From positions 1,266 to 65,265 of the forward strand of contig JAHFML010000002.1 of the NCBI GenBank assembly GCA_023269085.1: a stretch of 64,000 bases of DNA, read 5' to 3'. The DNA is from a bacterium (GTDB taxonomy: Bacteria > Patescibacteriota > Minisyncoccia > Phycocordibacterales > Phycocordibacteraceae). The translations under genes were made by a program, and so were the position numbers. Numbering within the stretch: position 1 is the stretch's first letter; each line of letters opens with the position of its first letter. This document shows positions 1 to 64,000 of this stretch, one piece after another. The notes beneath the pieces were generated by a model. It searched no databases. It had not been told where the DNA came from and saw only the letters and a program-made list of their open reading frames with translations.

Positions 1-1684
1 GGGCCTCACGCCCGAGCTCTTGCCGATGATTATTACCTTGAATCTCACCAAGGGCTCGCTCGCGATGGCGAAGCGCGGCGTGATCGTGAAGCGACTCTCG
101 GCTATCCAGAACTTCGGTTCGATCGACATCCTCGCGACTGACAAGACGGGGACGTTGACCGAAGACCGCATCACGCTCGTGCGTACCGTCGACATGAGCG
201 GAAAGGACGACGCCGAGGTTTTCCGGCTCGCCTACCTCACGACCGCCTTCCATTCGCGCCTTGAGACGCCGATCGACGTCGCCATTCGCGAGCATGGGAG
301 CCCGGACATTGCCGCGTATCGCAAGGTCGATGAGATCCCTTTCGACTATGAGCGCAAGCGCGACTCGATGGTGGTCGCGCGCGGCGATGAGCATCTCCTC
401 ATCGCCAAGGGCGCGCCTGAAGAGATCATCCGCGATTGCGCTACTCTCGGAGAGTCGTCGGTGCCTTTTTCTGACGAGATGAAGAGACAGGCGCTCACAG
501 AATACGAGAAGCTTTCGAGCGGCGGCTTCCGCGTCCTCGCGGTCGCGACGAAGGCGGTCGAAGCGAAAGAGCAGTATGAAAAGGATGATGAGCAAGAGCT
601 CGTCTTCGCGGGCTTCGCGGCCTTCCTCGATCCGCCCAAAGCCTCTGCGACCGATGCGCTCGCTCGGATGCGAGCGTACGGCATCGCGGTCAAGATTCTC
701 ACGGGCGACAATGCGGCCGTCACGCTCCGCATCGCGCACGACATTGGCTTGCCCGAGACCGAGGCAGTCGAGGGCGCCGCGCTCGCGGCCATGTCAGACG
801 CAGAAGTAGCGAAGGTGGTCGAGGAGCGCGCGATATTCGTTCGGCTCTTGCCCGAGCAGAAGCGACGCATCATCATGGCTCTCCAAGCGAATGGCCATGT
901 GGTCGGCTACTTGGGCGATGGCGTGAACGATGCGCCCTCGCTTGCCGCGGCCGATGTCGGCATCTCGGTCGAGAACGCGGTCGACGTCGCACGCGCGACC
1001 GCCGACCTCATCCTCCTGCGCAAGTCGCTCGCCGACCTTGTCGAGGGAGTGATCGAGGGCCGCCGCACCTTCGCTAATACGCTCAAATATATGATGATGG
1101 ATTTGAGCTCAAACTTCGGCAACATGTTCTCGATGGCGGCGGCCTCAATCGTACTCCCGTTCCTCCCGATGCGCTCTACCCAGATCTTGCTCGGCAACCT
1201 GCTTTATGATGGTTCGCAAATGGCGCTTCCGTTCGATACGGTCGATGATGAGGACATGATTCGTCCGCGTAAGATCAGCATCCCGTTCTTGCGGCGCTTT
1301 ATGATCTACTTCGGCCTCATATCCTCGGTCTTCGATATCACGACCTTCGTGGTGCTCGCGCTCGTCTTCCATCTCGCCGGCTCCGCCTTCCAGACTGGCT
1401 GGTTCCTCGAATCGATAGCGACACAGACGTTCGTCATCTACATCACCCGCACGCGGAAGATGCCCTTCATCGAGAGCGCACCGGCGAAGATCCTCATCGC
1501 GAGCACGCTCGGCACCGTGCTCGTCGCGTGGGCTATTGTGTGGAGCCCGTGGGCGGCGCTCTTCGCCTTTGTCGCGCCCTCAGCACTGCTCGCGCTCACG
1601 ATACTCGGCATCACCATCGCCTATCTCATGGCCGTCGAGATTGGCCGCCGCCACTTCTATGCTCGTTTGAGCGCGGCCGCGTGA
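1..1684 (+). CDS. mgtA: Mg2+-importing P-type ATPase, C-terminal ~555 aa (5' end lies outside the window)
   Basis: DKTGTLT phosphorylation motif, GDGVNDAPSL hinge motif, C-terminal SIPFLRRFMIYFG...TTF segment typical of MgtA. Confidence 0.8.
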   Translation, partial: GLTPELLPMIITLNLTKGSLAMAKRGVIVKRLSAIQNFGSIDILATDKTGTLTEDRITLVRTVDMSGKDDAEVFRLAYLTTAFHSRLETPIDVAIREHGSPDIAAYRKVDEIPFDYERKRDSMVVARGDEHLLIAKGAPEEIIRDCATLGESSVPFSDEMKRQALTEYEKLSSGGFRVLAVATKAVEAKEQYEKDDEQELVFAGFAAFLDPPKASATDALARMRAYGIAVKILTGDNAAVTLRIAHDIGLPETEAVEGAALAAMSDAEVAKVVEERAIFVRLLPEQKRRIIMALQANGHVVGYLGDGVNDAPSLAAADVGISVENAVDVARATADLILLRKSLADLVEGVIEGRRTFANTLKYMMMDLSSNFGNMFSMAAASIVLPFLPMRSTQILLGNLLYDGSQMALPFDTVDDEDMIRPRKISIPFLRRFMIYFGLISSVFDITTFVVLALVFHLAGSAFQTGWFLESIATQTFVIYITRTRKMPFIESAPAKILIASTLGTVLVAWAIVWSPWAALFAFVAPSALLALTILGITIAYLMAVEIGRRHFYARLSAAA

Positions 1685-1696
1685 TACTATTGAGAC

Positions 1697-2236
1697 ATGA
1701 ATATCCACCCGCTGTTCGTCCATTTCCCGATCGCCTTATTCATCATCTATTCGGTGCTTGAGATCGGGAGCTACTTTTGCAAGCGTCTGCGCAGACAGAG
1801 CTGGCTCGCGCCGGTGAAGCAGTTTCTCGTCCTAGTCGGCTTCTTGGCGATGTTCACCGCGCTCGTGACCGGTGGTATGGCTGAAGATGCGCTCGGTGCC
1901 GGAGACCCGCGCGCGGCCGTCGTGGCCGTGCATGAGCCCTTCGCGCTCCTCACCACGCTCATCTACTTCTTCCTCGCTGGCGCGTACACCGTCCGCATCT
2001 TTGACCAAGAGGGGTGGGCGCTTCGCATCATCGGCAAGAATCGTCTCCTGCATCGTATCTGGCATATGAAGAAAGCGTTTGCGCGAATCATTCTCGACAC
2101 CGTGCTCCGACCGCTTCTCGCGCTCGCGGGTCTCGTCAGTATCACTATCACCGGTGCGCTCGGCGCGGCTATCGTCTATGGCCCAAGCGTCGACCCGATC
2201 GTCTCCTTCATCTATCACCTCTTCTTCGCGCGCTAA
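1697..2236 (+). CDS. integral membrane protein, DUF2231-like (HPLFVHFPIAL N-terminus)
   Basis: ORF track; 4-5 predicted TM helices; immediately follows mgtA. Confidence 0.4.
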   Translation: MNIHPLFVHFPIALFIIYSVLEIGSYFCKRLRRQSWLAPVKQFLVLVGFLAMFTALVTGGMAEDALGAGDPRAAVVAVHEPFALLTTLIYFFLAGAYTVRIFDQEGWALRIIGKNRLLHRIWHMKKAFARIILDTVLRPLLALAGLVSITITGALGAAIVYGPSVDPIVSFIYHLFFAR

Positions 2237-2240
2237 ATAA

Positions 2241-2399
2241 TTAGCGACTCATGTTGAAGGCAATATAAATACCGATAATGCCGCCGACCGCGGCGAGGAT
2301 GACCGAAGAGAAGGAGAACATATCCGCGCCCCACAGGCTCGGCAACATCTCGCCGATAGTCGAGCCCAGCGCCATCCCTCCCCATACTGCTTGCTTCAT
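2241..2399 (-). CDS. small GlsB/YeaQ/YmgE-type membrane protein (52 aa, MKQAVWGGMALGSTIGEMLP...; not in supplied ORF track)
   Basis: Own translation of minus strand: ATG at 2399, stop at 2241; Gly-rich two-TM pattern of this family. Confidence 0.4.
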   Translation of the reverse strand: MKQAVWGGMALGSTIGEMLPSLWGADMFSFSSVILAAVGGIIGIYIAFNMSR

Positions 2400-2417
2400 G
2401 TAATGAGTATAGCAACC

Positions 2418-2879
2418 TTACCGTATCCCGCTATCAAATTGCAGATTCAAACTGGCGCGATTGTTGAGTGTGACCGTGAAGGTGACGGGGCTGAGGCTGG
2501 GGAGTGAGTTATTTGATGCGGCGCCGATCGTGTAGTCGCCCGGAGCAAGCTCATGCGAGAAGTATCCGCTCGTGTCTGTCACTACGACGAGATCACTCAA
2601 GACTCGCGAGACGCTCGATATGACAAGGGTCGTTTGGTAAGGCCGGGGTGCACAAGCCGGGTCAGCGGGGAAGCGTTCGACGGGGCAGACGGGGCCGATA
2701 GTTACCACACCCTCAACCCCCGTGGCAACTTGGCCCGGCCGCGCGACGGGGAGCGTCGTGCTCGCGACCGGCACTACTACGGGCTTAGTCTCGTGAGCGA
2801 GGATAGCCTCGACCAAGGGCGGCACCCAGAGCTTCTCGGTACCTAAGAGCCCGATGCCGATGATAATAAGGATTTTCAT
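2418..2879 (-). CDS. secreted protein with signal peptide and beta-sandwich (carboxypeptidase-regulatory-like) domain
   Basis: N-terminal hydrophobic signal MKILIIIGIGLLG; ORF track. Confidence 0.4.
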   Translation of the reverse strand: MKILIIIGIGLLGTEKLWVPPLVEAILAHETKPVVVPVASTTLPVARPGQVATGVEGVVTIGPVCPVERFPADPACAPRPYQTTLVISSVSRVLSDLVVVTDTSGYFSHELAPGDYTIGAASNNSLPSLSPVTFTVTLNNRASLNLQFDSGIR

Positions 2880-2889
2880 CTAAGGGTAC

Positions 2890-3309
2890 CTAATCGGGTT
2901 GAATAAAGCGGCCCAAATCGCCGTTCAGGATAACTGGATCGAACCCGAGGATCTCGTCGTGAAGAATACCTTCGGGAACCGCGTGGTACAGAAATATCTT
3001 CTTGCCGAGCCTAAAGGCGTCGTACATCTCGAGGAATGTCCCGCCCCCTATATAATTCTTGATCCCGTTCTTCTCAAAATTCAAAACGAACACGGCGTCG
3101 ATCTTTTCGATGACTTCGGCGCTTTGACGGAACATCTGAGCCTTCCATGCGGCATGCACGGCGGCTCCTTGAGCACGATGCTGTTCTTCTCGAGAAGGGT
3201 CGTCATATGAATTGGGGAGGGTTATATGGTGATCGGCCTCTTCAAGCGCCTGCTTGATAGGCGGGATCTGATCATAGAAATGCTTACTGCAAATGAGGAA
3301 TATCTTCAT
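2890..3309 (-). CDS. hypothetical protein (possible nucleoside 2-deoxyribosyltransferase-like fold)
   Basis: ORF track; lower-GC codon usage. Confidence 0.3.
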   Translation of the reverse strand: MKIFLICSKHFYDQIPPIKQALEEADHHITLPNSYDDPSREEQHRAQGAAVHAAWKAQMFRQSAEVIEKIDAVFVLNFEKNGIKNYIGGGTFLEMYDAFRLGKKIFLYHAVPEGILHDEILGFDPVILNGDLGRFIQPD

Positions 3310-3310
3310 T

Positions 3311-3622
3311 CTATTTCACGAATGACGTGCAGAGGAGGAGTGCCGCGAGCAGGAGGACGAAGACCGCGAAGGTCCCGACGGTTTTTATGAGGAAAGAGAG
3401 CGCCTGCGGCTTGCTTCCTTCGAGGAAGAGGGCGAGCGGCTCATACACGAACAAGATGCCCATCACCGCCGTCGAGAGGACGAAGAGGCTCAGCATCGTC
3501 AGTGGCGCGAGCAGGGTGTCGGGTGTGCGTACCGCGATCGAGGAGGTCGTGTTGATGATCAAAATAATCGCGGCGATATATCCGAGCGCCATGAACGCGT
3601 TGAAATGTGGGTTTTTCAGCAT
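3311..3622 (-). CDS. small integral membrane protein
   Basis: Internal start MLKNPHFNAF at 3622; three hydrophobic helices. Confidence 0.35.
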   Translation of the reverse strand: MLKNPHFNAFMALGYIAAIILIINTTSSIAVRTPDTLLAPLTMLSLFVLSTAVMGILFVYEPLALFLEGSKPQALSFLIKTVGTFAVFVLLLAALLLCTSFVK

Positions 3623-3662
3623 GTCTCTAGTATAGCAGGCTACGGACGGGTATACTCTTCTT

Positions 3663-4046
3663 ATGACCGAAGGCGCTCCAAAATTCGAAAACCCTCTCCA
3701 GAGTAAAGAGGCGCTCAAACGGGAGAAGATTGCATTGGCTAAAGAGCTATTTGAAAGCCGAGAGAGCTTCTCTTTCCCCGGCGTTGGTCCAGACTCTTAT
3801 GCAGAATTAAAGGCTGGTGATGGGGAAGATCCTGGTTATACGACCCCTACTGATAAAATCCTGGAACGAATGCAGAACGAGGGGATGAAGATTGTCTTAG
3901 GGAAACATCCGGAAAGTGGAAATATTTTCGTTTTGCCATTCCAAAGTGATGACATTGAGAATGATTCAATTTCCCCGCGACACTTGCTAGTCGAGGGAGT
4001 AGAGGACGAGAAATTAAAAAGGCTTATCGCTTTGAGTAAGAGCTGA
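3663..4046 (+). CDS. hypothetical protein (AT-rich islet)
   Basis: ORF track; GC clearly below flanks. Confidence 0.4.
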   Translation: MTEGAPKFENPLQSKEALKREKIALAKELFESRESFSFPGVGPDSYAELKAGDGEDPGYTTPTDKILERMQNEGMKIVLGKHPESGNIFVLPFQSDDIENDSISPRHLLVEGVEDEKLKRLIALSKS

Positions 4047-4148
4047 TTAGAAATCAAAGCAGAAGCGTCGTGACGGATATAGTAGACGACATAATAGGCT
4101 ATCGCACTCGTCACCCAAGCGATGATTAGACAGTAAGAGCCACCCTCG

Positions 4149-4391
4149 CTACTTAGCACCTCCTGAACTTTCTTTGTATAAAGAAGTCACTATTAATTTA
4201 GCTAGTTTTTGCCTCTCGTCTTTCACATCCATACACCATGCGTGACCTCTTGTTGTAATAATCGCCTCAAGATATTTCTCTAGGTCTCGGCGCGAGTCGA
4301 TGATTGGTTTTGTGCACAAATATCTTTTTGCCTCTTGATAGTCACCAACATTCATTATCTCAATCCTTGATCGCTTCGGTTTATTCGTCAA
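4149..4391 (-). CDS. hypothetical 80-aa protein; 4-nt overlap with the upstream gene suggests an operon
   Basis: ORF track; ATGA overlap with 4388..4819. Confidence 0.4.
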   Translation of the reverse strand: MTNKPKRSRIEIMNVGDYQEAKRYLCTKPIIDSRRDLEKYLEAIITTRGHAWCMDVKDERQKLAKLIVTSLYKESSGGAK

Positions 4392-4819
4392 TGGCTATGC
4401 AGTACAAAATACGGCAGTTTGTCCATCCCCACATACGTAAACATCTCATAGTTTGCACGGCGAGCCGTTTCAGAAAGCTTGTAATTCGAGAGATTCTTCT
4501 TCGGCACAAAGGGATAAAAACGTATCTCTTGTTTCTGGCTCTCTTTTTCCTTCCATTTGAAATTAAGGAAGAGCGGCGGTGTCATGTATCCAGCCTTGAG
4601 AACTTTATTCATGATTTGCCAACCGGCACCGAAAACGACCGCCTTTGGTTTGTTCCGACTGGTCTTCACCTGTGCTCGGAAAGAGCATCCCGTGCACTGC
4701 ACATCAAAGAGGGGGTAATTCGGTGGGAGTATCATGAGGGATTTCCCACAATTCGGGCAAGGGACTAAAGCAACCACTTCGAGTTCTCCCGCATCGCCAA
4801 CTGGATGGTTGTTTGCCAT
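4388..4819 (-). CDS. hypothetical zinc-ribbon protein (CPNCG...CTGC), 143 aa
   Basis: Two Cys pairs spaced like a Zn ribbon; AT-rich; no family confidently recognised. Confidence 0.45.
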   Translation of the reverse strand: MANNHPVGDAGELEVVALVPCPNCGKSLMILPPNYPLFDVQCTGCSFRAQVKTSRNKPKAVVFGAGWQIMNKVLKAGYMTPPLFLNFKWKEKESQKQEIRFYPFVPKKNLSNYKLSETARRANYEMFTYVGMDKLPYFVLHSH

Positions 4820-4936
4820 GCAGGAAGTAGATCATTTATAGATCTCGCGCGCAATGTCCTCGAGCCTTCGTTTTTCTCTCAGTAGCAAAAAGCGGCCATG
4901 TTTCGTAAAAGTTAACAATTTCTAGTAGAGATACTT

Positions 4937-5614
4937 TTATTTTAAATATAAGAGCCGATATCTTTTATCGAGAGGTTGCAGCCTTACTGTCTCTACGATG
5001 TTTCGACGACCAGCATCAAAAGTAAGCCCACGTTGAGTGAGGGTGTCTCTAGCTTGTATTTTGGTTATGATTGGATATCCATTATTCAAATCTAATTCTG
5101 GGAAATCTATCTTCGGATGACCCTTTTCCCATAAGCTAAAGGCTTTTTCTCCTTTATAAACAAACCAAATCTTCGAAAAAGAAGAATCCATGGAAGCAGC
5201 GGATCTTTTTAATAAGTCTATTGTTACTGAATCAAATTCGAAAAAAGGGAACTCTAAAAGATCTGAATGCACAATTAACCACACCTCTTGCGCGCCACTT
5301 CTATCTGTGTACTCCTTAATACGTTTTTGCTTATTTTCTATAGTTTGTCGAAGCCAAATATGAGGTTCATTGGGTATGATTATTTCATAGGCTTTGCCAT
5401 GCTTTAAGCGTTTGATGGTCTTAGACCAAGACATTGCTCGTTCCATACTCAGATGACAGCAGTCTGCAGCTATTTTCTTACCGTCTATAGCGAACACCCA
5501 ATCAGGTTTATCAACAACATCAAGGTCGTCGATTACGCTAAACAAATTTTCTTTCAGAACAGATTTGACGGCATCTATGGCCAGTTGCTCGTTTTTAGTC
5601 CTTGTCTTGCGCAT
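4937..5614 (-). CDS. hypothetical protein 225 aa (AT-rich islet)
   Basis: ORF track. Confidence 0.45.
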   Translation of the reverse strand: MRKTRTKNEQLAIDAVKSVLKENLFSVIDDLDVVDKPDWVFAIDGKKIAADCCHLSMERAMSWSKTIKRLKHGKAYEIIIPNEPHIWLRQTIENKQKRIKEYTDRSGAQEVWLIVHSDLLEFPFFEFDSVTIDLLKRSAASMDSSFSKIWFVYKGEKAFSLWEKGHPKIDFPELDLNNGYPIITKIQARDTLTQRGLTFDAGRRNIVETVRLQPLDKRYRLLYLK

Positions 5615-5707
5615 GTTATTTATTTCTTTTTACGATACAGATCTGTTTTGATCTTGATGCGTAAGTCACATGGAGTAGTCCTATGTAAGCATTTGTTTGC
5701 AATAAAT

Positions 5708-6010
5708 TTACTTCTTATTTTTAAAATTCGACACGTTTTTCATTTCATTTACTTGTTCAATCAAATTATCTGCGAGAGTTTGATGAACTGACTCATAGAA
5801 TTTATCTCCAGGCTTACTTCTGTCTAATTCGTCTGCTTTTATCATAAGCCAATGAAGCCACTCCTTAGGAACCTCAACCATTTTCTGGGAATTTTTCCAG
5901 TCCTGGTAAATTAAAAATATAACACTTACTAATATCAAAATATTTAGAAGATTCATGAGTATATGTATACTACCGCTGAGCAGTATTTCTGTAAACGATT
6001 CAAACGACAT
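5708..6010 (-). CDS. small membrane-anchored hypothetical protein
   Basis: ORF track; one TM helix. Confidence 0.35.
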   Translation of the reverse strand: MSFESFTEILLSGSIHILMNLLNILILVSVIFLIYQDWKNSQKMVEVPKEWLHWLMIKADELDRSKPGDKFYESVHQTLADNLIEQVNEMKNVSNFKNKK

Positions 6011-6031
6011 GTCTCGTGTGGGTAGCCTTAT

Positions 6032-6283
6032 TCAAATTGATTTGCTCGCGACTAAAGCAAACTTCTTCTCTCGCCGCCAGCCCTTAAGCTCGGTCTCGCG
6101 CTGGCGCGCTTCGCGGAGCGTCGAGAAAGTCTCGTGATACAGGAGTGTCACAGGTCGACGGGTTTTAGTATAATGCGCGCCCCATTTTGAATCGTTATGT
6201 TGCTTCATCCTCCTCTCGAGATCATTGGTGCATCCGACATAGAGAGACTGGTCAGCGCATTCGAGGATGTAGGTGAAATACAT
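6032..6283 (-). CDS. GIY-YIG nuclease family protein (83 aa)
   Basis: YILECADQSLYVGCTNDLERRMKQHN matches the GIY-YIG motif block. Confidence 0.8.
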   Translation of the reverse strand: MYFTYILECADQSLYVGCTNDLERRMKQHNDSKWGAHYTKTRRPVTLLYHETFSTLREARQRETELKGWRREKKFALVASKSI

Positions 6284-6413
6284 AGTGGTATCATACCGCC
6301 CTTTCTCGAAGACTCGTCAGGGTCTTCGTCGCATTGAGTTTGAGAGTACAAGCAAATAACCACACGCGTGATTAGCGGGGGCCGAAGGCTCTGAGGAGCG
6401 GAGCGACGAAGAG

Positions 6414-6484
6414 CTGCGGGACAGGGATTCGAACCCCGGTGACAACATTCAGAGTGTTGCATCCTACCACTAGATGATCCCGCA
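6414..6484 (-). tRNA. tRNA-Gln (anticodon CUG)
   Basis: Cloverleaf folded by hand: U1-A72 pair, G73 discriminator (Gln identity elements), anticodon loop CUCUGAA, T-loop GGTTCGAATCC. Confidence 0.85.
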
Positions 6485-6542
6485 ATACAGAGACAATACG
6501 GCATCGAGCGCGATTATTCAATATGCAGTATGGTTAGCCTAT

Positions 6543-7793
6543 ATGAAGCCCGCGGCAGAGAATCAGTATGAGGTCATCGTGGTCGGTGGCGGGGCCTCGG
6601 GGATGATGGCGGCAGGGCGTGCGGCCGCGCGGGGTCAAAGGGTCCTCCTCATCGAGAAGAATGCGCGGCTCGGCGAGAAGCTACGCATCACCGGCGGCGG
6701 GCGCTGTAATATCACGAACGCCGAGGAGGATACGCATCGCCTCCTCGCGCACTATGGCGCGGCGGCGAAGTTCCTCTATTCGGCCTTCGCACAGTTCGGG
6801 ATGCGCGATACCTTCTCATTTTTTGAATCCCGCGGATTGCCGCTCATGGTCGAGGCGGGCCAGCGCGCCTTCCCCGAGAGCGAGAAGGCGAGTGATGTGG
6901 TCGTCGCGCTCGAGCGGTATCTCGCAGAGGGAGCGGTCGAGGTGCGCACGAGCACAACGGTGCAGAAGGTCGTGGCGAATGGCGCTCGGGTCGACGCAGT
7001 CGAGACGAGCGCCGGCGCATTCTCGGCGCAATCTTTTATCTTCGCGACCGGCGGCGTCTCGCACCCCGAGACCGGCTCGACCGGCGACGGCTTCGCGTGG
7101 CTTGGCGAGCTCGGCCACCGGGTGGCATCGCCTTCGCCGACTCTCGTCCCGCTCAAGGTGCAAGAGGCGTGGGCGCACGAGCTCGCGGGCGTCACGCTCG
7201 CGAGCGCGAAGATCACCTTCGCGGTAGATGGCGTGAAGAGGTTCTCGCGCTCGGGGCCGCTCCTCTTCACCCACTTCGGCATCTCGGGGCCGACGGTGCT
7301 CAACAGCGCGGGGAAGGTCGCCGTGTTGCTAGAAGAAGGCATCGTCACGGCACAAGTCGATCTCTTCGCGGGCGTTGACGAGGGCGCGCTCGATCGCCAG
7401 CTGTCTCTGCACTTCATCGCGAACAAGAATAAGTCAGTGAAGAATGCGCTACGAGATTTTATACCACCCGGCATGAGTGACGCACTCGTAGCACTCATCG
7501 CCGACCTCGATGAGGAGACGAAGGTGCACAGCGTGACGAAGGAGAGCCGCCGTGCGCTCGTCGCACTCGCGAAGCGTCTGCCGCTCACTATCACTGGGCT
7601 GATGGGGCTCGACCGCGCGGTCGTCGCCGACGGCGGGCTCCCGCTCACCGAGATCGATCCGCGCACGATGCGAAGCGTGCGCTATGAGAATCTCTTCGTG
7701 ACGGGCGACCTGCTCAACATCGTGCGCCCTTCAGGCGGCTACTCGCTCCAGCTCTGTTGGACGACGGGAATGGTCGCCGGCAGTCACGCGTAG
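6543..7793 (+). CDS. NAD(P)/FAD-dependent oxidoreductase, HI0933/BaiN-like family
   Basis: VIVVGGGASGMMAAGRAA dinucleotide fold, RITGGGRCNITN motif. Confidence 0.75.
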   Translation: MKPAAENQYEVIVVGGGASGMMAAGRAAARGQRVLLIEKNARLGEKLRITGGGRCNITNAEEDTHRLLAHYGAAAKFLYSAFAQFGMRDTFSFFESRGLPLMVEAGQRAFPESEKASDVVVALERYLAEGAVEVRTSTTVQKVVANGARVDAVETSAGAFSAQSFIFATGGVSHPETGSTGDGFAWLGELGHRVASPSPTLVPLKVQEAWAHELAGVTLASAKITFAVDGVKRFSRSGPLLFTHFGISGPTVLNSAGKVAVLLEEGIVTAQVDLFAGVDEGALDRQLSLHFIANKNKSVKNALRDFIPPGMSDALVALIADLDEETKVHSVTKESRRALVALAKRLPLTITGLMGLDRAVVADGGLPLTEIDPRTMRSVRYENLFVTGDLLNIVRPSGGYSLQLCWTTGMVAGSHA

Positions 7794-7818
7794 CTCGCAA
7801 AAATCGAGAAGTGAGGTA

Positions 7819-8439
7819 GTGTGGAGCTATATGGCGCTTGCTATCACCAAGGTTGAATCAGCCGATTTTGTAAAAGGGGTCATCGGGACGGATGACGTCT
7901 TCACTGATGGCGTGCCCGAGATCGCCTTCGTCGGCCGCTCAAATGTCGGCAAGTCGAGCCTCATCAACTCGCTCACTGGCCGTAAAGCTCTGGTCAAAGT
8001 GGGGAACAAACCGGGCAAGACGACGGAGCTCAACTTCTTCTCTATCAACAATAAGAAGTGCTATTTCGTCGACCTGCCGGGTTATGGCTATGCCAAGGCG
8101 ACGCCGAAGCAGAGAGGGAAGATCGAGAAGCTCATCCTCTGGTACCTTATGTACTCGGGTGCACAGCCGCGACGAGTTGTCATTATTCTCGATGTGAAGG
8201 CGGGGCTCACGGACTTTGATCAAGAGATGGTCTGCGTGCTCTGCGAGCAGGGGCATCCGTACACAATCGTCGCGAACAAAGTGGACAAGCTGAATCAGAA
8301 GGAGCTCGCGGCCGCCCTAAAGGGGATACGCGCCGCCGCAGGCGGCGCGGAGGTATTCCCGTATTCGACCATGACCGAGCGCAACAAGGCGGAGCTCTTC
8401 GCTGCGGTCGTCGCCGACGAACATGTATCTGACGAATGA
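7819..8439 (+). CDS. engB: ribosome biogenesis GTP-binding protein EngB/YsxC
   Basis: G1 motif GRSNVGKSSLIN, DLPGYG, NKVDK. Confidence 0.8.
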   Translation: MWSYMALAITKVESADFVKGVIGTDDVFTDGVPEIAFVGRSNVGKSSLINSLTGRKALVKVGNKPGKTTELNFFSINNKKCYFVDLPGYGYAKATPKQRGKIEKLILWYLMYSGAQPRRVVIILDVKAGLTDFDQEMVCVLCEQGHPYTIVANKVDKLNQKELAAALKGIRAAAGGAEVFPYSTMTERNKAELFAAVVADEHVSDE

Positions 8440-9166
8440 GCAGGCGAAGGCGAAGGTGCTCGCCCTGAAGTATGACGGCGCCCCGAGCGATGCCTATGCG
8501 GCCGACTGCGCGCGCATCGACGCGAGCGAGCCGTGGGAGTATGTGCTGGGGGCAGCCGACTTCCTCGACTGCACGATTGATCTCTCGGCACGGCCGATGG
8601 TCCCGCGCGATGAGACGGCGCATTGGGTCGCGCGCGTGATTGAAGAATGGAAGCATGAGCCTGCAGTGCAGGCACTCGACCTCTATGCCGGCTCGGGCAA
8701 TATCGGCATCGCGCTCGCCAAGCACCTGCCCACCGCAAACGTCACCTTCAACGAGCTGGATGAAAAATTGTTGCCACAAATAGCGAAGTCGCTTGAGCTA
8801 AACAGCATCGACGCGTCGCGCACGACCCTCATCGCGGGCGACAGTTTAGAAAAAATAGAAGGGAAGTTCGACCTCATCTGCGCGAACCCGCCGTATGTCG
8901 ACCCCGCGAGCGAGAACGAGATGGACCCCGAGATGCGGTATGAGCCGCACATCGCCTTCTTCGGTTCTCTTGACGGCATGGGGCATCACCGCGAGCTCAT
9001 ACGGGAAGGGAAAAGATATCTCACGCCACGCGGCGTGCTCTATGGCGAGTTCGACATGACGCAAGCAGATGAGATTAAAAAATTGCTCGCCGCGAGCGAT
9101 TGGCACTATGAGATATGGGACGACCCCTACGGCCACCCAGGGGTCATGGTGCTTCATGCAAGTTGA
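8423..9166 (+). CDS. prmC: release factor glutamine N5-methyltransferase
   Basis: NPPY catalytic motif, SAM-binding LDLYAGSGNIG. Confidence 0.8.
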   Translation: MYLTNEQAKAKVLALKYDGAPSDAYAADCARIDASEPWEYVLGAADFLDCTIDLSARPMVPRDETAHWVARVIEEWKHEPAVQALDLYAGSGNIGIALAKHLPTANVTFNELDEKLLPQIAKSLELNSIDASRTTLIAGDSLEKIEGKFDLICANPPYVDPASENEMDPEMRYEPHIAFFGSLDGMGHHRELIREGKRYLTPRGVLYGEFDMTQADEIKKLLAASDWHYEIWDDPYGHPGVMVLHAS

Positions 9167-9190
9167 GTAAGGTTCGACCTTACTCACTTG
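9159..9190. repeat. palindromic element family 2 copy (caagttGAGTAAGGTTCGACCTTACTCacttg) overlapping the prmC stop codon
   Basis: Near-perfect 32-nt palindrome; same core as copies at 46146, 46609 and 46874. Confidence 0.7.
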
Positions 9191-9260
9191 AGTGATGGTC
9201 TTGCGCGCGTCATAAAAAGATTGACCCCACGCAAGCGTGGAGTCGGGCGGCGATGGGCGG

Positions 9261-9494
9261 TCAAATGAGCTTAAGCTCGTTCTCGTAGTACACGTGAGAT
9301 GAGCCATTCGGAAAGGTTACTTTGCAAGACATGTAGCCTTCGTAGTAACCGAATCCGTTTCGGGTGACGCTACTTACCGTGCCCGTCTTGTTCGGAGAGT
9401 CCAAGACTTGCACCTTGTCGCCTGATTTAAGGCGGCTACTGAATTCCTTTTCGAGCCACTTCATAACCGCCTTCAAAAAACTTTTGATGTCCAT
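9261..9494 (-). CDS. hypothetical small protein (77 aa)
   Basis: ORF track; lower GC. Confidence 0.35.
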   Translation of the reverse strand: MDIKSFLKAVMKWLEKEFSSRLKSGDKVQVLDSPNKTGTVSSVTRNGFGYYEGYMSCKVTFPNGSSHVYYENELKLI

Positions 9495-9571
9495 GGCGCA
9501 CCTCTATAGGTTGGTTGAACTACGGAACTTCCTGCAAAGCACCATATCACATCTATTTTGTAAGTACAGCA

Positions 9572-10285
9572 CTATTTCACCCCGATGGAAGTAAGGAAGG
9601 TGGCGAGCTCGTCGCCCTCGATAGCCCGCCACTTGCCCGACTTCAAATCTTCGAGACGGATGTTGAGGATGCGGGTACGCTCGAGCTCGACGACGACATT
9701 GTGGAGCGCGGCGACCATGCGGCGGATCTGGTGCTTCTTGCCCTCGGTGAGGGTGATATTGAATGACCGCGGCCCCGTCTTGCGCACGAGGCATGGCCGT
9801 GTCATATAGCCCTCGATGTCGACGCCGCCCTCCATATACTTCTTGAAGCTCTCGCGAAGCGGCGTCTCCACGCGCACGCGATATTCCTTGTCATGAGCGT
9901 AGTCGGGGTTCAAGAGGCGATCGGTCACACGGCCGTCGTTGGTGAGGATCATGAGCCCGCTTGAATCCTTGTCGAGCCGCCCGATGGGGAAGACCTCGGA
10001 TAGCTCGGGCGCGAGCTTCACGCTCTGCTTCACATCCTTCTCGCCCTCTTGCGGCGAGTGCGTGATGACGCCGATGGGCTTGTTATAGGCGTAGTAGAGG
10101 AGCCTCTTGGGCGACGCCTTGCCGACCACCTCGACCTTGTCGGCCGCAAGCACCTTGTCGCCGAGCGCCGCAACGCGGCCATTCACGCGCACCGCGCCAC
10201 GCGCGATGATCTCGTCGGCGCCGCGCCGCGTGGCGAGCCCTTGGTGGGCGAGATACTTGTTGAGGCGCATCGGCCATGTGTCCAT
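9572..10285 (-). CDS. rluB: RluB/RsuA-family 23S rRNA pseudouridine synthase (true start MDTWPMRLNKY at 10285)
   Basis: S4 domain at N-terminus, catalytic GRLDKDSSGLMILTNDG motif. The longer ORF upstream of 10285 is antisense to the ABC-F gene and was rejected. Confidence 0.8.
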   Translation of the reverse strand: MDTWPMRLNKYLAHQGLATRRGADEIIARGAVRVNGRVAALGDKVLAADKVEVVGKASPKRLLYYAYNKPIGVITHSPQEGEKDVKQSVKLAPELSEVFPIGRLDKDSSGLMILTNDGRVTDRLLNPDYAHDKEYRVRVETPLRESFKKYMEGGVDIEGYMTRPCLVRKTGPRSFNITLTEGKKHQIRRMVAALHNVVVELERTRILNIRLEDLKSGKWRAIEGDELATFLTSIGVK

Positions 10286-10339
10286 AGGGGCACTATAGCG
10301 CGTTTTCCATTTTCTCCTAAAGTGCGGTACGGTGAGGCT

Positions 10340-11803
10340 ATGGCACGCGAAGAAAGTGTTATCCATTTTGAAGAAGTCTCGTTTGAATACGGGCACAACA
10401 AGCCTATTCTCGACGAGGTCGATTTCACCCTGCGCCGTGGGATGAAGATGGCGGTCATGGGCCAGAATGGCGCGGGGAAGTCGACCCTCTTCGCGCTCAT
10501 GACGGGCGCACTCACGCCAGAGAGCGGCGAGATCAACCGCTCGCACGGGATGAAGGTGGCGACCGCGGCGCAGGTGATCCCGCGCGAGAAGATGGCGCTC
10601 ACGGTGCGCGACTTCTTCTCCTCCTATTTCGATACAAAGGTGTATGACATCGACCCGAAGATAGACGCCGTGCTCGAGGTGGTCAATCTCGTCGGGCACG
10701 AGAAGTTGCACGACCGGCTCGTGCAGAGCTTCTCGGGCGGGCAACAGGCACGGCTCCTCCTCGCCTCGGCTTTGATCCAAGACCCTGACCTCCTCCTCCT
10801 CGACGAGCCGACCAACAATCTTGACACCTCCGGCATCGCGCATCTCACGAAGTTCCTCGTCGACTACGACAAGACCGTCGTCGTTATCTCGCATGATGCC
10901 GAATTCTTAAACGCTTTCACCACGGGCGTGCTCTATCTCGATGTCTTCACGCGGAAGGTCGAGCAGTATCCGGGCAACTATACCGATGTAGAGCGCGATA
11001 TCCTGATCCGTATTGAAAAAGAAAATCGCAAGAACGCCCAGCTCGCAAAGAAGATTCAGGATAATAAAGACAAAGCGAACTTCTTTGCGCAGAAGGGCGG
11101 CAAGATGCGTCTCGTCGCCAAGAAGATGCGCACCGAGGTTGAAGAGATGGAGGAGGCCAAGGTCGATGTGCGGAAGGAGGACAAAGTCATTCGGCCGTTC
11201 ATTATTCCCGCGCAAGCGGAGCTGAGCGGCACGGTTTTTTCTCTCACCTCCTACACCGTGCTCGGTGCGAAGGGGAAGCCGATCGAGAAGAAGGCGAATA
11301 TCAATTTGCGCAAGAATAATCACCTGCTCCTGCGCGGGCCGAACGGCATCGGCAAGAGCACCCTGCTCGAAGCGATCGCTCGTGGCACTGCCCAAGGCGC
11401 GACGCTCACCGAAGGCGTGAAGGTCGGCTACTATCGCCAAGACTTCTCGACGCTCGACTTCGGCGCGACCGTCTTTGATGCACTTATGAAGGTGATGGGC
11501 CAGCCGGACGAGAAGCGCTTACGCTCGGTCGCGGCGAGCTTCCTCATCACGGGCGACGTGATCGGCACCAAGATCGGGAGCCTTTCAGAAGGGCAGAAGG
11601 GGCTCGTCGCCTTCGCCTCCTTGGTGCTCGAGCGGCCGGGGCTCCTTATCCTCGACGAGCCGACCAACCATATCAACTTCCGCCACTTGCCCGTCATCGC
11701 GAAGGCGCTTTCCGAATTCGAAGGCGCGATGATTCTGGTCTCCCACGTCCCCGAATTCGTCTCCCAGATCCGCATCGACGACATTTTGGATTTGGAGAAG
11801 TAA
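10340..11803 (+). CDS. ABC-F family ATPase (two tandem ABC domains, no TMD)
   Basis: Two Walker A (GQNGAGKST, GPNGIGKST), two signatures (FSGGQQ, LSEGQKG), charged linker between the domains. Confidence 0.8.
   Translation: MAREESVIHFEEVSFEYGHNKPILDEVDFTLRRGMKMAVMGQNGAGKSTLFALMTGALTPESGEINRSHGMKVATAAQVIPREKMALTVRDFFSSYFDTKVYDIDPKIDAVLEVVNLVGHEKLHDRLVQSFSGGQQARLLLASALIQDPDLLLLDEPTNNLDTSGIAHLTKFLVDYDKTVVVISHDAEFLNAFTTGVLYLDVFTRKVEQYPGNYTDVERDILIRIEKENRKNAQLAKKIQDNKDKANFFAQKGGKMRLVAKKMRTEVEEMEEAKVDVRKEDKVIRPFIIPAQAELSGTVFSLTSYTVLGAKGKPIEKKANINLRKNNHLLLRGPNGIGKSTLLEAIARGTAQGATLTEGVKVGYYRQDFSTLDFGATVFDALMKVMGQPDEKRLRSVAASFLITGDVIGTKIGSLSEGQKGLVAFASLVLERPGLLILDEPTNHINFRHLPVIAKALSEFEGAMILVSHVPEFVSQIRIDDILDLEK
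11763..11803 (+). repeat. native 3' end of the ABC-F gene (...SQIRIDDILDLEK*) = repeat copy A
   Basis: 40 nt identical to 12942-12981; degenerate copy at 13503-13546. Confidence 0.85.
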
Positions 11804-11828
11804 ATTTCTCTATTAAATTACTATAATC

Positions 11829-12377
11829 ATGTCTGTAAAAATAACCTATTTCGTTCACGGTACTACGACAGACAACGAGAAGAATATTTCTTCGGGCTGG
11901 AAGGATGTTGAATTGTCTGAACTTGGCGTACAGCAATCTGTCGATTTGAAGAAGGAAACGGAAGACAAGGAATTCGATGTTGTTTTTTGCTCTGATCTAC
12001 AGCGTGCTCACAACTCAGCAAAACTCACATGGGAAGGCATCTATCAGATTATCCCGGATATGCGTCTCCGTGAATGCAATTATGGTGCACTGAATGGTGC
12101 CTCGTCAGATATTGTCGAGCCAATGCAGGAAGATGAGAGTGTCACAAAACCCTTTCCTGAAGGTGAAAGCTATGAGGACGTAAAGACTCGCGTTGCAGAT
12201 TTCCTCGTGTTTCTAAAGCAGAACTACGATGGTAAACATATCGCTATCGTTGCACATAAAGCACCACAACTCTCACTCGAAGTGCTTCTTAATGGTAAAA
12301 CGTGGAAACAGGCACTTGCCGAAGATTGGCGGAAAGAGAAGATGTGGCTCCCTGGTTGGGAGTATGAACTAAGATAG
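11829..12377 (+). CDS. histidine phosphatase (phosphoglycerate mutase-like) family protein
   Basis: N-terminal YFVHGTT catalytic His motif, HKAP second His region; lower-GC cassette. Confidence 0.6.
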   Translation: MSVKITYFVHGTTTDNEKNISSGWKDVELSELGVQQSVDLKKETEDKEFDVVFCSDLQRAHNSAKLTWEGIYQIIPDMRLRECNYGALNGASSDIVEPMQEDESVTKPFPEGESYEDVKTRVADFLVFLKQNYDGKHIAIVAHKAPQLSLEVLLNGKTWKQALAEDWRKEKMWLPGWEYELR

Positions 12378-12395
12378 TTGTGGTATAATCGTGAT

Positions 12396-12623
12396 ATGAA
12401 AAGCATCATCCAATTTCAAATCTCTGAAAGCGATGGGGGGTATGTTGCCGAGGGCATCGGCGTGCCGATTGTGACGCAAGGCGATACCCTTGATGAACTT
12501 ACCGCGAATATTCGCGAAGCGGTCGAGTTGTATGTCGAGGACGAAGATCTCGTTGAGCTTGGTCTTGTAAAATCTCCGTCGGTGCTGGTCAATTTCGAAC
12601 TTCCGGCGCTCGCACATGCCTAA
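12396..12623 (+). CDS. hicB: HicB-family antitoxin (UPF0150)
   Basis: Small acidic protein immediately upstream of, and overlapping, the HicA-like gene. Confidence 0.65.
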   Translation: MKSIIQFQISESDGGYVAEGIGVPIVTQGDTLDELTANIREAVELYVEDEDLVELGLVKSPSVLVNFELPALAHA

Positions 12624-12858
12624 ACCGAGAAGATTATCAGGAGCAGATATTATAAAGATCTTTGAGGAGTTTGGTTTTACTATCAAAAATCAGCGGGGAA
12701 GCCATATAAAACTCACGCGCAGTTGTCTCGGCACTACGCAAGCGTTACTCGTCTCGAATCACAAAGAGCTAAAGACGGGTGCAATCGTCGGTATATTCAA
12801 ACAAGCATTGCAATACATCCCAGAACCTGATCTTCGCAGTCATTTCTATTCAGAATGA
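12616..12858 (+). CDS. hicA: HicA-family mRNA interferase toxin
   Basis: IIKIFEEFGFTIKNQRGSHIKL matches the YcfA/HicA motif (GSH). Confidence 0.7.
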   Translation: MPKPRRLSGADIIKIFEEFGFTIKNQRGSHIKLTRSCLGTTQALLVSNHKELKTGAIVGIFKQALQYIPEPDLRSHFYSE

Positions 12859-12875
12859 AATTGCGCTTTGTGTGC

Positions 12876-12932
12876 AACCGCGTACCAAATCGCTCCTATA
12901 GGAGCGATTTGGTACGCGCATTGCGGACATAA
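12876..12932. repeat. imperfect ~55-bp palindrome (core cgcgtaccaaatcgctcc-tat-aggagcgatttggtacgcg) at the cassette boundary
   Basis: Perfect 18-bp arms plus imperfect outer arms, no U-tract; sits just before repeat copy B. Confidence 0.6.
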
Positions 12933-12940
12933 GTCTGTCG

Positions 12941-12982
12941 CCCAGATCCGCATCGACGACATTTTGGATTTGGAGAAGTAGA
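12941..12982 (+). repeat. duplicate copy B of the ABC-F 3' end (encodes ...QIRIDDILDLEK*)
   Basis: 40/40 nt identical to 11764-11803; stop is TAG instead of TAA. Confidence 0.85.
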
Positions 12983-13025
12983 GTCTCCATGTCGACCCAA
13001 AGGTAAGCGCTTGCTTAGTATGAAG

Positions 13026-13409
13026 CTATTCGCCAGAAGGAATATTCGATAAGCTATCTCGAATTCTTTTTTGGAAGACGGGAGTGTTCAATTTCTCAAG
13101 GAGAAGCCGCATGTCTTCTTTATTGAGAGGAAGGGTTTCGTCAAGTGGCTTGAGAAGCTCGTCGAGTTTTTCTAAAATCGGTGTCACAGTCTCTTTATCC
13201 ATTTCTTTTAAATCACTTCCAGCAAGGCCGAGCCGCTCAAGAAGTTTCCAAGCACCCACTCGATTTTCGTCTGCAGTGCGCGAAACCATTTCAACATATG
13301 TACGAATCAATCCAGTCGTTTGACTAACACGCTCGTCGAGTGATTTCTCAACATTCATTTCGATCCCTCCTTTGTTCGCTGGCTTAGAATCAAGATTTTC
13401 AATTCCCAT
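13026..13409 (-). CDS. hypothetical protein 127 aa (second cassette)
   Basis: ORF track; AT-rich; sigma70-like promoter (TTGATT...TAGTAT) upstream on the minus strand. Confidence 0.4.
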   Translation of the reverse strand: MGIENLDSKPANKGGIEMNVEKSLDERVSQTTGLIRTYVEMVSRTADENRVGAWKLLERLGLAGSDLKEMDKETVTPILEKLDELLKPLDETLPLNKEDMRLLLEKLNTPVFQKRIRDSLSNIPSGE

Positions 13410-13502
13410 ATAATTTGTTTATTTCTTGTAAGACACGAATCCGCACATATACTAGCATAATCCTAACCGTTCCTAATCAAAAAGAACTCGATCGGGGAAC
13501 AA

Positions 13503-13546
13503 TCTCCCAAATCCGCATCGACGACATTCTTGATTTGGAGAAGTAA
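13503..13546 (+). repeat. degenerate copy C of the ABC-F 3' end (ISQIRIDDILDLEK*)
   Basis: 3 mismatches vs copy A over 44 nt; retains reading frame and stop. Confidence 0.75.
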
Positions 13547-13578
13547 GGTGGAAATAGTGCGCTATAGTAGGGCTATCT

Positions 13579-14955
13579 ATGAACCACACCACTTTCGAGC
13601 ACGAGGTTGAAGAAGCCTTTGAAGCGCCAGCGAAGGTGCTCGCAGGGGGCGTCGAGTTTGTCGAGCGAGAAGAGCAGAAGCTCGCCGAGGAGCCGATCGT
13701 CAAGGGTGCAGGGAGATATTGGAAGACGCTCGGGCCCGGCCTCACCACCGGCGCGGCCGACGACGACCCCTCGGGCATCGCGACCTACTCGCAGGCGGGC
13801 GCGAGCTACGGGCTCCAGCTCATCTGGCTCTCGCTCTTCACCTACCCATTCATGGCGACGGTGCAGGAGATGTGCGCGCGCATCGGCATCGTGTCGGGGC
13901 AAGGGCTCGCCGCGAATATCAAGAAGCACTACCCGGCGTGGGCGCTCTATGGCGCGGTCGGCCTCCTCTTCTTCGCGAATACGCTCAACATCGCCGCCGA
14001 CCTGAACGCGATGGCCGCCGCCGCACAATTGCTCGCGCCGAATATCGGCCTCGATCTCCTCGTCATCTTCTTCGCGCTCGTGAGCCTCGCCCTCCAGATA
14101 TTCATCCCGTATGCGCGCTATGCGAATTATTTGAAATATCTCACCTTCTCGCTCTTCTCGTATGCCATCGTTGCGCTCTTGGTACATCTCGACTGGGGCG
14201 CAGTCATCTATCACACCCTCGTCCCCTCGCTCTCCTTCTCGGCCGATCAGCTCTTCCTCGTGTGCGCGGTGCTCGGGACGACCATCTCGCCCTACCTCTT
14301 CTTCTGGCAATCGTCGCAGGAGGTCGAAGAGGATGTGAAGCGCGGCGAAACCTCGGTCGCGAGTCGTCAGGCACACGCGACGCCGCACGCGCTCCGCCGG
14401 ATGCGCGTCGATGTGTGGAGCGGTATGGCATTCTCCAATCTCGTCTCTTTCTTCATCTTCGCCGCGTGCGCGGGGACGCTCCATGCGCATGGCATCACCA
14501 ACATCGCGACGGCCGACCAGGCCGCGCTCGCTCTCAAACCTTTCGGCGATTTCGCCTTTCTCCTCTTCGCGCTCGGCATCCTCGGGACCGGGCTTCTCGC
14601 GATACCGGTCTTCGCGGGATCGACCGCGTATGCCTTCTCTGAGAGCTTCGGCTGGAAGGAAGGGTTGTATAGGAAGTTGAAGCAGGCCTACGCATTCTAC
14701 GGTGTCATCATCGTTTCGACCTTGCTCGGCATCATCGCGGTCTTCGCGCATCTCGACCCTATCAAGGGGCTCATTTATGCCGCGGTCGCGAATGGCGTCA
14801 TCGCGCCGATCCTCCTCGTCTTCGTCGTGCGGCTCTCGGGCAACAAACGCATCATGGGCGCTCATGCGAGTCGCCCACTCGCCGCCGCTCTCGGCTGGGC
14901 GACGATCCTCATCATGGCCGTCTCCGGTGTCGCCGCGCTGGTGACGCTGGGTTGA
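13579..14955 (+). CDS. mntH: NRAMP-family divalent metal (Mn2+/Fe2+) transporter
   Basis: GPGLTTGAADDDPSGIATYSQAG consensus, 11-12 TM helices. Confidence 0.8.
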   Translation: MNHTTFEHEVEEAFEAPAKVLAGGVEFVEREEQKLAEEPIVKGAGRYWKTLGPGLTTGAADDDPSGIATYSQAGASYGLQLIWLSLFTYPFMATVQEMCARIGIVSGQGLAANIKKHYPAWALYGAVGLLFFANTLNIAADLNAMAAAAQLLAPNIGLDLLVIFFALVSLALQIFIPYARYANYLKYLTFSLFSYAIVALLVHLDWGAVIYHTLVPSLSFSADQLFLVCAVLGTTISPYLFFWQSSQEVEEDVKRGETSVASRQAHATPHALRRMRVDVWSGMAFSNLVSFFIFAACAGTLHAHGITNIATADQAALALKPFGDFAFLLFALGILGTGLLAIPVFAGSTAYAFSESFGWKEGLYRKLKQAYAFYGVIIVSTLLGIIAVFAHLDPIKGLIYAAVANGVIAPILLVFVVRLSGNKRIMGAHASRPLAAALGWATILIMAVSGVAALVTLG

Positions 14956-14974
14956 TGCAACACCATGATTGAAA

Positions 14975-15003
14975 CAAAAAATCCGCCAGAGGCGGATTTT
15001 TTG
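14975..15003. terminator. bidirectional rho-independent terminator (aaaaaATCCGCCagaGGCGGATttttt)
   Basis: Perfect 7-bp GC stem flanked by A-run and T-run. Confidence 0.8.
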
Positions 15004-15088
15004 TGGGCGTTTGGCTACAGCGACTTCTCTCCGAGACAAACAAAACGCGCCGGCAAGCCGGCGCGGTGAAGCAGATGGAAGTGAAGGA

Positions 15089-15658
15089 TCAGTCGACGTA
15101 ATCCACACCGGAGTTAGCATCGCGCCACGCGAGATAATTTCCGTGAGCGATGGCGATACACGCGTCGGCGACCATGCTGGAGAGCATTCGGTCGTAATGT
15201 GATGCCAGACCCGAACAGGCCACGACGATGCCGTCTCGTTTGACGCCACCCCAATAGGGCGTGTCGCCCCGCAAGAGCAAATGCGGCACTGAGTTCGGGC
15301 CACCAAAGTTCCGGTCGTCCCAGAGCTGTAATGCTTTGCATTCGGCCAAGTCTTGGTAAAGGGCTTGCTTCGGCACAAGGGCGTCGCCGTTGGTGTATCG
15401 TGCAAACACGAACGGCACGATCTCGTGCGCAGGATAGGAACCCATCTTTTTCATTTCGGGCACGAGCATCAGTACGTGCATGTCAGGATTCCCCAGCGAG
15501 AACGTATCGAACACGAACTTCGCAATGTCCGCCATGAGGCGGCAGACAGTGGCTTGTTCAAGAAAAGCAGGGGTGATGGATTCGGGCATGGAAGCCTCCC
15601 TCAAGTTTTGGAACGGATTGTCCGGTGAGAGTAAAGCACGAGGTTTGTGGTGCGTCAA
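15089..15658 (-). CDS. hypothetical protein 189 aa (cassette inserted after mntH)
   Basis: ORF track; own terminator hairpin cgcgccggc-aag-gccggcgcg at 15043-15063. Confidence 0.45.
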   Translation of the reverse strand: MTHHKPRALLSPDNPFQNLREASMPESITPAFLEQATVCRLMADIAKFVFDTFSLGNPDMHVLMLVPEMKKMGSYPAHEIVPFVFARYTNGDALVPKQALYQDLAECKALQLWDDRNFGGPNSVPHLLLRGDTPYWGGVKRDGIVVACSGLASHYDRMLSSMVADACIAIAHGNYLAWRDANSGVDYVD

Positions 15659-15660
15659 TC

Positions 15661-15712
15661 GGCGTAGCGATCATCATGGCCATCTCCGGCGTCGCCGCGC
15701 TCGCGACGCTGG
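15661..15712 (+). repeat. diverged duplicate of the mntH 3' end (encodes ...IIMAISGVAALATLG*, cf. native ...ILIMAVSGVAALVTLG*)
   Basis: About 85% nt identity to 14899-14955, frame and stop retained. Confidence 0.7.
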
Positions 15713-15735
15713 GGTGAGAGCTGATTGCGGCTACT

Positions 15736-16680
15736 TTAATCGTGGTAAATAAATGTCGGGGTCATTGTGCCATCTGGATTTATTACGCCAACAGCAACGA
15801 CAATATCTCCCGTATGCAAGTCGGAAAAGGTAATAGATTTCCCGCGCGCGTCTTGTATCTGAGTAGTTGATGCCGTAAAGACTCCAAGGAGCTCTTTGTT
15901 TTCAGTGAGTATATAGATACCCTCCACTGGTTTAGTTACTCTCGTCTGTATTGTCCCTATAGCCGATTTCGTGGTGGCTGTTGATATTTGTCGTGATGGA
16001 GATGCTATATTCTGTTGCGATGCTATCGTTGTGGGTGCTGGTGCTCCTATCGAGGACTGTGGTATCGGAGCGGACACATGAGGAACAAGGAAGATGATGT
16101 AGAAGATCGCGCTGATAGCGAAAGTTATGAGCATAACCTGAAGCAAGAAGAATGCGCCCACTAGGATAACAAATATCTGCTCAAAGATATTTAGGTGTAT
16201 ATCCCAACCACGCTTCTTTGTCATATGGTAGACGAAGTAGTATGCAAGAGGGGGTGAGAAGAAACAAACAGCGGTGAGCAAGACACTGCCTTTTCCTATC
16301 ATGAAAAGGGTCAATGCCCAGACGCCTCTCATGATTGCGATGCCGAAGAGGATGCCAATGGGGAATAAGAAGAATATTATAAATGGTATGTGAAGTTTTC
16401 CGATGAAACCAATCAGCATCAATGGCAGCATGTTCTTCCAAAAGATGCCTCGAAACTCTCCCCATGCAAGTTGGCGAGTGACCGATTCGGGTCTCTGGGG
16501 TGATGCAATAGGAGATGAAATATTCATTGTTCCAGCAGTACCGCTCTCGAGAGAGGTGAATGCTTCGTCGATTGTGGCTTGAGTGTGACCAGATTTCAGC
16601 AAGGTCTCAATTATTTGCTCTTTTGTTTGACCCTGATTGAGCTCGTTCCTGATAAAATTTAAGAGTCCTAAATCGGCCAT
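15736..16680 (-). CDS. polytopic membrane protein, hypothetical (lower GC)
   Basis: ORF track; 5-6 TM helices. Confidence 0.5.
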   Translation of the reverse strand: MADLGLLNFIRNELNQGQTKEQIIETLLKSGHTQATIDEAFTSLESGTAGTMNISSPIASPQRPESVTRQLAWGEFRGIFWKNMLPLMLIGFIGKLHIPFIIFFLFPIGILFGIAIMRGVWALTLFMIGKGSVLLTAVCFFSPPLAYYFVYHMTKKRGWDIHLNIFEQIFVILVGAFFLLQVMLITFAISAIFYIIFLVPHVSAPIPQSSIGAPAPTTIASQQNIASPSRQISTATTKSAIGTIQTRVTKPVEGIYILTENKELLGVFTASTTQIQDARGKSITFSDLHTGDIVVAVGVINPDGTMTPTFIYHD

Positions 16681-16800
16681 GAGAGTATGGTTATTGTTGG
16701 TTAATTACTTAATAAGTATATCACGAGCAAACGGGGTATCTTGCATTCGTGGCTGTTTATTATATAGTAGGAGCACCAGCCCACGGGCTATTTTTATTTT

Positions 16801-18603
16801 ATGGAAATTAGAAACATTGCTATCATCGCGCACGTTGACCACGGGAAGACCGCGCTCACGGACGCTATCCTCAAGCAGACAGGCGCCGCCGCCGAGGGCA
16901 CCTCAATGGACAGCAACGCGCTCGAGCGCGAGCGGGGCATCACTATCTATGCCAAGAACGCGGCGGTTGAATATAAAGGGACGAAAATAAATATCGTCGA
17001 CACGCCCGGGCACGCCGACTTCGGCAGTGAGGTCGAGCGCGTTCTCCGCTCTATCGACTCGGTCTTGCTCGTCGTCGATGCGCAGGAGGGGCCGATGCCG
17101 CAGACGCGCTTCGTGCTGAAGAAGTCGCTCGAGCTCGGGCTGAAGCCCATCGTCGTTATCAACAAGGTCGACAAGCCGGCTGCCGACCCGGCGCGCACCG
17201 AAGAGCAGGTGCTTGAGCTCTTCCTCGAGCTCGGCGCCTCTGACGAGCAGAGCGATTTCCCGGTTATCTATTCTATCGGGCGCGAAGGCCGCGCCGCGCG
17301 CAAGGTCGAAGATTTGAAGAATGATTCACCAGCAGGGAAGGATCTCGCGTCGCTTCTCGACCTTATACTTGAGAAGGTCCCGGCGGCCAACGCGACGGCC
17401 TCGGCCGAGGCGACCCTGCTCGCCCAGCCCTTCAACCTTGCCTACGACAACTTCCTTGGGCGCATGGCGGTGGTGCGCGTGTATCAGGGTACCGTGAAGC
17501 CGGCGCAGAATGTCTTTTTGAAAACGGTCTCGGGCGAGACAATTGCCGGCAAGACGACCAAGATCTTCACCTTCAAAGGGCTCGAACGCGTCGAGGCGAC
17601 CGAAGCGGTTGCGGGCGATATCGTCATGGTCGCGGGGCTCCCCGACATCTTTATCGGCGAGACGCTCACGACCGATGCGCAGGCGACACCGCTCCCTGCT
17701 ATCGCCGTCGACGAGCCGACTATCGAGCTCAACTTCCTCGTCAATAATTCACCCTTCGCCGGCCGCGAGGGGAAGTTCGTCACGAGTCGCCAGATTCGCG
17801 AGCGCCTCGAGAAGGAGCTCGAGGTCAATGTTGGCTTGCGGGTTGATTTCGCGAACTCAGATGCCTTCAAGGTCGCCGGCCGCGGCGAGCTCCACATCGC
17901 GGTCTTGCTCGAGAACATGCGTCGCGAGGGGTACGAGCTCCAAGTCTCTCAGCCGCGCGTCATCCTCCACGAGGAGGACGGCGTCAAGAAGGAGCCGTTT
18001 GAAGAAGCTATCATCGACATCCCGTCTGAGTTCCAGGGTGCGGTTATTGAGAAGCTCGGTCAACGCGCCTTCATCCTCCAGAACATGACCCAGCATGAGA
18101 ACCTCGTGCGCCTCACGATGCACGGGCCCACGCGCGGGCTCCTCGGCTACAAAAACATTTTCGTCGTCGACACGCGCGGCGAGGGCATCCTCTCCTCGCG
18201 CTTCGTCGGCTTCGAGCCGTATGCGGGCGAGATCAAGAAGCGCGTCGTCGGTTCGATGATCTCGATGGCGAGCGGCAAGGTGCTCGGCTATTCGCTCTGG
18301 TACTTGCAGGATCGCGGGGTGCTCTATATTAAGCCCGCGACTGAGGTCTATGAGGGTATGGTTATCGGCAACACGAGCAAGGGCGAAGAGATGATGGTGA
18401 ACCCGACCAAAGGGAAGAATCAGTCGAACGTCCGCTCCTCGGGCAACGACGAGGCGATTATCCTCTTCCCGGCATTCGATATCACGATCGAGCGCGGGCT
18501 CGAGGTTATGGTCGAAGACGAATATTTGGAAATCACGCCCAAGAGCGTCCGCCTGCGCAAGCAGTACCTGACCGAGAACGACCGCGCGAAGAGCCGACGG
18601 TAA
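16801..18603 (+). CDS. typA: translational GTPase TypA/BipA
   Basis: [21 protein letters not shown]; domain order of BipA. Confidence 0.9.
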
Positions 18604-18608
18604 AGACA

Positions 18609-18651
18609 AACAACGCAAAAGGCCGCTCTCTCGAGCGGCCGTTTGCGTTGT
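18609..18651. terminator. long perfect hairpin terminator between typA and ssrA (acaacgcaaaaGGCCGCTCtctcGAGCGGCCgtttgcgttgt)
   Basis: Stem of 8 GC-rich bp extended by an outer stem. Confidence 0.7.
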
Positions 18652-19059
18652 TGGTGGAGGTGCGGGGAATTGGACCCCGGTCCGAATCTGGCACTGAAAG
18701 CGCATCTACGACGCATAGTCCTGATTAAGGTTTGATAGTGGGTGCGAAGAATCAGAACGAAATCACGCCACTACGATCCCTTATTTAGCTATTCTTGGCG
18801 GGAGACAAGAAAGCGATTCTTCAGAAGATTCCACCCACCCGTCCGACTGAAGAAACTCGGACGGGTGAATGTCGCCTGGCGAAGTGCGGTTAGGCAGTCG
18901 CGAAGGCGAACGCGAAATCAGACATACCGTAGTACGGAGACTTCACGCTTGCAAGAGTGTTCTTGGCAAGTTTGGTTGCTCGCTAGATTAGCGTGGTAGG
19001 CGAGCGGGCACGGCGTCGCGCGGATTTCAAGGTACAGACCGTCAAAGCCGGTCACCCCC
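18652..19059 (-). ncRNA. ssrA: tmRNA (SsrA)
   Basis: Minus-strand 5' end GGGGGTGACCGGCTTTGACGG (cf. GGGGCUGAUUCUGGAUUCGACGGG). 3' end GGACCGGGGTCCAATTCCCCGCACCTCCACCA forms a tRNA-Ala-like T-arm and acceptor with a G3:U70 pair. Adjacent to smpB. Confidence 0.75.
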
Positions 19060-19495
19060 GTTTTAAAATTCTGGCAGTCTCGCGTGCGGCATCGCGCTTC
19101 TTCAAGTCTTCGCGGCGATCTTCTTTCCCCTTACCGCGGACGATAGCGACGCGCGCCTTCACGAGCCTGCCCGCAGTATAGACCTCAAGGGGGATGATTG
19201 TCAACCCTTTCTTCGCTTCTTCGGTGGCGAGATACGCGATTTCTTTCTTCGCTAAGAGGAGTCGCCGCGCACGCTCGGGGTCGTAGCTCTTCTTAGTGTT
19301 CGCCGCCTGGTAGGGCGGTATCGTCATGCCGACGATGAACGCCTCGCCGCCGCGAATAATCACGCGCGCGCCATCGAGCGAGCCCTGCTTGACGCGCAGG
19401 GCCTTGACCTCGCTCCCCACGAGCTCGAGCCCAGCCGAGAAGGTCTCGACCGGCGCGAATCGCAGGTGCGCTTTCTTGTAGTCGACGAGTTGCAT
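19052..19495 (-). CDS. smpB: SsrA-binding protein SmpB
   Basis: KKAHLRFAPVETFSAGLELVGSEVKALR aligns to the SmpB N-terminal block; start MQLVDYKK at 19495. Confidence 0.85.
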   Translation of the reverse strand: MQLVDYKKAHLRFAPVETFSAGLELVGSEVKALRVKQGSLDGARVIIRGGEAFIVGMTIPPYQAANTKKSYDPERARRLLLAKKEIAYLATEEAKKGLTIIPLEVYTAGRLVKARVAIVRGKGKEDRREDLKKRDAARETARILKRG

Positions 19496-19517
19496 AGCTA
19501 TAGAGTATAGTACTTTC

Positions 19518-21449
<1,932 letters not shown>

Positions 21450-21643
21450 AAAAGAACCCCCGGCGAGCGGGGGTCGTAGTCGAAGCTTATTATTTCTTCG
21501 TCGGTGCGCTGGGACAGTCAACGCATGCCGCCCGCCGTGCGGGCAAAGGAACTACAAAACCATTTTTTACCATAGCACGACACTTTTATGTCGGCAAGCG
21601 ATGGGCTGTCCACAAGAGCGTAGCTGGTATAGTATGAGTATAC

Positions 21644-21716
21644 CCGCCTCTAGCTCAATGGTTAGAGCACAGAGCTTATACCTCTGCGGTTCCTGGTTCG
21701 AGTCCAGGGAGGCGGA
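21644..21716 (+). tRNA. tRNA-Ile with anticodon UAU (ileX-like body)
   Basis: Cloverleaf folded by hand: acceptor CCGCCTC/GAGGCGG, anticodon stem CAGAG/CTCTG with loop CTTATAC, T-loop GGTTCGAGTCC, A73. Body resembles minor Ile tRNAs. Confidence 0.8.
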
Positions 21717-21740
21717 CTAGCGATTCTATTATATACTACT

Positions 21741-22436
21741 ATGCATATGGAAGGAGCCCCGCACGAATCAACTCCCGGAAAGATCGAGATATCTCCTGAA
21801 TATCGGGTTGCGGCTACTCTCGAAGAACGGCAAGCCGCGCACACTTTGAGCGATCGGGTATACGAACGAGAAGAACTGAAACCGCAAAAGGAAGATCAAG
21901 ACGAGGATCATTATCCTTTTGAGAAATGGATCATGTCGCCCGCGACGCGAGTCTTCACGGCGTCGATAGAAGGTGAACTCGTTGCGACGATCGCGGTGGT
22001 GAAAGATAGCGAGATAGGGTTGCCGATGGATGAACTTTATAAAGAAGAATTGCAGACCTATCGCGATCAAGGCGATCGACTTTGTGAAGTATCGCAGTAT
22101 GCCGTTGATGCTGATCGGGTCGAGCAGGACATTCGAGAAGGGAAGATATCAGCCAGAAATCTTCCCGGGCCGCATCTTCTCGAAGTGGTCCTACAGTATG
22201 TCTTGCGCGAATCGATAGACCGTCTGTTTATTGTTTGTCGGCCCACGCATGCTAATTTTTATCGCTCAATGGGGCTCATACCAATCGGGGAAGAAAAATA
22301 TTATTCAAAAGTAAATAATGTTGCAGTCCCGCTCATGCTTGATGTACGAACGCTCACGGGGGAAGGGAAGGAAAGTCTCCCAAGAAGGATGCGAGCGCTT
22401 CTCGGCGCGAATATTCCGGATGATCTGCTAGCGTGA
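21741..22436 (+). CDS. GNAT-fold N-acyltransferase (FeeM / autoinducer-synthase-like)
   Basis: Weak family resemblance only; ORF track. Confidence 0.35.
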   Translation: MHMEGAPHESTPGKIEISPEYRVAATLEERQAAHTLSDRVYEREELKPQKEDQDEDHYPFEKWIMSPATRVFTASIEGELVATIAVVKDSEIGLPMDELYKEELQTYRDQGDRLCEVSQYAVDADRVEQDIREGKISARNLPGPHLLEVVLQYVLRESIDRLFIVCRPTHANFYRSMGLIPIGEEKYYSKVNNVAVPLMLDVRTLTGEGKESLPRRMRALLGANIPDDLLA

Positions 22437-22437
22437 A

Positions 22438-24645
22438 TTATTCCAAATGCGTCTCGGTGCCGAAGGAGAGGGCACGCCGAGCCAGCACAGGATACTTTTT
22501 TAATTCAGGGTCAGCCGCGACGAGGGCCGCGGCCTCGGCGCGCGCCGCTTCGACGAGCTTCAAATTTTTCAACGCCTCCATCGCGAGGTCAGAGATGCCC
22601 CACTGCCGACCGCCGGCGAGCTCGCCCGCGCCGCGGAGCGCGAGGTCGTATTCGGCGAGCTCGAAGCCGTCTTTGGCGGTGGTGAGTGCCTTCATGCGCT
22701 CCTTGGTCGCAGGGCCGAAGGACTCGGGGAGCGCGAAGCAATAGGCTTGATTGTTGGAGCGAATAACGCGGCCACGGAGCTGATGGAGCTGGGCGAGACC
22801 GAATCGCTCGGCGCCCTCGATGAGAATCACCGTCGCGTTCGGCACGTTGACGCCGACCTCGACCACCGAGGTCGCGACGAGGATGTTGATCGCGCCTTGT
22901 TCAAATCTCTTCATCACCGCCTCTTTTTCAGCCGGACGCATCTTGCTGTGCAGAATGTCGATGACGGCATTGGGGAATATTTCTTTTTGTAAACGCGCGG
23001 CCTCGGCCTTGACCGACTTGGCTTGGAGCGCGAGCTCTCGAGCAGGGTCGGGCTCGTCAATGCGCGGACAGATGACATACGCCTGCCGCCCTTTCGCGAG
23101 TTCACTCCGCACCCGCGTGTAGGCGAGCTCGCGCTTCTCGGGGCCGAGCACCTCGGTAATAATCGGCTTGCGGCCCGAAGGCATCTGGTCGAGGAGGGTG
23201 AGGTCGAGGTCGCCATAGAGCGTGAGCGCGAGCGTACGCGGTATCGGCGTCGCCGTCATCGAGAGGAGGTGCGGCGCGACGACGCCCTTACTCGCGAGCT
23301 TCTGTCGGTGCATCGTGCCGAAGCGATGCTGTTCGTCGATGATAGCGTAGGCGAAATATTTGAAGGCAAGCGACTTCTCGACGAGCGCATGCGTGCCGAT
23401 GACAATCGGTATTGTCCCCTCGGCGACGCGCTTGCGGAATGCGGGCTTGCTGATTTTCGCCGACTCCTCGTAGCGGACGCGAGAGGGGAAGACGCGGCAC
23501 TCGCTCCCCGTGATGAGGCCGATAGATATCGGGTGCTTTTTGAAATACGAAACAAAGGTCGAGAAATGCTGTTTGGCGAGGATCTCGGTCGGGCAGAGGT
23601 AAGCGACCTGGAGCGTCCCCGCGATGCGACCCCGAGGTACCGACGTTGCGACGAGGTAGGCGGTCGCCGCGGCGACCGCGGTCTTCCCGCTCCCCACATC
23701 GCCCTCGAGGAGTCGGAGCATCGGGTACTTTTTTTCAAAGTCAGCGACGATAGCGTCGATAGCGTGCCGTTGCGCCGCGGTCGCGGGGAAAGGGAATGAA
23801 GCTATGAAGTCAGCGAGCGACTTTTTATCGACCGAGACCGGTAGTGCCTCTTCGCGCAGGTGTTCTTGGCGGCGCTTCTGCATCACGATTTGGAGCGCGA
23901 AGATCTCTTCGAAGGCGAAGCGCTTGCGCGCCGCCTCCTTGTCCGCGAGCTTCTTCGGCGCGTGGACGAAGACGAGCGCGGTGACGAGGGAGGGGAGCTT
24001 GTAGCGTGCGAGAATGTCGGCAGGTATCGGGTCTTCGATAGTCTCATGCACGCCAGCTTCAAAGGCTTTGCGCACCGCGTGCATGAGCCAGAGCGATGAG
24101 ATGCCCATGCTCTCGGGGTACATCGGGTACAACTCAGCCTCGCGGGTGGACACTAGGTGTCCACCCGCAGACGGGTGGACACCTAGTGTCCACCCGTCTG
24201 GATTGAAAAGCGAAGTGTGTACCGCCTCGGGGTCAAGACCAGCCTTCGTGATCTCGGGGTTCGCGAGATACGCCTTCGCGCCCTCGCCGGCGATGCGCCC
24301 GCTTACCTTCACCTGCATGCCGTCGTGGAGCGACTTCGCGATATACGGCTGAGAGAACCACATCATCTTTATCTTCCCCGAATTGTCCTCGAGCCACGCC
24401 TCGGCGAGTGGGCGGCGACTCTTCCACGCCTTGCGCACCTCCGGCTTCCGCACGGTGCCATAGAGTGTCACCTCGCCACCCGCCACCGCACCCGCTATCG
24501 TGCCGGTCGGCCCCGCGTTCTCGTAGCGCGAAGGGAAGTGATAGAGCAAGTCGCGCACGGTCTTGATCCCGAGCTTCGCGAGCGCGCGCTTCTGCTCCAC
24601 CTTCATCCGCGGGAAGTGCTTCTCTAGGGGGTCTTGTGGATTCAC
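22438..24645 (-). CDS. recG: ATP-dependent DNA helicase RecG (carries an in-frame palindromic insertion)
   Basis: Wedge domain, helicase motifs GDVGSGKT, DEQHRFG, TATPIPRT. Confidence 0.9.
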   Translation of the reverse strand: MNPQDPLEKHFPRMKVEQKRALAKLGIKTVRDLLYHFPSRYENAGPTGTIAGAVAGGEVTLYGTVRKPEVRKAWKSRRPLAEAWLEDNSGKIKMMWFSQPYIAKSLHDGMQVKVSGRIAGEGAKAYLANPEITKAGLDPEAVHTSLFNPDGWTLGVHPSAGGHLVSTREAELYPMYPESMGISSLWLMHAVRKAFEAGVHETIEDPIPADILARYKLPSLVTALVFVHAPKKLADKEAARKRFAFEEIFALQIVMQKRRQEHLREEALPVSVDKKSLADFIASFPFPATAAQRHAIDAIVADFEKKYPMLRLLEGDVGSGKTAVAAATAYLVATSVPRGRIAGTLQVAYLCPTEILAKQHFSTFVSYFKKHPISIGLITGSECRVFPSRVRYEESAKISKPAFRKRVAEGTIPIVIGTHALVEKSLAFKYFAYAIIDEQHRFGTMHRQKLASKGVVAPHLLSMTATPIPRTLALTLYGDLDLTLLDQMPSGRKPIITEVLGPEKRELAYTRVRSELAKGRQAYVICPRIDEPDPARELALQAKSVKAEAARLQKEIFPNAVIDILHSKMRPAEKEAVMKRFEQGAINILVATSVVEVGVNVPNATVILIEGAERFGLAQLHQLRGRVIRSNNQAYCFALPESFGPATKERMKALTTAKDGFELAEYDLALRGAGELAGGRQWGISDLAMEALKNLKLVEAARAEAAALVAADPELKKYPVLARRALSFGTETHLE
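24144..24195. repeat. palindromic element family 1, two tandem units (GGGTGGACACtagGTGTCCACCC gcagac GGGTGGACACctaGTGTCCACCC) in frame inside recG
   Basis: Each unit is a perfect 10-3-10 palindrome; encodes GWTLGVHPSAGGHLVSTRE. Confidence 0.85.
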
Positions 24646-24667
24646 AAATGTAGTATACTGGAGTCAT

Positions 24668-25228
24668 ATGACTACAACCACCATGGTGCTCATCGTCTTA
24701 GCCGTTATCGTGCTCTGGGTTATTTTCGCGTATAACAATCTCATCACGCTCACTAATCGCGCCAAGGAGGCGTGGTCGGATATCAATGTCCAGCTCAAGC
24801 GCCGCTATGATCTCATCCCCAACTTGGTCGAGACGGTGAAGGGCTATGCCGCACACGAGGCGGCCGCGTTTGAGAATGTGACGCGCGCGCGTGCCGCCGC
24901 GATGGGCGTGTCGAATGCGACGCCCGCCGCGCAGGCCGCCGCAGAGAATCAGCTCTCGGGCACCTTGAAGACGCTCTTCGCGGTCTCGGAGGCGTATCCC
25001 GAGCTCAAAGCGAATCAGAATTTCCTTGCGCTCCAGCAGGAGCTCGGCGACACCGAGGACAAGATCCAAGCGTCGCGCCGCTTCTATAACACGACCGTGA
25101 TGGCGCTCAACACCGCCGAACAATCCTTCCCGGGTAATCTCATCGCCTCCTCCTTCCACTTCGCGCCGATGGACCTCTTCGAGCTCCCCGACGCCGCGGC
25201 CGCTGAGCCAGTGAAGGTACAGTTCTAA
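24668..25228 (+). CDS. lemA: LemA family protein
   Basis: N-terminal TM plus conserved LemA block RYDLIPNLVETVKGYAAHE; upstream of htpX as usual. Confidence 0.8.
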   Translation: MTTTTMVLIVLAVIVLWVIFAYNNLITLTNRAKEAWSDINVQLKRRYDLIPNLVETVKGYAAHEAAAFENVTRARAAAMGVSNATPAAQAAAENQLSGTLKTLFAVSEAYPELKANQNFLALQQELGDTEDKIQASRRFYNTTVMALNTAEQSFPGNLIASSFHFAPMDLFELPDAAAAEPVKVQF

Positions 25229-26142
25229 TGAACCTCTACGCCGAGCGTGCCAGTAATATCCGTCGGACATGGGCGCTCATCATCGGCTTCTTGGTCGTGG
25301 TTATCGCGCTCGGCTACGCTATTGCGACATATTATGGCGACCCGATGATTCTCTATGTCGCGGTCGCGATTGCCTTCGCGACGAACTTCTACGCCTACTG
25401 GGCGAGCGACACGCTTGTGCTCTCTCTCAACCATGCGCGGCCGGCGACGCGGCAAGAATTCTTCGACTTCTATACCGTGACCGAGAATCTCGCTATCACC
25501 GCTGGCCTCCCGTGCCCCAAGCTCTATGTCATCGACGACCCGGCGCCGAACGCCTTCGCGACCGGCCGCGACGAGACGCATGCGGTCGTCTGCGCGACCA
25601 CCGGCCTTCTCGCGATGATGACGCGCGTCGAGCTCGAGGGCGTCATCGGCCACGAGCTCTCGCACATCAAGAACCGCGACATGCTCCTCATGACGGTCGC
25701 AGTGGTGCTCGCGGGCTTCGTCGCCCTCGCGGCGCAGATGTTCCTCCGATTTTCGTTTTGGGGCGGCGGGCGGCGCGATGATCGCGAGGGCGGGAACGGC
25801 CTCGTGATGGTGCTCGCCCTCGTCGGCATCGTCCTCGCGCCTCTGGCCGCGAAGCTGATCGAGCTTGCCATATCGCGCCGTCGCGAATATCTCGCCGACG
25901 CGTCGAGCGCGCTCTTGACCCGCTACCCAGAGGGCCTCGCGTCAGCGCTCCGGAAGATCGGCGGCTATGGCGCGCCGATGCAGACGACCAATGTAGCGAC
26001 CGCGCACCTCTTCATCGGCGACCCTTTCGGCGAGAAGCGTGAGGAGGCAGGCGCGAGCATGAGTAGTCGCATCGAGCGATTCTTCTCGACGCACCCGCCG
26101 ATTGCCGACCGCGTCGCGGCACTTCTCGGTCAACCACGCTAG
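25228..26142 (+). CDS. htpX: M48 family zinc metalloprotease HtpX-like
   Basis: HELSHIKNRD (HExxH), four TM helices. Confidence 0.8.
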   Translation: MNLYAERASNIRRTWALIIGFLVVVIALGYAIATYYGDPMILYVAVAIAFATNFYAYWASDTLVLSLNHARPATRQEFFDFYTVTENLAITAGLPCPKLYVIDDPAPNAFATGRDETHAVVCATTGLLAMMTRVELEGVIGHELSHIKNRDMLLMTVAVVLAGFVALAAQMFLRFSFWGGGRRDDREGGNGLVMVLALVGIVLAPLAAKLIELAISRRREYLADASSALLTRYPEGLASALRKIGGYGAPMQTTNVATAHLFIGDPFGEKREEAGASMSSRIERFFSTHPPIADRVAALLGQPR

Positions 26143-26167
26143 CATAAATCGTGATATAATAAAAAAT

Positions 26168-26956
26168 ATGAAGGAATTCCCAAGAGTACACCCGCCTGAA
26201 CTTCAAGGAATCGAGACAGGACCTTCTGTGACACCACAAGAAGGCCTCTCCTCGCGCGTAGAGCAGTTGATGACGGCTCTACAGGAACTAGCGGATCACG
26301 ATGACATGCCGTCGCATCTTAGCGAGAAGATGAAGCAGGAGTTGGCGAGGCACCATGTTCTACCAGAAGATGCGGGAACCATGCTCACAGCTATGCGAAC
26401 AAATAAGATAGACGCGCTCCATGACCAGCTCACCGGCTTGGCGAATCGTCGTAAGCTCGAAAGCGAACTGGAGAAATATCTCACGCGCGAACACAAACGC
26501 GCAGAGAAGTTGTTTGTCATGTACATGGATTTGAACAAATTCAAACAAATCAATGATACCTATGGACATTCGATCGGGGACAATCTCTTGAAGAATACCT
26601 CAAAGCACCTCAAGGAGGCGCTTCGCCCGGATGATATTCTCTCTCGTCTTGGCGGTGATGAGTTCGTGGCGCTCATATCCCTGTCTGATTCGGCGAGCGA
26701 GGAGCAGATTCGAGATGAGCTTGCCGGGATCACCGAGCGTCTCGAGCGCGCGGTATACACGGCTCGGTGTGAATTACGCGATGAACTCGCAGGTATGACA
26801 GGCTTGTCGAATAATCCTCCGCTTGTTGTGGGCGAGCAAGAGCGATATTTGAGTGCCGGATTTACCGAGGTAAGGTCTGACGATACTGCAAGCGAGCTTC
26901 TCCATAGAGCTGACGCTGAGATGTATAAGATGAAGCACGGCGGATCTGTGGTATAA
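26168..26956 (+). CDS. GGDEF-domain diguanylate cyclase
   Basis: RLGGDEF active-site motif, LTGLANRR start of GGDEF domain. Confidence 0.75.
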   Translation: MKEFPRVHPPELQGIETGPSVTPQEGLSSRVEQLMTALQELADHDDMPSHLSEKMKQELARHHVLPEDAGTMLTAMRTNKIDALHDQLTGLANRRKLESELEKYLTREHKRAEKLFVMYMDLNKFKQINDTYGHSIGDNLLKNTSKHLKEALRPDDILSRLGGDEFVALISLSDSASEEQIRDELAGITERLERAVYTARCELRDELAGMTGLSNNPPLVVGEQERYLSAGFTEVRSDDTASELLHRADAEMYKMKHGGSVV

Positions 26957-26993
26957 CGAGAGAGCACGGACCCTCGACAGGGTCCTGAAAGCA

Positions 26994-27078
26994 GGAGGCG
27001 TCGCATAGCGGTCTAGTGCACACGCTTGGAAAGCGTGCGTGGGGCAACCCACCGAGAGTTCGAATCTCTCCGCCTCCG
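26994..27078 (+). tRNA. tRNA-Ser (anticodon GGA)
   Basis: Acceptor GGAGGCG/CGCCTCC, anticodon loop TTGGAAA, long variable arm, T-loop GTTCGAATC. Confidence 0.85.
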
Positions 27079-27104
27079 CAAAAATCGGTGATACCATAGG
27101 CCTT

Positions 27105-27359
27105 ATGACCCAACCAACAATCGCCGGAGGGGTGGTGCATGGTATGCCCGCGGATTTCCGTAAGGCAATCGGGGCGGACGCGAAGGTGAGAGCGCTCTGG
27201 GCAGACATAACCCCGCTCGCGCGCAACGAGTGGATCTGCTGGGTCACCTCTGCCAAACAAGCCGAGACGAAGGAGCGCCGCATACGAGTCGGCCTCGATA
27301 AAATGCGGAAGGGGATGCGTCGGCCGTGCTGTTGGGCGGGTTGCCCGCACCGCGGCTAG
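27105..27359 (+). CDS. YdeI/OmpD-associated family small protein (start MTQPTIAGG; track ORF start overlaps the tRNA and was trimmed)
   Basis: ORF track; family call tentative. Confidence 0.4.
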   Translation: MTQPTIAGGVVHGMPADFRKAIGADAKVRALWADITPLARNEWICWVTSAKQAETKERRIRVGLDKMRKGMRRPCCWAGCPHRG

Positions 27360-27394
27360 ACAGGCCTAGAGTAACATTCTAAAATCTAGCTCTC

Positions 27395-28282
27395 ATGGCT
27401 ATAGATTTCTCGGTGGTTACTACCTATGCGTCGGACGAATTGCCGCTCCGCACCTATCGCGCGCGCGATGGTGAGATGCTGGCGTATGCGCTCGCCGAAG
27501 TCCCTGGTGCAGACACGTGCCTCGTCTTCTGTCACGGCTCATCAGCACGGCACGAGTATCTCGCTGGTTTCGCACGACACGTCTCGACCGCGCTCGGGAT
27601 CGCCGTCTGCACACCGACCTTCCGCGGGCACGGCGACAACCCGCGGCGGCGGGGTGACATCGACTATATTGATCAGCTTGAGGATGACGCGATCGATCTC
27701 CTGCGGCAATTGAGAGACGCAGGGTATGCGAGATTCTTCGTCGGCGGACATTCTTCGGGCGGCGGATTCGCGGTTCGTCTGGCGGCGAGCCCACGGTTTG
27801 CTCGGGAAGGTTTGTCCATTGAGGGCATCGTGCTCGGTGCGCCGATGCTCGGGTATAAGGCAGTCTCATCACGGAAGGACTCAGGCGGGTGGGCCGTCCC
27901 GCAGCTCGGCGTCATGGTAGGAGCTTTGCTACTGAATGCTCTCGGTGTTCACGCGCTCGACGCGCGAGTCGCGTTGCGGTTCGTGCTCCCCGAACGGCTT
28001 CGCGCAGTATCGACGACCGAATATTCATACCGGATGTATGCGGGGATGCATCCAAGGAGCGTCTCGGGCGGAGACATACGACGCATCGCGGTGCCACTGC
28101 TTATCGTTGTCGGGAGTGATGATGAGATCTTCATTGCCGACAAGTATGCAGAGTTGTTGCGTCAGTACAAGCAGGACGGAGAGGTCGTGATTGTCCCCGG
28201 CGTGCGACATATCAGCATGATGGCGGACCAGAAGGTGCAAGAGGTCATCATTGAATGGCTGCGCAAGACGCGTTTCGAATAG
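27395..28282 (+). CDS. alpha/beta-fold hydrolase
   Basis: GHSSGGG nucleophile elbow, HG oxyanion motif. Confidence 0.65.
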   Translation: MAIDFSVVTTYASDELPLRTYRARDGEMLAYALAEVPGADTCLVFCHGSSARHEYLAGFARHVSTALGIAVCTPTFRGHGDNPRRRGDIDYIDQLEDDAIDLLRQLRDAGYARFFVGGHSSGGGFAVRLAASPRFAREGLSIEGIVLGAPMLGYKAVSSRKDSGGWAVPQLGVMVGALLLNALGVHALDARVALRFVLPERLRAVSTTEYSYRMYAGMHPRSVSGGDIRRIAVPLLIVVGSDDEIFIADKYAELLRQYKQDGEVVIVPGVRHISMMADQKVQEVIIEWLRKTRFE

Positions 28283-28307
28283 CGCTTGATTTGGTATACT
28301 AAGACCT

Positions 28308-28712
28308 ATGCTCACTGGGTTCAAACAATTCATACTGCGCGGGAATGTGGTTGATCTCGCGGTCGGCGTCGTGATCGGCGCGGCATTCGGGACAATCGTA
28401 ACGGCGCTCGTCAAAGACATCATCACCCCGCTCATCGGCGCGCTCGGGCAGGTGCCGGACTTCTCGAATCTTGTTTTCATTTTGAACGGAAGCAAGTTTA
28501 TGATCGGCGACTTCTTGAACGCGCTCATCTCCTTCGTCATCGTCGCGGTGGCGGTCTACTTCTTCGTTGTCCTGCCGGTCAACGCGCTCATCGCGCGCAC
28601 CAAGAAGGGTGAGGAGCCCACCGACCCGACGACCAAGAAGTGCCCGGAGTGCTTGAGCGAGATCCCGCTCGCCGCGACGCGGTGCGCGCACTGCACGGCG
28701 AAGGTAGTGTAG
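28308..28712 (+). CDS. mscL: large-conductance mechanosensitive channel MscL with C-terminal Cys4 zinc-ribbon extension
   Basis: [27 protein letters not shown] canonical MscL N-terminus; C-terminal CPEC...CAHC. Confidence 0.8.
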   Translation: [134 protein letters not shown]

Positions 28713-28776
28713 AGAAACACAAGAACCCCGCGCGGCGCCTCTCGGCGCCGCGCGGGGTTCTTAAGTGACAAGTTCG

Positions 28777-29127
28777 TTATTTCGTCGTTGTTGGCTGGAC
28801 GGGAGCCGAGACCGCGCCGGTTGCTTGTACCGGTACCGCGTAGCCGCCCTGGTAGCCGTAATTATAGCCGCGCATCATGCCGGGGCCATAGCCGTATCCG
28901 TTGTACCCATTCCCCTGCATCATGCCGTAGCCCTGGCCATAATATCCGCGCTCGCCACCAAAGGAGGCGCGCATCTCGCCGAACTGGAGGCCGCACCAGA
29001 AGATGAAGAGCGTGACAATAATAGCACCGAGCACGCGAGCGCCGCGGTGGTGGCACATGCCGTGCATCATCCCCTTACCATCGCACATCGCGTCATGCTG
29101 ACCGTCGTGTTGAGTATCCATAATCAT
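28777..29127 (-). CDS. Gly/Tyr-rich small membrane protein (start MIMDTQHD at 29127)
   Basis: Own start choice inside a long GC-biased ORF; low-complexity GYG repeats. Confidence 0.3.
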   Translation of the reverse strand: MIMDTQHDGQHDAMCDGKGMMHGMCHHRGARVLGAIIVTLFIFWCGLQFGEMRASFGGERGYYGQGYGMMQGNGYNGYGYGPGMMRGYNYGYQGGYAVPVQATGAVSAPVQPTTTK

Positions 29128-29223
29128 ATCGTTATTTACACCGAATAAAACGAGTAAGTCTCGCTTACTCCATACTACTCCCTCCCCGCCATTTTGTTTC
29201 GCCCCGCGTGGTAGCATAGGGGC

Positions 29224-29709
29224 ATGTCTCGATATTATGCATACGGAGTGTTCGCCGTCGCAGCAATAGTTGTTATAGGAGGAGTATTTTTCTATAGGAC
29301 ATACACGCCAAGCGAGGCGGTGGTGCCGGAGGGATTCACGACGGGCACCTTCGCGGGCGTGTCCTTGAGAATCGAGCTTGCCACGACCACGGCCGCCCAA
29401 GAGCGAGGTTTGGGCGGCCGCACGAACGTGCCCGTTGGCTATGGCATGCTCTTCGTATTCCCGAAAAGCGGCTTCTATGGCTTCTGGATGAAGGATACCC
29501 TCGTCCCGCTCGATATGTTCTGGCTCGACGGTCAAGGACACGTCGTCTACCAAGCGCGCGACGTCGCGACTTCGACCTATCCGAATGTCTTTTTCCCTTC
29601 GGCACCGGCGAAGTATGTCCTAGAGACGGCGGCGGGCTTCGCGCGCGCTCACACGCTTGCGACCGGCACCCCGCTTTTGTTGAAAGATTCTCCTTCAGTT
29701 TCAAAATAA
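29224..29709 (+). CDS. DUF192 domain protein
   Basis: GMLFVFPKSGFYGFWMKDTLVPLDMFWLD conserved block. Confidence 0.65.
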   Translation: MSRYYAYGVFAVAAIVVIGGVFFYRTYTPSEAVVPEGFTTGTFAGVSLRIELATTTAAQERGLGGRTNVPVGYGMLFVFPKSGFYGFWMKDTLVPLDMFWLDGQGHVVYQARDVATSTYPNVFFPSAPAKYVLETAAGFARAHTLATGTPLLLKDSPSVSK

Positions 29710-29793
29710 CACTATCCACTTGGCGTGCTTGAGTGCGCGGGAGTAAACTTGGAAGAACAGAAGTTTATTATCACGCCCTAACCGATTCTGCTC

Positions 29794-32184
29794 ATGTCTA
29801 AAGTCGCTAAAGCCCCTGTTCGCGCGAAGAAGCCGGTTGTCGCGGCAACGCTCGTGAGCGAACCGGTGAAGCTCTCGAAGGAGACGCTCCGGTATCGCGA
29901 GCTTATCCCGCAGATAGAGAAGCGCGATGGGCGGCTTGTCCCTTTCGACTTTGACAAAATAGTGCACGCTATCGAGAAGGCGATGTCGGTGGCTGAAGAA
30001 GGCGATCATGAGGACGCGATACTGGTCGCGCATCAGGTGGTGGGTGAGCTCGCGCGCTTCGCGAAGAAGTACAAGACCTTCTTGCCGAATGTGGAGGCGA
30101 TGCAGGACTCGGTCGAGAAGTATCTCATCTTGAACGACTATGTGAAGGCCGCGAAGTCCTACATCCTCTATCGCGACAAGCGCGCTCAGCTCCGCTCGGT
30201 CCGCATCGAGATCCCCGAGCATGTGCGGAAGCTCACCGAAGAGAGCCGTAAATATTTTGAAGGCAACACCCTCGGCGAGTTCGTCTATCTGCGCACCTAT
30301 GCGAAGTGGATCCCCGAAGAGAATCGTCGCGAGACGTGGATCGAGACGGTCGATCGCTATGTCAATTTCATGCGCGAGAACTTGGGCGACAAGCTTACCG
30401 AGAAGGAGTACGCCGAAGTGCGCACGGGCATCTTGAAGCAGGAGGTGATGCCGAGCATGCGGCTTATGCAATTTGCCGGAGAGCCGGCGCGCCGCTGTAA
30501 TACCTGCGCCTACAACTGCACCTTCACCGCACCGACTAAACTCGCCGACTTCGCCGAGATCATGTACCTCTCGATGCAAGGTTGCGGCGTCGGCTTCGCG
30601 GTCGAGAGCCAGAACATCGAGCAACTACCGCAGATCATGAAGCAATCGGGGAAGAAGTCGCCAACGCATGTCGTCGCCGACTCGAAGGAAGGTTGGTGCG
30701 ACGCGCTCACGCTCGGGCTCACCACGTGGTATAGCGGGAATGATATTACTTTCGACTTCTCGCAGATCCGGCCTGCCGGTGCACGCTTGAAGACGATGGG
30801 CGGCAAGGCCTCGGGCCCCGAGCCGCTCCGCTCGCTCCTCGCCTTCGCCCGCGAACGGGTCTTCGCGCGGCAGGGCCGGCGCCTGCGCTCGATCGACGCG
30901 CACGATGTCATCTGCAAGATCGGCGAATGCGTGGTCGCGGGCGGCGTGCGTCGTACGGCGATGATCTCGCTCTCTGATCTCGACGATGTCGAGATGCGCG
31001 ATGCGAAGAAAGGCGCGTTCTATATGACCGATCCGCATCGCTCGGTCGCGAATAACTCAGCGGTTTATGAGGTCCAGCCGAGCAACACCGAGCTCATGGA
31101 CGAGTGGGTCGCGCTCATGAAGAGCGGGAGCGGTGAGCGCGGCATCTTCAATCGCGGTGCGCTCGCGGAGACCTTGCCGAAGCGCCGCGTCGATTACTTC
31201 AAGTCGGTCGGCTTCTTGGGCGAAGATGGCGTGGTGCGCGGCCCGATCGGCACGAACCCGTGCGCCGAGATCATCCTGCAGTCGAAGCAGTTCTGCAATC
31301 TCTCTGAGGTGATCGCGCGCGCTCACGACACCGAGGCCTCGCTCCTGCGCAAGGCGCGTCTCGCCGCTATCATCGGCACCTATCAGTCGACGCTGACTAA
31401 GTTTGACTATATCTCGCAGGATTGGACCGATCATAATGCCGCAGAGCGCCTGCTCGGCGTCTCGATAACGGGGCAGTGGGACAGTCCGGCAGTGCGGCAG
31501 CCAGAAGTGATGCGGAAGGTGCGCGATATGGCGGTCAAGACCAATGTCGCCTATGCCAAGCGCTTCGGCGTCGAGCGCTCGATGGCGGTCACGGCGGTGA
31601 AGCCCTCGGGCACCGTCTCGCAGACCTTCGACTGCGCCTCGGGCATCCATCCGCGCCACGCGCCCTACTATATCCGCCGCGTGCGCATCAGCGCGACCGA
31701 CTCGCTCTTCAAGCTCATGCGCGATCAGGGCGTGCCGTACTACCCCGAGGTAGGGCAGTCGATGGAGAGCGCGAACACCTATGTGCTCGAGTTCCCGGTC
31801 GTGGCGCCCGACCACTCTAAGGAGGCGCGCTTCAAGGACGATCTCACTGCGCTCGACCAGCTCGAATATTGGAAGATGGTGAAGCTGAACTATACCGAGC
31901 ACAACCCTTCGGCGACTATCTCGGTGAGCGAGAATGAATGGATCGGCGTCGTCGACTGGGTGCAGAAGAATTGGAGCATCATCGGCGGACTCTCCTTCCT
32001 CCCGCGTAGCAACCACGTCTATCGCCTCGCGCCGTATGAGACGATTACCAAGGCAGAATACGACGAGCGCATGGCGCGCTTCCCGCATATCGACTACAGC
32101 AAGCTCATGGCCTATGAGATCCACGACGAGACCGAGATGAAGAAGGAGCTCGCCTGCGCCGGCGGCACGTGTGAGATTATGTAG
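29794..32184 (+). CDS. nrdJ: adenosylcobalamin-dependent ribonucleotide reductase (class II, NrdJ)
   Basis: ATP-cone-like N-terminus, catalytic NPCAEI and CNLSE Cys motifs, monomeric class II length. Confidence 0.85.
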   Translation: MSKVAKAPVRAKKPVVAATLVSEPVKLSKETLRYRELIPQIEKRDGRLVPFDFDKIVHAIEKAMSVAEEGDHEDAILVAHQVVGELARFAKKYKTFLPNVEAMQDSVEKYLILNDYVKAAKSYILYRDKRAQLRSVRIEIPEHVRKLTEESRKYFEGNTLGEFVYLRTYAKWIPEENRRETWIETVDRYVNFMRENLGDKLTEKEYAEVRTGILKQEVMPSMRLMQFAGEPARRCNTCAYNCTFTAPTKLADFAEIMYLSMQGCGVGFAVESQNIEQLPQIMKQSGKKSPTHVVADSKEGWCDALTLGLTTWYSGNDITFDFSQIRPAGARLKTMGGKASGPEPLRSLLAFARERVFARQGRRLRSIDAHDVICKIGECVVAGGVRRTAMISLSDLDDVEMRDAKKGAFYMTDPHRSVANNSAVYEVQPSNTELMDEWVALMKSGSGERGIFNRGALAETLPKRRVDYFKSVGFLGEDGVVRGPIGTNPCAEIILQSKQFCNLSEVIARAHDTEASLLRKARLAAIIGTYQSTLTKFDYISQDWTDHNAAERLLGVSITGQWDSPAVRQPEVMRKVRDMAVKTNVAYAKRFGVERSMAVTAVKPSGTVSQTFDCASGIHPRHAPYYIRRVRISATDSLFKLMRDQGVPYYPEVGQSMESANTYVLEFPVVAPDHSKEARFKDDLTALDQLEYWKMVKLNYTEHNPSATISVSENEWIGVVDWVQKNWSIIGGLSFLPRSNHVYRLAPYETITKAEYDERMARFPHIDYSKLMAYEIHDETEMKKELACAGGTCEIM

Positions 32185-32217
32185 CTTATACACACCCCGC
32201 CCCTTTACCTCCCCCTC

Positions 32218-32228
32218 GGGGGGGGGGG
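32218..32228. repeat. G11 homopolymeric tract 48 bp upstream of the secreted-protein gene
   Basis: Counted directly: ccccctc + GGGGGGGGGGG + tacg. Confidence 0.8.
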
Positions 32229-32275
32229 TACGCTAGAGGAGTATCTCTTACTTCACTTCTAGCCACATTCTCGCT

Positions 32276-33115
32276 ATGCGCACGCTCCTCACCTCAACCC
32301 TCAAGATGTTCGTCGCCTCTTCTCTCACCCTCCTCGCCTTCTACGCGATCAACGCTTCTGCACAATCAGCCTGGACTCCAGCTCCAGCTAACGCTCCCTC
32401 AGGCAACGTGGCAGGCCCCCTCACCACGGGTGACGTGTATCAGATTCGCTCTGGTAATCTCGGTATGCAAGGAGCTTTGTTGATGGGAAATCAAACGGAT
32501 CAAGCACCGGGCGTATATTTTGCCCCCAATGGATATCCGTATTCATATATAGACAACAGCAAGGGAGATACTCGAATTGTGACACAGGATGCCAACGCCA
32601 ATGGGTATGGGAGTCTAAAATTTATAGTTAAGAATGGTGGCAATGTGGGGATTGGGACAGACAGTCCAAATAGTTCAAAAGGAACCAATGGTTATCTTGA
32701 CGCCAAAGACGTCTATCTCCGTGACGCCGGGAAGTGGGCGAGTGAGGTTGGTGGGAGTGGTTCGGGGGGACATTGGGCACCAGTTAATGGGAGAGAGATA
32801 TCTTGCACGATGAACGCTTTTAATTTGTGCAGACAAATGATAAATTCAATAACTTTCTTTGCGAAAGTCGAAAACAATAAACCGTACACAAGAATTGTTT
32901 CATCAAGTTCTTATGGAAGGAGCTATGCGCGTGATACAGGGTGGATTATTGGTACGACACAATCGTATAGCCCTGGAACGTGTGGATTTATAGGCTCGAA
33001 TCCTAGCATACTCATTTCGATGGGTTTGGATACGTATCCAAACCTTAGGGGTTCTTTTTCTGATGCAGGAGATGGTAGTGTTGAAACTCCCTGCTCCTCA
33101 AACTTCCCTTGGTAG
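32276..33115 (+). CDS. secreted or surface protein with signal peptide; C-terminal half AT-rich
   Basis: Signal MRTLLTSTLKMFVASSLTLLAFYAINASA; Gly/Asn-rich. Confidence 0.5.
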   Translation: MRTLLTSTLKMFVASSLTLLAFYAINASAQSAWTPAPANAPSGNVAGPLTTGDVYQIRSGNLGMQGALLMGNQTDQAPGVYFAPNGYPYSYIDNSKGDTRIVTQDANANGYGSLKFIVKNGGNVGIGTDSPNSSKGTNGYLDAKDVYLRDAGKWASEVGGSGSGGHWAPVNGREISCTMNAFNLCRQMINSITFFAKVENNKPYTRIVSSSSYGRSYARDTGWIIGTTQSYSPGTCGFIGSNPSILISMGLDTYPNLRGSFSDAGDGSVETPCSSNFPW

Positions 33116-33192
33116 ACTTGAGCTCTGTTCAGTTTGCACATACCTGGTGTGCACAATGAGAAATCCCGCGCAGGAGCGCGGGATTTCTCATG

Positions 33193-33515
33193 ATGGTCGA
33201 GGTCGATAAGCCGAATTCTGTCTGACCCTTGCGGGCGAGGCGATCATTTATCTGGGTCCCTCGTTGCCTCGGGACTCGAGCGGCACCCCGCCGGCGCAGA
33301 GCGCCGGCGATACGGCCTTGCATGCGGGTAAGGATTTTGCCGTTTCAGCCGGACTAAACCGGGTCGTTTCTGTTCGCACCTCGGCTCTCACGAGCGACGG
33401 GCGTTACCCGCTACCTTTCTGCCGATTATAACATCGGCGCATGTTCGGACTTTCCTCCCGACGATTGCTCGCCGAGCGATCGCCTAACCTTGACCTCTGC
33501 TACCATACCACATTT
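33193..33515 (-). ncRNA. rnpB: RNase P RNA (bacterial type A, reduced) - candidate
   Basis: Minus-strand 3' region ...CAGATAAATGATCGCC...GACAGAATTCGGCTTATCGACC matches the conserved rnpB 3' end (TAGATGAATGACTG...ACAGAACCCGGCTTATCGGTC). AGTCCGG P4 5' strand is present. About 400-nt ORF-free gap, followed by a hairpin terminator at 33158-33189. Confidence 0.55.
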
Positions 33516-33601
33516 TCAACCTGTGGACTATATTCTCGACAAATGCCCGAGCGCGGTATACTAGGAGCACTTATCCATATAGATTAAAGAACATACGCAT
33601 C

Positions 33602-35977
33602 ATGTCTTCGCCACAACAGCCGGGTTCGTCTCGTCGCTCGCTCGATTCAGCCAGTGTTCTGGTTTTCATAGGGACGCTTATTGCAACTCTGTTTATTATC
33701 GTGCCGTCGTCATCGTTCTCGCTCATCGCGACAAAATCATTTTTGCTCGCCGCGGGCACGCTCATAACGCTCGCGGTTTATGTTCTCGCGCGGCTTACTC
33801 GTGGCAATATCGTTCTCCCCTCATCGGTACTCGTTGGTGCGCTCTGGTTACCGGCGCTCGCCTATGCGCTCTCGGCGGCATTTTCTGGAGCGCATTTCAC
33901 GCAGGCTCTTTGGGGAACAGCACTCGAGGTCGACACCTTCGGCTTCATGCTCGTCGCGGCGTGTCTCGGCACGCTTGCTATGCTTGTTTTGCGCAGGTCT
34001 GAAAATTATCAGACATTCTATCGCGCGCTCGCGTACGCATTCGGTGTCCTCTCGGTGGTGAGCGTGATTGCCGTATTCATCGGACGATTCGCTCCGAGTG
34101 TCGTCGCACCGACGTTCTCATTCCTCGGCTCCTTCACCGACTTAGCGACCGTGCTCGGGCTCGGTATGGTGCTCACACTCTTGGCGCTCCGTTTCGTTGA
34201 CCTCTCGGTGATGGCACGACGCGGACTTGTCGTGAGCGGGCTATTCGCGCTCTTCATGCTCGCTCTCGCGAATGTCGCACTCATCTGGGAGCTCCTCATC
34301 CTCGTCTCGCTCGGGCTCTTCGTCGAGTCGATCTTGCGCCGCACGCCGAATGCCGGCGATGCCGATCTCGATGAAGTCGTTCTTATTGACGACGAAGGTT
34401 CAGCCGGCTCTGATGAAGGGAATCACTCGCTCGTCATACCGCTCGTCGTTCTCGCGATCTCACTCTTCTTCCTTATCGGCGGCGGTCTTGGGACGGCGCT
34501 CGCGAACGCGCTCCATGTGAGCACGCTCGACGTCCGTCCGTCTTGGCAGTCGACGCTCTCGGTCGCTGAGCACACCTATGCTAGCTCGCCGTTCTTCGGG
34601 AGCGGCCCGAACACCTTTGGCGTCGAATGGCTCAAGTATCGCGACGCATCATTGAATTCGACTATCTTCTGGAGCACCGACTTCACTTCTGGCGTTGGCT
34701 TCATCCCGACCTCATTCGCAACGACCGGAGGAGTCGGCGCGCTCGCGTGGCTCGCCTTCTTCGCGCTCTTCATCGTGCTTGGTCTCCGTATGCTCATCTT
34801 GCGCGCGCCACAGGACGCAAGCGTTCGCGCGGTTGCCGTCATGTCCTTCGTCGCGACCTTGTATCTCTTCACGATAGCGACGCTCGATGTGCCGGGGTCG
34901 CTCGTTTTGGTTCTTGCGTTCGTCTTCGCGGGCATCTTCATTTCGTCGATGCGGTATGCGGCGCAAGGTCGGCAGTGGGGCGTCCTCTTCTCGCGGTCTC
35001 CGCGCCTTGGCTTCGTCATCGTCTTCGGTCTCACGATTCTTCTCCTCTCATCGGTGGTCGCGTCCTATTCGCTCGTCGAGCGTTATGTGGTGACGGCCGA
35101 GATCACGAGCGCGATGACCGCTCTTGGCGCCGGCAATCTCAACAGTGCCGATCGATCAGCGCGAGCCGCGCTCTCGTTCGCACCGTCAACCTCGGCATAC
35201 CAGATCGAGGCTGGCATCGCGAATGCGCAGATAAACCTGATTGCCTCGTCGTCGACCATGCCGAAGGCGGCCGCACAACAGGCTTACCAGGCGGCGCTCT
35301 CGGCGGGTATCAATGCCGCGCTCACCGCGACGAACATCAGCCCATCTGATTATCAGAGCTGGCTCATGCTCGGGAATCTCTATGCCCAGGCGGTGCCGCT
35401 CGGCGTTTCTGGCTCCTATGACAGCGCGAAGTCTGCTTATGATAAGGCGCAGGCGTTGAACCCGACTAACCCACAGATCAAGTACATCATCGCCAATCTC
35501 GAAATTGCGAACAAGAATCTGAAAGCGGCCAAGGATGCGCTGAAGGCGGCGATAGCACTCAAACAGGACTACACCGACGCGATTTTCCTCCTCTCCCAGC
35601 TTGAGGTGCAGGAGGGTAATGTGAAGGATGCGCTCGCCTCGGCGCTCGCAGCGGCCTACTTCACGCCGAACAATCCGAACATCCTCTTCCAAGTCGGCGT
35701 GCTCTATGCGGCACAGAATGATCTTACGAATGCCGCGCTCGCGCTCGCGGCCGCCGTTGCGGCAAATCCGCAATTCGCGAATGCGCGTTACTTCCTCGCG
35801 GCAGTAGAGGCGAAGCAGGGTAATACGACCGACGCGCTCGCGGAGATACAGGCTATCGGAGCCATGTCGAGCGCGAACGCGACTGCAATCGCTCCTCTTG
35901 TCACCGCGCTCCAAGCAGGAAAGAATCCGTTCCCGGCGAATCTACTTTCCGCATCTTCGACGCCTCTCAAACAATAA
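33602..35977 (+). CDS. O-antigen ligase/Wzy-like polytopic membrane protein with C-terminal TPR repeats
   Basis: More than 12 TM helices then TPR-like Ala-rich repeats; family call tentative. Confidence 0.45.
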   Translation: MSSPQQPGSSRRSLDSASVLVFIGTLIATLFIIVPSSSFSLIATKSFLLAAGTLITLAVYVLARLTRGNIVLPSSVLVGALWLPALAYALSAAFSGAHFTQALWGTALEVDTFGFMLVAACLGTLAMLVLRRSENYQTFYRALAYAFGVLSVVSVIAVFIGRFAPSVVAPTFSFLGSFTDLATVLGLGMVLTLLALRFVDLSVMARRGLVVSGLFALFMLALANVALIWELLILVSLGLFVESILRRTPNAGDADLDEVVLIDDEGSAGSDEGNHSLVIPLVVLAISLFFLIGGGLGTALANALHVSTLDVRPSWQSTLSVAEHTYASSPFFGSGPNTFGVEWLKYRDASLNSTIFWSTDFTSGVGFIPTSFATTGGVGALAWLAFFALFIVLGLRMLILRAPQDASVRAVAVMSFVATLYLFTIATLDVPGSLVLVLAFVFAGIFISSMRYAAQGRQWGVLFSRSPRLGFVIVFGLTILLLSSVVASYSLVERYVVTAEITSAMTALGAGNLNSADRSARAALSFAPSTSAYQIEAGIANAQINLIASSSTMPKAAAQQAYQAALSAGINAALTATNISPSDYQSWLMLGNLYAQAVPLGVSGSYDSAKSAYDKAQALNPTNPQIKYIIANLEIANKNLKAAKDALKAAIALKQDYTDAIFLLSQLEVQEGNVKDALASALAAAYFTPNNPNILFQVGVLYAAQNDLTNAALALAAAVAANPQFANARYFLAAVEAKQGNTTDALAEIQAIGAMSSANATAIAPLVTALQAGKNPFPANLLSASSTPLKQ

Positions 35978-35991
35978 GGTAGTATTGCGTC

Positions 35992-37668
35992 ATGGTTCGA
36001 CGCCTTATCGAACGCCTGACGGCACCGGTACGCGGCCTGCATCAGGCCGCGTACTTGCTTGCCGCTCTCACGCTCGCCTCGCAAGCGCTTGCGCTCTTGC
36101 GCGACCGCACCTTCGCGCACGTCTTCGGGGCCGGGCAGACGCTCGATCTCTACTATGCCGCGTTTCGCGTGCCCGACCTCGTCTTCGCGCTCGTCTCCTC
36201 GCTCGTCTCCGCCTATGTGCTCATTCCGCGGCTCACGGGGCTCGATAGGGAAGGCACGCGGCGGCTGCTCTCCGAGTCGGCGTCATTCTTGCTCATCGCC
36301 GGCGGGCTTCTCTGTGCTCTGCTTGCGGTATTTATGCCGCAGGCTCTCCGGCTCCTGTATCCCGACCTTATTGCGTCGCCGGCACAAACGGAGTTCGTCG
36401 CTCTCTCTCGCCTCCTGCTCATACAACCGATCCTGCTCGGCCTCTCGGGCGTGTTCGGGAGCGTAACGCAGGTGCATCGTCGCTTCGTCCTCTTCGCACT
36501 CTCTCCGGTGCTCTATAATCTCGGCATCATCGTTGGCGCGGTCGCGCTCTATCCGCGCTTCGGGCTCATGGGCATCGGATGGGGCGTCGTTATCGGCGCA
36601 GTCGCATATCTGCTCGTGAATGTGCCAGTCATTATTTCCGCAGGAGTACTGCCGCGATTCGTCCTGCCAGAGTGGTCGCGCTTAGCGAGCATCGTACGCG
36701 ATTCGGTCCCGCGTTCGCTCGCGCTCGGCATGGGTTCGATAACGGCGCTCGCGCTCACCGCGCTCGCGTCCCGAGTCGGGACGGGCGCCGTCTCCGTCTT
36801 CACCCTCGCGGGTAATCTCGAGGCGGTGCCGCTCGCGCTCATCGGCTCCTCGTATGCGGTTGCGGCGTTTCCGGCACTCTCCGAAGCGTCGGAGAAAAAT
36901 GATAATGGCGAATTCTCGCGGGTGCTGTCGACCTCGGCACGGCACATCATCCTATGGTCGATGGTATCTCTCGGCCTCATTGCGGTCTTGCGCGCCCACC
37001 TTGTGCGCGTCATTCTCGGGACTGGCGCCTTCGATTGGGACGCAACGCGTCTCACCGCCGCGCTCCTGGTCGTCCTCGCGGTCGGTCTTGTCGCGCAGGG
37101 GCTGGTGCTCCTCTTCTCGCGCGCGCTGTATGCCGCGCGGCAATCCTGGCGGCCGCTCATGTATCAGATCGCAGGGGGATTGCTCACGGTCTTGCTCGCC
37201 GTAATATTTCTGCGGGCACCACAAAACGGATTTTTATCGACGCTCAACGCCTTCTTGAAGGCGGGTGACACAGGGACGGGAGCTATTCTACTCCTCGCTC
37301 TCGCCGCGACCCTCGGCCAGATATTCTTGGCTCTCCTCTCGCTCGCCGCTCTCCGTAGCGTTACGCCCGGTCTCGCCCGGTCGCTCGTGCGCCCTACCAT
37401 CGACGGAATGATAGCGGCTGTCGTTGGCGGTGCGGCTGCGCATGCCTCTCTCGTCATCGCGGGAGGCATAGCACCGCTAACGACTCTGCTCGCGGTCTTC
37501 ACGCAAGGGTTCGTTGCGGGTATCGTCGGCCTAGTAGCGGCTGGTCTCGCGCTCTTCTTCGTCGAAAATGAAGAGTTCAGAAGTGTTATAACAGCACTCA
37601 AGCGTCTCGGGCGCGCTCGGGCCTCCGGCATTCTCGCGCCATCGGCCGAAGAGCCGATCAAATCATGA
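35992..37668 (+). CDS. murJ: lipid II flippase MurJ/MviN
   Basis: 14 TM, conserved FRVPDLVFALVSSLVSAYVLIP N-terminal region. Confidence 0.8.
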   Translation: MVRRLIERLTAPVRGLHQAAYLLAALTLASQALALLRDRTFAHVFGAGQTLDLYYAAFRVPDLVFALVSSLVSAYVLIPRLTGLDREGTRRLLSESASFLLIAGGLLCALLAVFMPQALRLLYPDLIASPAQTEFVALSRLLLIQPILLGLSGVFGSVTQVHRRFVLFALSPVLYNLGIIVGAVALYPRFGLMGIGWGVVIGAVAYLLVNVPVIISAGVLPRFVLPEWSRLASIVRDSVPRSLALGMGSITALALTALASRVGTGAVSVFTLAGNLEAVPLALIGSSYAVAAFPALSEASEKNDNGEFSRVLSTSARHIILWSMVSLGLIAVLRAHLVRVILGTGAFDWDATRLTAALLVVLAVGLVAQGLVLLFSRALYAARQSWRPLMYQIAGGLLTVLLAVIFLRAPQNGFLSTLNAFLKAGDTGTGAILLLALAATLGQIFLALLSLAALRSVTPGLARSLVRPTIDGMIAAVVGGAAAHASLVIAGGIAPLTTLLAVFTQGFVAGIVGLVAAGLALFFVENEEFRSVITALKRLGRARASGILAPSAEEPIKS

Positions 37669-39533
37669 ACCAAGATACTATCCGCAACTTTTCCATTATC
37701 GCGCACGTCGACCACGGCAAGTCGACGCTCGCTGACCGCATGCTCGAGCGCACGGGCGCCATCCCCGAGCGTCTGATGCGCGACCAGGTACTCGACCGCA
37801 TGGACCTTGAGCGCGAGCGCGGCATCACGATCAAGATGCAGCCCGTAAGAATGGTTTACCATTCTGGAGGTCCCGAGCGAAGCGAGGGACAAGAGCGGGA
37901 CTACATCCTCAATCTCATCGACACGCCCGGGCACATCGACTTCTCCTATGAAGTGTCGCGCGCATTGAATGCTGTCGAGGGAGTGCTCCTACTCGTCGAT
38001 TCGACGCAGGGCGTGCAGGCGCAGACACTGACGACGCTTGCGATGGCGCGCGCGCAGAGTTGCGTCATCATCCCCGTCATCTCAAAGATTGATGCACCCG
38101 CCGCGCGCGTCGAGGAAGTGTCGCAAGAGCTCGCCGACTTACTTGGTGTCGCGCGAAGTGAGGTGATCGCGGTATCGGGTAAGACCGGTGCGGGTGTCGA
38201 TGAGCTGCTTGAGGCGATCGTACAAAAAATCCCGCCGCCGCAATCTTCGTGGACATCGGATGTCCACAGCAACCGTGGACATCCGATGTCCACGAACGTG
38301 GGTGAGCCGCGCGGCCTCGTCTTCGACTTCTCGTATTCGAAGCATCGCGGCGTCGCGGTTTATCTGCGCGTCTTCGACGGCGTCTTCAAAAAGGGCCAGC
38401 CGCTCATCTTCAAGGCGGCAGGGAAGGAGTTCGTCGCGCTTGAGACCGGCATCTTCACGCCCGAAGAGACGCCCGCCACGGAGCTCGCGGCGGGCGAGAT
38501 CGGCTACATTGTCACGGGGATCAAAGAGGCCGGCGTCGTCGCGGTCGGCGACACGGTCGGTGTTGCGAAAGGTGCGCTCCCGGCCTTCCACGGCTTCGAG
38601 CGGCCGCGGCCGGTCGTGTGGGCGTCGGTGTATCCTGAGAGCCAAGACGATCTCCCGCTCCTGCGACAATCCCTCGAGCGCTTGCGGCTCTCGGACTCGT
38701 CACTCTCTTTTGAAGAGGAGTCATCCGGCGTGCTCGGTCGCGGCTTCCGGTGCGGCTTCCTCGGCCTCTTACATCTCGAGATAATCACCGAGCGCTTGCG
38801 GCGCGAGTTCGGTCTCGCGCTCATCGTCACGATCCCGACTATCTCGTATGTCGTTACAACGACGAAGGGCGCGCGGGAGGTCGTCTACACGCCGGCGAAG
38901 TTCCCCGAATACGGCGATATCGCGCTTATCGAAGAACCGTGGGCGAAGGTCGTCATCATCACGCCGCCGGACTCGCTCTCAGCGCTCATTCAGCTCCTCT
39001 ATGAGCACGAGGCGAACACGCTTGGCACCGAGACCTATCATGACGGGCGCGTCGAGATGACGGTCGAGATGCCGCTCCGCGAGCTCATGCGCGGATTCTT
39101 CGACACGCTCAAGAACATTTCATCGGGCTATGCGTCGCTCTCCTATGAGCTCCTCCCCGAGCGCCTGGCGGATGTCGTCCGGCTCGATGTCTTGGTCGCT
39201 GAAGAGGCCGTGCCCGCCTTCGCGCGCGTTATTGCGCGTCGCCGCGTGGTCGAAGAGGCAGAGAAGATGGTCGAGAAGCTGCACAGCGTCCTCCCGAAGC
39301 AGCTCTTCGTCACCAAGATCCAAGCGAAGGCGCTCGGGCGCGTCATCTCCTCGAAGACGCTCTCGGCAATGCGCAAGGATGTGACCGGCTATCTTTATGG
39401 TGGCGACGTCTCGCGCAAGAACAAGCTCCTCGACAAGCAGAAGCGCGGCAAGAAGAAGATGCTCGAGCGCGGAACGGGCAAAGTCAACATTCCCGAAGAA
39501 GTTTTCATGAAGATGGTGCGGGCTGATGCGTAG
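37665..39533 (+). CDS. lepA: elongation factor 4 (LepA), carrying an in-frame palindromic insertion
   Basis: [20 protein letters not shown], LepA C-terminal domain YGGDVSRKNKLLDKQKRGKK. Confidence 0.9.
   Translation: MNQDTIRNFSIIAHVDHGKSTLADRMLERTGAIPERLMRDQVLDRMDLERERGITIKMQPVRMVYHSGGPERSEGQERDYILNLIDTPGHIDFSYEVSRALNAVEGVLLLVDSTQGVQAQTLTTLAMARAQSCVIIPVISKIDAPAARVEEVSQELADLLGVARSEVIAVSGKTGAGVDELLEAIVQKIPPPQSSWTSDVHSNRGHPMSTNVGEPRGLVFDFSYSKHRGVAVYLRVFDGVFKKGQPLIFKAAGKEFVALETGIFTPEETPATELAAGEIGYIVTGIKEAGVVAVGDTVGVAKGALPAFHGFERPRPVVWASVYPESQDDLPLLRQSLERLRLSDSSLSFEEESSGVLGRGFRCGFLGLLHLEIITERLRREFGLALIVTIPTISYVVTTTKGAREVVYTPAKFPEYGDIALIEEPWAKVVIITPPDSLSALIQLLYEHEANTLGTETYHDGRVEMTVEMPLRELMRGFFDTLKNISSGYASLSYELLPERLADVVRLDVLVAEEAVPAFARVIARRRVVEEAEKMVEKLHSVLPKQLFVTKIQAKALGRVISSKTLSAMRKDVTGYLYGGDVSRKNKLLDKQKRGKKKMLERGTGKVNIPEEVFMKMVRADA
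38249..38293. repeat. palindromic element family 1 variant, two tandem units (GTGGACATCgGATGTCCAC agcaacc GTGGACATCcGATGTCCAC) in frame inside lepA
   Basis: Perfect 9-1-9 palindromes; encodes WTSDVHSNRGHPMST in a loop between LepA domains. Confidence 0.85.
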
Positions 39534-39547
39534 TATATACTTGCAGT

Positions 39548-39886
39548 ATGCGCGGCAAGGAGTGGCAAAAGGGAATTCTCATCGGTCTTCTCCTTGTCGT
39601 GGCAGGGTGGCTCGGATCGCTCATCTGGGGGCTCGCTCTGAAGGCGCAGATAGCGATATCGCAGGCGAATAATGCGAAGCGGCAATATACCGAGCTTGAA
39701 GCGCGGAAGACGACTCTGGAGGCCAATCTCGCGGCGCTTGGCACTGAGCACGGCCGAGACGCCGCCATCCGCACGGCATTTGGGGTTGCGCGCCCGGGAG
39801 AAGAGGTTATCGTAGTGGTACCGTCCGCGAGCGAGATGCCGACCACGACGCCCTCGTGGTGGCAGAGGGTGCTGAGTTGGTTTTAG
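39548..39886 (+). CDS. septum formation initiator (FtsB/DivIC-like) protein
   Basis: N-terminal TM followed by coiled coil. Confidence 0.5.
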   Translation: MRGKEWQKGILIGLLLVVAGWLGSLIWGLALKAQIAISQANNAKRQYTELEARKTTLEANLAALGTEHGRDAAIRTAFGVARPGEEVIVVVPSASEMPTTTPSWWQRVLSWF

Positions 39887-39893
39887 AAATATC

Positions 39894-39964
39894 GCGAGAT
39901 TAGTTTAGTGGCAGAATGACTGCTTCCCAAGCAGTAGGCACGAGTTCGATTCTCGTATCTCGCA
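39894..39964 (+). tRNA. tRNA-Gly (anticodon CCC)
   Basis: Acceptor GCGAGAT/ATCTCGC, anticodon stem ACTGC/GCAGT with loop TTCCCAA. Confidence 0.85.
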
Positions 39965-40035
39965 CTATAGAGGCGCTCGAGTGGCTGAGGATAACTCAGA
40001 GTGGTATACTTCCATCATAACCCTGATAAAACAAT

Positions 40036-40278
40036 ATGGACAAAACCGTCACCATTTACAGCACGCCGACTTGCCACTTCTGCCACATGGCGAAGGAGTT
40101 CTTCACCGCGCACAATGTCGTCTTCACCGACTACGATGTCGCGAGTGATCTCGCGAAGCGCCAAGAGATGGTGCAGAAGTCGGGTCAGATGGGCGTGCCG
40201 GTCATCTTCGTCGGCGATGAGATGATCATCGGCTTCGACCAAGAGCGCATCGCCTCGACGCTCGGCATCGCGGCATAA
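40036..40278 (+). CDS. glutaredoxin-like (NrdH/YruB-type) thiol-disulfide protein
   Basis: CHFC redox motif near N-terminus, GVPVIFV Grx fold motif. Confidence 0.65.
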   Translation: MDKTVTIYSTPTCHFCHMAKEFFTAHNVVFTDYDVASDLAKRQEMVQKSGQMGVPVIFVGDEMIIGFDQERIASTLGIAA

Positions 40279-40284
40279 TTGCCG

Positions 40285-40359
40285 GCCCCTTTAGTTCAAT
40301 GGATAGAACGGCTCACTCCTAACGAGCTGATTCAGGTTCGACTCCTGGAGGGGGCACCA
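40285..40359 (+). tRNA. tRNA-Arg (anticodon CCU), CCA encoded
   Basis: Acceptor GCCCCTT/AGGGGGC, anticodon loop CTCCTAA, T-loop GGTTCGACTCC. Confidence 0.85.
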
Positions 40360-40381
40360 ATATGCGGTATACTACGAACAT

Positions 40382-42229
40382 ATGGACCCAGAACTGAAAC
40401 AAGAGACGATACTGTCGTTTAAGAGTCGCATATTTGTGGCGGCGGTGACTATCGCGGGAGTGATAATAGTTAGCACGATTGCATACATAGTTTTTATGTC
40501 GAGATCATCAACATCTGCCGACAATCTGCCATCTACAGTTTCAAATAATGTTGCGTCGAGCACCGAAGATAATTTCGCAATCACTCAAGATAAGCTGGTG
40601 GCGATACAGGCTGAGATGGGGACCACGACACCTGTTGCATTAGGAGATGCATACAATATTTTTGTGCAAATCGACAATTTTTCGAATGAAACGCTATATC
40701 ACGGCGTGACGTACCACGAAGATGGGATTATAACGGCCGGACCATATAGCGGTTATCGCCGTATACTAGCAAGTCTCGAACCAGATGGTCCGGTGGGCGT
40801 GAACGATTATGTAACTTTTGCAACAAAAGACTACCGCACGTTCATTTTGCATGCACCGACAAAAGGGCGAGTGCCAAACCCGAAGTTATTCAACACAAAT
40901 GTTGTTACAAAGGCGAATGCCTTCCCAACAAATTTCCCTGAGAGTATTGTCGCGAATAAAGATTTTGTCTTATATCGTGGAGATATTGTAACGGCGACCA
41001 GCTCAGCTCTTGGTCCAGAACTTACAAGTACGAGTCCTGGGTTGCGGTTCTACACGAATCCGGGGGACTATACACACAGCGACTTCGAGGCATATAAATT
41101 CGTTACTGGCGATACCAGTATCGTGGCGCGTGATGTCGAGAATGTTCGTTTCGTATATCACTTGGCTTTTTCTGACGCAAAGAAAACCGATTGGATGGTG
41201 GGGGATATCGGAATAAAACTTCCAGCAGAATCCGGTTTATATTCAAGTTATGGCAAAGCGCTTCCGCGGGGGTGCGGCGGCGGGGATACTGGCCAGAGTT
41301 ATGTGCTTACAAATAGTGCCAATAAAGAGGTACAAAGCAGTCCGATCGCGGAGGCGCACGGCGTAGACTTGTACCGCTTCGCAAACATAGACAATCCGTT
41401 CGTCAAAGCAGAATACGATACTAAATCGTCTCAAATAAACGCCTACTTACAACAGGATCCAAATAGCAGTAGTTGGCTCACCGCAGTGCCGGACTATACT
41501 GAGTATGCAAAGAAAACCCCGATTCTTTTGTTCAGAGATCCATGGAGCAGGTGGGTAGCGGTCGGTGAAATACAGTATCAATTGCCAGGAGGATGCGGGA
41601 AGCCGGTTATCTATCTGTATCCAGAAAAACCTACCAACGTATCAGTGAAATTTATGAATGTTCCGAAATTCAGCGTCGATATTCCAACCTATACGGATGA
41701 ATGGCATGTCCTTGCCGATAAAAATGGTAACTTGCACGATCTCCAACCAAATAAGACAGACTGCGCGAGGATTGACTTAACGGCCTTTGGTTCTGATTAC
41801 GCAAAACAGTCTTGTCTTGCAGGTGTGTATCCCTATCTCTATTGGGCTGGCGAAGCCGCGGGAACGTATCCCTCTCGAGAGGGCGGTTGGGTGATAAACA
41901 AGGAGGATATCGGAATATTCCTTGAATCGAAACTTCGCGAAATTGGTTTAAATGAGCAAGAACAACAAGACATGCTTTCGTTCTGGGTGCCAACGCTTAA
42001 GAAAGCAGAATCGCCTTACTACTCAATCTCGTTCTTTACGACGAAGCAGATGAATCATTTTATCCCGATGAGAGTAACGCCGTCTCCTAACAGCGCGTTG
42101 CGCATCTTCCTCGATTGGAAGCCACTCATGGCGCTACCGAGCAGTCTCCCAACACCACAAGTATTTGTTCCTTTTGAACGGAAAGGTTTTACGCTCGTCG
42201 AATGGGGCGGGCTCGAATACAATAAATAA
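40382..42229 (+). CDS. membrane-anchored extracellular hypothetical protein 615 aa (AT-rich islet)
   Basis: N-terminal TM, long Ser/Thr/Asn-rich ectodomain. Confidence 0.45.
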   Translation: MDPELKQETILSFKSRIFVAAVTIAGVIIVSTIAYIVFMSRSSTSADNLPSTVSNNVASSTEDNFAITQDKLVAIQAEMGTTTPVALGDAYNIFVQIDNFSNETLYHGVTYHEDGIITAGPYSGYRRILASLEPDGPVGVNDYVTFATKDYRTFILHAPTKGRVPNPKLFNTNVVTKANAFPTNFPESIVANKDFVLYRGDIVTATSSALGPELTSTSPGLRFYTNPGDYTHSDFEAYKFVTGDTSIVARDVENVRFVYHLAFSDAKKTDWMVGDIGIKLPAESGLYSSYGKALPRGCGGGDTGQSYVLTNSANKEVQSSPIAEAHGVDLYRFANIDNPFVKAEYDTKSSQINAYLQQDPNSSSWLTAVPDYTEYAKKTPILLFRDPWSRWVAVGEIQYQLPGGCGKPVIYLYPEKPTNVSVKFMNVPKFSVDIPTYTDEWHVLADKNGNLHDLQPNKTDCARIDLTAFGSDYAKQSCLAGVYPYLYWAGEAAGTYPSREGGWVINKEDIGIFLESKLREIGLNEQEQQDMLSFWVPTLKKAESPYYSISFFTTKQMNHFIPMRVTPSPNSALRIFLDWKPLMALPSSLPTPQVFVPFERKGFTLVEWGGLEYNK

Positions 42230-42230
42230 T

Positions 42231-42530
42231 ATGGACCCAGAACTGAAACAAGAGATAGCCGAGATACATGCGCTCGAGAAGGACAATCACCAAATGCTCC
42301 GCGCTATCCGCCGCGACCAGTGGTTCGGCTTCATCGGGCGGCTCATCATCTGGGCAATAGTGCTTGCGCTCCCGCTCTACTTCTATCAGCAGTATATAGA
42401 GCCCATCATCACGAAGATTGAGGGCGTATCAACGACAACGACCGCTACTATTAGTAAGTTTTCTCTACCGACGCTCCCATCTTCCGTTCAGGTACAAAAA
42501 CTGCTAAACTCTTATAAGATGGCGCCCTAG
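42231..42530 (+). CDS. small membrane protein sharing an identical first 25 nt (MDPELKQE) with the preceding gene
   Basis: atggacccagaactgaaacaagaga is identical at 40382 and 42231. Confidence 0.4.
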   Translation: MDPELKQEIAEIHALEKDNHQMLRAIRRDQWFGFIGRLIIWAIVLALPLYFYQQYIEPIITKIEGVSTTTTATISKFSLPTLPSSVQVQKLLNSYKMAP

Positions 42531-42540
42531 GCGTCGCAAC

Positions 42541-42613
42541 GCTTGGATAGCTCAGTTGGTAGAGCACTTCCCTGAAGAGGAAGGGGTCCCCGGTTCGAGC
42601 CCGGGTCCAAGCA
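42541..42613 (+). tRNA. tRNA-Phe (anticodon GAA)
   Basis: Acceptor GCTTGGA/TCCAAGC, anticodon loop CTGAAGA, T-loop GGTTCGAGCCC. Confidence 0.9.
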
Positions 42614-42621
42614 CAAAATAG

Positions 42622-43134
42622 TTACCCTGCTTTGACGCGGAGCTTGGTCTGGCGCGCTTTGTCGAGCTTGGGGAGGATGAGGGTCAAGAGACCGTCTTTG
42701 GCGCTCGCCGACGAGGAGTCAACATCGACCTCTTGCGGGAGCATGATCATGCGGGAGAAAGAGCCCCAGAAGAGCTCACGGGTGAAGTAGTCATGGTCGT
42801 TGATGCTTTCGCGTTCGGCGCGCGTGCCGGTGATCTCGACGCGGTCGCGGCTAATTGAGATACCGAGCTCATCGGGCCGGACGCCAGCGACGAAAGCGCG
42901 AACAATGATATCGCTCGAAGTCTGATGGACATCGACCGGGAGCTGGCCTTCGGCCTTTGATGCCGCGTCGTCGGTTAGAGATGCTGATCGCGGCGAATCG
43001 TTCTGGAGGCGCGTGCGCGGCTCGACGCGAGCGGGTACCGAAGCGACAGGCAAGTCGTCATCGAAAGAATCGAAAGAGTCATTCGCCGGTGCATTTCCGG
43101 AAAGGCGTTCGAAGAAGGAATGCTTTATGGTCAT
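42622..43134 (-). CDS. Hsp20/alpha-crystallin family small heat-shock protein
   Basis: ACD core ...VRAFVAGVRPDELGISISRDRVEITG... Confidence 0.8.
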   Translation of the reverse strand: MTIKHSFFERLSGNAPANDSFDSFDDDLPVASVPARVEPRTRLQNDSPRSASLTDDAASKAEGQLPVDVHQTSSDIIVRAFVAGVRPDELGISISRDRVEITGTRAERESINDHDYFTRELFWGSFSRMIMLPQEVDVDSSSASAKDGLLTLILPKLDKARQTKLRVKAG

Positions 43135-43883
43135 GATGGGCAGATGTTAGTGGGAAGGTTACGGTATTGGAAATATTTGAGCACTTCAAATGTCGCGAAG
43201 ATGATCACGGCGACGATCCAGACGAAGAAAACCGCGGTGAAGGTCGAGGCGCCTTCATTCATAATAAGGGCGTTGAAGGCGGTATGCAACGATACGGCGA
43301 GGATAAGTCCAGTTGCGGCGGCGGCGACCCGAATGGCGGGATGCTTAAAATCCGAAAAGGCGAGCGCGAAGCCGATCGACGCCGACGAAACGAGATGCAG
43401 AAGCGTCGCCCCGAGGAAGCGTTGGTCGCTCAGTATCGATCCTTGGAGGAGGCTGCCGTCAGAATAGTTGAGGATATAGAGCGTGTTCTCGGCCATCGCG
43501 AAGCCGAGAGCGACGGTGATGAGGTAGACGACATAGTCAGGGGCTTCATCGACTGCGGGACGCCAAAGGACGAATGCGGCGGCAACAATATATTTGAGCG
43601 TTTCTTCGATAAGTGCCCAGGAGAGCATCGCGTTGAACCCGAAAGCGTTCCAGGTCGCCTGCCCGAGACTACATGCCGCGGTCGAGTCGAGAGCTAGTCT
43701 GGTGCAGGCTATCTGTTCGAGCGGGATAGCAAAGAAGACGGAGAACATGCCAACAAGGAACGCGAACGCGATCATCGTTTTCGGCTCCGGGCAACGCGCG
43801 TCTTCTTTCAGAATGAAATAGAGCCAAACAAGAGAAGGGAGGAGGCCGCCGAGAAGAGCGTAACCGAGTACCGGAAGGGTCAT
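43131..43883 (-). CDS. prsW: PrsW-family intramembrane metalloprotease
   Basis: EETLK (EExxK) motif, multiple TM helices. Confidence 0.65.
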   Translation of the reverse strand: MTLPVLGYALLGGLLPSLVWLYFILKEDARCPEPKTMIAFAFLVGMFSVFFAIPLEQIACTRLALDSTAACSLGQATWNAFGFNAMLSWALIEETLKYIVAAAFVLWRPAVDEAPDYVVYLITVALGFAMAENTLYILNYSDGSLLQGSILSDQRFLGATLLHLVSSASIGFALAFSDFKHPAIRVAAAATGLILAVSLHTAFNALIMNEGASTFTAVFFVWIVAVIIFATFEVLKYFQYRNLPTNICPS

Positions 43884-46099
43884 CCCTCAAGTATAGCAGG
43901 CCAGTGCGCGACCATGAGGAATGGCGCATCTCTGGTCGGGAGGGACTGGAAGATCTCTTCGGTGACGAAGGGCATGAAGGGGTGGAGGAGACGCACCGAG
44001 CGGTCGAGGAGGATGAGGAGGAGCCGCGCGCGCGCCGCGCGCGCGACCCCGTCTTCGCCGAGGAGTATCGGCTTCGACTCTTCGAGAATCTTGTCGGCGA
44101 GCTCGTGCCAGATGTAATGATAAATCTTTTCTGCCGCCAGGTAGAGACGGTACTCTTCGATATCGCGCGTGACTTCGGTAATGAGTGCATCGCATTGGTC
44201 GAGATAGGGACGCTCGCTCGTGGAAAAAGGAAAATCGGCACGCTCCGGGGCGCTAGCCCAAGTCTTATCCCGATTTTCCTCTTTCCACTCGCTCGCTATT
44301 CCCGCGTTTTCCGCATTCTCAAGCACAAAGCGCGCAATGTTCCAGAGCTTGTTCGCGAAGTGCTTGTAGCCTTTTATTTTGTCTTCGCTCATGCGCATGT
44401 CGGTGCCGGGCGTGTTGCCCACGATGAGCGCCATGCGCGCGGCGTCGGCGCCAAACTTCGCGGTAACATCGAGCGGGTCCATGTTGTTGCCGAGCGATTT
44501 GCTCATCTTGCGCCCTTGCGCGTCACGCACGAGGCCGTGGAGGTAAACCGTCTTGAAGGGGACGGTGCCGAGCGTGAATTCGGTCATGAGGATCATGCGC
44601 GCGATCCAGAAGAAGAGGATGTCATAGCCGGTCTCGAGGAGATTCGTCGGGTGGTACGTCTGAAGATCTTTCGTATCCTCGGGCCAGCCGAGCGTCGAGA
44701 AGGTCCAGATGCCCGAAGAGAACCAGGTGTCGAGCGTGTCCTCGTCTTGCACCCAGCCCTCGCCGCTCGGGGCCTCGCCGACGGTAATCTCTTCTCCGCG
44801 ATACCAGACGGGGATGCGATGCCCGTACCAGATCTGCCGGCTGATGCACCAGTCGCGCAGGTTCTCTATCCAATGGAAATACGTTTTCTCAAAATGTTCG
44901 GGGAGAATGGTGATAGCGCCAGAGCGCACCGATTCGAGCAAGAGCTCTTTGAGCGTCTTGTCGCGCCCGGGGACGGGTCGATCTACCTCGACGAACCACT
45001 GGAGCTTCGGCAAGGGCTCGACGATGCCGCCGGTGCGCTCGGCGGTCGAGATATTCTGCTTCACGGCTTCCTCCTTTTCGAGCAATCCCTCTTCGCGGAG
45101 CCATGCGACGACCGCGTCGCGTGCGTCGGTCGTCTTCATACCGCTGAGGCGGCCGGGCACGGTCATTTTCGCGAATTCGTTGATGATGATGACTTCGTGC
45201 GAGAGCAGATGGCGATCGGCTATCTCCCAGTCGATATGGCTGTGGGCCGGCGTGAGACCGACCGCGCCCGTGCCGAAGGCTGGGTCAACTTCCTTGTCGG
45301 CGACAATCTTGATATGAATCGGCACGTCGCAGAAGACGGCGTCGTATTCTCGGCCGACGAATGCGGTATAGCGCGCGTCATCAGGATGGACGGCGACCGC
45401 GACATCGCCGACCTTCGTCTCGGGGCGCGTGGTCGCGACCGCGATGGGGAAGTCGGAGCTGTAGCGGAAGGTGTAGAGTGTCGCGTCGCGCTCTTCATAA
45501 ACTATCTCGTCGTCTGAGATGGTCGTCTGGCCCTTCGGGTCCCAATTGACGATGCGGTTGCCGCGATAGATGAGACCAGCGTCGTACATTTTTTTAAAAA
45601 CAGCGCGAACGGCCCGATTGCGCGTCTCATCGAGAGTGAACGCTTCGCGCGACCAGTCGAGCGAGGCGCCCATGGTCTTGAGCTGTTTTAGGATAGTGTC
45701 ATGGCTCTCGGTGGCGTACGCCTCAATGCGTTTGAGGAGCTCGGCGCGGCCGAGGTCGTGGCGGCTCTTATCCTCCTCCTTCTTTATCTTCTTCTCGACG
45801 ACTGATTGCGTCGCGATGGCGGCGTGGTCGGTCCCGGGGAGCCAGAGGGTGCGCTTGCCCTGCATGCGCTGATAACGGACGACCGCATCTTCGATAGCGA
45901 GCATGAGCGCGTGGCCCATGTGGAGCCGGCCAGTGACATTTGGCGGCGGGAGTACGATAGAGAAGGGCTCAGCATCCGGCTTCGTGATGCCCTCGGCAAT
46001 GCAAGTGTCAGGGTTGAAGAGACCGCTCTCCTCCCATGCCGTATACAAACGCCCCTCGGTCGCCTCGGGGTCGTAGGGCTTCAAGAATTTCTCGTCCAT
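43880..46099 (-). CDS. valS: valine--tRNA ligase (compact form lacking the C-terminal coiled coil)
   Basis: PPNVTGRLHMGHA (HIGH), KMSKSLGN, editing domain. Confidence 0.8.
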   Translation of the reverse strand: MDEKFLKPYDPEATEGRLYTAWEESGLFNPDTCIAEGITKPDAEPFSIVLPPPNVTGRLHMGHALMLAIEDAVVRYQRMQGKRTLWLPGTDHAAIATQSVVEKKIKKEEDKSRHDLGRAELLKRIEAYATESHDTILKQLKTMGASLDWSREAFTLDETRNRAVRAVFKKMYDAGLIYRGNRIVNWDPKGQTTISDDEIVYEERDATLYTFRYSSDFPIAVATTRPETKVGDVAVAVHPDDARYTAFVGREYDAVFCDVPIHIKIVADKEVDPAFGTGAVGLTPAHSHIDWEIADRHLLSHEVIIINEFAKMTVPGRLSGMKTTDARDAVVAWLREEGLLEKEEAVKQNISTAERTGGIVEPLPKLQWFVEVDRPVPGRDKTLKELLLESVRSGAITILPEHFEKTYFHWIENLRDWCISRQIWYGHRIPVWYRGEEITVGEAPSGEGWVQDEDTLDTWFSSGIWTFSTLGWPEDTKDLQTYHPTNLLETGYDILFFWIARMILMTEFTLGTVPFKTVYLHGLVRDAQGRKMSKSLGNNMDPLDVTAKFGADAARMALIVGNTPGTDMRMSEDKIKGYKHFANKLWNIARFVLENAENAGIASEWKEENRDKTWASAPERADFPFSTSERPYLDQCDALITEVTRDIEEYRLYLAAEKIYHYIWHELADKILEESKPILLGEDGVARAARARLLLILLDRSVRLLHPFMPFVTEEIFQSLPTRDAPFLMVAHWPAILEG

Positions 46100-46145
46100 T
46101 ATTCAAAATAATACCGCAAATACGCGGATCAGGCGAACACACATT

Positions 46146-46175
46146 GAGTAAGGTCGAACCTCACTCAACTTACTC
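46146..46175. repeat. palindromic element family 2 copy (GAGTAAGGTCGAACCTcactcaaCTTACTC) at the tsaD 3' end
   Basis: Same arms and core as the 9159 copy. Confidence 0.7.
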
Positions 46176-47398
46176 GGTAAGTGAACGGCGGCCGGAGGCG
46201 ACAGGGGTGTGGGTGAATTCTTCGCGAAGAGCACGGTAGAAGCCGGCGAGCGCGATCATGATGGCGTTGTCGGTCGTGAGTGCCGCCGGCGGTATGCGTA
46301 GCTCAACGGGTGGACACCTAGTGTCCACCCGAGTCGCCACCGAATGCTTGAAGATGCGGCGGATGTGGGTGTTCGCCGAGACGCCGCCGCCGATGACGAG
46401 CGTCTCGGCACCAGTCGCTTCGAGCGCGCGCTCGGTCTTCTTCCACAACACCTCGGCAACGGCGTCTTCGAATTCTCGCGCGAGCTCATGCTTCTCGCGC
46501 TCGGTCACCTCGGGATTTTTCTTCAACAAATACAACACCGCCGTCTTGAGCCCGGCAAAGGAGAAGTCGCACGTCGCATCATTCAGCATTGGCCGCGGCA
46601 AGGTTGGTGTGAGTAAGGTCGAACCTTCCTCATTTGATGAGTAAGGTTCGACCTTACTCACGCTACTACGCGCTATCTCAGCGAGACGCGAGATCTCCGG
46701 CCCGCCCGGGTAGGGGAGCGAGAGCATCCGTGCGACCTTGTCAAAGGCTTCGCCGACCGCGTCGTCGCGTGTCGCCCCGACGAGCTCATACTCAAGCCAG
46801 CTCTTCATCACGACGAGCTCGGTGTGGCCACCCGAGATGAGGAGCGCGAGCACCGGCAAAGCGACGTCTTTCACTTCAAGGTTCGACCTTGAAGAAGATT
46901 CTCGCGCGAGCGCGGCCATGATATGGCCCTCCATATGATTGACCGCGACGATCGGCTTCTCCCATGCGAGGGCGAGGGCGCGTGCGAAGTTCACGCCGAC
47001 CCAAAGCGCTGGCTCGAGGCCGGGGCCCGCGGTGACGGCGATGACGTCGATATCGGGTCGTTCAGATTCCGAGACGAAGTCGAGGAACGCTTCAGTGAGG
47101 CCGGGCTCGCGCGACAAAATCTCTGCGATTTTGTCGCGCGTCTCTTCGCGCATCGCTTGCATATCCTCGTGCAAGAGCTCAGCCTCTTCAAGCGCCGCCT
47201 CAAGTATCGGGACGAGATTCTTCGCGTGTTCGCGTTTGGCGAGCATCGGGTAGACGCCGCCATACTCGCGGTGCAGATCTATCTGCGAGAGGAGCGCATT
47301 CCCGAGTACGGCAAACTCCGCGTTCGCCTCATCGCCTGTCGCCTCAACGATAGCAATCGCCGTCTCGTCACAGCTGGTCTCGATAGCGAGAATTTTCA
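46170..47398 (-). CDS. tsaD: tRNA N6-adenosine threonylcarbamoyltransferase TsaD, about 409 aa, expanded by three in-frame palindromic insertions
   Basis: MKILAIETSCDETAIAIV N-terminus, HMEGH motif. Typical TsaD is about 340 aa. Start set at MKIL because the track start is a non-ATG codon. Confidence 0.85.
46308..46330. repeat. palindromic element family 1 unit (GGGTGGACACctaGTGTCCACCC) in frame in tsaD
   Basis: Identical to recG unit B; encodes part of ...ATRVDTRCPPVELR... Confidence 0.85.
46609..46661. repeat. compound palindromic element family 2 in frame in tsaD (gtGAGTAAGGTCGAACCttcctcatttgatGAGTAAGGTTCGACCTTACTCac)
   Basis: Encodes ...SSVSKVEPYSSNEEGSTLL... Confidence 0.8.
46874..46894. 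repeat. palindromic element family 2 variant (CTTCAAGGTTCGACCTTGAAG) in frame in tsaD
   Basis: Perfect 21-nt palindrome with the same AAGGTTCGACCTT core; encodes ...SNLEVKD... Confidence 0.75.
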
Positions 47399-47419
47399 TA
47401 ATGATGGTAGTATAGCGCA

Positions 47420-47980
47420 ATGCAACGAAATGACCTCCTCGTCTGGATGGATCTCGAAATGACCTCGATTCATGACGTGCTCAAGGACAAGATAACCGAG
47501 ATCGCGGTCGTTCTCACCGACAAAGACCTGAATGTTGTCGTCGAAGGACCTGATATCGTTATACATGCCGACCCGAGCGACTTTGCACATATAGCGGCGG
47601 ATGCCCGCGCGGTGCACAAGGCAAATAATATGGAAGCGCTCTCTGCCGCGAGTACAACGACACTCGCCGATGCTGAAGCGCAGACGCTCGCTTTTCTCAA
47701 AGAGCACATCAGCGAAAAATCATCACCGCTCTGCGGCAACACCATTCACATGGACCGCCACTTCCTTCGCATCCACATGCCGACACTCGACGAGTACCTC
47801 TTTTATCGCTGTATCGATGTCTCAAGTATCAAAGAGCTGGCGCGTCGTTGGGCGCCAGAGATATATGAGGAGGCAGAACACCGCAAGGGGGTGAAGCCGC
47901 ATCGCGCCCGCGCCGACATCTATAACTCAATCAGTGAATTGAAATTCTATCGCGACACTTTTTTCAAATTCAATCCTTGA
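47420..47980 (+). CDS. orn: oligoribonuclease
   Basis: LVWMDLEMT DEDDh exonuclease motif I. Confidence 0.8.
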   Translation: MQRNDLLVWMDLEMTSIHDVLKDKITEIAVVLTDKDLNVVVEGPDIVIHADPSDFAHIAADARAVHKANNMEALSAASTTTLADAEAQTLAFLKEHISEKSSPLCGNTIHMDRHFLRIHMPTLDEYLFYRCIDVSSIKELARRWAPEIYEEAEHRKGVKPHRARADIYNSISELKFYRDTFFKFNP

Positions 47981-48821
47981 TCTCCTCCCATGGCAAGTTG
48001 GCTGATGCGGGGATGAAGAAGCCGCTTGATGTGGCGTGACCGTTCCCTCCGTATTTCTCCGCTATCTTCGAGACATCGACCGAGCCGTCGCCCCGGATAG
48101 AGACGCCGAAGCCGTCGGGATGCGCCGAGACAACGAGGGCAATAGGCGGCAACTTGGTATAAAGCTCGTGGGCGGCGTGCGAGCGCATCGTAATCGACGG
48201 GAACGAAGTTGAGAAGTAGCACTCAAAGCCCTCAAAGCGTACTTTCTTGGCAGATTCGACTAGAAGGTGAGTCATCTTCTCGAAGTACTCCTGATAGGCC
48301 GAAGCCTTCGCGAGAAGCGCGGGCCGTTCGTTATCATCTTCGAGCGCGTGGGCGAATCTATCCCATAATTCGAAATCGTCGGGCTGTACCACGAGATACG
48401 CGAAGACCATTTCGGTCTCGGGCATCGCATAACGATACATGTCGCCGTCCTCGAGATAATACATGAGACGAGGCGTTGGTGTATGGGGGTGAAAATAGCT
48501 CCACGCGATAGTCGCGCCAGAACGCTCGGTATCGAAAACGCCCGGGAAGGTCGTCGCGACAGCGCGTACGCCCTCATGGTGGTCGAGGACGGTTACTGAT
48601 TCTGCGATGCGACGCAATGCCTCCATCTGTTCTTGGGGAAAACAAAAGTCGACGAAGATAATTTCGCGTCCTTCCATCTTTTCCGGAACCTCGCCACCGT
48701 ACTTCACGGGGATATATTCAGCTATGTCGCCGTATTTCTTCCATGCGGCATAGGCGCCGCCGAAACCGTCAGGGCATTTGGCGTGGTAGAGGATGACCGT
48801 GTGCTGGTGATGTGAGTGCAT
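47970..48821 (-). CDS. DHH-family phosphoesterase (NrnA-like nanoRNase / pAp phosphatase)
   Basis: LDHHE motif, DHH-DHHA1 architecture. Confidence 0.7.
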   Translation of the reverse strand: MHSHHQHTVILYHAKCPDGFGGAYAAWKKYGDIAEYIPVKYGGEVPEKMEGREIIFVDFCFPQEQMEALRRIAESVTVLDHHEGVRAVATTFPGVFDTERSGATIAWSYFHPHTPTPRLMYYLEDGDMYRYAMPETEMVFAYLVVQPDDFELWDRFAHALEDDNERPALLAKASAYQEYFEKMTHLLVESAKKVRFEGFECYFSTSFPSITMRSHAAHELYTKLPPIALVVSAHPDGFGVSIRGDGSVDVSKIAEKYGGNGHATSSGFFIPASANLPWEEIKD

Positions 48822-48830
48822 GATTCTATT

Positions 48831-49772
48831 CTACCGCACAAAGCGGGTGTAGATGCCGGCGGGGATGACGCGGTCGCCTGTGGTCTCTTTGATGAAGAGC
48901 TCGCCACATTCACCATGCGTCTCGCCGCCTGCGCCGAGCATGGTCGAGGCGAAAGCGCTCTCGACCGCCTGCGCGAAAGAGCGCGGGGCATAGCCGGCGG
49001 CATAGCCGTTCAAGAGGAAGAATGAGCCCGGTGTGTCGGCGAGCAGGTCGTGCAGGGTAATGAGCAATTCGGGGAGCGCTTCTTCGATCTTCCACACCTC
49101 GCCCTTGGCGCCGCGCCCGAAGGCGGGCGGGTCGAGGATAATGCCGTCGTAGTGAACGTCGCGGCGCAGCTCGCGGCGGGCGAAGGCGAAGGCGTCGTCG
49201 AGCACCCAGCGGATAGCGTCTTCGCTCACCCCCGAGCGGCGCGCGTTGTCGTGCGCCCAGTCGAGCGACTGCTTGGACGCATCGACATGCGTCACCTTCG
49301 CTCCCGCCTGTGCCACAACGACCGAGGCGATACCGGTGTAACCGAAGAGGTTAAGCACGTGGGGAGAAATGTCGGACATCGTAAGTCCTACATCTGATGT
49401 AGGACTTACGATGTCCGACATAGAAATTGCCTTCACGCGCCCTTCGAGCCACTCCCAGTTAGGCGCCTGCTCGGGGAAGATGCCCGTGTGCTTGAAGCTC
49501 GTGAGCGCGGCGGTGAACTTCGCGTCTCGCCACGCGAGCTCCCATACGTCGGGAACGGGCTTTCGGACGTCCCAGCCGCCACGCTTATCGCGGAAGACGA
49601 AGACCGCGTGCGCATCATGCCATAATTCCGGTCGCCGCTTCGCCCACAACGCTTGCGTCTCTGGCCGCGCGACAATGACCTCGCCGAAGCGTTCGAGCTT
49701 CATGTTATCGCCAGAGTCGATGAGCTCGTAATCGCTCCAAGGAAGTGTTGTGAGATGTTGGTCGTATTTCAT
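48831..49772 (-). CDS. class I SAM-dependent rRNA methyltransferase (RlmI/RlmK-like) with an in-frame palindromic insertion
   Basis: FGYTGIASVVVAQAGA SAM motif I, ILDPPAF motif IV. Confidence 0.6.
   Translation of the reverse strand: MKYDQHLTTLPWSDYELIDSGDNMKLERFGEVIVARPETQALWAKRRPELWHDAHAVFVFRDKRGGWDVRKPVPDVWELAWRDAKFTAALTSFKHTGIFPEQAPNWEWLEGRVKAISMSDIVSPTSDVGLTMSDISPHVLNLFGYTGIASVVVAQAGAKVTHVDASKQSLDWAHDNARRSGVSEDAIRWVLDDAFAFARRELRRDVHYDGIILDPPAFGRGAKGEVWKIEEALPELLITLHDLLADTPGSFFLLNGYAAGYAPRSFAQAVESAFASTMLGAGGETHGECGELFIKETTGDRVIPAGIYTRFVR
49371..49419. repeat. palindromic element family 1 variant (GTCGGACATCGTAAGTCCTACATC | GATGTAGGACTTACGATGTCCGAC), perfect 24+24 palindrome in frame in the methyltransferase
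   Basis: Encodes MSDIVSPTSDVGLTMSDI; shares the GGACATCG/CGATGTCC core with the lepA copy. Confidence 0.85.
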
Positions 49773-50524
49773 AGCGCTTCAGGGTGCTTTTTACTCCACT
49801 CGTAGAAGACGACCGCGGCCGAGACGGCCGCGTTCAGCGACTCGGTGCGCGGATGCATCGGTATCGAGAGCGTCGTGTCGCAGTGTTCGAGCGTTTTCTC
49901 GCGGATGCCAGCGCCTTCGTTTCCGATGACAAAAGCCGTCGGCGTGTCGAAGGTCTCGGTGCCAAGATTCGTCGAGCCCGTCATTGCGAGACCGTAGATC
50001 CAGAAGCCACGCTCCTTGAGGAGGGCAATCGTCGCGTTCACATTGCCGATAGCGACAAGCGGGATACGGAAGGCCATGCCGGCCGAAGTCTTCACGACCG
50101 CGCCGGTGACGCCCGCTTGATTGTGTTCGGGGATGAGCACGCCCGAGACGCCGAAGGCCGCCGCCGAGCGAATGATTGCGCCGACGTTGTGCGGGTCCTG
50201 CACTTCACCCAAGATGACGAGTGCAGGATTCTTCGTGAGGTCGAGTCTCGCGAGCAGAGAGTCAAGCGAGATGAGCAGGACCGCAGGGTCCATCACTGCT
50301 ATGACGCCCTGATGCACCGCGTCGCGTCCCGCGAGTTCGCGGCCTTGGCTCGCACCGAGCTCTGCGGCCGGTATCGCATGCCTCTCTATGAGCGTGCGCA
50401 GATCAGCATCGCGTACCTCCGGCGCGAGGAAAACTTTGCGGATCACCTGCGGCGTGTTCTCGAGCGCTTCCATGAGCGCGTGCTTGCCGTAAATATAGAC
50501 TTTTTCTTTTACCTTCGCCTTCAT
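49769..50524 (-). CDS. TrmH/SpoU-family RNA 2'-O-methyltransferase (RlmB-like)
   Basis: VQDPHNVGAIIRSAAAFG motif. Confidence 0.75.
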   Translation of the reverse strand: MKAKVKEKVYIYGKHALMEALENTPQVIRKVFLAPEVRDADLRTLIERHAIPAAELGASQGRELAGRDAVHQGVIAVMDPAVLLISLDSLLARLDLTKNPALVILGEVQDPHNVGAIIRSAAAFGVSGVLIPEHNQAGVTGAVVKTSAGMAFRIPLVAIGNVNATIALLKERGFWIYGLAMTGSTNLGTETFDTPTAFVIGNEGAGIREKTLEHCDTTLSIPMHPRTESLNAAVSAAVVFYEWSKKHPEAL

Positions 50525-50546
50525 TATGAAAAGTTATAGCACAAAA

Positions 50547-51713
50547 TCACGCGCCGCGAGACAGGCTGTTCTTGAGTCGGGAGATCTGGCCGATGAGGAG
50601 CGTGTTGCCGGCGAGGATGATGATGAAGATGAGGATGAGCGACGATCCGCCGAGGAAGATGCCTCCCATGATAGCGACGAGCGCGGCGCCGAGCGTGGTC
50701 ACGATATTGTCCATTGCGACGCCGACGATAGCGTCGCCAATGCGGCCGTTCGGATGTACCGAGAAGTTGTGGACGATCATCATCTCTCCGAAACAGCCGA
50801 TGATGCCCGCGAGCACGCCCGTGATGACAAAGGGCAGGTGGGAGAGGTGCGAGAAGGCCTCCATACCAACGACCATCGCTTCAGCACCGAAGAGGATAGC
50901 GGCGCCCGAGAGGACGAGATCGAGCCAGATGCGCCACGTGCTCATCGCCGCATAGGCGCGCTCCTCGATGATTTCTTCGGCATCAAGTATTTCAGGCGCG
51001 TGACTGTGCCGGAAGAAATAGAGAACAGCAACACAGAGGAAGAAGAGTAGGACGCCGACCGGCATGACGAGCTGGTAGAGATCGCCTTCCATCGACACGA
51101 TATTGCTGTCGACTCGGCCGAAGAGCACCATGCTGATAGCCGCAAGAGCAGTGAGGAGCGTGAGGGCGATGAGCACCTCGACCGCGGCGTCCATCTCGCG
51201 CACGCTTGGCTTCGCCTTGTGCTCTGCGAGCGGGCGCACGATGCCGAAGGAGCGGACGCCGGGGAGCATGAGCACGTGCGTGTGGAGCCGATCCGCGAGA
51301 TTCTGCCGCCAGACGCACCACGTCGCGTGGAAGATGTTATAGATATTCGAGCCGAAGGTCGCGGCCGCGGCGAGGATAGCGAGGTCGATCGCGCGCGCGT
51401 AGTCGGTGCTCTTGAACTGGAGCGAGAGGATGGCGGCCACGACGCCGATGATCATGTCGGGGAAGGCCGTGCCGAAGGACTGGAGGAAGCCGCCGGCGAG
51501 GCCGGTTCGCTCCTTCAACACATCCGTCGTCTCTTCGATGATGCGTGTCGTCCCGATAAAGATGTAGCCGATGCCGACCGCGAAGATGCCGATTATGACG
51601 AGCATCTGCAGCCACCAGGGATCGGTGCCAGCGAGGAGCTGGTCAGCGACAACAAACTTCAACACGAGCCCGCCGGCGACGAACGAGAGAACTCTGAAGA
51701 ATGGGGAAGACAT
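50547..51713 (-). CDS. CaCA-family cation (Ca2+/Na+) antiporter
   Basis: Alpha-repeat like GFLQSFGTAFPDM, about 10 TM helices. Confidence 0.55.
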   Translation of the reverse strand: MSSPFFRVLSFVAGGLVLKFVVADQLLAGTDPWWLQMLVIIGIFAVGIGYIFIGTTRIIEETTDVLKERTGLAGGFLQSFGTAFPDMIIGVVAAILSLQFKSTDYARAIDLAILAAAATFGSNIYNIFHATWCVWRQNLADRLHTHVLMLPGVRSFGIVRPLAEHKAKPSVREMDAAVEVLIALTLLTALAAISMVLFGRVDSNIVSMEGDLYQLVMPVGVLLFFLCVAVLYFFRHSHAPEILDAEEIIEERAYAAMSTWRIWLDLVLSGAAILFGAEAMVVGMEAFSHLSHLPFVITGVLAGIIGCFGEMMIVHNFSVHPNGRIGDAIVGVAMDNIVTTLGAALVAIMGGIFLGGSSLILIFIIILAGNTLLIGQISRLKNSLSRGA

Positions 51714-51715
51714 TT

Positions 51716-51790
51716 GGTGCGCGGTGAGGAACTCGAATCCCCGACCCTCTCAACGTCAATGAGATGCTCTACCAGCTGAGCTAACCGCGC
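51716..51790 (-). tRNA. tRNA-Val (anticodon GAC), CCA encoded
   Basis: Acceptor GCGCGGT/ACCGCGC, anticodon loop TTGACGT, T-loop GATTCGAGTTC. Confidence 0.85.
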
Positions 51791-52108
51791 AGTGCCAACA
51801 TTGTAGCAGAAACGAGAGAAAATAAAATAGGTGGTTGCGGATGATTGGCGATATGGTAGAATACAGGTGGCAGACAGATAGCGTGAGCGTTGTGCTCGCA
51901 CGTCGGCCTGCCGTCGCCCAAACATAGGAGAAAGAAACATGAGCGACAAGCAGAAAAAACCGACGACCGACGACAACGGCGTGAATTACGAGGAGGTGCT
52001 CGCTCGCTTCCTCGCAGCGAGTGCACGGTATTTTGCTTCTAAGTCCGGCGAACAAATCGCCTGATTTCATGAAGCCCGGCGGCCCACGTGGCCGCTTTTT
52101 CTATTTTG

Positions 52109-52180
52109 TGACCCCACGGGGAATCGAACCCCGATTTACGCCGTGAAAGGGCGCTGTCCTAACCGTTAGACGATAGGGCC
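52109..52180 (-). tRNA. tRNA-Glu (anticodon UUC)
   Basis: CGCCCTTTCACGGCG anticodon arm as in bacterial tRNA-Glu; acceptor with two G-U wobbles. Confidence 0.8.
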
Positions 52181-52251
52181 CTGCCTGCCGACAGACAAGC
52201 GTTGCTTCAACCTTACCATTTTCGACATGAAATGCTAGGATAGGGGGACAC

Positions 52252-52338
52252 GGAGAGGTGGCAGAGTGGTCGAATGCACTGGTTTCGAAAACCAGCAGGG
52301 GCGAAAGCTCCTCGTGGGTTCAAATCCCACCCTCTCCG
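52252..52338 (+). tRNA. tRNA-Ser (anticodon CGA)
   Basis: Acceptor GGAGAGG/CCTCTCC, anticodon loop TTCGAAA, long variable arm, T-loop GGTTCAAATCC. Confidence 0.85.
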
Positions 52339-53858
52339 CAGAAAGAAACTTCCGAATCCGAAAGGTGGGAAGAAGCCCGCGCCGAAGGCGCGGGAGTGGG
52401 CAAAAGATGCCGTCGCTCCGCGACGAATTGGGACGGGACGGGCGTGGCGAACTGGGCGGATTTGTCACGAACCAAGGGGTTCGTTCCGATTTTTTGGACG
52501 AACGATTTGATTTGGTACAAATCAGATGAGGGGGACAAAAAATTGGCTTGTTTCGTATCTAAAATCCATTCCCGCAAGGGTTCGACCCAATTATTTCTTC
52601 CGCGTTCAAAATCTTTCTCTTTTTGACGCAAAGCGGCGAGAGAGCGCATGAGCATATCTTTTCGCTTCAAGTAAATATCCTTTGGTACATCACCATCGAG
52701 ATACGTAGAAACCAGTTTTTCCATGCGCTCCTCGTTCGCTTTGATACTGTCGTAAAGATTTTGAACCTCGCTTTGCGACGCTCTAATTTCCTCACGCTCC
52801 CACACTTTCACTTTGTTCAACATCCAATCGGTATAGCGATCGCAAAGCGAAATTGTTTGAAGCCGTGCACAGAGTTGCCGTGCAAGCTCACTTTCTTGCA
52901 AATACGCTTGCGAACAGTGGCCGCGCTTTTTCGAGCACCGATAATACCGATAACGACCACCAGATTTTCCAGTTGCCCACTGCGCGGAAATCATCGAACC
53001 ACACTCGGCGCATCGAAAAAGACCAGTAAAAGGAAAATCATGCTTGATTTTCCTTTTACGCGGCCGTTCTTTCGTTTGCAATACTTTCTGCACGGCTTCA
53101 AACAATTGCGGAGAAATAATTGGCTCAAAGTTTCCATCAAACCATTCCTGTCCATGCTTCACAAAACCAAGATAGGCACGATGCGTAAGAAGCCGTTTGA
53201 TGGAAACTTTGGCAAGTGGCGTTTGGTTACGAGTCACCACGCCCAAGTCCGCCAAAAATTGAGCGAGCGAAATATAAGTGTGCGACCCCTTGGCGTATTC
53301 TTGAAAAGCTAGATTTACCACGCGAGCATTTGTCGGATGAGGCTCAATATTTCTCACCTTCGGATTATTGGTGTAGCCAAAGGGAGCTAAATTCAACCAT
53401 TCGCCTCGTCTCAATTTTTGGCGGACGCCACGCTTGATATTGTCAGATAGATTATCACTGTAATATTTCGATTGCCCAAACGCCACTTGCAACATAAAGA
53501 GCCCTTGCGGGGTTGGTTCAAACCAAAATGTCGGAAAGCGCAAAGACACAACCTTGTGAGTGTCTACGGCGTAAATAACTCGTCCACCGTCAATACTGTT
53601 ACGCGCGAGGCGGTCGGGATGCCACGCCAATATACCGACACCATCTAGTTTTTCAATTTTCGCGAACATTTCGCCGAACACCTCGCGCCCCGGTGTCTTT
53701 GCGCTTTTCGACTCTTGAAATTCCTCAAGAATTTCAAGATTTTCTTTACGCGCCAATTCTCGCAGTTCAAAAAGCTGTGCCTCAATGGACATCACTTGTC
53801 GGTCATCATCCTCGGTACTCTTACGCGCGTATAGAAAATATTTTGGTTTGATATTCAT
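52320..53858 (-). CDS. large serine recombinase (true start MNIKPKYFLYARKST at 53858; last ~45 codons lie within IR1-L)
   Basis: Resolvase catalytic domain YARKSTEDDDRQVMSIEAQ (Ser nucleophile), recombinase domain, Cys4 zinc ribbon CAECGS...YRCSKKRGHC, C-terminal coiled coil. Confidence 0.85.
   Translation of the reverse strand: MNIKPKYFLYARKSTEDDDRQVMSIEAQLFELRELARKENLEILEEFQESKSAKTPGREVFGEMFAKIEKLDGVGILAWHPDRLARNSIDGGRVIYAVDTHKVVSLRFPTFWFEPTPQGLFMLQVAFGQSKYYSDNLSDNIKRGVRQKLRRGEWLNLAPFGYTNNPKVRNIEPHPTNARVVNLAFQEYAKGSHTYISLAQFLADLGVVTRNQTPLAKVSIKRLLTHRAYLGFVKHGQEWFDGNFEPIISPQLFEAVQKVLQTKERPRKRKIKHDFPFTGLFRCAECGSMISAQWATGKSGGRYRYYRCSKKRGHCSQAYLQESELARQLCARLQTISLCDRYTDWMLNKVKVWEREEIRASQSEVQNLYDSIKANEERMEKLVSTYLDGDVPKDIYLKRKDMLMRSLAALRQKEKDFERGRNNWVEPLREWILDTKQANFLSPSSDLYQIKSFVQKIGTNPLVRDKSAQFATPVPSQFVAERRHLLPTPAPSARASSHLSDSEVSFCGEGGI
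52336..52466. repeat. IR1-L: 131-bp inverted repeat starting inside the last 3 nt of tRNA-Ser(CGA)
   Basis: Perfect reverse-complement match to 53883-54013. Contains internal hairpin CCCGCGCCgaaGGCGCGGG. Confidence 0.9.
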
Positions 53859-53882
53859 ATTGCTTTTAGATACGAAACAAGA

Positions 53883-54013
53883 GACAAATCCGCCCAGTTC
53901 GCCACGCCCGTCCCGTCCCAATTCGTCGCGGAGCGACGGCATCTTTTGCCCACTCCCGCGCCTTCGGCGCGGGCTTCTTCCCACCTTTCGGATTCGGAAG
54001 TTTCTTTCTGCGG
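53883..54013. repeat. IR1-R: inverted partner of IR1-L, 25 bp upstream of the recombinase start codon
   Basis: 131/131 identity as reverse complement. An extra 17-nt match (cttgtttcgtatctaaaa) lies just outside. Confidence 0.9.
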
Positions 54014-54254
54014 TGATGTATTAACCTTTGCGCGAACCCACTTCGCACGCGCGGAGCGCGTGGTGGCTTGAAACTGCACTGTACGCTCCGATTGCGTGGC
54101 GATGCGAACCAATGCGCCTCGGACACGCTCGCGGACTCGCGTGTGCAAAAACCAAAAAATTTCCTTGCATTTTCCTCGCGTCTCCTCCCCCCACCCCTCC
54201 ACCGCGAAGCGGAAAAAGAAATGGAAAGGAAATTTTTGGTTTTGCTTCGCCGTT
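54010..54254. repeat. IR2-L: 245-bp inverted repeat overlapping IR1-R by 4 nt
   Basis: Perfect reverse-complement match to 56021-56265; contains C-rich tract cctccccccacccctcc. Confidence 0.9.
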
Positions 54255-54347
54255 AGCAATTGAAAAAATCCATAAATAATGCTATCCTTGTTTTGTGAGC
54301 AAAGAAAGTAACGACTCATATTTCTATACTATCAAAAGTAGCATACT

Positions 54348-54545
54348 ATGGCAACTATATCACAGAACATAAAGCGTATCCGTACAAAACAAGGATTAAC
54401 GCAGGACGACTTGGCGAAGAAAGCGGACATTAAGTATTCTACTCTCACAAAAATTGAGGGTGGTGTCGTTACAAAACCAAGCGTTCAGACAATTCAAAAA
54501 ATCGCCAAGTCGTTAGGCGTTCCAATGGAGGAATTAGTAAAATAA
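54348..54545 (+). CDS. XRE-family helix-turn-helix transcriptional regulator (65 aa)
   Basis: QGLTQDDLAKKADIKYSTLTKIEGG matches the Cro/CI HTH. Confidence 0.8.
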   Translation: MATISQNIKRIRTKQGLTQDDLAKKADIKYSTLTKIEGGVVTKPSVQTIQKIAKSLGVPMEELVK

Positions 54546-54555
54546 ATTTACAAAT

Positions 54556-55041
54556 ATGGAAAATAAAAACAATACACCTGTTGAGATTGACGAGGTTAAG
54601 CTACAGGAAACTATCGCACGAGTTATAAAAGGCGAGGGTAGTGAGGAGGATATAAAATTTGTAAAAGACATCGAAGAACTCATAGGCGAACCAGTCATAG
54701 GAGAAAAATCGCGTATGCTCGCAGAAAAAATTAAAGCCAACAAAAATGCTTTGGCTCAAATTGTGGTAGAGAAAGATATTAAGTTGGAAAAGCTAGAAAA
54801 AGAAACAGCAGCTAAGTTGGCAGAAAATGACGCTGATTACGAGCGTAAATTGAAAGATTTGAATGTTTTGCAGTTTGATACAGAACAAAAAGCGAGAGCA
54901 AGGCAAACCAAAATGAGGCTGATTTGGGGAATTGTCGCTTTATGTGCAGTGACTTTTGTTACCAAAATTTTTGGCATAGGCATAGGATTATTTGTTTTAG
55001 GAATTTTTGCAGTCATTTTTTACGCCTTCAAGAACAGATAA
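54556..55041 (+). CDS. coiled-coil protein with C-terminal double-TM anchor (161 aa), hypothetical
   Basis: ORF track; AT-rich; 10 bp after the XRE gene. Confidence 0.45.
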   Translation: MENKNNTPVEIDEVKLQETIARVIKGEGSEEDIKFVKDIEELIGEPVIGEKSRMLAEKIKANKNALAQIVVEKDIKLEKLEKETAAKLAENDADYERKLKDLNVLQFDTEQKARARQTKMRLIWGIVALCAVTFVTKIFGIGIGLFVLGIFAVIFYAFKNR

Positions 55042-55044
55042 GGA

Positions 55045-55680
55045 ATGAAAACAAAAGCCATTTTTAGGAAGGCTCAAAAGGCGTTAGATGAAGAACGTAT
55101 AAAAGAAAAGGAGCTGAAAGATATAATCGGCTTTTGTTTTGATTCCGATCAAGAGTCAGAAAATTTTGTCCGGAAATGTTTGAAGAAAAACAAAACCAGA
55201 TGGATGTTGAATAGACTGCAATGGTTCGTTGAGTTAGCAGATTTTCAGAAATACGATAGCGTAAAAACTTTTTTCTTAATTGCTATTGCGGAAACAAATA
55301 TAAAGCTGTTTGAAAATCGATTCAAGGATAATTCAAATGAAGTGGCGGATGTTAAAAAGTTTTTTGCTCGATTTTCAAAACAAGATAAAGATGAATTACG
55401 ACGATATTTTTTCAAAACAGATAAGTTTTTAAATAAAAAATCTTTCAAATTTGATAAAGTTGTTGATATTTTACTTAATGTTCGCCACAGAGTTGTTCAT
55501 GGTAAAAATCATTACGATTTCAGATTCCATGACGGAAGCGATACTTTGATGAATATCATTTTTGGTGAAATAGGTACAAAAAATAAAAAGAGAAGAATTA
55601 GATATGAACTCGAAATCACATATAAGAATTTCAGGGAAATGATGATAAAAAATGCGATTGAAAATTTAAAAACAGCGTAA
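55045..55680 (+). CDS. hypothetical 211-aa protein with R-x4-H motif (RHRVVH), possible HEPN/Abi-like
   Basis: ORF track; AT-rich, Lys-rich; motif seen by eye only. Confidence 0.4.
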   Translation: MKTKAIFRKAQKALDEERIKEKELKDIIGFCFDSDQESENFVRKCLKKNKTRWMLNRLQWFVELADFQKYDSVKTFFLIAIAETNIKLFENRFKDNSNEVADVKKFFARFSKQDKDELRRYFFKTDKFLNKKSFKFDKVVDILLNVRHRVVHGKNHYDFRFHDGSDTLMNIIFGEIGTKNKKRRIRYELEITYKNFREMMIKNAIENLKTA

Positions 55681-56020
55681 GGTTTAGTAAGGGAGCAACC
55701 CTCGCCGTTTTATAATTTCTTCTAAAAACAGCGGGGTTGTTGTGCGCGCATTGGGTGGGTGGGGCAAGCACATATAGATTTGCTTGTGCCTTAGCACAAT
55801 TCATAATTCTTTGAGATACCACCAAACTCTCTCGGAGCCACAGAGCGAACACACGCAACGCCGAAGCAGCCAGCGCGAGCTTGCGAGCGGGCTATGCGTA
55901 GGCGTTTGTGTGTGGTTGTGTTACCACTAAACGCGGATACGAGAGCGCCTCGGTCGCCGTGAGGGCGGAGAAAAGAGCAACCAAAAGTGATAAACTAATA
56001 GTGCTCTTTTCGGAGACTGA

Positions 56021-56265
56021 AACGGCGAAGCAAAACCAAAAATTTCCTTTCCATTTCTTTTTCCGCTTCGCGGTGGAGGGGTGGGGGGAGGAGACGCGAG
56101 GAAAATGCAAGGAAATTTTTTGGTTTTTGCACACGCGAGTCCGCGAGCGTGTCCGAGGCGCATTGGTTCGCATCGCCACGCAATCGGAGCGTACAGTGCA
56201 GTTTCAAGCCACCACGCGCTCCGCGCGTGCGAAGTGGGTTCGCGCAAAGGTTAATACATCACCGC
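56021..56265. repeat. IR2-R: inverted partner of IR2-L, 77 bp upstream of the DedA-like gene
   Basis: 245/245 identity as reverse complement. Confidence 0.9.
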
Positions 56266-56341
56266 TTGAGTCTGCGAAAGCGGAAGGAGCGATGTGCCTG
56301 CGCACATCGCTCACCCCGCTAGTGATATACTAGAAACTATC

Positions 56342-56959
56342 ATGTCGGTCGAGACGCTCACGCAGCTGATACTGCAATATCGCTACTGGATTCTCGTCCC
56401 ACTCTCGCTCGCCGAGGGGCCGGTAGTCGCCTTCGTCGCGGGGACGCTCGCCTCGGTCGGCCTCTTCGATATTTATTTCCTTGCGGTTTTCTTTTTCATG
56501 CGCGACATGGGGCTCGATGGCGTCTACTATGCCGCGGGCTACTTCGGCGGCCGCACCAAGTTTGCCGAGCGGATGCTCACAAAAATCGGTATCACCGACG
56601 ACCATCTCGAGCGCGTGCGGACGCTCTGGGACAAGCGACCGGGCATGACGATGCTCATCGGCAAGCTCTCTTATGGCATCGCCTCGGCCTTCATTGTCGT
56701 GGCGGGGATGATACGCATGCCGCTCCGCGACTTCTTCGGCTATGGGGCGCTCGTCGCGGTGCTCGAGTATGGCTCGCTCCTCTTCGCGGGCTACTTCCTC
56801 GGCGCCTCATTCGGCGGGAGTGCGGCGAATGTTATCAACAACGCGCAATACGCCATCGGCATCGCGGCGATTATTATCTCAATCTACTACCTCGTGAGCT
56901 GGCGCGTCCGTGGCGAATTCTTAAAAGAAGATAAAGAGATTGAGGAGACGCCGGTATGA
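56342..56959 (+). CDS. DedA/TVP38 family membrane protein
   Basis: Characteristic DedA TM pattern, GKLSYGIASAF block. Confidence 0.7.
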   Translation: MSVETLTQLILQYRYWILVPLSLAEGPVVAFVAGTLASVGLFDIYFLAVFFFMRDMGLDGVYYAAGYFGGRTKFAERMLTKIGITDDHLERVRTLWDKRPGMTMLIGKLSYGIASAFIVVAGMIRMPLRDFFGYGALVAVLEYGSLLFAGYFLGASFGGSAANVINNAQYAIGIAAIIISIYYLVSWRVRGEFLKEDKEIEETPV

Positions 56960-57963
56960 AGAGGCTGCTCATCGTGACCGACGCGTGGGAGCCGCAGGTG
57001 AACGGCGTCGTGCGCGTTGTCCAAGCGCTCTTGCCAGAGCTTGCCGCACGCGGCTATGAGGTCAGCATCATCGAGCCGAGCCAATTCAGGAGAGTGGCGA
57101 TGCCTTTTTACCCCGAGATACCGCTCGCGCTCTTCGCGCGTCGCCGGGTCGCGCGCATGATTAGCGAGATACAACCTGATGCTGTCTGCCTCATGACCGA
57201 GGGGCCTTTGGGCTGGGCCGCGCGCGCGGCATGCCGCGCGCGCGGCATCCCCTTCGCCTCGTGGTACCACAGCCACTTCCAGCTCTATGTTGATGTGCGT
57301 TTGCGCGGGCTCTTGCGCCCGGCGCAGGCATTCATCCGCCATTTCCATAGCGCGGCGGCACACACTATCGTCTCGACCGAGAGCTTGAAGCAAGTGCTCG
57401 AAGCGGACGGTTTCAAGAATCTCGTCGTCGTGCCGCTCGGCGTCGACATCGAGCTCTTCACGCGCAATCCGAATCCGCCATTGCCGCCACTACCGTCGCC
57501 CGTCTTCGTCTACTTCGGCCGCTTAGCACCCGAGAAGAATGTCGAAGAATTCTTACAGCTCGCCTTACCGGGCACGAAGCTCGTCATCGGCGATGGCCCT
57601 TTACGAAAAAAATTAGAAGAAAAATATGGCGGCACGCATAAGTTTGTTGGCTATAAACGAGGAGTCGAGCTTGTCGACTGGCTCTCACTCGCGGACGTGT
57701 TCGTCTTCCCCTCGCTGACCGAGACCTTCGGCCTCGTGGTTGTCGAAGCTCTTGCGTGCGGCCTCGCGGTCGCGGCGCACGATGTCATGGGCCCGCGCGA
57801 CATCATTGAGCAAGGCGTTGACGGCTATCTCTCCGACGACCTCCAGAGCGCCGCGCTTCAGTGTCTCGACCTCTCGCGCGCGGCCTGTCGCAAAAAGGCG
57901 GAGCAATATAGTTGGTCGCACTCGGCCGATGAGTTTATCAAGATACTCACCAAACTAGCCTAG
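56956..57963 (+). CDS. GT4-family glycosyltransferase
   Basis: C-terminal EX7E-like block FPSLTETFGLVVVEALACGLAV. Confidence 0.75.
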   Translation: MKRLLIVTDAWEPQVNGVVRVVQALLPELAARGYEVSIIEPSQFRRVAMPFYPEIPLALFARRRVARMISEIQPDAVCLMTEGPLGWAARAACRARGIPFASWYHSHFQLYVDVRLRGLLRPAQAFIRHFHSAAAHTIVSTESLKQVLEADGFKNLVVVPLGVDIELFTRNPNPPLPPLPSPVFVYFGRLAPEKNVEEFLQLALPGTKLVIGDGPLRKKLEEKYGGTHKFVGYKRGVELVDWLSLADVFVFPSLTETFGLVVVEALACGLAVAAHDVMGPRDIIEQGVDGYLSDDLQSAALQCLDLSRAACRKKAEQYSWSHSADEFIKILTKLA

Positions 57964-58679
57964 CGGATCACCTCCCAGTTGATCTTCTCGAGGATGCCCT
58001 CGGGTAGGATGAACATCGTAATACCGTGATAGAGATTGATAAAGAACATGCCGAAGTAACCTTTTTGCACGAATCGCCTATCTGACGAGCGCACGCTCTT
58101 GGTTGGTATGAAGAAGTGTTTGGCGTCCAGCTTCGCGAGGTCTCGCCCGTATTGGATATCTTCTCCCGAGACGAGATTCTCGTCGTAGATAACTTGCATC
58201 GCAAAGTCCTTTCGTACGATATGGATAGTGAAGAGCACTTTGAAAAGTCGGTAGAAAAAATTGTTGAAACGAGACCAGAATCGCGCCTTGATGCTGTCGT
58301 TGTCCAAATTGACGGTCGTCGTGCCATAGCCGGCCTCTGGATGCGTGTCGAGATAGATGCTCACTTCGCGCAAGAGGCTCTTCTCGACAAACACGTCGCA
58401 GTCCATGAAGATATACCATTCGGTGGCAGGAGAACATTTCGTGAAGCCGAAGTTCCGTGCTCGCGAAACGCCTTTTTGTGGAGCGATATATACGGTAAGA
58501 TTTTCGGACTCGTGGAGTTTTGCTTTTTCGTATGTCGCGTCGGTCGAGCCATTCTCCACGACGATTATCTCGTAGCGATCCCTAGGGTAGTCAAGTTCTT
58601 GGATCAGACGCAATGTCCGGTCAATGACAAGCTCTTCGTTGTGTGCAGGAATAACAATCGAGAAGAAACGATGCGACAT
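57960..58679 (-). CDS. GT2-family glycosyltransferase
   Basis: FSIVIPAHNEE N-terminus, DxD (DCD) motif. Confidence 0.75.
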   Translation of the reverse strand: MSHRFFSIVIPAHNEELVIDRTLRLIQELDYPRDRYEIIVVENGSTDATYEKAKLHESENLTVYIAPQKGVSRARNFGFTKCSPATEWYIFMDCDVFVEKSLLREVSIYLDTHPEAGYGTTTVNLDNDSIKARFWSRFNNFFYRLFKVLFTIHIVRKDFAMQVIYDENLVSGEDIQYGRDLAKLDAKHFFIPTKSVRSSDRRFVQKGYFGMFFINLYHGITMFILPEGILEKINWEVIR

Positions 58680-58689
58680 ACCGAGTAGA

Positions 58690-59616
58690 TTATTGCTTTT
58701 TAATCCAGAGGTAGAGGTCTTCGACGGCCTTCACCGCGTCGCCGGCGGCAATGTTGTTCTGATGATAGAGCTCGTCGGTGCAGTCGCCGGCGGCCCAGAC
58801 GCCCTCGACGCTCGTGCGGCCGGTGCGCGCGTCGGTGACGACGTGTTTGACGGGGTCGAGCTCGACCAGCCCCTCGATGAAGTCGGTATTCGGGATAACG
58901 CCCGCCTCGACGAAGATGCCCGAGATGCTGAGCTCGTGTGATTCGTTCGTGCTCTTGTCGGTGTAGCGGAGCCCGCTCACAAACTGCTCGCCGATGATCT
59001 CGATGGGCTCAGCGTGCAGGATGATGCGCATGTTCGGGTGCGCACGCGCCTTTTCGACAGTGACAGCGTCGGCCTTGAGCTCGGCATGGCGATGGATAAG
59101 AGTGACCGACTTCGCATAGGCGAGAAGCTGAAGCGCGCTCTCGAAGCCGGCGTTGCCACCACCCACGACCGCGACATCTTGGCCAGCGAAGAGCGGGCCG
59201 TCGCAGGAGGCGCAGTAGGTGACGCCCTTGTTCTCGAAGGTTCCCGCGCCGGGGATAGCGAGTTTGCGCCGACTTGCGCCCGAGGAGATGAGGACGGTGC
59301 GAGCGGTGAAGTCTTTGCCGGACTTCGTTTGTACAGCGAAGCGACCTCCAGGGTCTTGGGTGAGCGCCGCGACCTGCTCGCCGAGCGCGAGCTCGACGAA
59401 GTCGCCCTTCACGGCGTCGAGATGCGCCCTGAGCGCCGATGCAAGATCGGCGCCGCTAATCTTCGGCGTGCCGATCCAATTCTCGATACCATCGGAGACG
59501 ATCGACTGACCGCCGATCTCCTTTGCGATAAGGAGCGTCTTCAGCTGCTTGCGCGCGGCATACACGCCCGCTGCGACGCCAGCGGGCCCGCCGCCAATGA
59601 TGATGAGGTCGTACAT
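58690..59616 (-). CDS. trxB: thioredoxin-disulfide reductase (start MYDLIIIGGGPAG at 59616)
   Basis: FAD GGGPAG, redox CASCD, NADPH GGGNAG motifs. Confidence 0.85.
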   Translation of the reverse strand: MYDLIIIGGGPAGVAAGVYAARKQLKTLLIAKEIGGQSIVSDGIENWIGTPKISGADLASALRAHLDAVKGDFVELALGEQVAALTQDPGGRFAVQTKSGKDFTARTVLISSGASRRKLAIPGAGTFENKGVTYCASCDGPLFAGQDVAVVGGGNAGFESALQLLAYAKSVTLIHRHAELKADAVTVEKARAHPNMRIILHAEPIEIIGEQFVSGLRYTDKSTNESHELSISGIFVEAGVIPNTDFIEGLVELDPVKHVVTDARTGRTSVEGVWAAGDCTDELYHQNNIAAGDAVKAVEDLYLWIKKQ

Positions 59617-59671
59617 ATGCGAGTTAGTATAGCAGAAAAAGTCGCGGCGCCGGAGGCGCCGCGTATCCATA

Positions 59672-60940
59672 TTATTTTTTGTGTCGACGCAAGAAGGTCG
59701 GTATCGCGCCCCAGGCTTCGTCCTCTTCGGCGGCGGGCGGGGTGAGGTCATCGCGTTTGTGCGGGACGGCCGTGACGATCGGCTCTTCTTTTTCAGAAGT
59801 GGGTGCTGATTCTTCTCGAGTGATGACATCTTTCATCTCGCGGCGCTCGACGGGCTTCTCTTCGATCTTCGCTTCGCGCTTCAAGACCTCATGATAAATG
59901 CGGCCGCGCTCTTCGTCGCGCCGTTCGGCGGTCATTGAGAAGAGCGAACGCTCAGGCCCTTCGTGCGAAGCGTGCGCGGCGCTCTCGGGGAAGCCGGTCG
60001 CGATGACGATGATGCGGACCTGACCCTTCTTGAGCTTCTCGTCCTTCATCATGCCGAAGATAATCTTTGCGTTCTTGTCGACCGATTCGTTGATGATGCG
60101 GGCGGCCTCCTGGACCTCCATGATACCAAGGTCGTCGTTGCTTGCGACGACGAAGAGGACACCCTTCGCACCGCCGATAGAGACGTCGAGGAGCGGGGAA
60201 TTGACTGCGAGCTTCGAGGCGGCGGCGGCGCGATCGTCGCCCTCGGCGACGCCGATACCCATGAGCGCGGGGCCGGCGCCCTCCATGATCGCTTTAATGT
60301 CGTTGAAGTCGGTATTGATATCGCCCGGCGTCGTGATGATGTCCGAGACGCCCTCAACCGCTTGGCGCAGGATCTCGTCGCACATCGCGAAGGCGCTCTT
60401 CGCGCTCGTGTTCATGTCGACGACCGTGAGGAGCTTGTCGTTCGGGATGACGATGAAAGCGTCAACCTCCTTCTTGAGCTCGGCGAGACCTCGCTCGGCG
60501 ATGTCCTTGCGTTGGGCGCCTTCGAAGGCGAAGGGCTTGGTCACGACGGTGATAACAAGCGCGCCGACCTCCTTCGCGATCTTCGCGACGACGGCCGATG
60601 CGCCGGTGCCCGTACCGCCGCCCATACCGCAGGTGATGAAGACCATATCACTTCCCGAGAGCGCCTCTTGGATCTCTTGGCGCGTCTCCTCGGCCGCGCG
60701 CTTGCCGAGCTCTGGGTTCATGCCGGTGCCGAGGCCGCGGGTGAGGTTCTTGCCGATATGGATCTTGCGCTTGGCGAGGGAGCGGTGGAGGTCTTGCGCG
60801 TCGGAGTTGATAGCGACGAACTCGACGCCGCGCACCTTCGAGTTGATCATGTGATTGATCGCATTGTTGCCCGAGCCGCCGACGCCGACGACGCGGATGC
60901 GGGCGAAGGTCTCGATCTCTGGTTCAACGCGTTTGGACAT
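59672..60940 (-). CDS. ftsZ: cell division protein FtsZ
   Basis: GGGTGTG tubulin signature, NTDAQ-like NSDAQ, C-terminal IPTFLRR peptide. Confidence 0.9.
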   Translation of the reverse strand: MSKRVEPEIETFARIRVVGVGGSGNNAINHMINSKVRGVEFVAINSDAQDLHRSLAKRKIHIGKNLTRGLGTGMNPELGKRAAEETRQEIQEALSGSDMVFITCGMGGGTGTGASAVVAKIAKEVGALVITVVTKPFAFEGAQRKDIAERGLAELKKEVDAFIVIPNDKLLTVVDMNTSAKSAFAMCDEILRQAVEGVSDIITTPGDINTDFNDIKAIMEGAGPALMGIGVAEGDDRAAAASKLAVNSPLLDVSIGGAKGVLFVVASNDDLGIMEVQEAARIINESVDKNAKIIFGMMKDEKLKKGQVRIIVIATGFPESAAHASHEGPERSLFSMTAERRDEERGRIYHEVLKREAKIEEKPVERREMKDVITREESAPTSEKEEPIVTAVPHKRDDLTPPAAEEDEAWGAIPTFLRRHKK

Positions 60941-61007
60941 AGGGTGAATAGCTAATGGATGACGTGTCGTCATCATAGCAGAAGCAGGCGATATGCAAAT
61001 ATTGACA

Positions 61008-62165
61008 TTATGGCAGGAATTGCTGAACGAATTTCCCAATCGACGCGCGCAGATTCTTCTTCGGTACGCTCGTGTCGCCCGTGAGGCCCCAGAGCGCGAG
61101 ACCATAGGAGACCGCCCAGGTCGCGTCACGGATCTTCGTGTCTGAGGAGAGACGGAATTCGGCGAGGCGCGCGGGGAGCTTGAGCGAATCCTTCGCGATA
61201 TCGCTGATGCTCCCGATGCCCGCGCCGCCGCCGGAGATGATGATGCCGGCGGGCAGGGGCCCGCGTCGACCGATCGACTTCAGGTGCTTATCAATGAGCG
61301 TGAACATGGTGGAGAGCCGACCGCCGATGAGGTCATCGACCTTCTTGCGCGGGTACATCTGACCGGAAATGCGACCGAGCTTTACGCGTTCAGCTTCTTC
61401 GAGAGAGATGCGGAAGCCGAGCGCAATATCGTCGGTGATATGGCCGGATCCCATCGGGAAGACTTTGACCGAGACAGGAATGTTCTCGTCATACACGACG
61501 ATGGAGACGGTCTCGGCGCCGATGTTCGCGAGGACGCAGCCCTTCATCTTCTGTTCGCCGTTCAAGAGGACATAGGAGCCCGCCAAGGGCGAAGCCATTT
61601 GGTCGACGATCTCGATACCGGCGTCCTCGACTGCCTTTACCAATACCTCTTCGTGCTGGGAGAGGCAGGTGACGAAGAGGTAGTCGGCCTCGAGGCGGAC
61701 GCCCTTCATGCCGAGCGGATTGCCATAAGTCTTTGTGCCGTCGACGCGATACTCAAGCGGGATGCTGTGGAGGATATGGCGGTTCAAGAAGCCCGGCGCC
61801 GCCGCCTCGAGCGCGGCCTTCGAGGCTTTGTCGAGATCGAGCGTGGTGATCTCTTGGTCGGCGCGCGAGATGATAGCCGAGCCGGTCGCGCGCGTCTCGT
61901 CGAGCGAGATGCCACCGACCGAGAGGAAGGCGGCGCGGAGCGGCACGCGCGCGGTCGCCTCGGCCTGACGCTTCGCCTCAAGAATACTCGCGACGACCTC
62001 GTCGCCGTTGACGATGTAGCCATGCCGCAGACCTTTGCTCTCGGCGAGGCCGGTGCCGATGATGCGCAAGCTCCGCGCACCGCTCTTGTCGAGCAGCTCT
62101 TCGACGACGACCATCTTCACCTGGTACGTCCCGATATCAATGCCGGTCGCTATGCGTCGCGCCAT
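61008..62165 (-). CDS. ftsA: cell division protein FtsA
   Basis: Actin-fold GIDIGT phosphate-1, ISGGGAG adenosine motif. Confidence 0.85.
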   Translation of the reverse strand: MARRIATGIDIGTYQVKMVVVEELLDKSGARSLRIIGTGLAESKGLRHGYIVNGDEVVASILEAKRQAEATARVPLRAAFLSVGGISLDETRATGSAIISRADQEITTLDLDKASKAALEAAAPGFLNRHILHSIPLEYRVDGTKTYGNPLGMKGVRLEADYLFVTCLSQHEEVLVKAVEDAGIEIVDQMASPLAGSYVLLNGEQKMKGCVLANIGAETVSIVVYDENIPVSVKVFPMGSGHITDDIALGFRISLEEAERVKLGRISGQMYPRKKVDDLIGGRLSTMFTLIDKHLKSIGRRGPLPAGIIISGGGAGIGSISDIAKDSLKLPARLAEFRLSSDTKIRDATWAVSYGLALWGLTGDTSVPKKNLRASIGKFVQQFLP

Positions 62166-62559
62166 GAAGGGAAGGGTGCGATGCAGAAAACTGCGCGAGA
62201 ATTTTTCGTTCGCATCTCTCCATAGTAGCGCCATGAGCCATTCCCTTCAAATGCATAAGTGCGTGGATAAACAAATAGAGGACGAATTGGCGCTCGCTCA
62301 TCTCGTGCGCGGGCGCTTGCTTCGCCGCTTCGTGTAAGCAAATAAATATTTCGCCGTGCTTGTCGCCAAGCGCATAGGAGAGGACGTTCGGCGTGTAAGT
62401 CTTCTGGCGCAACTGGAGATTCAACTCGCGCGCCCGGGTGGGCCCGACGAATACGAGTGAGATCTCCCAGCCCGGCAACGCGCTTTCGGCGACCCGGGTA
62501 AATGCGATACGCGGCGCAGGGCGCCGCGTGAGATTCTGTATATCGACCGAGCCGGCCAT
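62137..62559 (-). CDS. ybeY: rRNA maturation endoribonuclease YbeY
   Basis: HALMHLKGMAHG (H-x3-H-x5-H) zinc motif. Confidence 0.75.
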   Translation of the reverse strand: MAGSVDIQNLTRRPAPRIAFTRVAESALPGWEISLVFVGPTRARELNLQLRQKTYTPNVLSYALGDKHGEIFICLHEAAKQAPAHEMSERQFVLYLFIHALMHLKGMAHGATMERCERKILAQFSASHPSLHGATHSDRH

Positions 62560-62568
62560 GAGAGCGAG

Positions 62569-62832
62569 CTAGCGCTTGCGCGTCTTGCGCGCGGTCGGGT
62601 CGATCTTGCCGAGCTTCACCTGCTCGTTGTAGGCCTCGCGGCGCTCCTTCGAGACGAGGGCGCGCTTGTGGCCGACGTTGCGTGAGACGGCGCGCTCCCA
62701 GTAGCGGCGGTCGCGCACCTCGCGCACGAGGCCGAGGCCCTGCACGCGGCGGGTGAAGCGGCGGATAAGCGCGGTCGCGCTCTCGTTCTTGCCGCGCTTC
62801 ACCTCGACTCTTGTTTCTGCGGTTGCTGACAT
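62569..62832 (-). CDS. rpsU: 30S ribosomal protein bS21
   Basis: VEVKRGKNESATALIRRFTRRVQGLGLVREVR aligns to the S21 N-terminal block; basic C-terminus. Confidence 0.65.
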   Translation of the reverse strand: MSATAETRVEVKRGKNESATALIRRFTRRVQGLGLVREVRDRRYWERAVSRNVGHKRALVSKERREAYNEQVKLGKIDPTARKTRKR

Positions 62833-62929
62833 AATGTTCGCATCCTAGCACAGAGGTGCTTCTCTTGTCCACAAAAAGTGAAGCCCGCGGAGTGCGGGCT
62901 TCGGGGACAGGTGATGGCCTCAATACTGG

Positions 62930-63205
62930 CTAGCTGAGGTTGAGGTTTGTGCTCTCAGGCAGTAAACGTTGGACGACAGTTGTTTGTTCTCCAGGTGACA
63001 GGGCCTGGAGCAGGATGACGAGAATCCTGACGCGCTCTTCACTCGAGAGCGTAGCGAGCCGTTGTTGCGTCGTTTCAGCCGCGATAATCTCGGCGAGATA
63101 AGCAACGGATGGTCGCCTTTCTGTGTCCCCGGATAGGGAACAGAAATTTTCATGGGGGAAGTCTGGGTTGTCTACGGGGAAATCCACTACGACTGCGTGT
63201 GTCAT
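62930..63205 (-). CDS. hypothetical protein 91 aa
   Basis: ORF track only. Confidence 0.3.
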   Translation of the reverse strand: MTHAVVVDFPVDNPDFPHENFCSLSGDTERRPSVAYLAEIIAAETTQQRLATLSSEERVRILVILLQALSPGEQTTVVQRLLPESTNLNLS

Positions 63206-63259
63206 TTTGCACCTCCGGTGCGTGATTGATCCGCTTCGGACTATAGCGCTGATTTGAAA

Positions 63260-64000
63260 TTATGCAACCGCCTTGAGACGATCGATGAGACCGACGAGCG
63301 GGAGGATAGTCTCTATTTGCGTCGCGCGGTTGCGGAGGATCGCCGAACCCTCGAGCGCCTCTTTGCGGCCCATAATGAGGAGATAGGGGCTCTCGACGTG
63401 CTCGGCGAGGCGGAGCTGCTCGGTCAAAGACTCGACGCCGATGTGCTGGGTGAGCGGGAGGTGCGCCTTGCGGAAGTCCTCGGCAAGGCGGATAGAGACG
63501 CGCTTCGCCTCGTCGCCGATATGGACGAAGGAGAAGCGCAGACGCGACGCGACGGGCTTCTTCACGATGTCGCCGCCGCTCGGGGTCGTGAAGACGGCGC
63601 CCACGGCGCTCATCGGCGAGGAGAAGAAGTGGCGCGCGAGCTCGTGATAGCGCGAGCCCCACGCGACACGCTTATTGCCGACGAGGATCTCGAAACAGAC
63701 ATCGTTCCAGGCGTTGCCACGGCTGATGAGGGTGCGTGCGAGCTCATAGGGCGTCTCGGTCATCTCGAGATATTCGAGCAGATCTTCAAAGCGTTTGCGG
63801 CTTGCGTCCGAGAGATGCTCGGTCGGCGCAGGCAGGTCGATGGCGCAGGCGCGCTCTATCGCGAGCTCAGCGGCCTCGAAGGCGTTGCCGCGCGCTCGCT
63901 CGACGCATTCGAGAGGCAGATCGTTCGCGCGCTTCTTGAAGAAATTGCCGAGCTCGCGCGCATAGCGCGCGCGGGTCTCCTTGTCGCCCATCGAGTTCAC
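63260..64000 (-). CDS. hisS: histidine--tRNA ligase, C-terminal ~245 aa (5' end beyond the window)
   Basis: Motif 3-like AWGSRYHEL, anticodon-binding domain PYLLIMGRKEALEGSAILRNRAT. Confidence 0.7.
   Translation of the reverse strand: MNSMGDKETRARYARELGNFFKKRANDLPLECVERARGNAFEAAELAIERACAIDLPAPTEHLSDASRKRFEDLLEYLEMTETPYELARTLISRGNAWNDVCFEILVGNKRVAWGSRYHELARHFFSSPMSAVGAVFTTPSGGDIVKKPVASRLRFSFVHIGDEAKRVSIRLAEDFRKAHLPLTQHIGVESLTEQLRLAEHVESPYLLIMGRKEALEGSAILRNRATQIETILPLVGLIDRLKAVA

Follow-up and report, generated by a model that had tools for sequence, protein, structure and literature searches.

Orphaned gene tails around foreign inserts form an insertion scar behind an ABC-F gene of a candidate-phyla-radiation bacterium

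The copies of an ABC-F gene tail that surround two inserts in the 64,000-nt stretch of DNA analysed here (the window) are a real insertion scar in a candidate-phyla-radiation (CPR) bacterium. We read the repeats as orphaned gene tails left when foreign DNA was acquired twice in succession at the ABC-F end, with a probability of roughly 45%, and the best account of them would be homology-anchored, illegitimately joined acquisition by successive 3'-end displacement.

Tail copies and inserts behind ABC-F

The ABC-F ATPase gene (10340–11803, plus strand; 487 aa; two Pfam ABC_tran domains, E = 4e-46) is a conserved backbone gene whose ancestral downstream neighbour, judged by synteny, is the Nramp/MntH gene (13579–14955, plus strand; Pfam Nramp, E = 4.5e-83). 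An earlier note on this DNA had described three copies of the terminal 40 nt of ABC-F, the second perfect and the third degenerate. This observation was confirmed: the 40-mer CCCAGATCCGCATCGACGACATTTTGGATTTGGAGAAGTA is present exactly at 11763–11802 and at 12941–12980 (one position off from where the second copy had been placed) and with 3 mismatches at 13506–13545, and shuffled controls gave any match in 0/100 cases. The extended repeat measures 44–45 nt, lies on the plus strand each time, and is terminated exactly by a stop codon in all three copies. Copy A (11759–11803; VSQIRIDDILDLEK*, TAA) comprises the functional final 14 codons of ABC-F; copy B (12937–12981; VAQIRIDDILDLEK, TAG) and copy C (13502–13546; ISQIRIDDILDLEK, TAA) are orphan tails with 43/44 and 41/44 identities to the ABC-F 3' end, respectively. 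Copy B has the same central 40 nt as copy A, and its two differences (a GCC codon, S/A, and the third base of its TAG stop) are the allele of a 93%-identical relative, L090. Copy C differs from copy A by two synonymous changes (CAG>CAA and TTG>CTT) and V>I at the edge, leaving a longest perfect run of 18 nt; it lies at the ancestral site, 32 nt ahead of Nramp, and is the oldest orphan tail. Copies B and C begin at the same codon, within ~1 nt of each other.

Both inserts are foreign, with a GC content of 0.42–0.48 against 0.59–0.65 in the flanks and a GC3 of 0.38–0.43 in their ORFs against 0.75–0.85 in native genes, and their gene content is as previously claimed. Insert 1 (11804–12936, plus strand; 1133 nt; GC 0.45–0.48) begins right after the ABC-F stop codon, is absent from relatives, and encodes on the plus strand a histidine phosphatase (11829–12377; 182 aa; Pfam His_Phos_1, E = 4e-28) followed by a HicAB module, in which a HicA toxin (12616–12858; 80 aa; Pfam HicA_toxin, E = 1.8e-12) is preceded, with an 8-nt overlap, by a small HicB-like antitoxin ORF (12396–12623; 75 aa) whose Pfam matches are weak (HicB_lk_antitox/DUF1902, E about 4e-3 to 5e-3). 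Homologues of the phosphatase number 5999 in CPR bacteria (~80–85% identity, best ~85%) and lie in unrelated, tightly packed gene contexts; judging by these contexts, insert 1 appears not to be a conserved unit. Insert 2 (12982–13501, minus strand; 520 nt; low GC) contains a single orphan ORF on the minus strand (13026–13409, 127 aa; called as 110 aa at 13026–13358 in the public annotation) with no Pfam match and no homologue besides itself among 5.8 billion proteins. The promoter of its own proposed for this gene found no confirmation in a consensus scan.

Insert 1 had been said to end in a 55-bp palindrome. A palindrome is indeed there, 18 nt ahead of copy B, of which 40 bp are perfect (12879–12918; a 20+20 nt inverted repeat, 100% complementary) and the rest is an imperfect extension; it folds with a 4-nt loop at -34.7 kcal/mol (z = -7.6) and includes no T-run. 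The check for attC-like features suggested earlier was carried out with a negative outcome, because the stem is perfect and shows neither extrahelical bases nor R''/R' core motifs (the RYYYAAC/GTTRRRY pair). No structure comparable to this palindrome was found in insert 2, and the sequences just inside the repeats have nothing in common between the two inserts; a GTCG shared at the joint between insert 1 and copy B may be a microhomology. Like integron cassettes, the inserts are small, mostly promoter-less units of 1–3 genes stacked head to tail, one of them ending in a palindrome; unlike integrons, they come without IntI, attI or attC, and it is a host gene tail whose copies separate them. 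An integron cassette array was rejected on the grounds that ABC-F itself stands upstream in place of attI, that no Phage_integrase was detected in the ORFs scanned, and that the palindrome does not have attC architecture.

The source is a metagenome assembly, and the same sample holds the 93%-identical relative with other cargo, so strain variants with different cargo could in principle have been chained through the 40-mer. Such an artefact is extremely unlikely, because independent contigs agree and the assembly k-mer exceeds the repeat: the arrangement is base for base identical in one independently assembled ENA contig, the same gene order recurs in a second contig from another sample (known there from called genes alone), and the 44-nt repeat is far below the k141 implied by the contig names. 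In addition, a 175-kb NCBI contig encodes the identical ABC-F protein, and copies B and C each carry distinct variants.

Empty sites in relatives and scars at other gene termini

ABC-F orthologues (65–93% identity) were compared at about 165 Paceibacteria loci. The empty sites that the earlier note had proposed looking for exist: in L002, L004, L008, L010, L021 and L093/94, ABC-F directly precedes Nramp with 40–143 nt between them and the inserts are absent. The gene order in L093/94 is ABC-F, Nramp, BipA; in L091/92, NTP_transferase and Pirin genes stand between ABC-F and Nramp and an SDR gene between Nramp and BipA, without any relic; and in L090, the one close relative available (88.7% nucleotide identity), a different minus-strand gene abuts the ABC-F stop codon. 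The ABC-F end is a hot spot for variable cargo between conserved genes. A duplicated ABC-F tail was found in just 2 of the about 165 lineages, the window genome and L074, where the cargo behind it is an unrelated DGR and the relic starts within 3–6 nt of the start of copies B and C. Neither insert recurs at ABC-F tails elsewhere (the phosphatase occurs in other contexts, and the 127-aa ORF is without homologues), and no donor genome with ABC-F directly before either cargo was found. The attL-island-attR geometry and the regeneration of the gene end by the insert, both put forward before, hold: the intact tail is kept and the older tail has moved downstream.

The same geometry was correctly noted at mntH, where the functional Nramp tail (14909–14955, plus strand) is duplicated as an orphan tail (15671–15717, plus strand; 42/47 nt) on the far side of an insert (14956–15670, minus strand) consisting of a terminator hairpin (~14975–15004) and a 166-aa minus-strand ORF (15089–15589). 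This insert is missing in relatives where BipA comes after Nramp. The orphan Nramp tail carries 3 synonymous changes together with V>I and V>A, the latter two being the residues of most orthologues (consensus MAISG..ATL). A third locus in the window involves a gene start. Here a 27-nt repeat (40380–40406, plus strand; AT plus the first 8 codons, MDPELKQE) now forms the start of an inserted low-GC gene for a 615-aa membrane-anchored protein (40382–42229, plus strand), and its second copy (42229–42255, plus strand) lies at the start of a small downstream gene (42231–42530). The two copies are 27/27 identical. The insert comprises little more than a single ORF, running from -5 through the stop codon; the native start of this ORF corresponds to Met11 in the orthologue P0241/P0395, which is CTG here.

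Similar scars were detected at gene termini at four other Paceibacteria loci. The density of 3 loci in the 64-kb window versus 4 in 2.1 Mb of other Paceibacteria DNA hints at lineage-specific activity. Across the cases the repeats lie at unrelated genes and range from 27 to 58 nt; the outer edge falls at the stop codon, within 1–2 nt, in 5/5 gene-end cases (ABC-F B, ABC-F C, Nramp, L074 and L068), and the inner edge has no recognisable feature. Cargo ORFs are fused to the relics: the C-terminal end of the L074 reverse transcriptase lies in the relic, a 225-aa ORF in L068 has its stop inside the relic, and the relic ATG is used as start by the 615-aa ORF of the window and by a 79-aa ORF in L172. 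The L143 relic reaches 82 nt, a diverged patch included, and runs on as a diverged 24-codon gene start. Flanking repeats are missing from 7/11 low-GC islands in the window, so that they seem to arise as a by-product only now and then.

These edges bear on the idea of a long target-site duplication, in which some unknown insertion machinery would make staggered cuts ~27–47 nt apart and fill-in would duplicate the target. The A/B and 27-nt repeats, with identical copies that are sharp at both edges, and the 615-aa insert of nearly exactly one ORF are what such a process would give, but it does not predict an outer edge so regularly at the stop codon, nor does it sit well with repeats of varying length, with the allele-like differences in the relics or with the long L143 relic. 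Neither terminal inverted repeats at the insert ends nor a transposase domain (Pfam) in the inserts could be found. We consider this explanation very unlikely, and a transposon with target-site duplication was rejected on the same absence of transposase and terminal inverted repeats and on the spread of repeat lengths.

Displacement, site-specific integration and short-homology recombination

Under successive 3'-end displacement, the incoming DNA would derive from a related Paceibacteria lineage in which the cargo lay directly behind the ABC-F stop codon, so that the incoming piece would carry its own ABC-F 3' end. One end would be resolved by homologous recombination within ABC-F and the other by illegitimate joining ~45 nt ahead of the resident stop codon, and the resident tail would therefore be displaced downstream rather than destroyed. 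A first event would have left copy C beside Nramp and a second copy B, with the newest tail, copy A, now ending ABC-F; an element-encoded recombinase would not be needed. What we infer in this scheme is how the donor was arranged, that homology anchored one side and that the joint on the other side was illegitimate.

The empty sites and the alternative cargo at the same junctions in relatives are, on comparative grounds, best read in favour of displacement, and so is the position of the outer edge at the stop codon, the point beyond which diverged alleles are no longer conserved. The best reading of the cargo ORFs fused to relics at arbitrary junctions, of the failure to find an integrase, of the unlike insert ends and the repeats of variable length at unrelated genes, and of the many low-GC islands without repeats, points the same way. 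A terminator within the Nramp cargo would be expected if that cargo natively adjoined the donor's Nramp. Taken together, the nucleotide changes in the relics of the window are 7 synonymous and 5 conservative, against ~20–30% synonymous expected of random change (p about 0.01 by a binomial estimate on small numbers). Because the differences are mostly synonymous or conservative, the copies look like tails of other alleles rather than decaying DNA; the L090-type variants of copy B, the consensus residues of the Nramp relic and the gene start that continues the L143 relic fit this picture. The pattern is suggestive, but substitutions in the functional copy would look alike.

Several observations weigh against displacement. 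Copies B and C share their start, with L074 close to it, and random illegitimate joints would coincide ~10% of the time; the concentration of scars in the window is likewise unfavourable. When homology-facilitated illegitimate recombination is studied experimentally, recipient DNA is usually lost and not duplicated. The identity of copies A and B over 40 nt and of the 27/27 repeat is not required by displacement and would fit short-homology recombination, site-specific recombination or gene conversion better.

Short-homology recombination of the RecA type would start from a circularised foreign fragment carrying ~27–47 nt from the terminus of an orthologous gene, which one Campbell-type crossover would integrate, with the array arising by unequal crossing-over between repeat-bearing strains. 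It accommodates the perfect repeats, whose lengths are at or just above the minimum for efficient homologous pairing, and an outer edge where coding conservation stops; a recombinase would not be necessary, and the common B/C boundary could descend from one original scar. It leaves unexplained the origin of the first circle with a gene-tail fragment, copy C offers only 41/44 identities and its 18-nt run, and homologies this short recombine very inefficiently in the bacteria tested. We regard it as quite improbable.

A better candidate, though still unlikely, is site-specific integration, with the tails as attL/attR cores of integrase-less cassettes (of the CIME, psiSCC or decayed-island type), an ABC-F tail mimic as attP, an integrase acting in trans and an array built by accretion. 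Direct repeats of att type do flank the inserted DNA (11759–11803, 12937–12981 and 13502–13546), each insert lying between two of them in tandem; B and C have a common left boundary, with that of L074 near; and tyrosine integrases beside direct repeats are known in Paceibacteria (L013). The repeat reaches the stop codon with only silent changes, as for prophages e14 and 21 of E. coli, which integrate in the 3' end of icd and bring a substitute end differing mainly synonymously, the original end being left downstream as a pseudo-copy. Those prophages are 20 kb or more in size, encode their own integrase and duplicate a 165-nt end, whereas the present inserts are 0.5–1.1 kb, integrase-less and stacked. 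Tandem elements separated by direct repeats in which a conserved gene ends are also found in SCCmec/psiSCC at the rlmH (orfX) 3' end and in CIME-ICE accretion at the fda 3' end of Streptococcus thermophilus, where some units lack a recombinase and are served in trans. Those arrays include or are linked to a cognate recombinase (ccrAB or the ICE integrase) and have 15–30-bp conserved sites in many strains, for which no counterpart was found here.

The search for the enzyme speaks against site-specific integration. Pfam gave no recombinase domain in inserts 1 and 2, in agreement with the earlier note, and no tyrosine integrase or Phage_integrase was detected in the 48 ORFs of the window that were scanned, a set that leaves aside ~20 others, for the most part native and high in GC. 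The sole recombinase among the scanned ORFs is a large serine recombinase (52320–53858), 39 kb from the array, whose presence in the window is in principle favourable; as the mobiliser in trans suggested earlier it fails to convince, being flanked by its own unrelated 28-nt inverted repeat next to an apparently invertible segment and showing no significant similarity to the ABC-F tail. No integrase-bearing element was found at the ABC-F tail in about 165 lineages and no mimic of that tail on viral contigs. The arms within the repeats have no common sequence, neither cassette is a conserved unit, fusions carry cargo ORFs over the edge of the repeat, and the majority of islands have no repeats. 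With no integrase found, no common insert ends and no attC-like palindrome, the dedicated site-specific mechanism proposed for moving the cassettes in trans is unsupported.

Displacement arrays and gene gain

Sequential displacement leaving strings of orphaned 3' ends has been proposed for Rhs, CDI and T6SS effector loci, via homology-facilitated illegitimate recombination (Kirchberger et al. 2017, PMC5361080, in which Jackson et al. 2009 is cited for the same scheme). The findings here, orphan 3' ends past an intact gene with cargo between them (ABC-F copies B and C; Nramp 15671–15717), have the form of such arrays, in which the conserved 5' part of a gene anchors the incoming DNA, a new 3' end and cargo are supplied, the old 3' end is shifted downstream, and repeated events give a string of orphaned ends with no integrase. 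The displaced pieces of Rhs, CDI and T6SS loci are long variable toxin tips with immunity genes, whereas here a 14-codon conserved housekeeping tail is displaced, the cargo has no relation to the gene, and every relic is ~45 nt long. By this analogy, the displacement scheme known from Rhs/T6SS may here have been applied to a housekeeping gene and unrelated cargo.

In minimal mobile elements of Neisseria and 'additive' flexible genomic islands, whole-gene cassettes are swapped by homologous recombination in the flanks, without a recombinase. As in these systems, different cassettes occupy one slot between a conserved gene pair across lineages; minimal mobile elements are not known to leave duplicated gene termini.

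Three such loci within 64 kb, copies B and C with one left boundary between them, and younger repeats that match perfectly also raise the improbable prospect that the lineage owns an active trans-acting system, which would place cassettes of 1–3 genes precisely at resident start or stop codons and duplicate 27–47 nt, the target gene surviving; its driver could be the large serine recombinase or else an enzyme that went unrecognised. If so, this would be an integron-like gene capture with host gene termini in the place of attC/attI. Nothing here demonstrates a new dedicated insertion machine; the scar itself illustrates gene gain in the tiny genomes of CPR bacteria.

Repeated gene ends downstream of ABC-F

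The window has two exact copies of the last 40 nt of the ABC-F gene (11763-11802 and 12941-12980) and a third with 3 mismatches (13506-13545), and no match to them arose in shuffled controls (0/100 shuffles). The repeat extends to 44-45 nt in three copies, referred to here as A (the ABC-F gene end, 11759-11803), B (12937-12981) and C (13502-13546), each of which ends exactly at its stop codon. The repeat is real, and the geometry described in the earlier note, a regenerated gene end with two stacked insertions, is right. Insert 1, between A and B, carries a His_Phos_1 phosphatase gene, an ORF with weak HicB similarity and an unambiguous HicA toxin gene, 3' of which lies a perfect 40-bp palindrome; insert 2, between B and C, carries a minus-strand ORF of 110/127 aa that belongs to no family. 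Insert GC is 0.42-0.48 with GC3 of ~0.4, compared with 0.6 and ~0.8 in native genes. An assembly artefact is unlikely, because 17.5 kb are identical in an independent ENA contig and a second contig has the same gene order.

Copy C lies 32 nt upstream of Nramp and occupies the ancestral position of the ABC-F end. ABC-F homologues placed the window in Patescibacteria/Paceibacteria (Kaiserbacteria-like), with the closest deposited species 82-93% identical. Empty sites were confirmed among relatives: loci L002, L004, L008, L010, L021 and L093/94 all read rluB(-)-ABC-F-Nramp-BipA, and just 40-143 nt separate ABC-F from Nramp there. NTP_transferase and Pirin genes lie 3' of ABC-F and an SDR gene 3' of Nramp at L091/92, and a minus-strand 195-aa gene abuts the ABC-F stop codon at L090 (93% identical, same sample); neither has a relic, that is, an orphaned duplicate of a resident gene end or start flanking inserted DNA. 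Since cargo at the same junctions differs among relatives, the ABC-F, Nramp and BipA junctions are hot spots of variable cargo. Among ~165 ABC-F loci, the duplicated tail was found only in the window genome and at L074, which was the only further case in 80 GTDB species loci and 80 JGI metagenome loci searched.

Copies A and B are identical over the 40 nt and differ only at an S/A codon and the third base of the stop, and at both positions copy B matches the allele of L090 (GTCGCC...TAG). Between A and C the changes are CAG>CAA and TTG>CTT, both silent, and V>I at the edge. The Nramp tail (14909-14955) also recurs, at 15671-15717 (42/47), with a terminator and a 166-aa minus-strand gene between the copies; its relic departs from the functional tail by V>I, V>A and three silent changes, and the two replacements restore the residues of most orthologues (MAISG..ATL). 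Overall the window copies show 7 silent and 5 conservative changes, where random hits would give 20-31% silent (p ~0.01 by our own binomial estimate, on small numbers). Because the changes are mostly silent or conservative and include matches to the L090-type allele and to the orthologue consensus, the relics resemble the tails of other functional alleles more than local copies in neutral decay, though substitutions in the functional copy would produce the same pattern.

The 182-aa histidine phosphatase of insert 1 (11829-12377) has ~6000 CPR homologues, the best matches being ~79-85% identical and labelled as several different CPR groups. Each of these homologues (loci L082-L089 and L143) lies in a tightly packed array, every time beside other genes, and the gene seems to be either highly mobile or under strong selection in CPR. 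It is conserved more strongly than the housekeeping ABC-F, and at L143 its homologue again lies inside a relic-flanked insert. Insert 1 as a conserved mobile unit was rejected because the neighbours of the phosphatase homologues are entirely different. A search for a homologue or donor of the 127-aa ORF of insert 2 found none, and this ORF is an orphan.

The same scar at other genes

A 27-nt perfect direct repeat (40380-40406 and 42229-42255), consisting of AT and the first eight codons of a small gene, brackets a low-GC gene of 615 aa, such that two adjacent genes (40380-42530) share the first eight codons MDPELKQE. P0241, the syntenic orthologue of the 615-aa gene, begins MDTELKQEATMSFK; an alternative public call of P0241 starts at Met11, and other family members begin like Met11 onward. 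Codon 11 of the window gene is CTG, the native Met being lost, and the inserted gene must therefore now initiate at the duplicated start of the host gene. The insertion is also present in a lineage with an orthologue of only 85% identity, yet the window copies are 27/27 identical, which suggests gene conversion or nucleotide-level selection.

The same scar type was recovered at unrelated genes when 2.1 Mb of further Paceibacteria loci were scanned. A 43-nt gene end flanks an inserted gene for a Lycopene_cyc-domain (PF18916) membrane protein at L068; a 41-nt ABC-F end flanks a 2.6-kb DGR insert with reverse transcriptase and bAvd at L074; a gene start is repeated at L143, where the relic runs 82 nt as a diverged allele and the cargo includes the homologue of the window phosphatase; and 40 nt spanning the ABC-F start are repeated at L172. 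Repeat length is 27-58 nt across cases. The outer repeat edge falls at the stop codon, within 1-2 nt, in 5/5 gene-end cases, and lies 2 nt before the ATG (window), at the ATG (L143) or 18 nt upstream of it (L172) in the gene-start cases. The inner edge coincides with no recognisable feature, and cargo ORFs are frequently fused to the relic.

At L074 the duplicated ABC-F tail supplies the reverse transcriptase gene with its final 14 codons and on the opposite strand encodes the C-terminus of the convergent rluB. In relatives rluB overlaps the ABC-F tail, and with the rluB 3' end inside the tail, selection alone forces a duplication of at least 35 nt at L074. The DGR there (9465-12141, between ABC-F and rluB) looks complete, with a 229-aa high-GC ORF, bAvd and the reverse transcriptase. 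DGR involvement in the scars was rejected: the L074 insert is a retroelement, but copy differences are not adenine-specific and the window inserts carry no reverse transcriptase.

Significant flanking repeats accompany four inserts in the window, spread over three loci, and seven other low-GC islands (3320-6410, 9167-9571, 15718-16800, 21718-22437, 26143-26993, 32185-33190 and 57964-58700) showed no flanking direct repeat above chance. These islands hold orphan ORFs, a GIY-YIG protein, an FeeM-like acyltransferase, a GGDEF protein and a GT2 glycosyltransferase, and several adjoin tRNA genes (Gln, Ile, Ser). Three promoter/5'-UTR-like copies of 44-58 nt at L152 (1790-1833, 4118-4175 and 5764-5821), each before a different gene, may represent duplication of a regulatory region, not of a gene terminus. 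At L013 (10549-12759) a 46-nt repeat brackets 540 nt without a clear ORF, and a tyrosine integrase is encoded 650 nt beyond; this is probably a true att-type element. It was set aside as a case of the scar because its repeat begins at a stop codon and covers a terminator hairpin, a different geometry.

Candidates for site-specific mobilisation

The earlier note attributed the inserts to a dedicated site-specific system acting in trans, possibly driven by the serine recombinase of the window; this found no support. A scan of 48 window ORFs detected no tyrosine integrase (~20 others, mostly native and high in GC, lay outside it), and an integrase-bearing element at the ABC-F tail was seen in 0 of ~165 ABC-F loci. 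Immediately inside the repeats, cassettes 1 and 2 have no sequence in common, and the cassettes are not conserved units. The single large serine recombinase found (52320-53984, minus strand) is flanked by its own 28-nt inverted repeat (52333-52360 and, as reverse complement, 53989-54016; 27/28), whose left arm starts within the 3' end of tRNA-Ser(cga). It was rejected as mobiliser because its flanking repeats are inverted and unrelated to the tail, with no significant similarity to the ABC-F tail.

The stop codon of the recombinase overlaps tRNA-Ser(cga). Next to the recombinase, a ~120-nt inverted repeat (54130-54255 and 56018-56140) brackets a very AT-rich 1.8-kb segment (GC 0.29-0.38) with two ORFs without family match (54556-55041 and 55045-55680), which looks like an invertible segment or switch.

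An attC-like nature of the palindrome, which the earlier note suggested checking, did not hold, as folding gave a perfect hairpin without attC features, and the integron reading was dropped. An Rfam search of the window matched only tRNAs, tmRNA and RNase P. A phage vector was likewise rejected, no viral contig with an ABC-F-tail mimic or the phosphatase being found.

Proposed displacement of gene ends and its meaning

We tentatively favour successive 3'-end displacement, at a probability of roughly 45%. Donor DNA from a related lineage would have brought its own ABC-F end, the cargo following immediately after the stop codon; homologous recombination within ABC-F on one side and an illegitimate joint ~45 nt before the resident stop would then have pushed the resident tail downstream, and this would have happened twice. 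The break in the donor fragment may have fallen at the palindrome, which lies 18 nt from the joint. At Rhs and T6SS loci, a displacement scheme of this kind has been put forward to account for runs of orphaned 3' ends (PMC5361080). Displacement would place the repeat edge at the stop codon because homology between alleles ends there, and would account for the allele-like copy differences, the Nramp terminator inside the 'cargo', ORF fusions at an arbitrary joint, the lack of a recombinase and of conserved cassette ends, and cargo both with and without relics.

Displacement poorly explains that B and C begin at the same codon, with the L074 relic starting within a few bases of it, that A and B are 40/40 and the gene-start repeats 27/27 identical, and that the window is ~25-fold richer in scars than other loci. 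The shared B/C start, the identities and the scar richness keep two alternatives alive. One is integration at att sites, likened to e14/icd, SCC/psiSCC and CIME elements, which we regard as rather unlikely, the scanned ORFs and cassette ends having shown neither a tyrosine integrase nor a shared sequence; the other, less likely still, is Campbell integration on short homology, combined with gene conversion. We would class the finding as a variant of an already known recombination-scar type, new here in a lineage with little-studied gene gain.

CPR bacteria have tiny, tightly packed genomes, and their route of gene gain is poorly understood. The scars are a base-by-base record of single acquisition events, in which foreign genes were placed exactly at conserved gene ends and the end regenerated, so that nothing was broken despite scarce intergenic space. 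If homology-anchored illegitimate joining is true, cargo between conserved genes would turn over without a recombinase, and an orphan gene terminus would be a simple signature with which to date and count events across the radiation. If the repeats are instead att sites of a trans-mobilised cassette system, they would represent a new cassette-capture mechanism.

Follow-up and report, generated by a model that had tools for sequence, protein, structure and literature searches.

Patescibacteria (CPR) have genomes of ~1 Mb with few recognisable mobile elements and with variable gene content. Several described systems resemble the arrangement reported here, in which a gene is inserted between duplicated ends of a conserved gene. 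CIMEs are integrase-less derivatives of integrase-mediated genomic islands. Tycheposons have att sites of ~40 nt, repeated integrations push older elements along, and their remnants are flanked by partial tRNA genes. Campbell-type insertion, i.e., the single crossover of a non-replicating circle, places an insert that carries no recombinase gene between two stretches of homology, and the repeat's outer edge marks the point at which donor and recipient cease to be homologous. Neisseria minimal mobile elements are variable cassettes between conserved genes, which are exchanged by transformation and homologous recombination. The mORF hybrids of fungal mitochondria (Allomyces atp6; Glomus atp6, atp9, cox2 and nad3) are composed of a gene core, an inserted C-terminus, an inserted ORF and the displaced native C-terminus (PMC3630166). 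The Escherichia coli microcin H47 island is reported to be a small island with short imperfect direct repeats and no site-specific recombinase of its own, which is deleted by recombination between the repeats (PMC3191183, PMC5426353).

The genome studied here is from an uncultured, groundwater-type, Kaiserbacteria-like member of the Patescibacteria. In the window, i.e., the whole 64-kb stretch of DNA that was analysed, mntH lies between an ABC-F gene and typA, and this order is kept in relatives. The features at mntH are:

13579..14955, + strand: NRAMP/mntH divalent-metal transporter gene, the target (458 aa; Pfam PF01566, E = 4.5e-83)
14909..14955, + strand: proximal repeat copy, the final 15 codons and stop codon of the intact mntH
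14974..15004, no strand assigned: predicted hairpin, stem of 14 bp, preceded by an A-run and followed by a T-run (fold and sequence)
15046..15065, - strand: predicted cargo-gene terminator, 8 G-C pairs and then TTTTGTTTGT (minus strand), past the stop codon of p166 (fold)
15089..15589, - strand: cargo gene p166, 166 aa (gene call)
15590..15670, - strand: p166 5' region, with GAGGGAGG as ribosome-binding site and TTGACG-N17-TTTACT as possible promoter (read from the sequence)
15671..15717, + strand: distal copy of the mntH terminus, non-coding (in-frame ORF < 40 aa)
15736..16680, - strand: gene for a 314-aa membrane protein, with the distal copy on one side and typA on the other (low GC, 0.45)

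The 3'-terminal 47 nt of mntH are repeated directly and without gaps at 42 of 47 positions (89%), and both copies are in frame with TGA at the end (...LIMAVSGVAALVTLG and ...IIMAISGVAALATLG). The Smith-Waterman score of the pair was 69, compared with 17.4 +/- 2.0 (maximum 28) for 1000 shuffled tails, ~26 standard deviations above, and the repeat was recovered in the self-comparison of the window with E = 2e-7 (blastn-short). The repeat is real, far beyond chance and sharp-edged: no significant similarity between the copies was detected upstream of the 47-nt core (p = 0.3), and none downstream of the stop codon. The duplicated mntH end had been noticed in the original prediction, which placed it 5-10 nt off, at 15661-15712, and put the identity too low, at ~85%. 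It is absent from ~150 other mntH loci, so the possibility raised at that time that the duplicate is an ancient paralogue fragment was not borne out. A gapped, weak resemblance of the two copies may extend perhaps ~12-18 nt beyond the core on the upstream side (p = 0.3).

Both copies look native. They share lineage-specific states (SGVAAL..TLG), and neither is closer than the other to the sister protein (P0097) or to 25-30 relatives, a tie over which of the two is native; ancestral-like codons, e.g., GCG ACG, are present in the distal copy. The GC content of mntH itself is native (0.62), as is its synteny, with the ancestral promoter and spacer upstream.

The unit between the copies is ~715 bp long and holds two terminators, p166, and the ribosome-binding site and promoter region of p166. 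Two hairpins had been claimed in this interval and both were found; the first, at 14974-15004, has the form of a bidirectional intrinsic terminator and could terminate transcription both ways. Judging from the gene call and 95 homologues (identity at most 49%), p166 is a real minus-strand gene that is conserved in Patescibacteria and belongs to an uncharacterised family. Gene callers place its start at ATG 15589, with the GAGGGAGG Shine-Dalgarno sequence 6 nt upstream, and in the alignment the homologues are 164-175 aa long with a nearly invariant Met1. The 189-aa ORF from TTG 15658 that was assumed earlier is therefore over-extended, and since p166 has 166 aa, its start codon does not abut the duplicate as had been thought, being 81 nt away from the distal copy. 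TTGACG-N17-TTTACT may be the p166 promoter, a site that a consensus scan did not return. The predicted structure (AF2) has a pLDDT of 93.7, and its Foldseek matches 5cx7 and 2a2l (probability 0.95 and 0.89, TM 0.41-0.51) weakly suggest a DUF336/PduO-C-like fold; no match was found in Pfam, PHROG, NCBIfam or PADLOC. A homing-endonuclease mORF was rejected on the same grounds, i.e., a protein with no Pfam or PHROG match and a weakly DUF336-like fold. Homologues of p166 in other genomes adjoin infC or bacA, which gives no support to the earlier view of a dedicated mobile cargo gene.

The same geometry is found at two further sites in the window, in agreement with the expectation that it would recur in the genome:

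11759..11803, + strand: ABC-F terminus copy 1, part of the intact gene
11804..12936, + strand: cassette A, histidine phosphatase and HicB/HicA genes followed by a 40-nt perfect palindrome (GC 0.447)
12937..12981, + strand: ABC-F terminus copy 2, stop codon TAG, 43/45 identical to copy 1
12982..13501, - strand: cassette B, a 127-aa gene of unknown function (GC 0.421)
13502..13546, + strand: ABC-F terminus copy 3 (41/45)
40380..40406, + strand: 5'-end repeat copy 1, AT + ATG + 8 codons (MDPELKQE), fused in frame to the 615-aa cargo gene
40382..42229, + strand: 615-aa cargo gene, low GC (0.464)
42229..42255, + strand: 5'-end repeat copy 2, the true start of a conserved 99-aa membrane-protein gene (42231-42530)

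The tail of the ABC-F gene is thus present in three copies around two cassettes, with the same boundaries. The inner boundary of copies 2 and 3 is the same to within 1 nt, and the three copies are mutually closer than to any of 20 relatives. Comparison with the empty site in L004 shows that the ancestral spacer (32 nt) and promoter come after copy 3 and lead into mntH. The structure at 40380/42229 is a mirror image at a 5' end, in which the initial 27 nt of the small membrane-protein gene bracket the 615-aa gene. All orthologues of the 99-aa protein begin with MDPE[LIT]; no other member of the 615-aa family among the matches listed has an MDPE start, and the orthologue in the sister species (P0336, 85% identical) begins with MDTELKQE. 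The two copies are perfectly identical over 27 nt, and the structure also exists in sister species L169. The mntH duplicate had been judged older than the ABC-F cassettes because of its higher divergence, and such dating is unsafe because the identical 27-nt repeat predates a species split at 84% nucleotide identity.

Recurrence beyond this genome was also confirmed by independent cases: a 103-nt mntH-tail repeat in a distant CPR contig (L041), a 22-nt tail repeat of gene X in another such contig (L038), and, in a relative (L013), a 39-nt duplication of the typA 5' end around an 81-nt insert without a gene. Outside this genome the geometry is rare, with two or three sites in 1.47 Mb of other CPR sequence versus three in 64 kb here, which hints at a lineage-specific factor. 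The mntH repeat occurs in 2 of ~150 mntH loci, with lengths of 47 and 103 nt, and the ABC-F repeat in 1 of 21 loci, the 20 syntenic relatives having no repeats. As ~150 mntH and 20 ABC-F loci are free of repeats, the events are sporadic and do not reflect a widespread att site. The sister lineage (mntH 93% identical) has different cargo at the ABC-F/mntH junction, which shows that cargo at this junction turns over between lineages. The extra DNA of relatives at these junctions consists of ordinary genes (pirin, SDR) with no repeats, and the idea that such hot-spot cargo represents mobile elements was rejected, the pirin and SDR genes being conserved.

In all cases the repeats have exact edges at a stop or start codon. 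In the 3' cases (ABC-F copies 2 and 3, mntH here and in L041, gene X in L038) the repeat ends exactly at the stop codon, and at 5' ends the starting point is 2 nt ahead of ATG for the small membrane-protein gene (42231) and directly after ATG, at codon 2, for typA of L013. Repeat sequence and length differ by site (22, 27, 39, 45, 47 and 103 nt). Among eight boundaries, no common motif and no terminal inverted repeats were found at the cassette ends (best pairwise score 23, null maximum 26), and the short core motif once proposed for the target ends did not appear there either. The cassette ORFs contain no integrase, transposase or endonuclease domain, a tyrosine-recombinase motif is absent from the 64-kb window, and the sole recombinase found in it, a large serine recombinase, is 37 kb off. 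No reverse transcriptase is present among the ORFs at 11.7-18.6 kb, and none of the phage, plasmid and viral contigs carries the cargo or the termini. The other cassettes are low in GC (0.42-0.46) and their flanking termini look native. As DNA the repeats fold no better than shuffles (z = -0.2 to -0.6); as RNA, z was -2.6 for the distal mntH copy and -1.6 for the native copy. An integron cassette was rejected on account of this folding and because no common cassette-end motif and no integrase were found.

Compared with the described systems, the locus has much in common with integrase islands, CIMEs and tycheposon remnants: the direct repeats measure tens of nt and one of them completes an intact target gene at its 3' end, units are stacked in tandem at a single site where partial targets recur, and the cargo is small and accessory. 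Unlike in these islands, an integrase was found neither in the cassettes or near them in the window nor at the corresponding junctions of relatives, the targets are protein-gene termini of unrelated sequence, the cassettes are single-gene units of 0.5-1.8 kb, the repeats end exactly at a stop or start codon, and by the above counts no att segment recurs across genomes. In the mORF hybrids a C-terminus is likewise duplicated with an ORF in between, and the spare gene end of the element keeps the host gene intact; however, mobility there is driven by that ORF, which encodes a homing endonuclease (LAGLIDADG or GIY-YIG), whereas the cargo here has no endonuclease domain, and the copies there are 64-81% identical and clearly foreign versus native, whereas here they are 89-100% identical and both native-looking (PMC3630166). 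The microcin H47 island is likewise a small recombinase-less insert between short direct repeats, but its repeats are not gene termini, nor is that island system found at several sites of a single genome (PMC3191183, PMC5426353).

Two systems that operate through homologous recombination are also similar. As in Campbell-type insertion, a duplicated segment brackets the insert, and here the edges invariably lie at a stop or start codon. Campbell-type insertion is nevertheless known from the laboratory and from plasmids, normally with hundreds of bp of homology, natural circles and efficient use of 22-47 nt would have to be assumed here, and in ~160 loci no p166 homologue was found next to mntH. 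As with Neisseria minimal mobile elements, different cargo occurs between the same conserved genes in related lineages, mobility genes are lacking, and the organisms are, we presume, naturally competent; those elements are exchanged by double-crossover replacement, however, and leave no duplicated gene terminus.

We tentatively favour, at somewhat less than an even chance, the explanation that DNA from a close relative recombined via the conserved gene terminus and that the event was resolved as an insertion, which duplicated the terminus. On the incoming DNA, the final ~47 nt of its own mntH would have been joined to a different downstream sequence, namely the cargo. Recombination would have been anchored on the conserved mntH terminus, with insertion instead of replacement as the outcome, possibly through one crossover with a fragment that had become circular (Campbell type, 'ends-in') or, alternatively, as a one-ended homologous invasion completed by end joining. 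The product would be gene body, terminus, cargo, terminus, in which one copy completes mntH and the other is a non-coding relic. The host's recombination and repair would perform the insertion, and the cargo would be an ordinary accessory gene, not a mobility gene.

The anatomy of the locus, its statistical significance, its recurrence, the lack of mobility genes and motifs and its absence at orthologous loci are direct observations; the route, the donor and the identity of the incoming copy are inferences. Several features speak for the route. The repeats stop at a stop or start codon, where the homology of two related genomes would end; a staggered-cut duplication is disfavoured because it is not expected to stop there. 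Recombination at the terminus is also favoured because the repeats are far beyond chance and sharp-edged, because their sequences and lengths differ from site to site with neither a common motif nor inverted repeats, because the cargo is a complete expression unit, and because the brackets are sporadic while the sister lineage has other cargo at the junction. The lack of an integrase, transposase, endonuclease or mobile-DNA carrier of the cargo or termini argues for host recombination. A donor of the same genus is indicated because the mntH copies share SGVAAL..TLG and the ABC-F copies are mutually closest. The explanation is weakened by the shared inner boundary of ABC-F copies 2 and 3, which looks site-specific, unlike independent random fragments, by the inefficient recombination of 22-47 nt of imperfect homology, by the low-GC cargo of the other cassettes between native-looking termini, which demands a two-step history in which the cargo entered a close relative first and was then passed on, and by the density of brackets in this genome. 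The donor arrangement, mntH followed by p166, was not found in ~160 loci, and the databases may lack the donor. Nor was an empty site or a circular junction seen.

A site-specific recombinase acting in trans is a less likely explanation, though it fits several observations. Gene termini would then serve as att sites, and an attP that carries the gene end would restore the gene; the cassettes would represent satellites lacking an integrase, or decayed remnants, that accreted in tandem like CIMEs or tycheposon remnants; the duplicated-terminus signature would then mark att sites. Direct repeats of ~25-50 nt over a gene 3' end are the classical footprint of such enzymes, and the identical boundaries of the three ABC-F copies, the native-looking termini around low-GC cargo and the density of brackets in this one genome are all consistent with it. 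Three unrelated att sequences would, however, demand three specificities in a ~1 Mb genome, and no common arm or core motif was found. Besides the lack of an integrase in the cassettes and of a tyrosine-recombinase motif in the 64 kb, the only enzyme present is the distant large serine recombinase, and to our knowledge large serine recombinases leave no long direct repeats. Furthermore, ~150 mntH and 20 ABC-F loci have neither an integrase-bearing element nor a repeat at these sites, the termini are on no viral contig, and the two mntH cases differ in repeat length (47 vs 103 nt).

Duplicative repair is rather improbable. Both copies would here derive from the recipient: a long target-site-type duplication or a template switch (microhomology-mediated, break-induced) would have captured foreign DNA near the gene end, and the distal copy would have drifted. 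Termini that look native around foreign cargo, the variation of repeat length among sites and the perfect identity of the 27-nt repeat at 40380/42229 agree with such a process. So does the 39-nt typA duplication of L013 around its gene-less 81-nt insert, from which it follows that terminal duplications can arise without cargo. The exact stop- or start-codon edge in every case and the common inner boundary of the ABC-F copies are nevertheless left unexplained, and the junctions have no evident microhomology pattern.

Very improbable is a relic of allelic replacement, in which the resident gene would have been overwritten by a foreign mntH allele that brought along the terminator and p166 downstream of it, with the last ~50 nt of the resident surviving as a pseudogene stub. 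The non-coding state of the distal copy, its ancestral-like codons and the weak gapped resemblance upstream of the core would fit, but that extension is not significant, the GC content, synteny, promoter and spacer of mntH are native or ancestral, and neither the ABC-F nor the 5'-site geometry is accounted for. Other known repeat systems and an assembly artefact have hardly any probability left and were rejected: a diversity-generating retroelement by the mismatch spectrum, with A in the distal copy at only 1/5 (mntH), 2/4 and 0/2 (ABC-F) mismatches and no reverse transcriptase, whereas the genuine DGR-like pair of a relative (L096), the positive control, has A in the downstream copy at 11/12; a transposon or insertion sequence and its target duplication by the lack of terminal inverted repeats and transposase and by repeat lengths of 22 to 103 nt, which are not fixed; and an artefact by the mutual differences of the copies, hence no collapsed repeat, and by the identical structure in the independent assemblies ENA ERZ27279563 and ERZ27297709.

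If genes enter by recombination through 20-100 nt of conserved-gene ends, a terminus duplication that ends at a stop or start codon would be a signature of recent gene gain in MAGs, and recombination between the repeats would offer a way for a cassette to be lost again. Annotators should be aware that short 'pseudogene' stubs and N-terminal fusions (e.g., MDPELKQE on the 615-aa protein) would then be by-products of insertion. A speculative and rather doubtful extension is that Patescibacteria use conserved gene termini as portable attachment segments, by which single-gene cassettes, bracketed by a duplicated stretch next to a start or stop codon, would be acquired, lined up in tandem, excised and exchanged among close relatives, with host recombination and natural competence being sufficient. 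Such a system would parallel integrons or islands while doing without a recombinase, and it would explain the gain of accessory genes in tiny, element-poor genomes.

Downstream of the distal mntH copy, the 314-aa membrane-protein gene has no repeat of its own and is missing from all relatives; it is a further accessory insertion.

The final 47 nt of mntH, the NRAMP transporter gene (14909-14955), are directly repeated at 15671-15717; the two copies are identical at 42 of 47 positions without gaps, are read in frame, and both end in TGA. Their alignment score was 69, compared with 17.4 ± 2.0 in 1000 shuffles, which bears out the original prediction that the end of mntH is duplicated downstream, with the coordinates of the duplicate corrected from 15661-15712. 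The likeness breaks off at the stop codon, and upstream extension of the repeat beyond its core was not significant (p = 0.3). A comparison of the window with itself gave just three close direct-repeat families in all, the mntH terminus being one. The following features lie between the two copies:

14974-15004, hairpin of 14 bp with an A-run and a T-run on its flanks
15046-15065, G+C-rich terminator serving the minus strand
15589, minus strand, start ATG of the p166 cargo gene
5' region of p166, with a GAGGGAGG ribosome-binding site

The cargo had been described as a 189-aa gene whose start codon abuts the duplicate, and neither detail stands. Gene callers picked the ATG and not the TTG of the 189-aa ORF, and the 95 homologues have lengths of 164-175 aa and a nearly invariant first Met, giving a protein of 166 aa; as it starts at ATG 15589, the gene is separated from the duplicate by 81 nt. 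The p166 family is uncharacterised and confined to Patescibacteria. Zero matches were found in Pfam, PHROG, NCBIfam and PADLOC, or by sequence among solved structures; AlphaFold modelled p166 with confidence (pLDDT 93.7), and the model is weakly similar to the haem-binding DUF336/PduO-C proteins (TM 0.41-0.51 at probabilities of 0.95 and 0.89). The closest homologues (46-49% identity) are placed upstream of infC-rpmI-rplT, another adjoins bacA, and none adjoins mntH among ~160 mntH loci. On these results p166 is a relocated gene of an ordinary accessory or chromosomal kind and not a mobility gene.

In the distal mntH copy (15689-15709 vs 14927-14947), two of the five substitutions, T19C and T33C, turn a G-U wobble into G-C within a 10-12-bp hairpin. 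The RNA fold z was -2.6 for the distal and -1.6 for the native copy, and the effect was not significant for the hairpin as DNA. Possibly the distal copy was recruited as a structure for the 3' end of the convergent 314-aa gene.

The predicted recurrence of this geometry was borne out at the end of the ABC-F gene, and 5' ends and other genomes show the geometry as well. The further repeats in the window are:

11759-11803, ABC-F terminus, 45 nt with stop codon, copy 1
12937-12981, the same, copy 2
13502-13546, the same, copy 3
40380-40406 and 42229-42255, perfect 27-nt repeat of a gene 5' end, in mirror image of the terminus repeats

The three ABC-F copies have the same starting point to within 1 nt and end at the stop codon, and they enclose two cassettes, one with a histidine-phosphatase gene and HicBA, the other with a 127-aa gene. 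After copy 3 comes a spacer of 32 nt that contains a TATAGT box and matches the "empty" ABC-F/mntH junction of a relative's locus, L004. A 40-nt perfect palindrome (12879-12918) lies directly 3' of hicA, 18 nt ahead of copy 2.

The 27-nt repeat consists of AT, ATG and eight codons (MDPELKQE) from a conserved 99-aa membrane-protein gene, and it encloses a low-GC 615-aa gene that is joined in frame to the MDPELKQE codons. All orthologues of the small membrane protein start with MDPE[LIT], and no other listed member of the 615-aa family starts with MDPE, the orthologue from a sister species (P0336, 85% identical) starting with MDTELKQE; the fusion is thus a by-product of insertion. Since the sister species (84% identical overall) has the same structure, with 2-3 differences between copies, the insertion is old, and repeat identity is no clock. 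The small membrane protein (42231-42530) is 78 aa in the public annotation (P0217), and 160 homologues show 93-99 aa with the start MDPELKQE; the 5'-end repeat probably misled the gene caller.

The window derives from a bacterium of the Patescibacteria (CPR) that is uncultured and of Paceibacterota/Kaiserbacteria type. Its NRAMP transporter has 63-75% identity with the transporters of MAGs of this type, about 20 of which share the order ABC-F - mntH - typA. The same locus was found, identical, in two ENA metagenome assemblies. Core genes of the window have a GC content of 58-62%, and several islands 37-46%. In seven species representatives of a first set, mntH and typA are 48-192 nt apart, with the promoter of typA and a conserved leader hairpin in between. 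Other relatives carry a short-chain dehydrogenase gene between mntH and typA and a pirin gene between ABC-F and mntH; these genes are ordinary, and no repeats or recombinases were found by them. In the closest lineage (mntH 93% identical), wholly different small genes lie between ABC-F and mntH, and the contig ends 4 nt past the mntH stop. Against these relatives, the mntH duplicate is recent and lineage-specific, and an ancient paralogue fragment, which had been named as the refuting case, is ruled out as its source. The ABC-F/mntH/typA junctions do turn over in this genus. Directly upstream of typA (16730-16800), a region conserved in all relatives compared runs from a TTGTATATT-like box through a short G+C hairpin to TTTTTATTT against the ATG, and may be a leader/attenuator or a shared mntH terminator.

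The comparison took in ~150 further mntH loci, drawn from species representatives in GTDB and from JGI metagenomes, and a duplicated mntH terminus was found at one only, L041, on a distant, AT-rich CPR contig. Here a 103-nt repeat (~93% identity, 96% across the 81-nt BLAST core), again ending at the stop codon, recurs 1200 nt apart and encloses a gene for a 295-aa secreted protein. A perfect 27-nt palindrome (3142-3168) adjoins the distal copy; this and the palindrome after hicA may be no more than cargo terminators. None of 20 syntenic ABC-F loci had a duplicated ABC-F terminus. A further screen of 1.53 Mb of CPR sequence yielded two more cases. At locus L038, a perfect 22-nt repeat encloses a 576-aa gene and ends at the stop codon of a gene on the minus strand. 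At L013 (7436-7600), from another species but located at the mntH/typA junction as in the window, typA codons 2-14 are duplicated (39 nt, 37/39 identical) at a distance of 120 nt, with an insert of 81 nt and no gene between the copies; the upstream copy starts a 35-codon dead-end ORF, and the true typA restarts at ATGACC.

Two repeats of other kinds were encountered. In the Kaiserbacteria-like relative L096, ABC-F is closely followed by a 643-aa gene whose 3' end (127 nt, 3845-3971) is repeated 465 nt on (4310-4436), with A in the downstream copy at 11 of 12 mismatches. This variable-repeat/template-repeat signature of a diversity-generating retroelement (DGR) marks a different phenomenon; no reverse-transcriptase motif was found in the 7.9-kb locus. 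In another contig, L050, a tRNA 3' end (TCAAATCCCTCCCTCTCCGCCAAAA, 9719-9743) recurs 180 nt downstream (9899-9923), the classical integrative-element footprint.

In every case the outer edge of the repeats is the end or start of a coding sequence, and repeat sequence and length differ at each site. Neither a motif nor an inverted repeat nor a significant hairpin is common to the cassette ends, and the proposal that self-targeting cassettes form one class built on a common core is not supported. Genes for a recombinase, transposase or endonuclease are missing from every cassette, and neither cargo nor termini were found on viral, phage or plasmid records. For these edges, the differing motif-free repeats and the missing recombinase, terminus-anchored recombination is tentatively the best reading. 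We infer the mechanism as a whole: DNA of a close relative would bring a conserved terminus beside different downstream DNA, entry would occur by single crossover ("ends-in", Campbell-type) or by one-ended invasion finished by end joining, and the terminus homology would become duplicated. Where homology between the two genomes stops at the gene's final or first codon, the repeat would necessarily end there.

A site-specific recombinase acting in trans is a less probable source, favoured by the inner boundary that both additional ABC-F copies have in common and by how densely such structures occur in this genome; the window holds no tyrosine-recombinase motif, and its sole recombinase, a large serine recombinase, is 37 kb distant. 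Somewhat less probable again is a duplicative repair event drawing on the recipient's own sequence. It is favoured by the gene-free insert of L013 and by termini that look native, both mntH copies carrying lineage-specific residues, unlike most cargo, which is low-GC; the three ABC-F copies are also nearer each other than to any relative. A relic of allelic replacement is very improbable, and a DGR, transposon or artefact even more so, both being poorly supported or refuted.

Terminus-anchored recombination would work like Campbell insertion. Integrase-borne islands and their integrase-less derivatives have the same anatomy, with partial target duplication and tandem accretion, but neither the defining integrase nor recurrent att usage was found when the window case was tested for them. 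Fungal mitochondrial mORF gene hybrids (PMC3630166) show the identical geometry of core, inserted C-terminus, ORF and native C-terminus, but with a defining endonuclease that is absent here. The structures are therefore classed as a variant of known systems, namely single-gene, recombinase-less inserts between duplicated gene terminus copies in a CPR genome. The finding would be weightier if CPR bacteria generally used conserved gene termini as attachment segments that need no recombinase.

Elsewhere in the window, the region 52252-56265 has a tRNA-Ser(cga) gene followed by the gene of the large serine recombinase (minus strand, 52320-53984; matched to a PHROG integrase at E = 2e-77), which lies between perfect 131-nt inverted repeats (52336-52466 and 53883-54013), and by two adjoining low-GC ORFs (GC 0.37) between perfect 245-nt inverted repeats (54010-54254 and 56021-56265). 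Two paired invertible segments or an integrated element could account for this region, as could misassembly of a palindromic kind. A low-GC (0.41) island at 4050-6300 adjoins tRNA-Gln, with no flanking repeats detected, and contains a 143-aa ORF (4388-4819, minus strand) matching the PADLOC model of a type II methyl-directed restriction enzyme (E = 1e-6) and a gene for an 83-aa GIY-YIG protein (6032-6283, minus strand). Short G+C-rich palindromic repeats of two families (26 nt and ~24 nt) are scattered between genes (24143-24196 and 46306-46331; also 9164-9187, 46145-46171 and 46609-46661) and resemble REP elements or terminators.

Follow-up and report, generated by a model that had tools for sequence, protein, structure and literature searches.

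Short palindromic hairpins in frame within conserved genes of a Patescibacteria genome, most likely a new REP-like mobile repeat family

REPs and REPINs are short, dispersed palindromic hairpin units, some of them located directly 3' of stop codons, whose inverted doublets fold into one long hairpin; they are associated with RAYT genes, which encode Y1/HUH transposases and are flanked by the same hairpins (PMC3116915, Bertels & Rainey 2011; PMC5581495, Bertels et al. 2017; PDB entry 4ER8). REPs have also been reported inside genes, including uvrA, uvrB, dnaE2, ligase and helicase genes of Opitutus terrae, Thauera, Thioalkalivibrio and other bacteria, where they occur as in-frame singles and dimers, sometimes two per gene and often in DNA-repair or helicase genes, and have been read as neutral loop or linker insertions (‘REP-decorated proteins’; PMC3733652, Di Nocera et al. 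2013). The same paper treats the Rickettsia palindromic elements (RPEs), in-frame palindromic repeats that lie in functional genes of a reduced genome and are conserved as DNA, not as peptide; RPE-4 and RPE-6 are CGTC-tagged and belong to a group without a dedicated transposase.

Other systems share part of these features. Transposases of the IS200/IS605 family (the TnpA proteins of IS608 and ISDra2) have the Y1/HUH fold, and their genes lie between subterminal hairpins of direct orientation. An RPE measures roughly 100-150 bp. The small dispersed repeats (SDRs) of Nostoc-type cyanobacteria are reportedly dispersed, hairpin-forming sequences of 21-27 nt that nest in each other and occasionally lie in conserved genes, and an RNA intermediate is said to have been proposed for them; we know of no transposase associated with SDRs.

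Here we describe hairpins found in a 64-kb stretch of DNA from an ultra-small Patescibacteria bacterium (‘the window’; genome G+C content 56%), which most likely constitute a new REP-like mobile repeat family, because a REP-type transposase gene from the same metagenome has this hairpin on its flanks. They share with REPs and REPINs the short palindromic units, the inverted doublets (in recG, lepA and tsaD site 3), copies at separate places of the window, some directly 3' of stop codons, and the flanked Y1/HUH transposase gene, but differ in that stems are perfect and the apex is the conserved part, that the hairpins beside the transposase gene are in direct orientation, and that copy number is apparently low. 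Like the REPs reported within genes, they occur as in-frame singles and dimers, sometimes two in a gene; unlike those, they belong to another phylum and another repeat family, they are mainly intragenic, which is exceptional there, and in more than 100 orthologs they recur at identical hot-spot loop positions, where one family takes the place of another. The window units (19-25 nt; doublets ∼50 nt; largest insert 54 nt) are far shorter than RPEs, and in contrast to RPE-4 and RPE-6 the family has an associated transposase gene. Relative to IS200/IS605 elements, the gene has identical hairpins on its two sides, copies of which also occur dispersed on their own, the window unit is a bare hairpin, and there is no tnpB. 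MITEs have terminal inverted repeats around an internal region and a target-site duplication; here the whole element is the hairpin, and at the one clean empty site the flanks are too diverged for a duplication to be defined. SDRs may be similar in size, nesting and occasional position in conserved genes, sequences and phylum being different. Our literature search found no paper linking REPs or RAYTs with CPR or Patescibacteria. A sequence-only reading of the window had compared them with the Rickettsia elements and taken in-frame intragenic palindromes to be rare elsewhere and undescribed for a high-GC genome like this one; the resemblance holds, but the closest kind is not RPE alone but also REP/REPIN-RAYT, given the hairpins beside the RAYT-like Y1 gene, and any view of such palindromes as undescribed outside Rickettsia is contradicted by the intragenic REPs cited above.

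Hairpin families in the window

The window contains 32 perfect hairpins with a stem of at least 9 bp, compared with 2.6 ± 1.4 in shuffled sequences; for stems of at least 10 bp, the corresponding numbers are 21 and 0.67. Two families recur. The first (F1; consensus GGACAY-NNN-RTGTCC) is represented by five units at three separate places, a doublet in recG, a doublet in lepA and a singlet in tsaD, so that all five are intragenic. The second (F2; consensus AAGGT-TCG-ACCTT) has five units at four separate places, three units within tsaD and two directly 3' of genes. The pattern GGACAYNNNRTGTCC occurs five times (0.00 in shuffles), and the F2 pattern AGGTYSRACCT is present in five copies, with 0.03 expected. 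Chance is excluded as the origin of the repeat families and of the hairpin excess.

Hairpin units have a 10-3-10 or 9-1-9 architecture, the singlet folding as DNA with -13.6 kcal/mol, and z-scores range from -5.8 to -13.3; the inverted doublets of recG, lepA and tsaD site 3 each fold into a single hairpin of 22-25 bp. Sequences of 23-30 nt are identical between unlinked loci (recG and tsaD; 9164 and 46638). The ORFs bearing the recG, lepA, tsaD and methyltransferase inserts are intact, with solved homologs aligning on both flanks of each insert, and all three frames of one F1 hairpin are in use (GWTLGVHP, GGHLVST, RVDTRCPP).

The two F2 units outside genes are singlets to which no strand is assigned. 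One, TTGAGTAAGGT-cga-ACCTCACTCAA (46144..46168; one mismatch), lies 2 nt 3' of the tsaD stop codon, the classical extragenic REP position; the other, TGAGTAAGGT-tcg-ACCTTACTCA (9164..9186), overlaps the stop codon of a methyltransferase-like ORF (8423-9166) and is identical to 46638-46660. With five of five F1 and three of five F2 units inside ORFs, the window copies are not predominantly extragenic; hairpin copies at two loci in public data, L016 and L021, are intergenic. The 5' GTAG/CGTC foot tag of REPs is absent from the hairpins, where stem flanks vary (CGC, GAC, AAC, TGC) and are mostly stem extensions, and GTAG and CGTC are seen only in the hairpin loops of loci L017 and L018.

Exact copies of a 20-base pattern were found in public data at six genome loci and seven metagenome loci (the source genome not being among the matches), and since the pattern is this rare, copy number per genome may be low. 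One genome match, located behind a tRNA in Sansalvadorimonas (L004), is apparently an unrelated terminator, and five metagenome matches (L010 to L013 and L015) differ in composition and are probably chance or unrelated; the metagenome match L014 is a TsaD ortholog.

Hairpin sites in recG, lepA, tsaD and a methyltransferase gene

The recG ORF (22438-24645, minus strand) harbors an F1 inverted doublet, REPIN-like in organization, at 24143..24196 (minus strand), which encodes GWTLGVHPSAGGHLVST. Its two units, both of the form GGGTGGACAC-NNN-GTGTCCACCC (A, 24144-24166, loop TAG; B, 24173-24195, loop CTA), are reverse complements separated by the spacer GCAGAC, and jointly form a 25-4-25 palindrome that folds into one 25-bp hairpin (-35.7 kcal/mol, z = -11.5); unit B also extends into a 15-3-15 hairpin (24168-24200). 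The insert falls between two stretches that align to Thermotoga maritima RecG (1GM5). In the closest relative (L019, 86% DNA identity), the site is instead occupied by the F2 hairpin CAAGGTTCGACCTTG, a net difference of 45 nt. Among 120 RecG orthologs, the segment at the insert site is enlarged in 50, and F1, F1b or F2 peptide signatures are present in 36.

In lepA (ORF 37665-39533), an F1b inverted doublet (38246..38297, plus strand; encoding WTSDVHSNRGHPMST) consists of GTGGACATC-g-GATGTCCAC (38249-38267) and CGTGGACATC-c-GATGTCCACG (38274-38294), and folds as one 22-bp hairpin with -27.5 kcal/mol. Where the G domain meets domain II, the LepA protein has ∼15 residues more than Thermus thermophilus EF4, and these extra residues are missing in most of 38 LepA representatives.

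A SAM-dependent methyltransferase gene (ORF 48831-49772) contains a 54-nt in-frame insertion (49368..49421, minus strand; encoding MSDIVSPTSDVGLTMSDI), which includes a perfect 26-1-26 palindrome of 53 nt (49369-49421) with a fold energy of -29.1 kcal/mol. This palindrome appears to be nested, with an outer GGACATC...GATGTCC around the apex hairpin GTAAGTCCTACATC-t-GATGTAGGACTTAC. The syntenic ortholog in L007 lacks exactly these 18 codons (297 aa vs. 313 aa), and alignment to PDB entry 2IGT places the insert directly before motif I. No target-site duplication is definable at this insert, the flanks at the sole clean empty site (L007) having diverged. Other indels between the window and L007, of 8, 10 and 20 residues, are not palindromic; thus, not every indel is a hairpin.

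The tsaD gene has four hairpin sites, all read on the minus strand. Site 4 (46307..46331; encoding RVDTRCPP) is the F1 singlet CGGGTGGACAC-cta-GTGTCCACCCG, which over its 25 nt equals recG unit B; L020 and L007 have another hairpin there, TGTGGATATC-G-GATATCCACA, and the window form exceeds that of L020 by 12 nt. Site 3 (46610..46660; encoding SKVEPYSSNEEGSTL) is an F2 inverted doublet composed of TGAGTAAGGT-cga-ACCTTCCTCA (one mismatch), the spacer TTTGA and TGAGTAAGGT-tcg-ACCTTACTCA, and corresponds to a ∼16-residue gap against solved TsaD structures. Orthologs in L020, L007 and L014 have other hairpins or doublets at the equivalent position; in L020 the two units are each imperfect, while the 47-nt doublet is a perfect palindrome. 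Site 2 (46874..46894; encoding SRSNLE) is the F2-like singlet CTTCAAGGT-tcg-ACCTTGAAG, represented in L020 by TCCAAGGT-CGA-ACCTTGGA, with a compensatory T.A to C.G change, and in L014 by TACAAGGT-cga-ACCTTGTA. Site 1 (47108..47140; encoding TRDKIAEILSR) is the 14-5-14 palindrome CGCGCGACAAAATC-tctgc-GATTTTGTCGCGCG. Its peptide is conserved in 32 of 32 aligned orthologs; in L007 the palindrome still has 16/16 pairs, an A>C change being matched by T>G, and L014 retains the peptide with only 8/16 pairs. Site 1 is an old palindrome that is now a conserved protein part in the clade, and in recG and tsaD hairpins replace one another at hot-spot sites.

The sequence-only reading had presented the palindromes of these four genes as selfish DNA inserted in frame at what look like surface loops and conserved as DNA palindrome, not as peptide. 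They lie where it placed them, in intact ORFs, and the core of this view holds for selfish or mobile DNA at loop or linker positions: three frames are in use, relatives have different hairpins or none, and stem changes between orthologs are compensatory. The identity of the tsaD unit with recG unit B, also claimed there, is exact. Several details need amendment: the pairs called tandem are inverted doublets, each forming a single long hairpin, the methyltransferase palindrome is slightly longer than the 24+24 that had been given, tsaD had been credited with a single hairpin, the F2 family had been missed, and the G+C content is not especially high, as had been stated. An estimate of 8-18 added residues does not fit tsaD site 4, which has only four more than the nearest relative. 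Recent lineage-specific insertion does not describe every segment either: the peptide of tsaD site 1 is clade-wide, and at the recG and tsaD positions hairpins replace each other.

A RAYT-like transposase gene and its flanking hairpins

Hairpins with a GACAC-NNN-GTGTC apex lie on both sides of genes encoding a ∼231-aa Patescibacteria protein family, in seven of seven distinct loci (L001, L002, L006, L016, L017, L018 and L021, the last of which was assembled a second time as L022). These hairpins lie no more than about 25 nt from the start and the end of the gene, or they overlap its stop codon, and are in direct, not inverted, orientation. A hairpin scan of genome collections also led to CPR contigs, three of which have an ORF with a Y1_Tnp domain within 0.6 kb (8-570 nt) of the exact hairpin, each itself flanked by same-apex hairpins. 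The gene occupies the equal syntenic place in L017 and L018, which suggests vertical inheritance. Half-arm duplications are seen beside the flanking hairpins in L006 and L021, and many of the RAYT-like genes are on very short contigs that end at a hairpin.

The Pfam profile Y1_Tnp matches 21 of 21 aligned family members, whose alignment shows an HUH motif (MPNHxHLxLKE) and an invariant tyrosine in VYIMVKNPFE; the tyrosine in GTYKSR was rejected as the catalytic residue, several members having phenylalanine there. A sequence-profile search of the family against the PDB gave no match. The AlphaFold model (pLDDT 87.6) has a RAYT-like fold, the top PDB match in a Foldseek search being 4ER8 (E = 1.6e-5), a complex of the Escherichia coli REP-associated tyrosine transposase with a REP hairpin; the next matches are TnpA of ISDra2 and of IS608. 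The family differs from described RAYTs in its length (∼231 aa, including a long helical region at the C terminus, vs. 165 aa in the 4ER8 chain) and in its score of 30.7 for the NCBIfam model REP_Tyr_transpos, below the cut-off of 80.

One family member, P0242, and the TsaD of the window are both present in ENA sample ERZ27297709. In L021/L022, the P0242 gene is flanked by CGGGTGGACAC-cta-GTGTCCACCCG and by GACGGGTGGACAC-cta-GTGTCCACCCGTCT, the latter identical to window positions 24170-24199; a 30-nt recG sequence, GACGGGTGGACACCTAGTGTCCACCCGTCT, is identical to the hairpin downstream of the gene in L021, where a third, intergenic F1 copy lies nearby. The tetranucleotide correlation of L021 with the window is 0.965, the highest among all loci. 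The window itself contains no RAYT-like gene (tblastn E > 5); from the shared sample, the composition and the hairpin identity, rather than from a shared contig, we infer that the L021 locus belongs to the genome of the window. For F2 and the tsaD site-1 palindrome, no transposase was identified.

Origin, maintenance and meaning of the hairpins

We assign a probability of roughly 0.75 to the reading that the palindromes are REP/REPIN-like elements that a RAYT-like transposase mobilizes and that persist only in frame and in loops. The host would be a Patescibacteria (Paceibacteria/Kaiserbacteria-like) genome with REP/REPIN-like miniature elements, each a 19-25-nt hairpin with the apex GGACA(C/T)-NNN-(G/A)TGTCC and often paired in an inverted doublet that would form one long hairpin. 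The cognate enzyme would most likely be the ∼231-aa RAYT-like HUH/Y1 single-strand DNA transposase encoded between copies of the same hairpin, and it probably moves the window copies. By recognizing the hairpin on single-stranded DNA, cutting and re-joining, it would copy or replace hairpins, preferentially at or beside existing ones. With ∼91% of the genome coding, most landings would be intragenic, and the survivors would be those that are in frame, avoid the stop-containing frame and lie in tolerant linkers or loops. As only few loop positions are tolerant, these would become hot spots, at which hairpin families replace each other in different lineages. The inserts are presumably translated, giving neutral loop extensions, and old ones may become fixed protein parts, as at tsaD site 1.

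These data allow neither a transposition event nor a target sequence or target-site duplication to be defined. Empty and replaced sites in relatives are indirect signs that the copies are mobile and that the enzyme may bind and cleave its cognate hairpin. The persistence of hairpins at orthologous sites and their compensatory substitutions indicate that, besides moving, they have long been inherited vertically and have evolved in place.

Compensatory changes would also be left by an alternative process that involves no transposase, in which palindromes arise and stay perfect in situ through template switching in replication (snap-back or quasipalindrome correction), one arm being copied from the other. 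The orthologous palindromes of tsaD sites 1, 2 and 4, perfect in spite of symmetrically changing stems, agree with it, as do the perfect L020 doublet made of imperfect units and the half-arm duplications in L006 and L021. Such a process may still help to keep palindromes perfect. As the sole origin it is unlikely: it cannot account for the identical 23-30-nt sequences at unlinked loci, one hairpin flanking a transposase gene in all seven loci, an apex motif conserved across distant CPR lineages, and the replacement of family by family at one site in close relatives.

Alternatively, the hairpins might be host-selected mRNA or DNA structures rather than selfish DNA, acting as co-translational-folding pauses at domain boundaries, as RNase or protein binding sites, or as terminator or stabilizer elements. 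The inserts do coincide with domain junctions (behind the wedge domain in recG, between the lepA G domain and domain II, before methyltransferase motif I), but tolerance alone predicts such positions equally. Copies directly 3' of stop codons, a position at which REPs have known effects on mRNA, and the pairing of 15-16/16 at tsaD site 1 in three lineages would also suit a function; against it, the presence, family and number of hairpins differ among close relatives, many orthologs have none, and L014 keeps the site-1 peptide with the pairing lost. We regard host function as quite improbable.

That the hairpins are chimeric amplification palindromes or misassemblies at inverted repeats is close to refuted, since, even if hairpins disturb assembly and RAYT-like genes often sit on contigs that break at them, the same elements recur from sample to sample and across independently made assemblies and sources (NCBI, ENA, JGI, Logan), all leave long ORFs open and in frame, and site architecture is common to orthologs. 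Size, in-frame open reading and recurrence in independent assemblies led us to set aside an adaptor or amplification artefact, a CRISPR repeat, an intein, an intron and a translational bypass element.

The reading as mobilized REP/REPIN-like elements introduces no new principle, as intragenic REPs and RPEs are already known. It would extend REP-RAYT systems to a phylum with tiny, gene-dense genomes, in which repeats have almost nowhere to go but genes, and would explain many lineage-specific insertions in conserved Patescibacteria proteins as hairpin-repeat remnants, neither adaptive features nor annotation errors. The inserts also offer a natural experiment on where RecG, LepA, TsaD and other proteins accept loop insertions; in practical terms, short-read assemblies break at the hairpins, which could be used as strain markers. 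A broader proposal, which we put forward tentatively and at somewhat less than even odds, is that Patescibacteria possess an undescribed REP-RAYT system whose hairpins reside mainly in conserved genes, turn over at few loop hot spots, are kept palindromic by the enzyme or by template switching, and in some cases, such as tsaD site 1, become fixed. If true, this system would, as a general process, still be generating loop insertions and variation in protein length throughout a very large radiation.

Hairpin repeats in the reading frames of the window

The window carries a family of hairpin repeats that reside in frame, in loops and linkers of the encoded proteins, and whose sites are empty or differently filled in relatives. 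The elements that a sequence-only reading had named in recG, tsaD, lepA and a methyltransferase gene were all recovered at the positions it gave. Two units of GGGTGGACAC-NNN-GTGTCCACCC lie in recG (ORF 22438-24645, minus strand), one with loop TAG (24144-24166) and the other with loop CTA (24173-24195); although described as tandem, they are not a tandem repeat but mutual reverse complements, and 24143-24196 is therefore one 25-4-25 palindrome. The hairpin CGGGTGGACAC-cta-GTGTCCACCCG in tsaD (46307-46331; ORF 46170-47420, minus strand) matches recG unit B at all 25 nt. The lepA gene (ORF 37665-39533, plus strand) holds the inverted pair GTGGACATC-g-GATGTCCAC and CGTGGACATC-c-GATGTCCACG, and the SAM-dependent methyltransferase gene (ORF 48831-49772, minus strand) a perfect 26-1-26 palindrome at 49369-49421. 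The recG/tsaD and lepA types have a common architecture, GGACA-[Y NNN R]-TGTCC (family F1); the pattern GGACAYNNNRTGTCC occurs five times in the window (0.00 expected), each time within a gene.

Reading frames continue uninterrupted across every insert in these four ORFs, and the proteins can be aligned on either side of the inserts to solved structures (RecG, 1GM5; EF4/LepA, 5IMQ; TsaD, 8IEY; methyltransferase, 2IGT). As single-stranded DNA, each doublet forms a single long hairpin; fold energies are -35.7 (recG), -27.5 (lepA), -29.1 (methyltransferase) and -22.4 kcal/mol (tsaD site 3, one of four hairpin sites in that gene), with z-scores of -10 to -13.

A scan for perfect stems with loops of at most 6 nt, controlled by 30 dinucleotide-preserving shuffles of the window, yielded 32 stems of at least 9 bp (2.6 ± 1.4 in shuffles), 21 of at least 10 bp (0.67) and 12 of at least 12 bp (0.07). 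A second family, F2 (core AAGGT-TCG-ACCTT), has five copies where 0.03 are expected: an inverted doublet (46610-46660) and a singlet (46874-46894) within tsaD, a unit 2 nt past the tsaD stop codon (46144-46168), and a unit at 9164-9186 that overlaps the stop codon of ORF 8423-9166 and matches a tsaD F2 copy over 23 identical nt. A 14-5-14 palindrome (47108-47140) also lies within tsaD. The F1 unit noticed earlier in this gene thus stands, as one of four sites, and because of these sites the window's TsaD is 409-416 aa long (vs. ∼335 aa for solved TsaD proteins).

The repeat families do not account for every hairpin in the window. A 40-nt perfect palindrome without spacer, CGCGTACCAAATCGCTCCTA / TAGGAGCGATTTGGTACGCG (12879-12918), is intergenic between two small ORFs lacking Pfam matches and shows no sequence relation to either F1 or F2. 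Further perfect palindromes lie within ORFs: GGTTTGGATAC/GTATCCAAACC (33023-33044; a 279-aa ORF without Pfam match), whose apex resembles F1 variants of comparison loci L002 and L007; GTACGCGGCCTG-cat-CAGGCCGCGTAC (36028-36054), close to the MurJ N-terminus; and a GC-rich 15+15 perfect palindrome in a GT4 glycosyltransferase (57217-57246). A 16-4-16 hairpin (33156-33191) directly after the RNase P RNA gene (33191-33495, minus strand) looks like its terminator, and several other A/T-tailed hairpins (14974-15004, 28721-28762) likewise resemble terminators.

The window has a G+C content of 56% and is ∼91% coding on a rough ORF map; its nearest TsaD and RecG homologs are labelled Paceibacterota, Minisyncoccota, Kaiserbacteria or Parcubacteria, which places it in a Patescibacteria (CPR) genome. 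The stretch 52001-56000 (44% G+C vs. ∼57% elsewhere in the window), with tRNA genes at one border (Val 51715, Glu 52108, Ser 52252), may be a foreign island, and the long minus-strand ORF 52320-53984 may be a spurious call. The window also encodes a tmRNA (18652-19059, minus strand) and, according to ARAGORN, a tRNA-Ile with anticodon TAT (21644-21717), uncommon in bacteria, where AUA is usually read by a modified CAU anticodon.

Empty, replaced and conserved sites in orthologs

The syntenic methyltransferase ortholog in L007 (GCA_027422545.1) lacks exactly the 18 codons of window positions 49368-49421, a clean empty site; the remaining indels between these two loci are non-palindromic. Window LepA has ∼15 residues more than Thermus thermophilus EF4, in the stretch from the IPPP motif, which closes the G domain, to the beginning of domain II, and these are missing from most of 38 representatives. 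In RecG, the segment from SLF to LYP(M/I/V)Y spans 9-10 residues in 70 of 120 orthologs and up to 37 in the rest, with signature peptides of the hairpin families in 36 (RTSDVL..GHPMS, lepA type; QGRTLQQGSTL or QGSTL, F2). The nearest relative (L019; 86% DNA identity over recG) carries CAAGGTTCGACCTTG in place of the F1 doublet, which amounts to a net 45-nt difference.

TsaD sites 2, 3 and 4 are hypervariable across 32 orthologs. At site 4, which holds the F1 singlet, TGTGGATATC-G-GATATCCACA is present in L020 (84% DNA identity) as well as in L007, a more distant relative, and the GGGTGGACAC hairpin of the window is therefore the derived state. Site 3 carries a different hairpin or inverted doublet in each of the window, L020, L007 and L014. 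The L020 copy is a 47-nt perfect palindrome (23-1-23), each half of which alone is an imperfect hairpin; it is the doublet, not the unit, that stays symmetric. Site 1 differs: its peptide (ETRxKIAxILxRE) is conserved in all orthologs, with 15/16 bp paired in the window and L020, 16/16 in L007 through coupled A>C / T>G changes, and just 8/16 in L014, where the peptide is kept. It is an old insertion, now part of the protein.

All three reading frames of one and the same hairpin are used (recG, GWTLGVHP and GGHLVST; tsaD, RVDTRCPP), and changes between orthologs are symmetric between hairpin arms; both uphold the earlier claim that conservation operates on DNA rather than peptide.

A RAYT-like gene flanked by the hairpins

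Searching a collection with a single genome for each species located the 20-base hairpin pattern at six loci, five from CPR MAGs. At one (L006), two hairpin copies flank an HUH-motif ORF of 235 aa that matches Pfam Y1_Tnp (25 bits, cut-off 23) and scores 30.7 bits, under the cut-off of 80, against NCBIfam REP_Tyr_transpos; homologs adjoin the hairpin in L002 and L001. This RAYT-like family has 205 detectable members (∼231 aa) in Paceibacterota and Kaiserbacteria, annotated as transposase or hypothetical; the Y1_Tnp match recurs in 21/21 aligned members, and conserved motifs are HVYNRG, MPNHxHLxLKE (HUH) and VYIMVKNPFE with an invariant Tyr. The top PDB match of an AlphaFold model (pLDDT 87.6) is 4ER8 (E = 1.6e-5), the Escherichia coli REP-associated tyrosine transposase in complex with a REP hairpin, followed by the ISDra2 and IS608 transposases.

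The gene bears the same hairpin on its flanks: the apex GACAC-NNN-GTGTC occurs at both gene ends in all seven distinct loci (L001, L002, L006, L016, L017, L018, L021), at most ∼25 nt away or overlapping the stop codon, with a lower stem that varies between genomes. L017 and L018 share one syntenic position for the gene, with a T2SS-F gene on one side and a pilin gene on the other. Their hairpin loops contain GTAG (L017) and CGTC (L018), the tags of the two known REP super-families, located in the loop and not at the foot; upstream of the L017 gene, a second, far longer hairpin (9883-9931; 23-3-23) also has the apex GGGACAC-gta-GTGTCCC. One arm is duplicated beside the flanking hairpin in L021 (9940-9990; GGGTGGACAC-C-GGGTGGACAC-cta-GTGTCCACCC) and L006 (80-115; ...GTGTCCACCC-GTGTCCACCC), and these duplications may have been left behind when the arm boundary was cleaved and re-joined.

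No RAYT-like protein is encoded within the 64-kb window. The most telling case for what moves the hairpins is the family member P0242, found with the window's own TsaD protein in ENA sample ERZ27297709. Its Logan copies (L021/L022) have CGGGTGGACAC-cta-GTGTCCACCCG on the upstream side, GACGGGTGGACAC-cta-GTGTCCACCCGTCT on the downstream side, where the sequence recurs unchanged at window 24170-24199 in recG, and a third hairpin copy after a ROK-family gene; the tetranucleotide correlation of L021 with the window (0.965) is the highest among all loci. Both copies terminate exactly at the downstream hairpin, and many RAYT-like genes (P0241-P0360) sit on contigs of just 1-2 kb; hairpins appear to break short-read assemblies.

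Proposed mechanism and relation to REP systems

By analogy with IS200/IS605 and RAYT enzymes, which act on folded single-stranded hairpins, copying or exchanging them, the RAYT-like enzyme would recognise the hairpin folded on single-stranded DNA and copy or exchange it; no enzyme was identified in this analysis for F2. Existing hairpins may be favoured landing places, a bias that would give doublets, nesting and same-site replacement, and the methyltransferase element is plausibly an F1b (lepA-type) hairpin with a second nested at its apex. Selection would purge copies that break the frame, put the loop TAG in frame or disturb the fold, confining survivors to few tolerant positions, and arm-to-arm template switching may help maintain perfect palindromes.

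The window's hairpins and the RAYT-like gene work in a manner like the REP/REPIN-RAYT system (PMC3116915, PMC5581495). The claim that such elements are not described elsewhere was wrong: Di Nocera et al. 2013 (PMC3733652) report REP singles and dimers within uvrA, uvrB, dnaE2, ligase and helicase genes, with many intragenic REPs in replication and repair genes, and place Rickettsia RPE-4 and RPE-6 in the CGTC group. In contrast to known REPs, the Patescibacteria hairpins have perfect stems and a conserved apex without a GTAG or CGTC tag, intragenic position is the rule, and hot-spot turnover is seen over many orthologs; the hairpins at RAYT-like gene ends are in direct orientation, and the protein is longer and scores under the curated RAYT threshold. 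None of the papers that the literature searches brought up ties REPs or RAYTs to Patescibacteria.

The selfish-DNA reading was right in substance. The original observation is confirmed and also extended, and the elements are better named REP/REPIN-like elements with a RAYT-like transposase.
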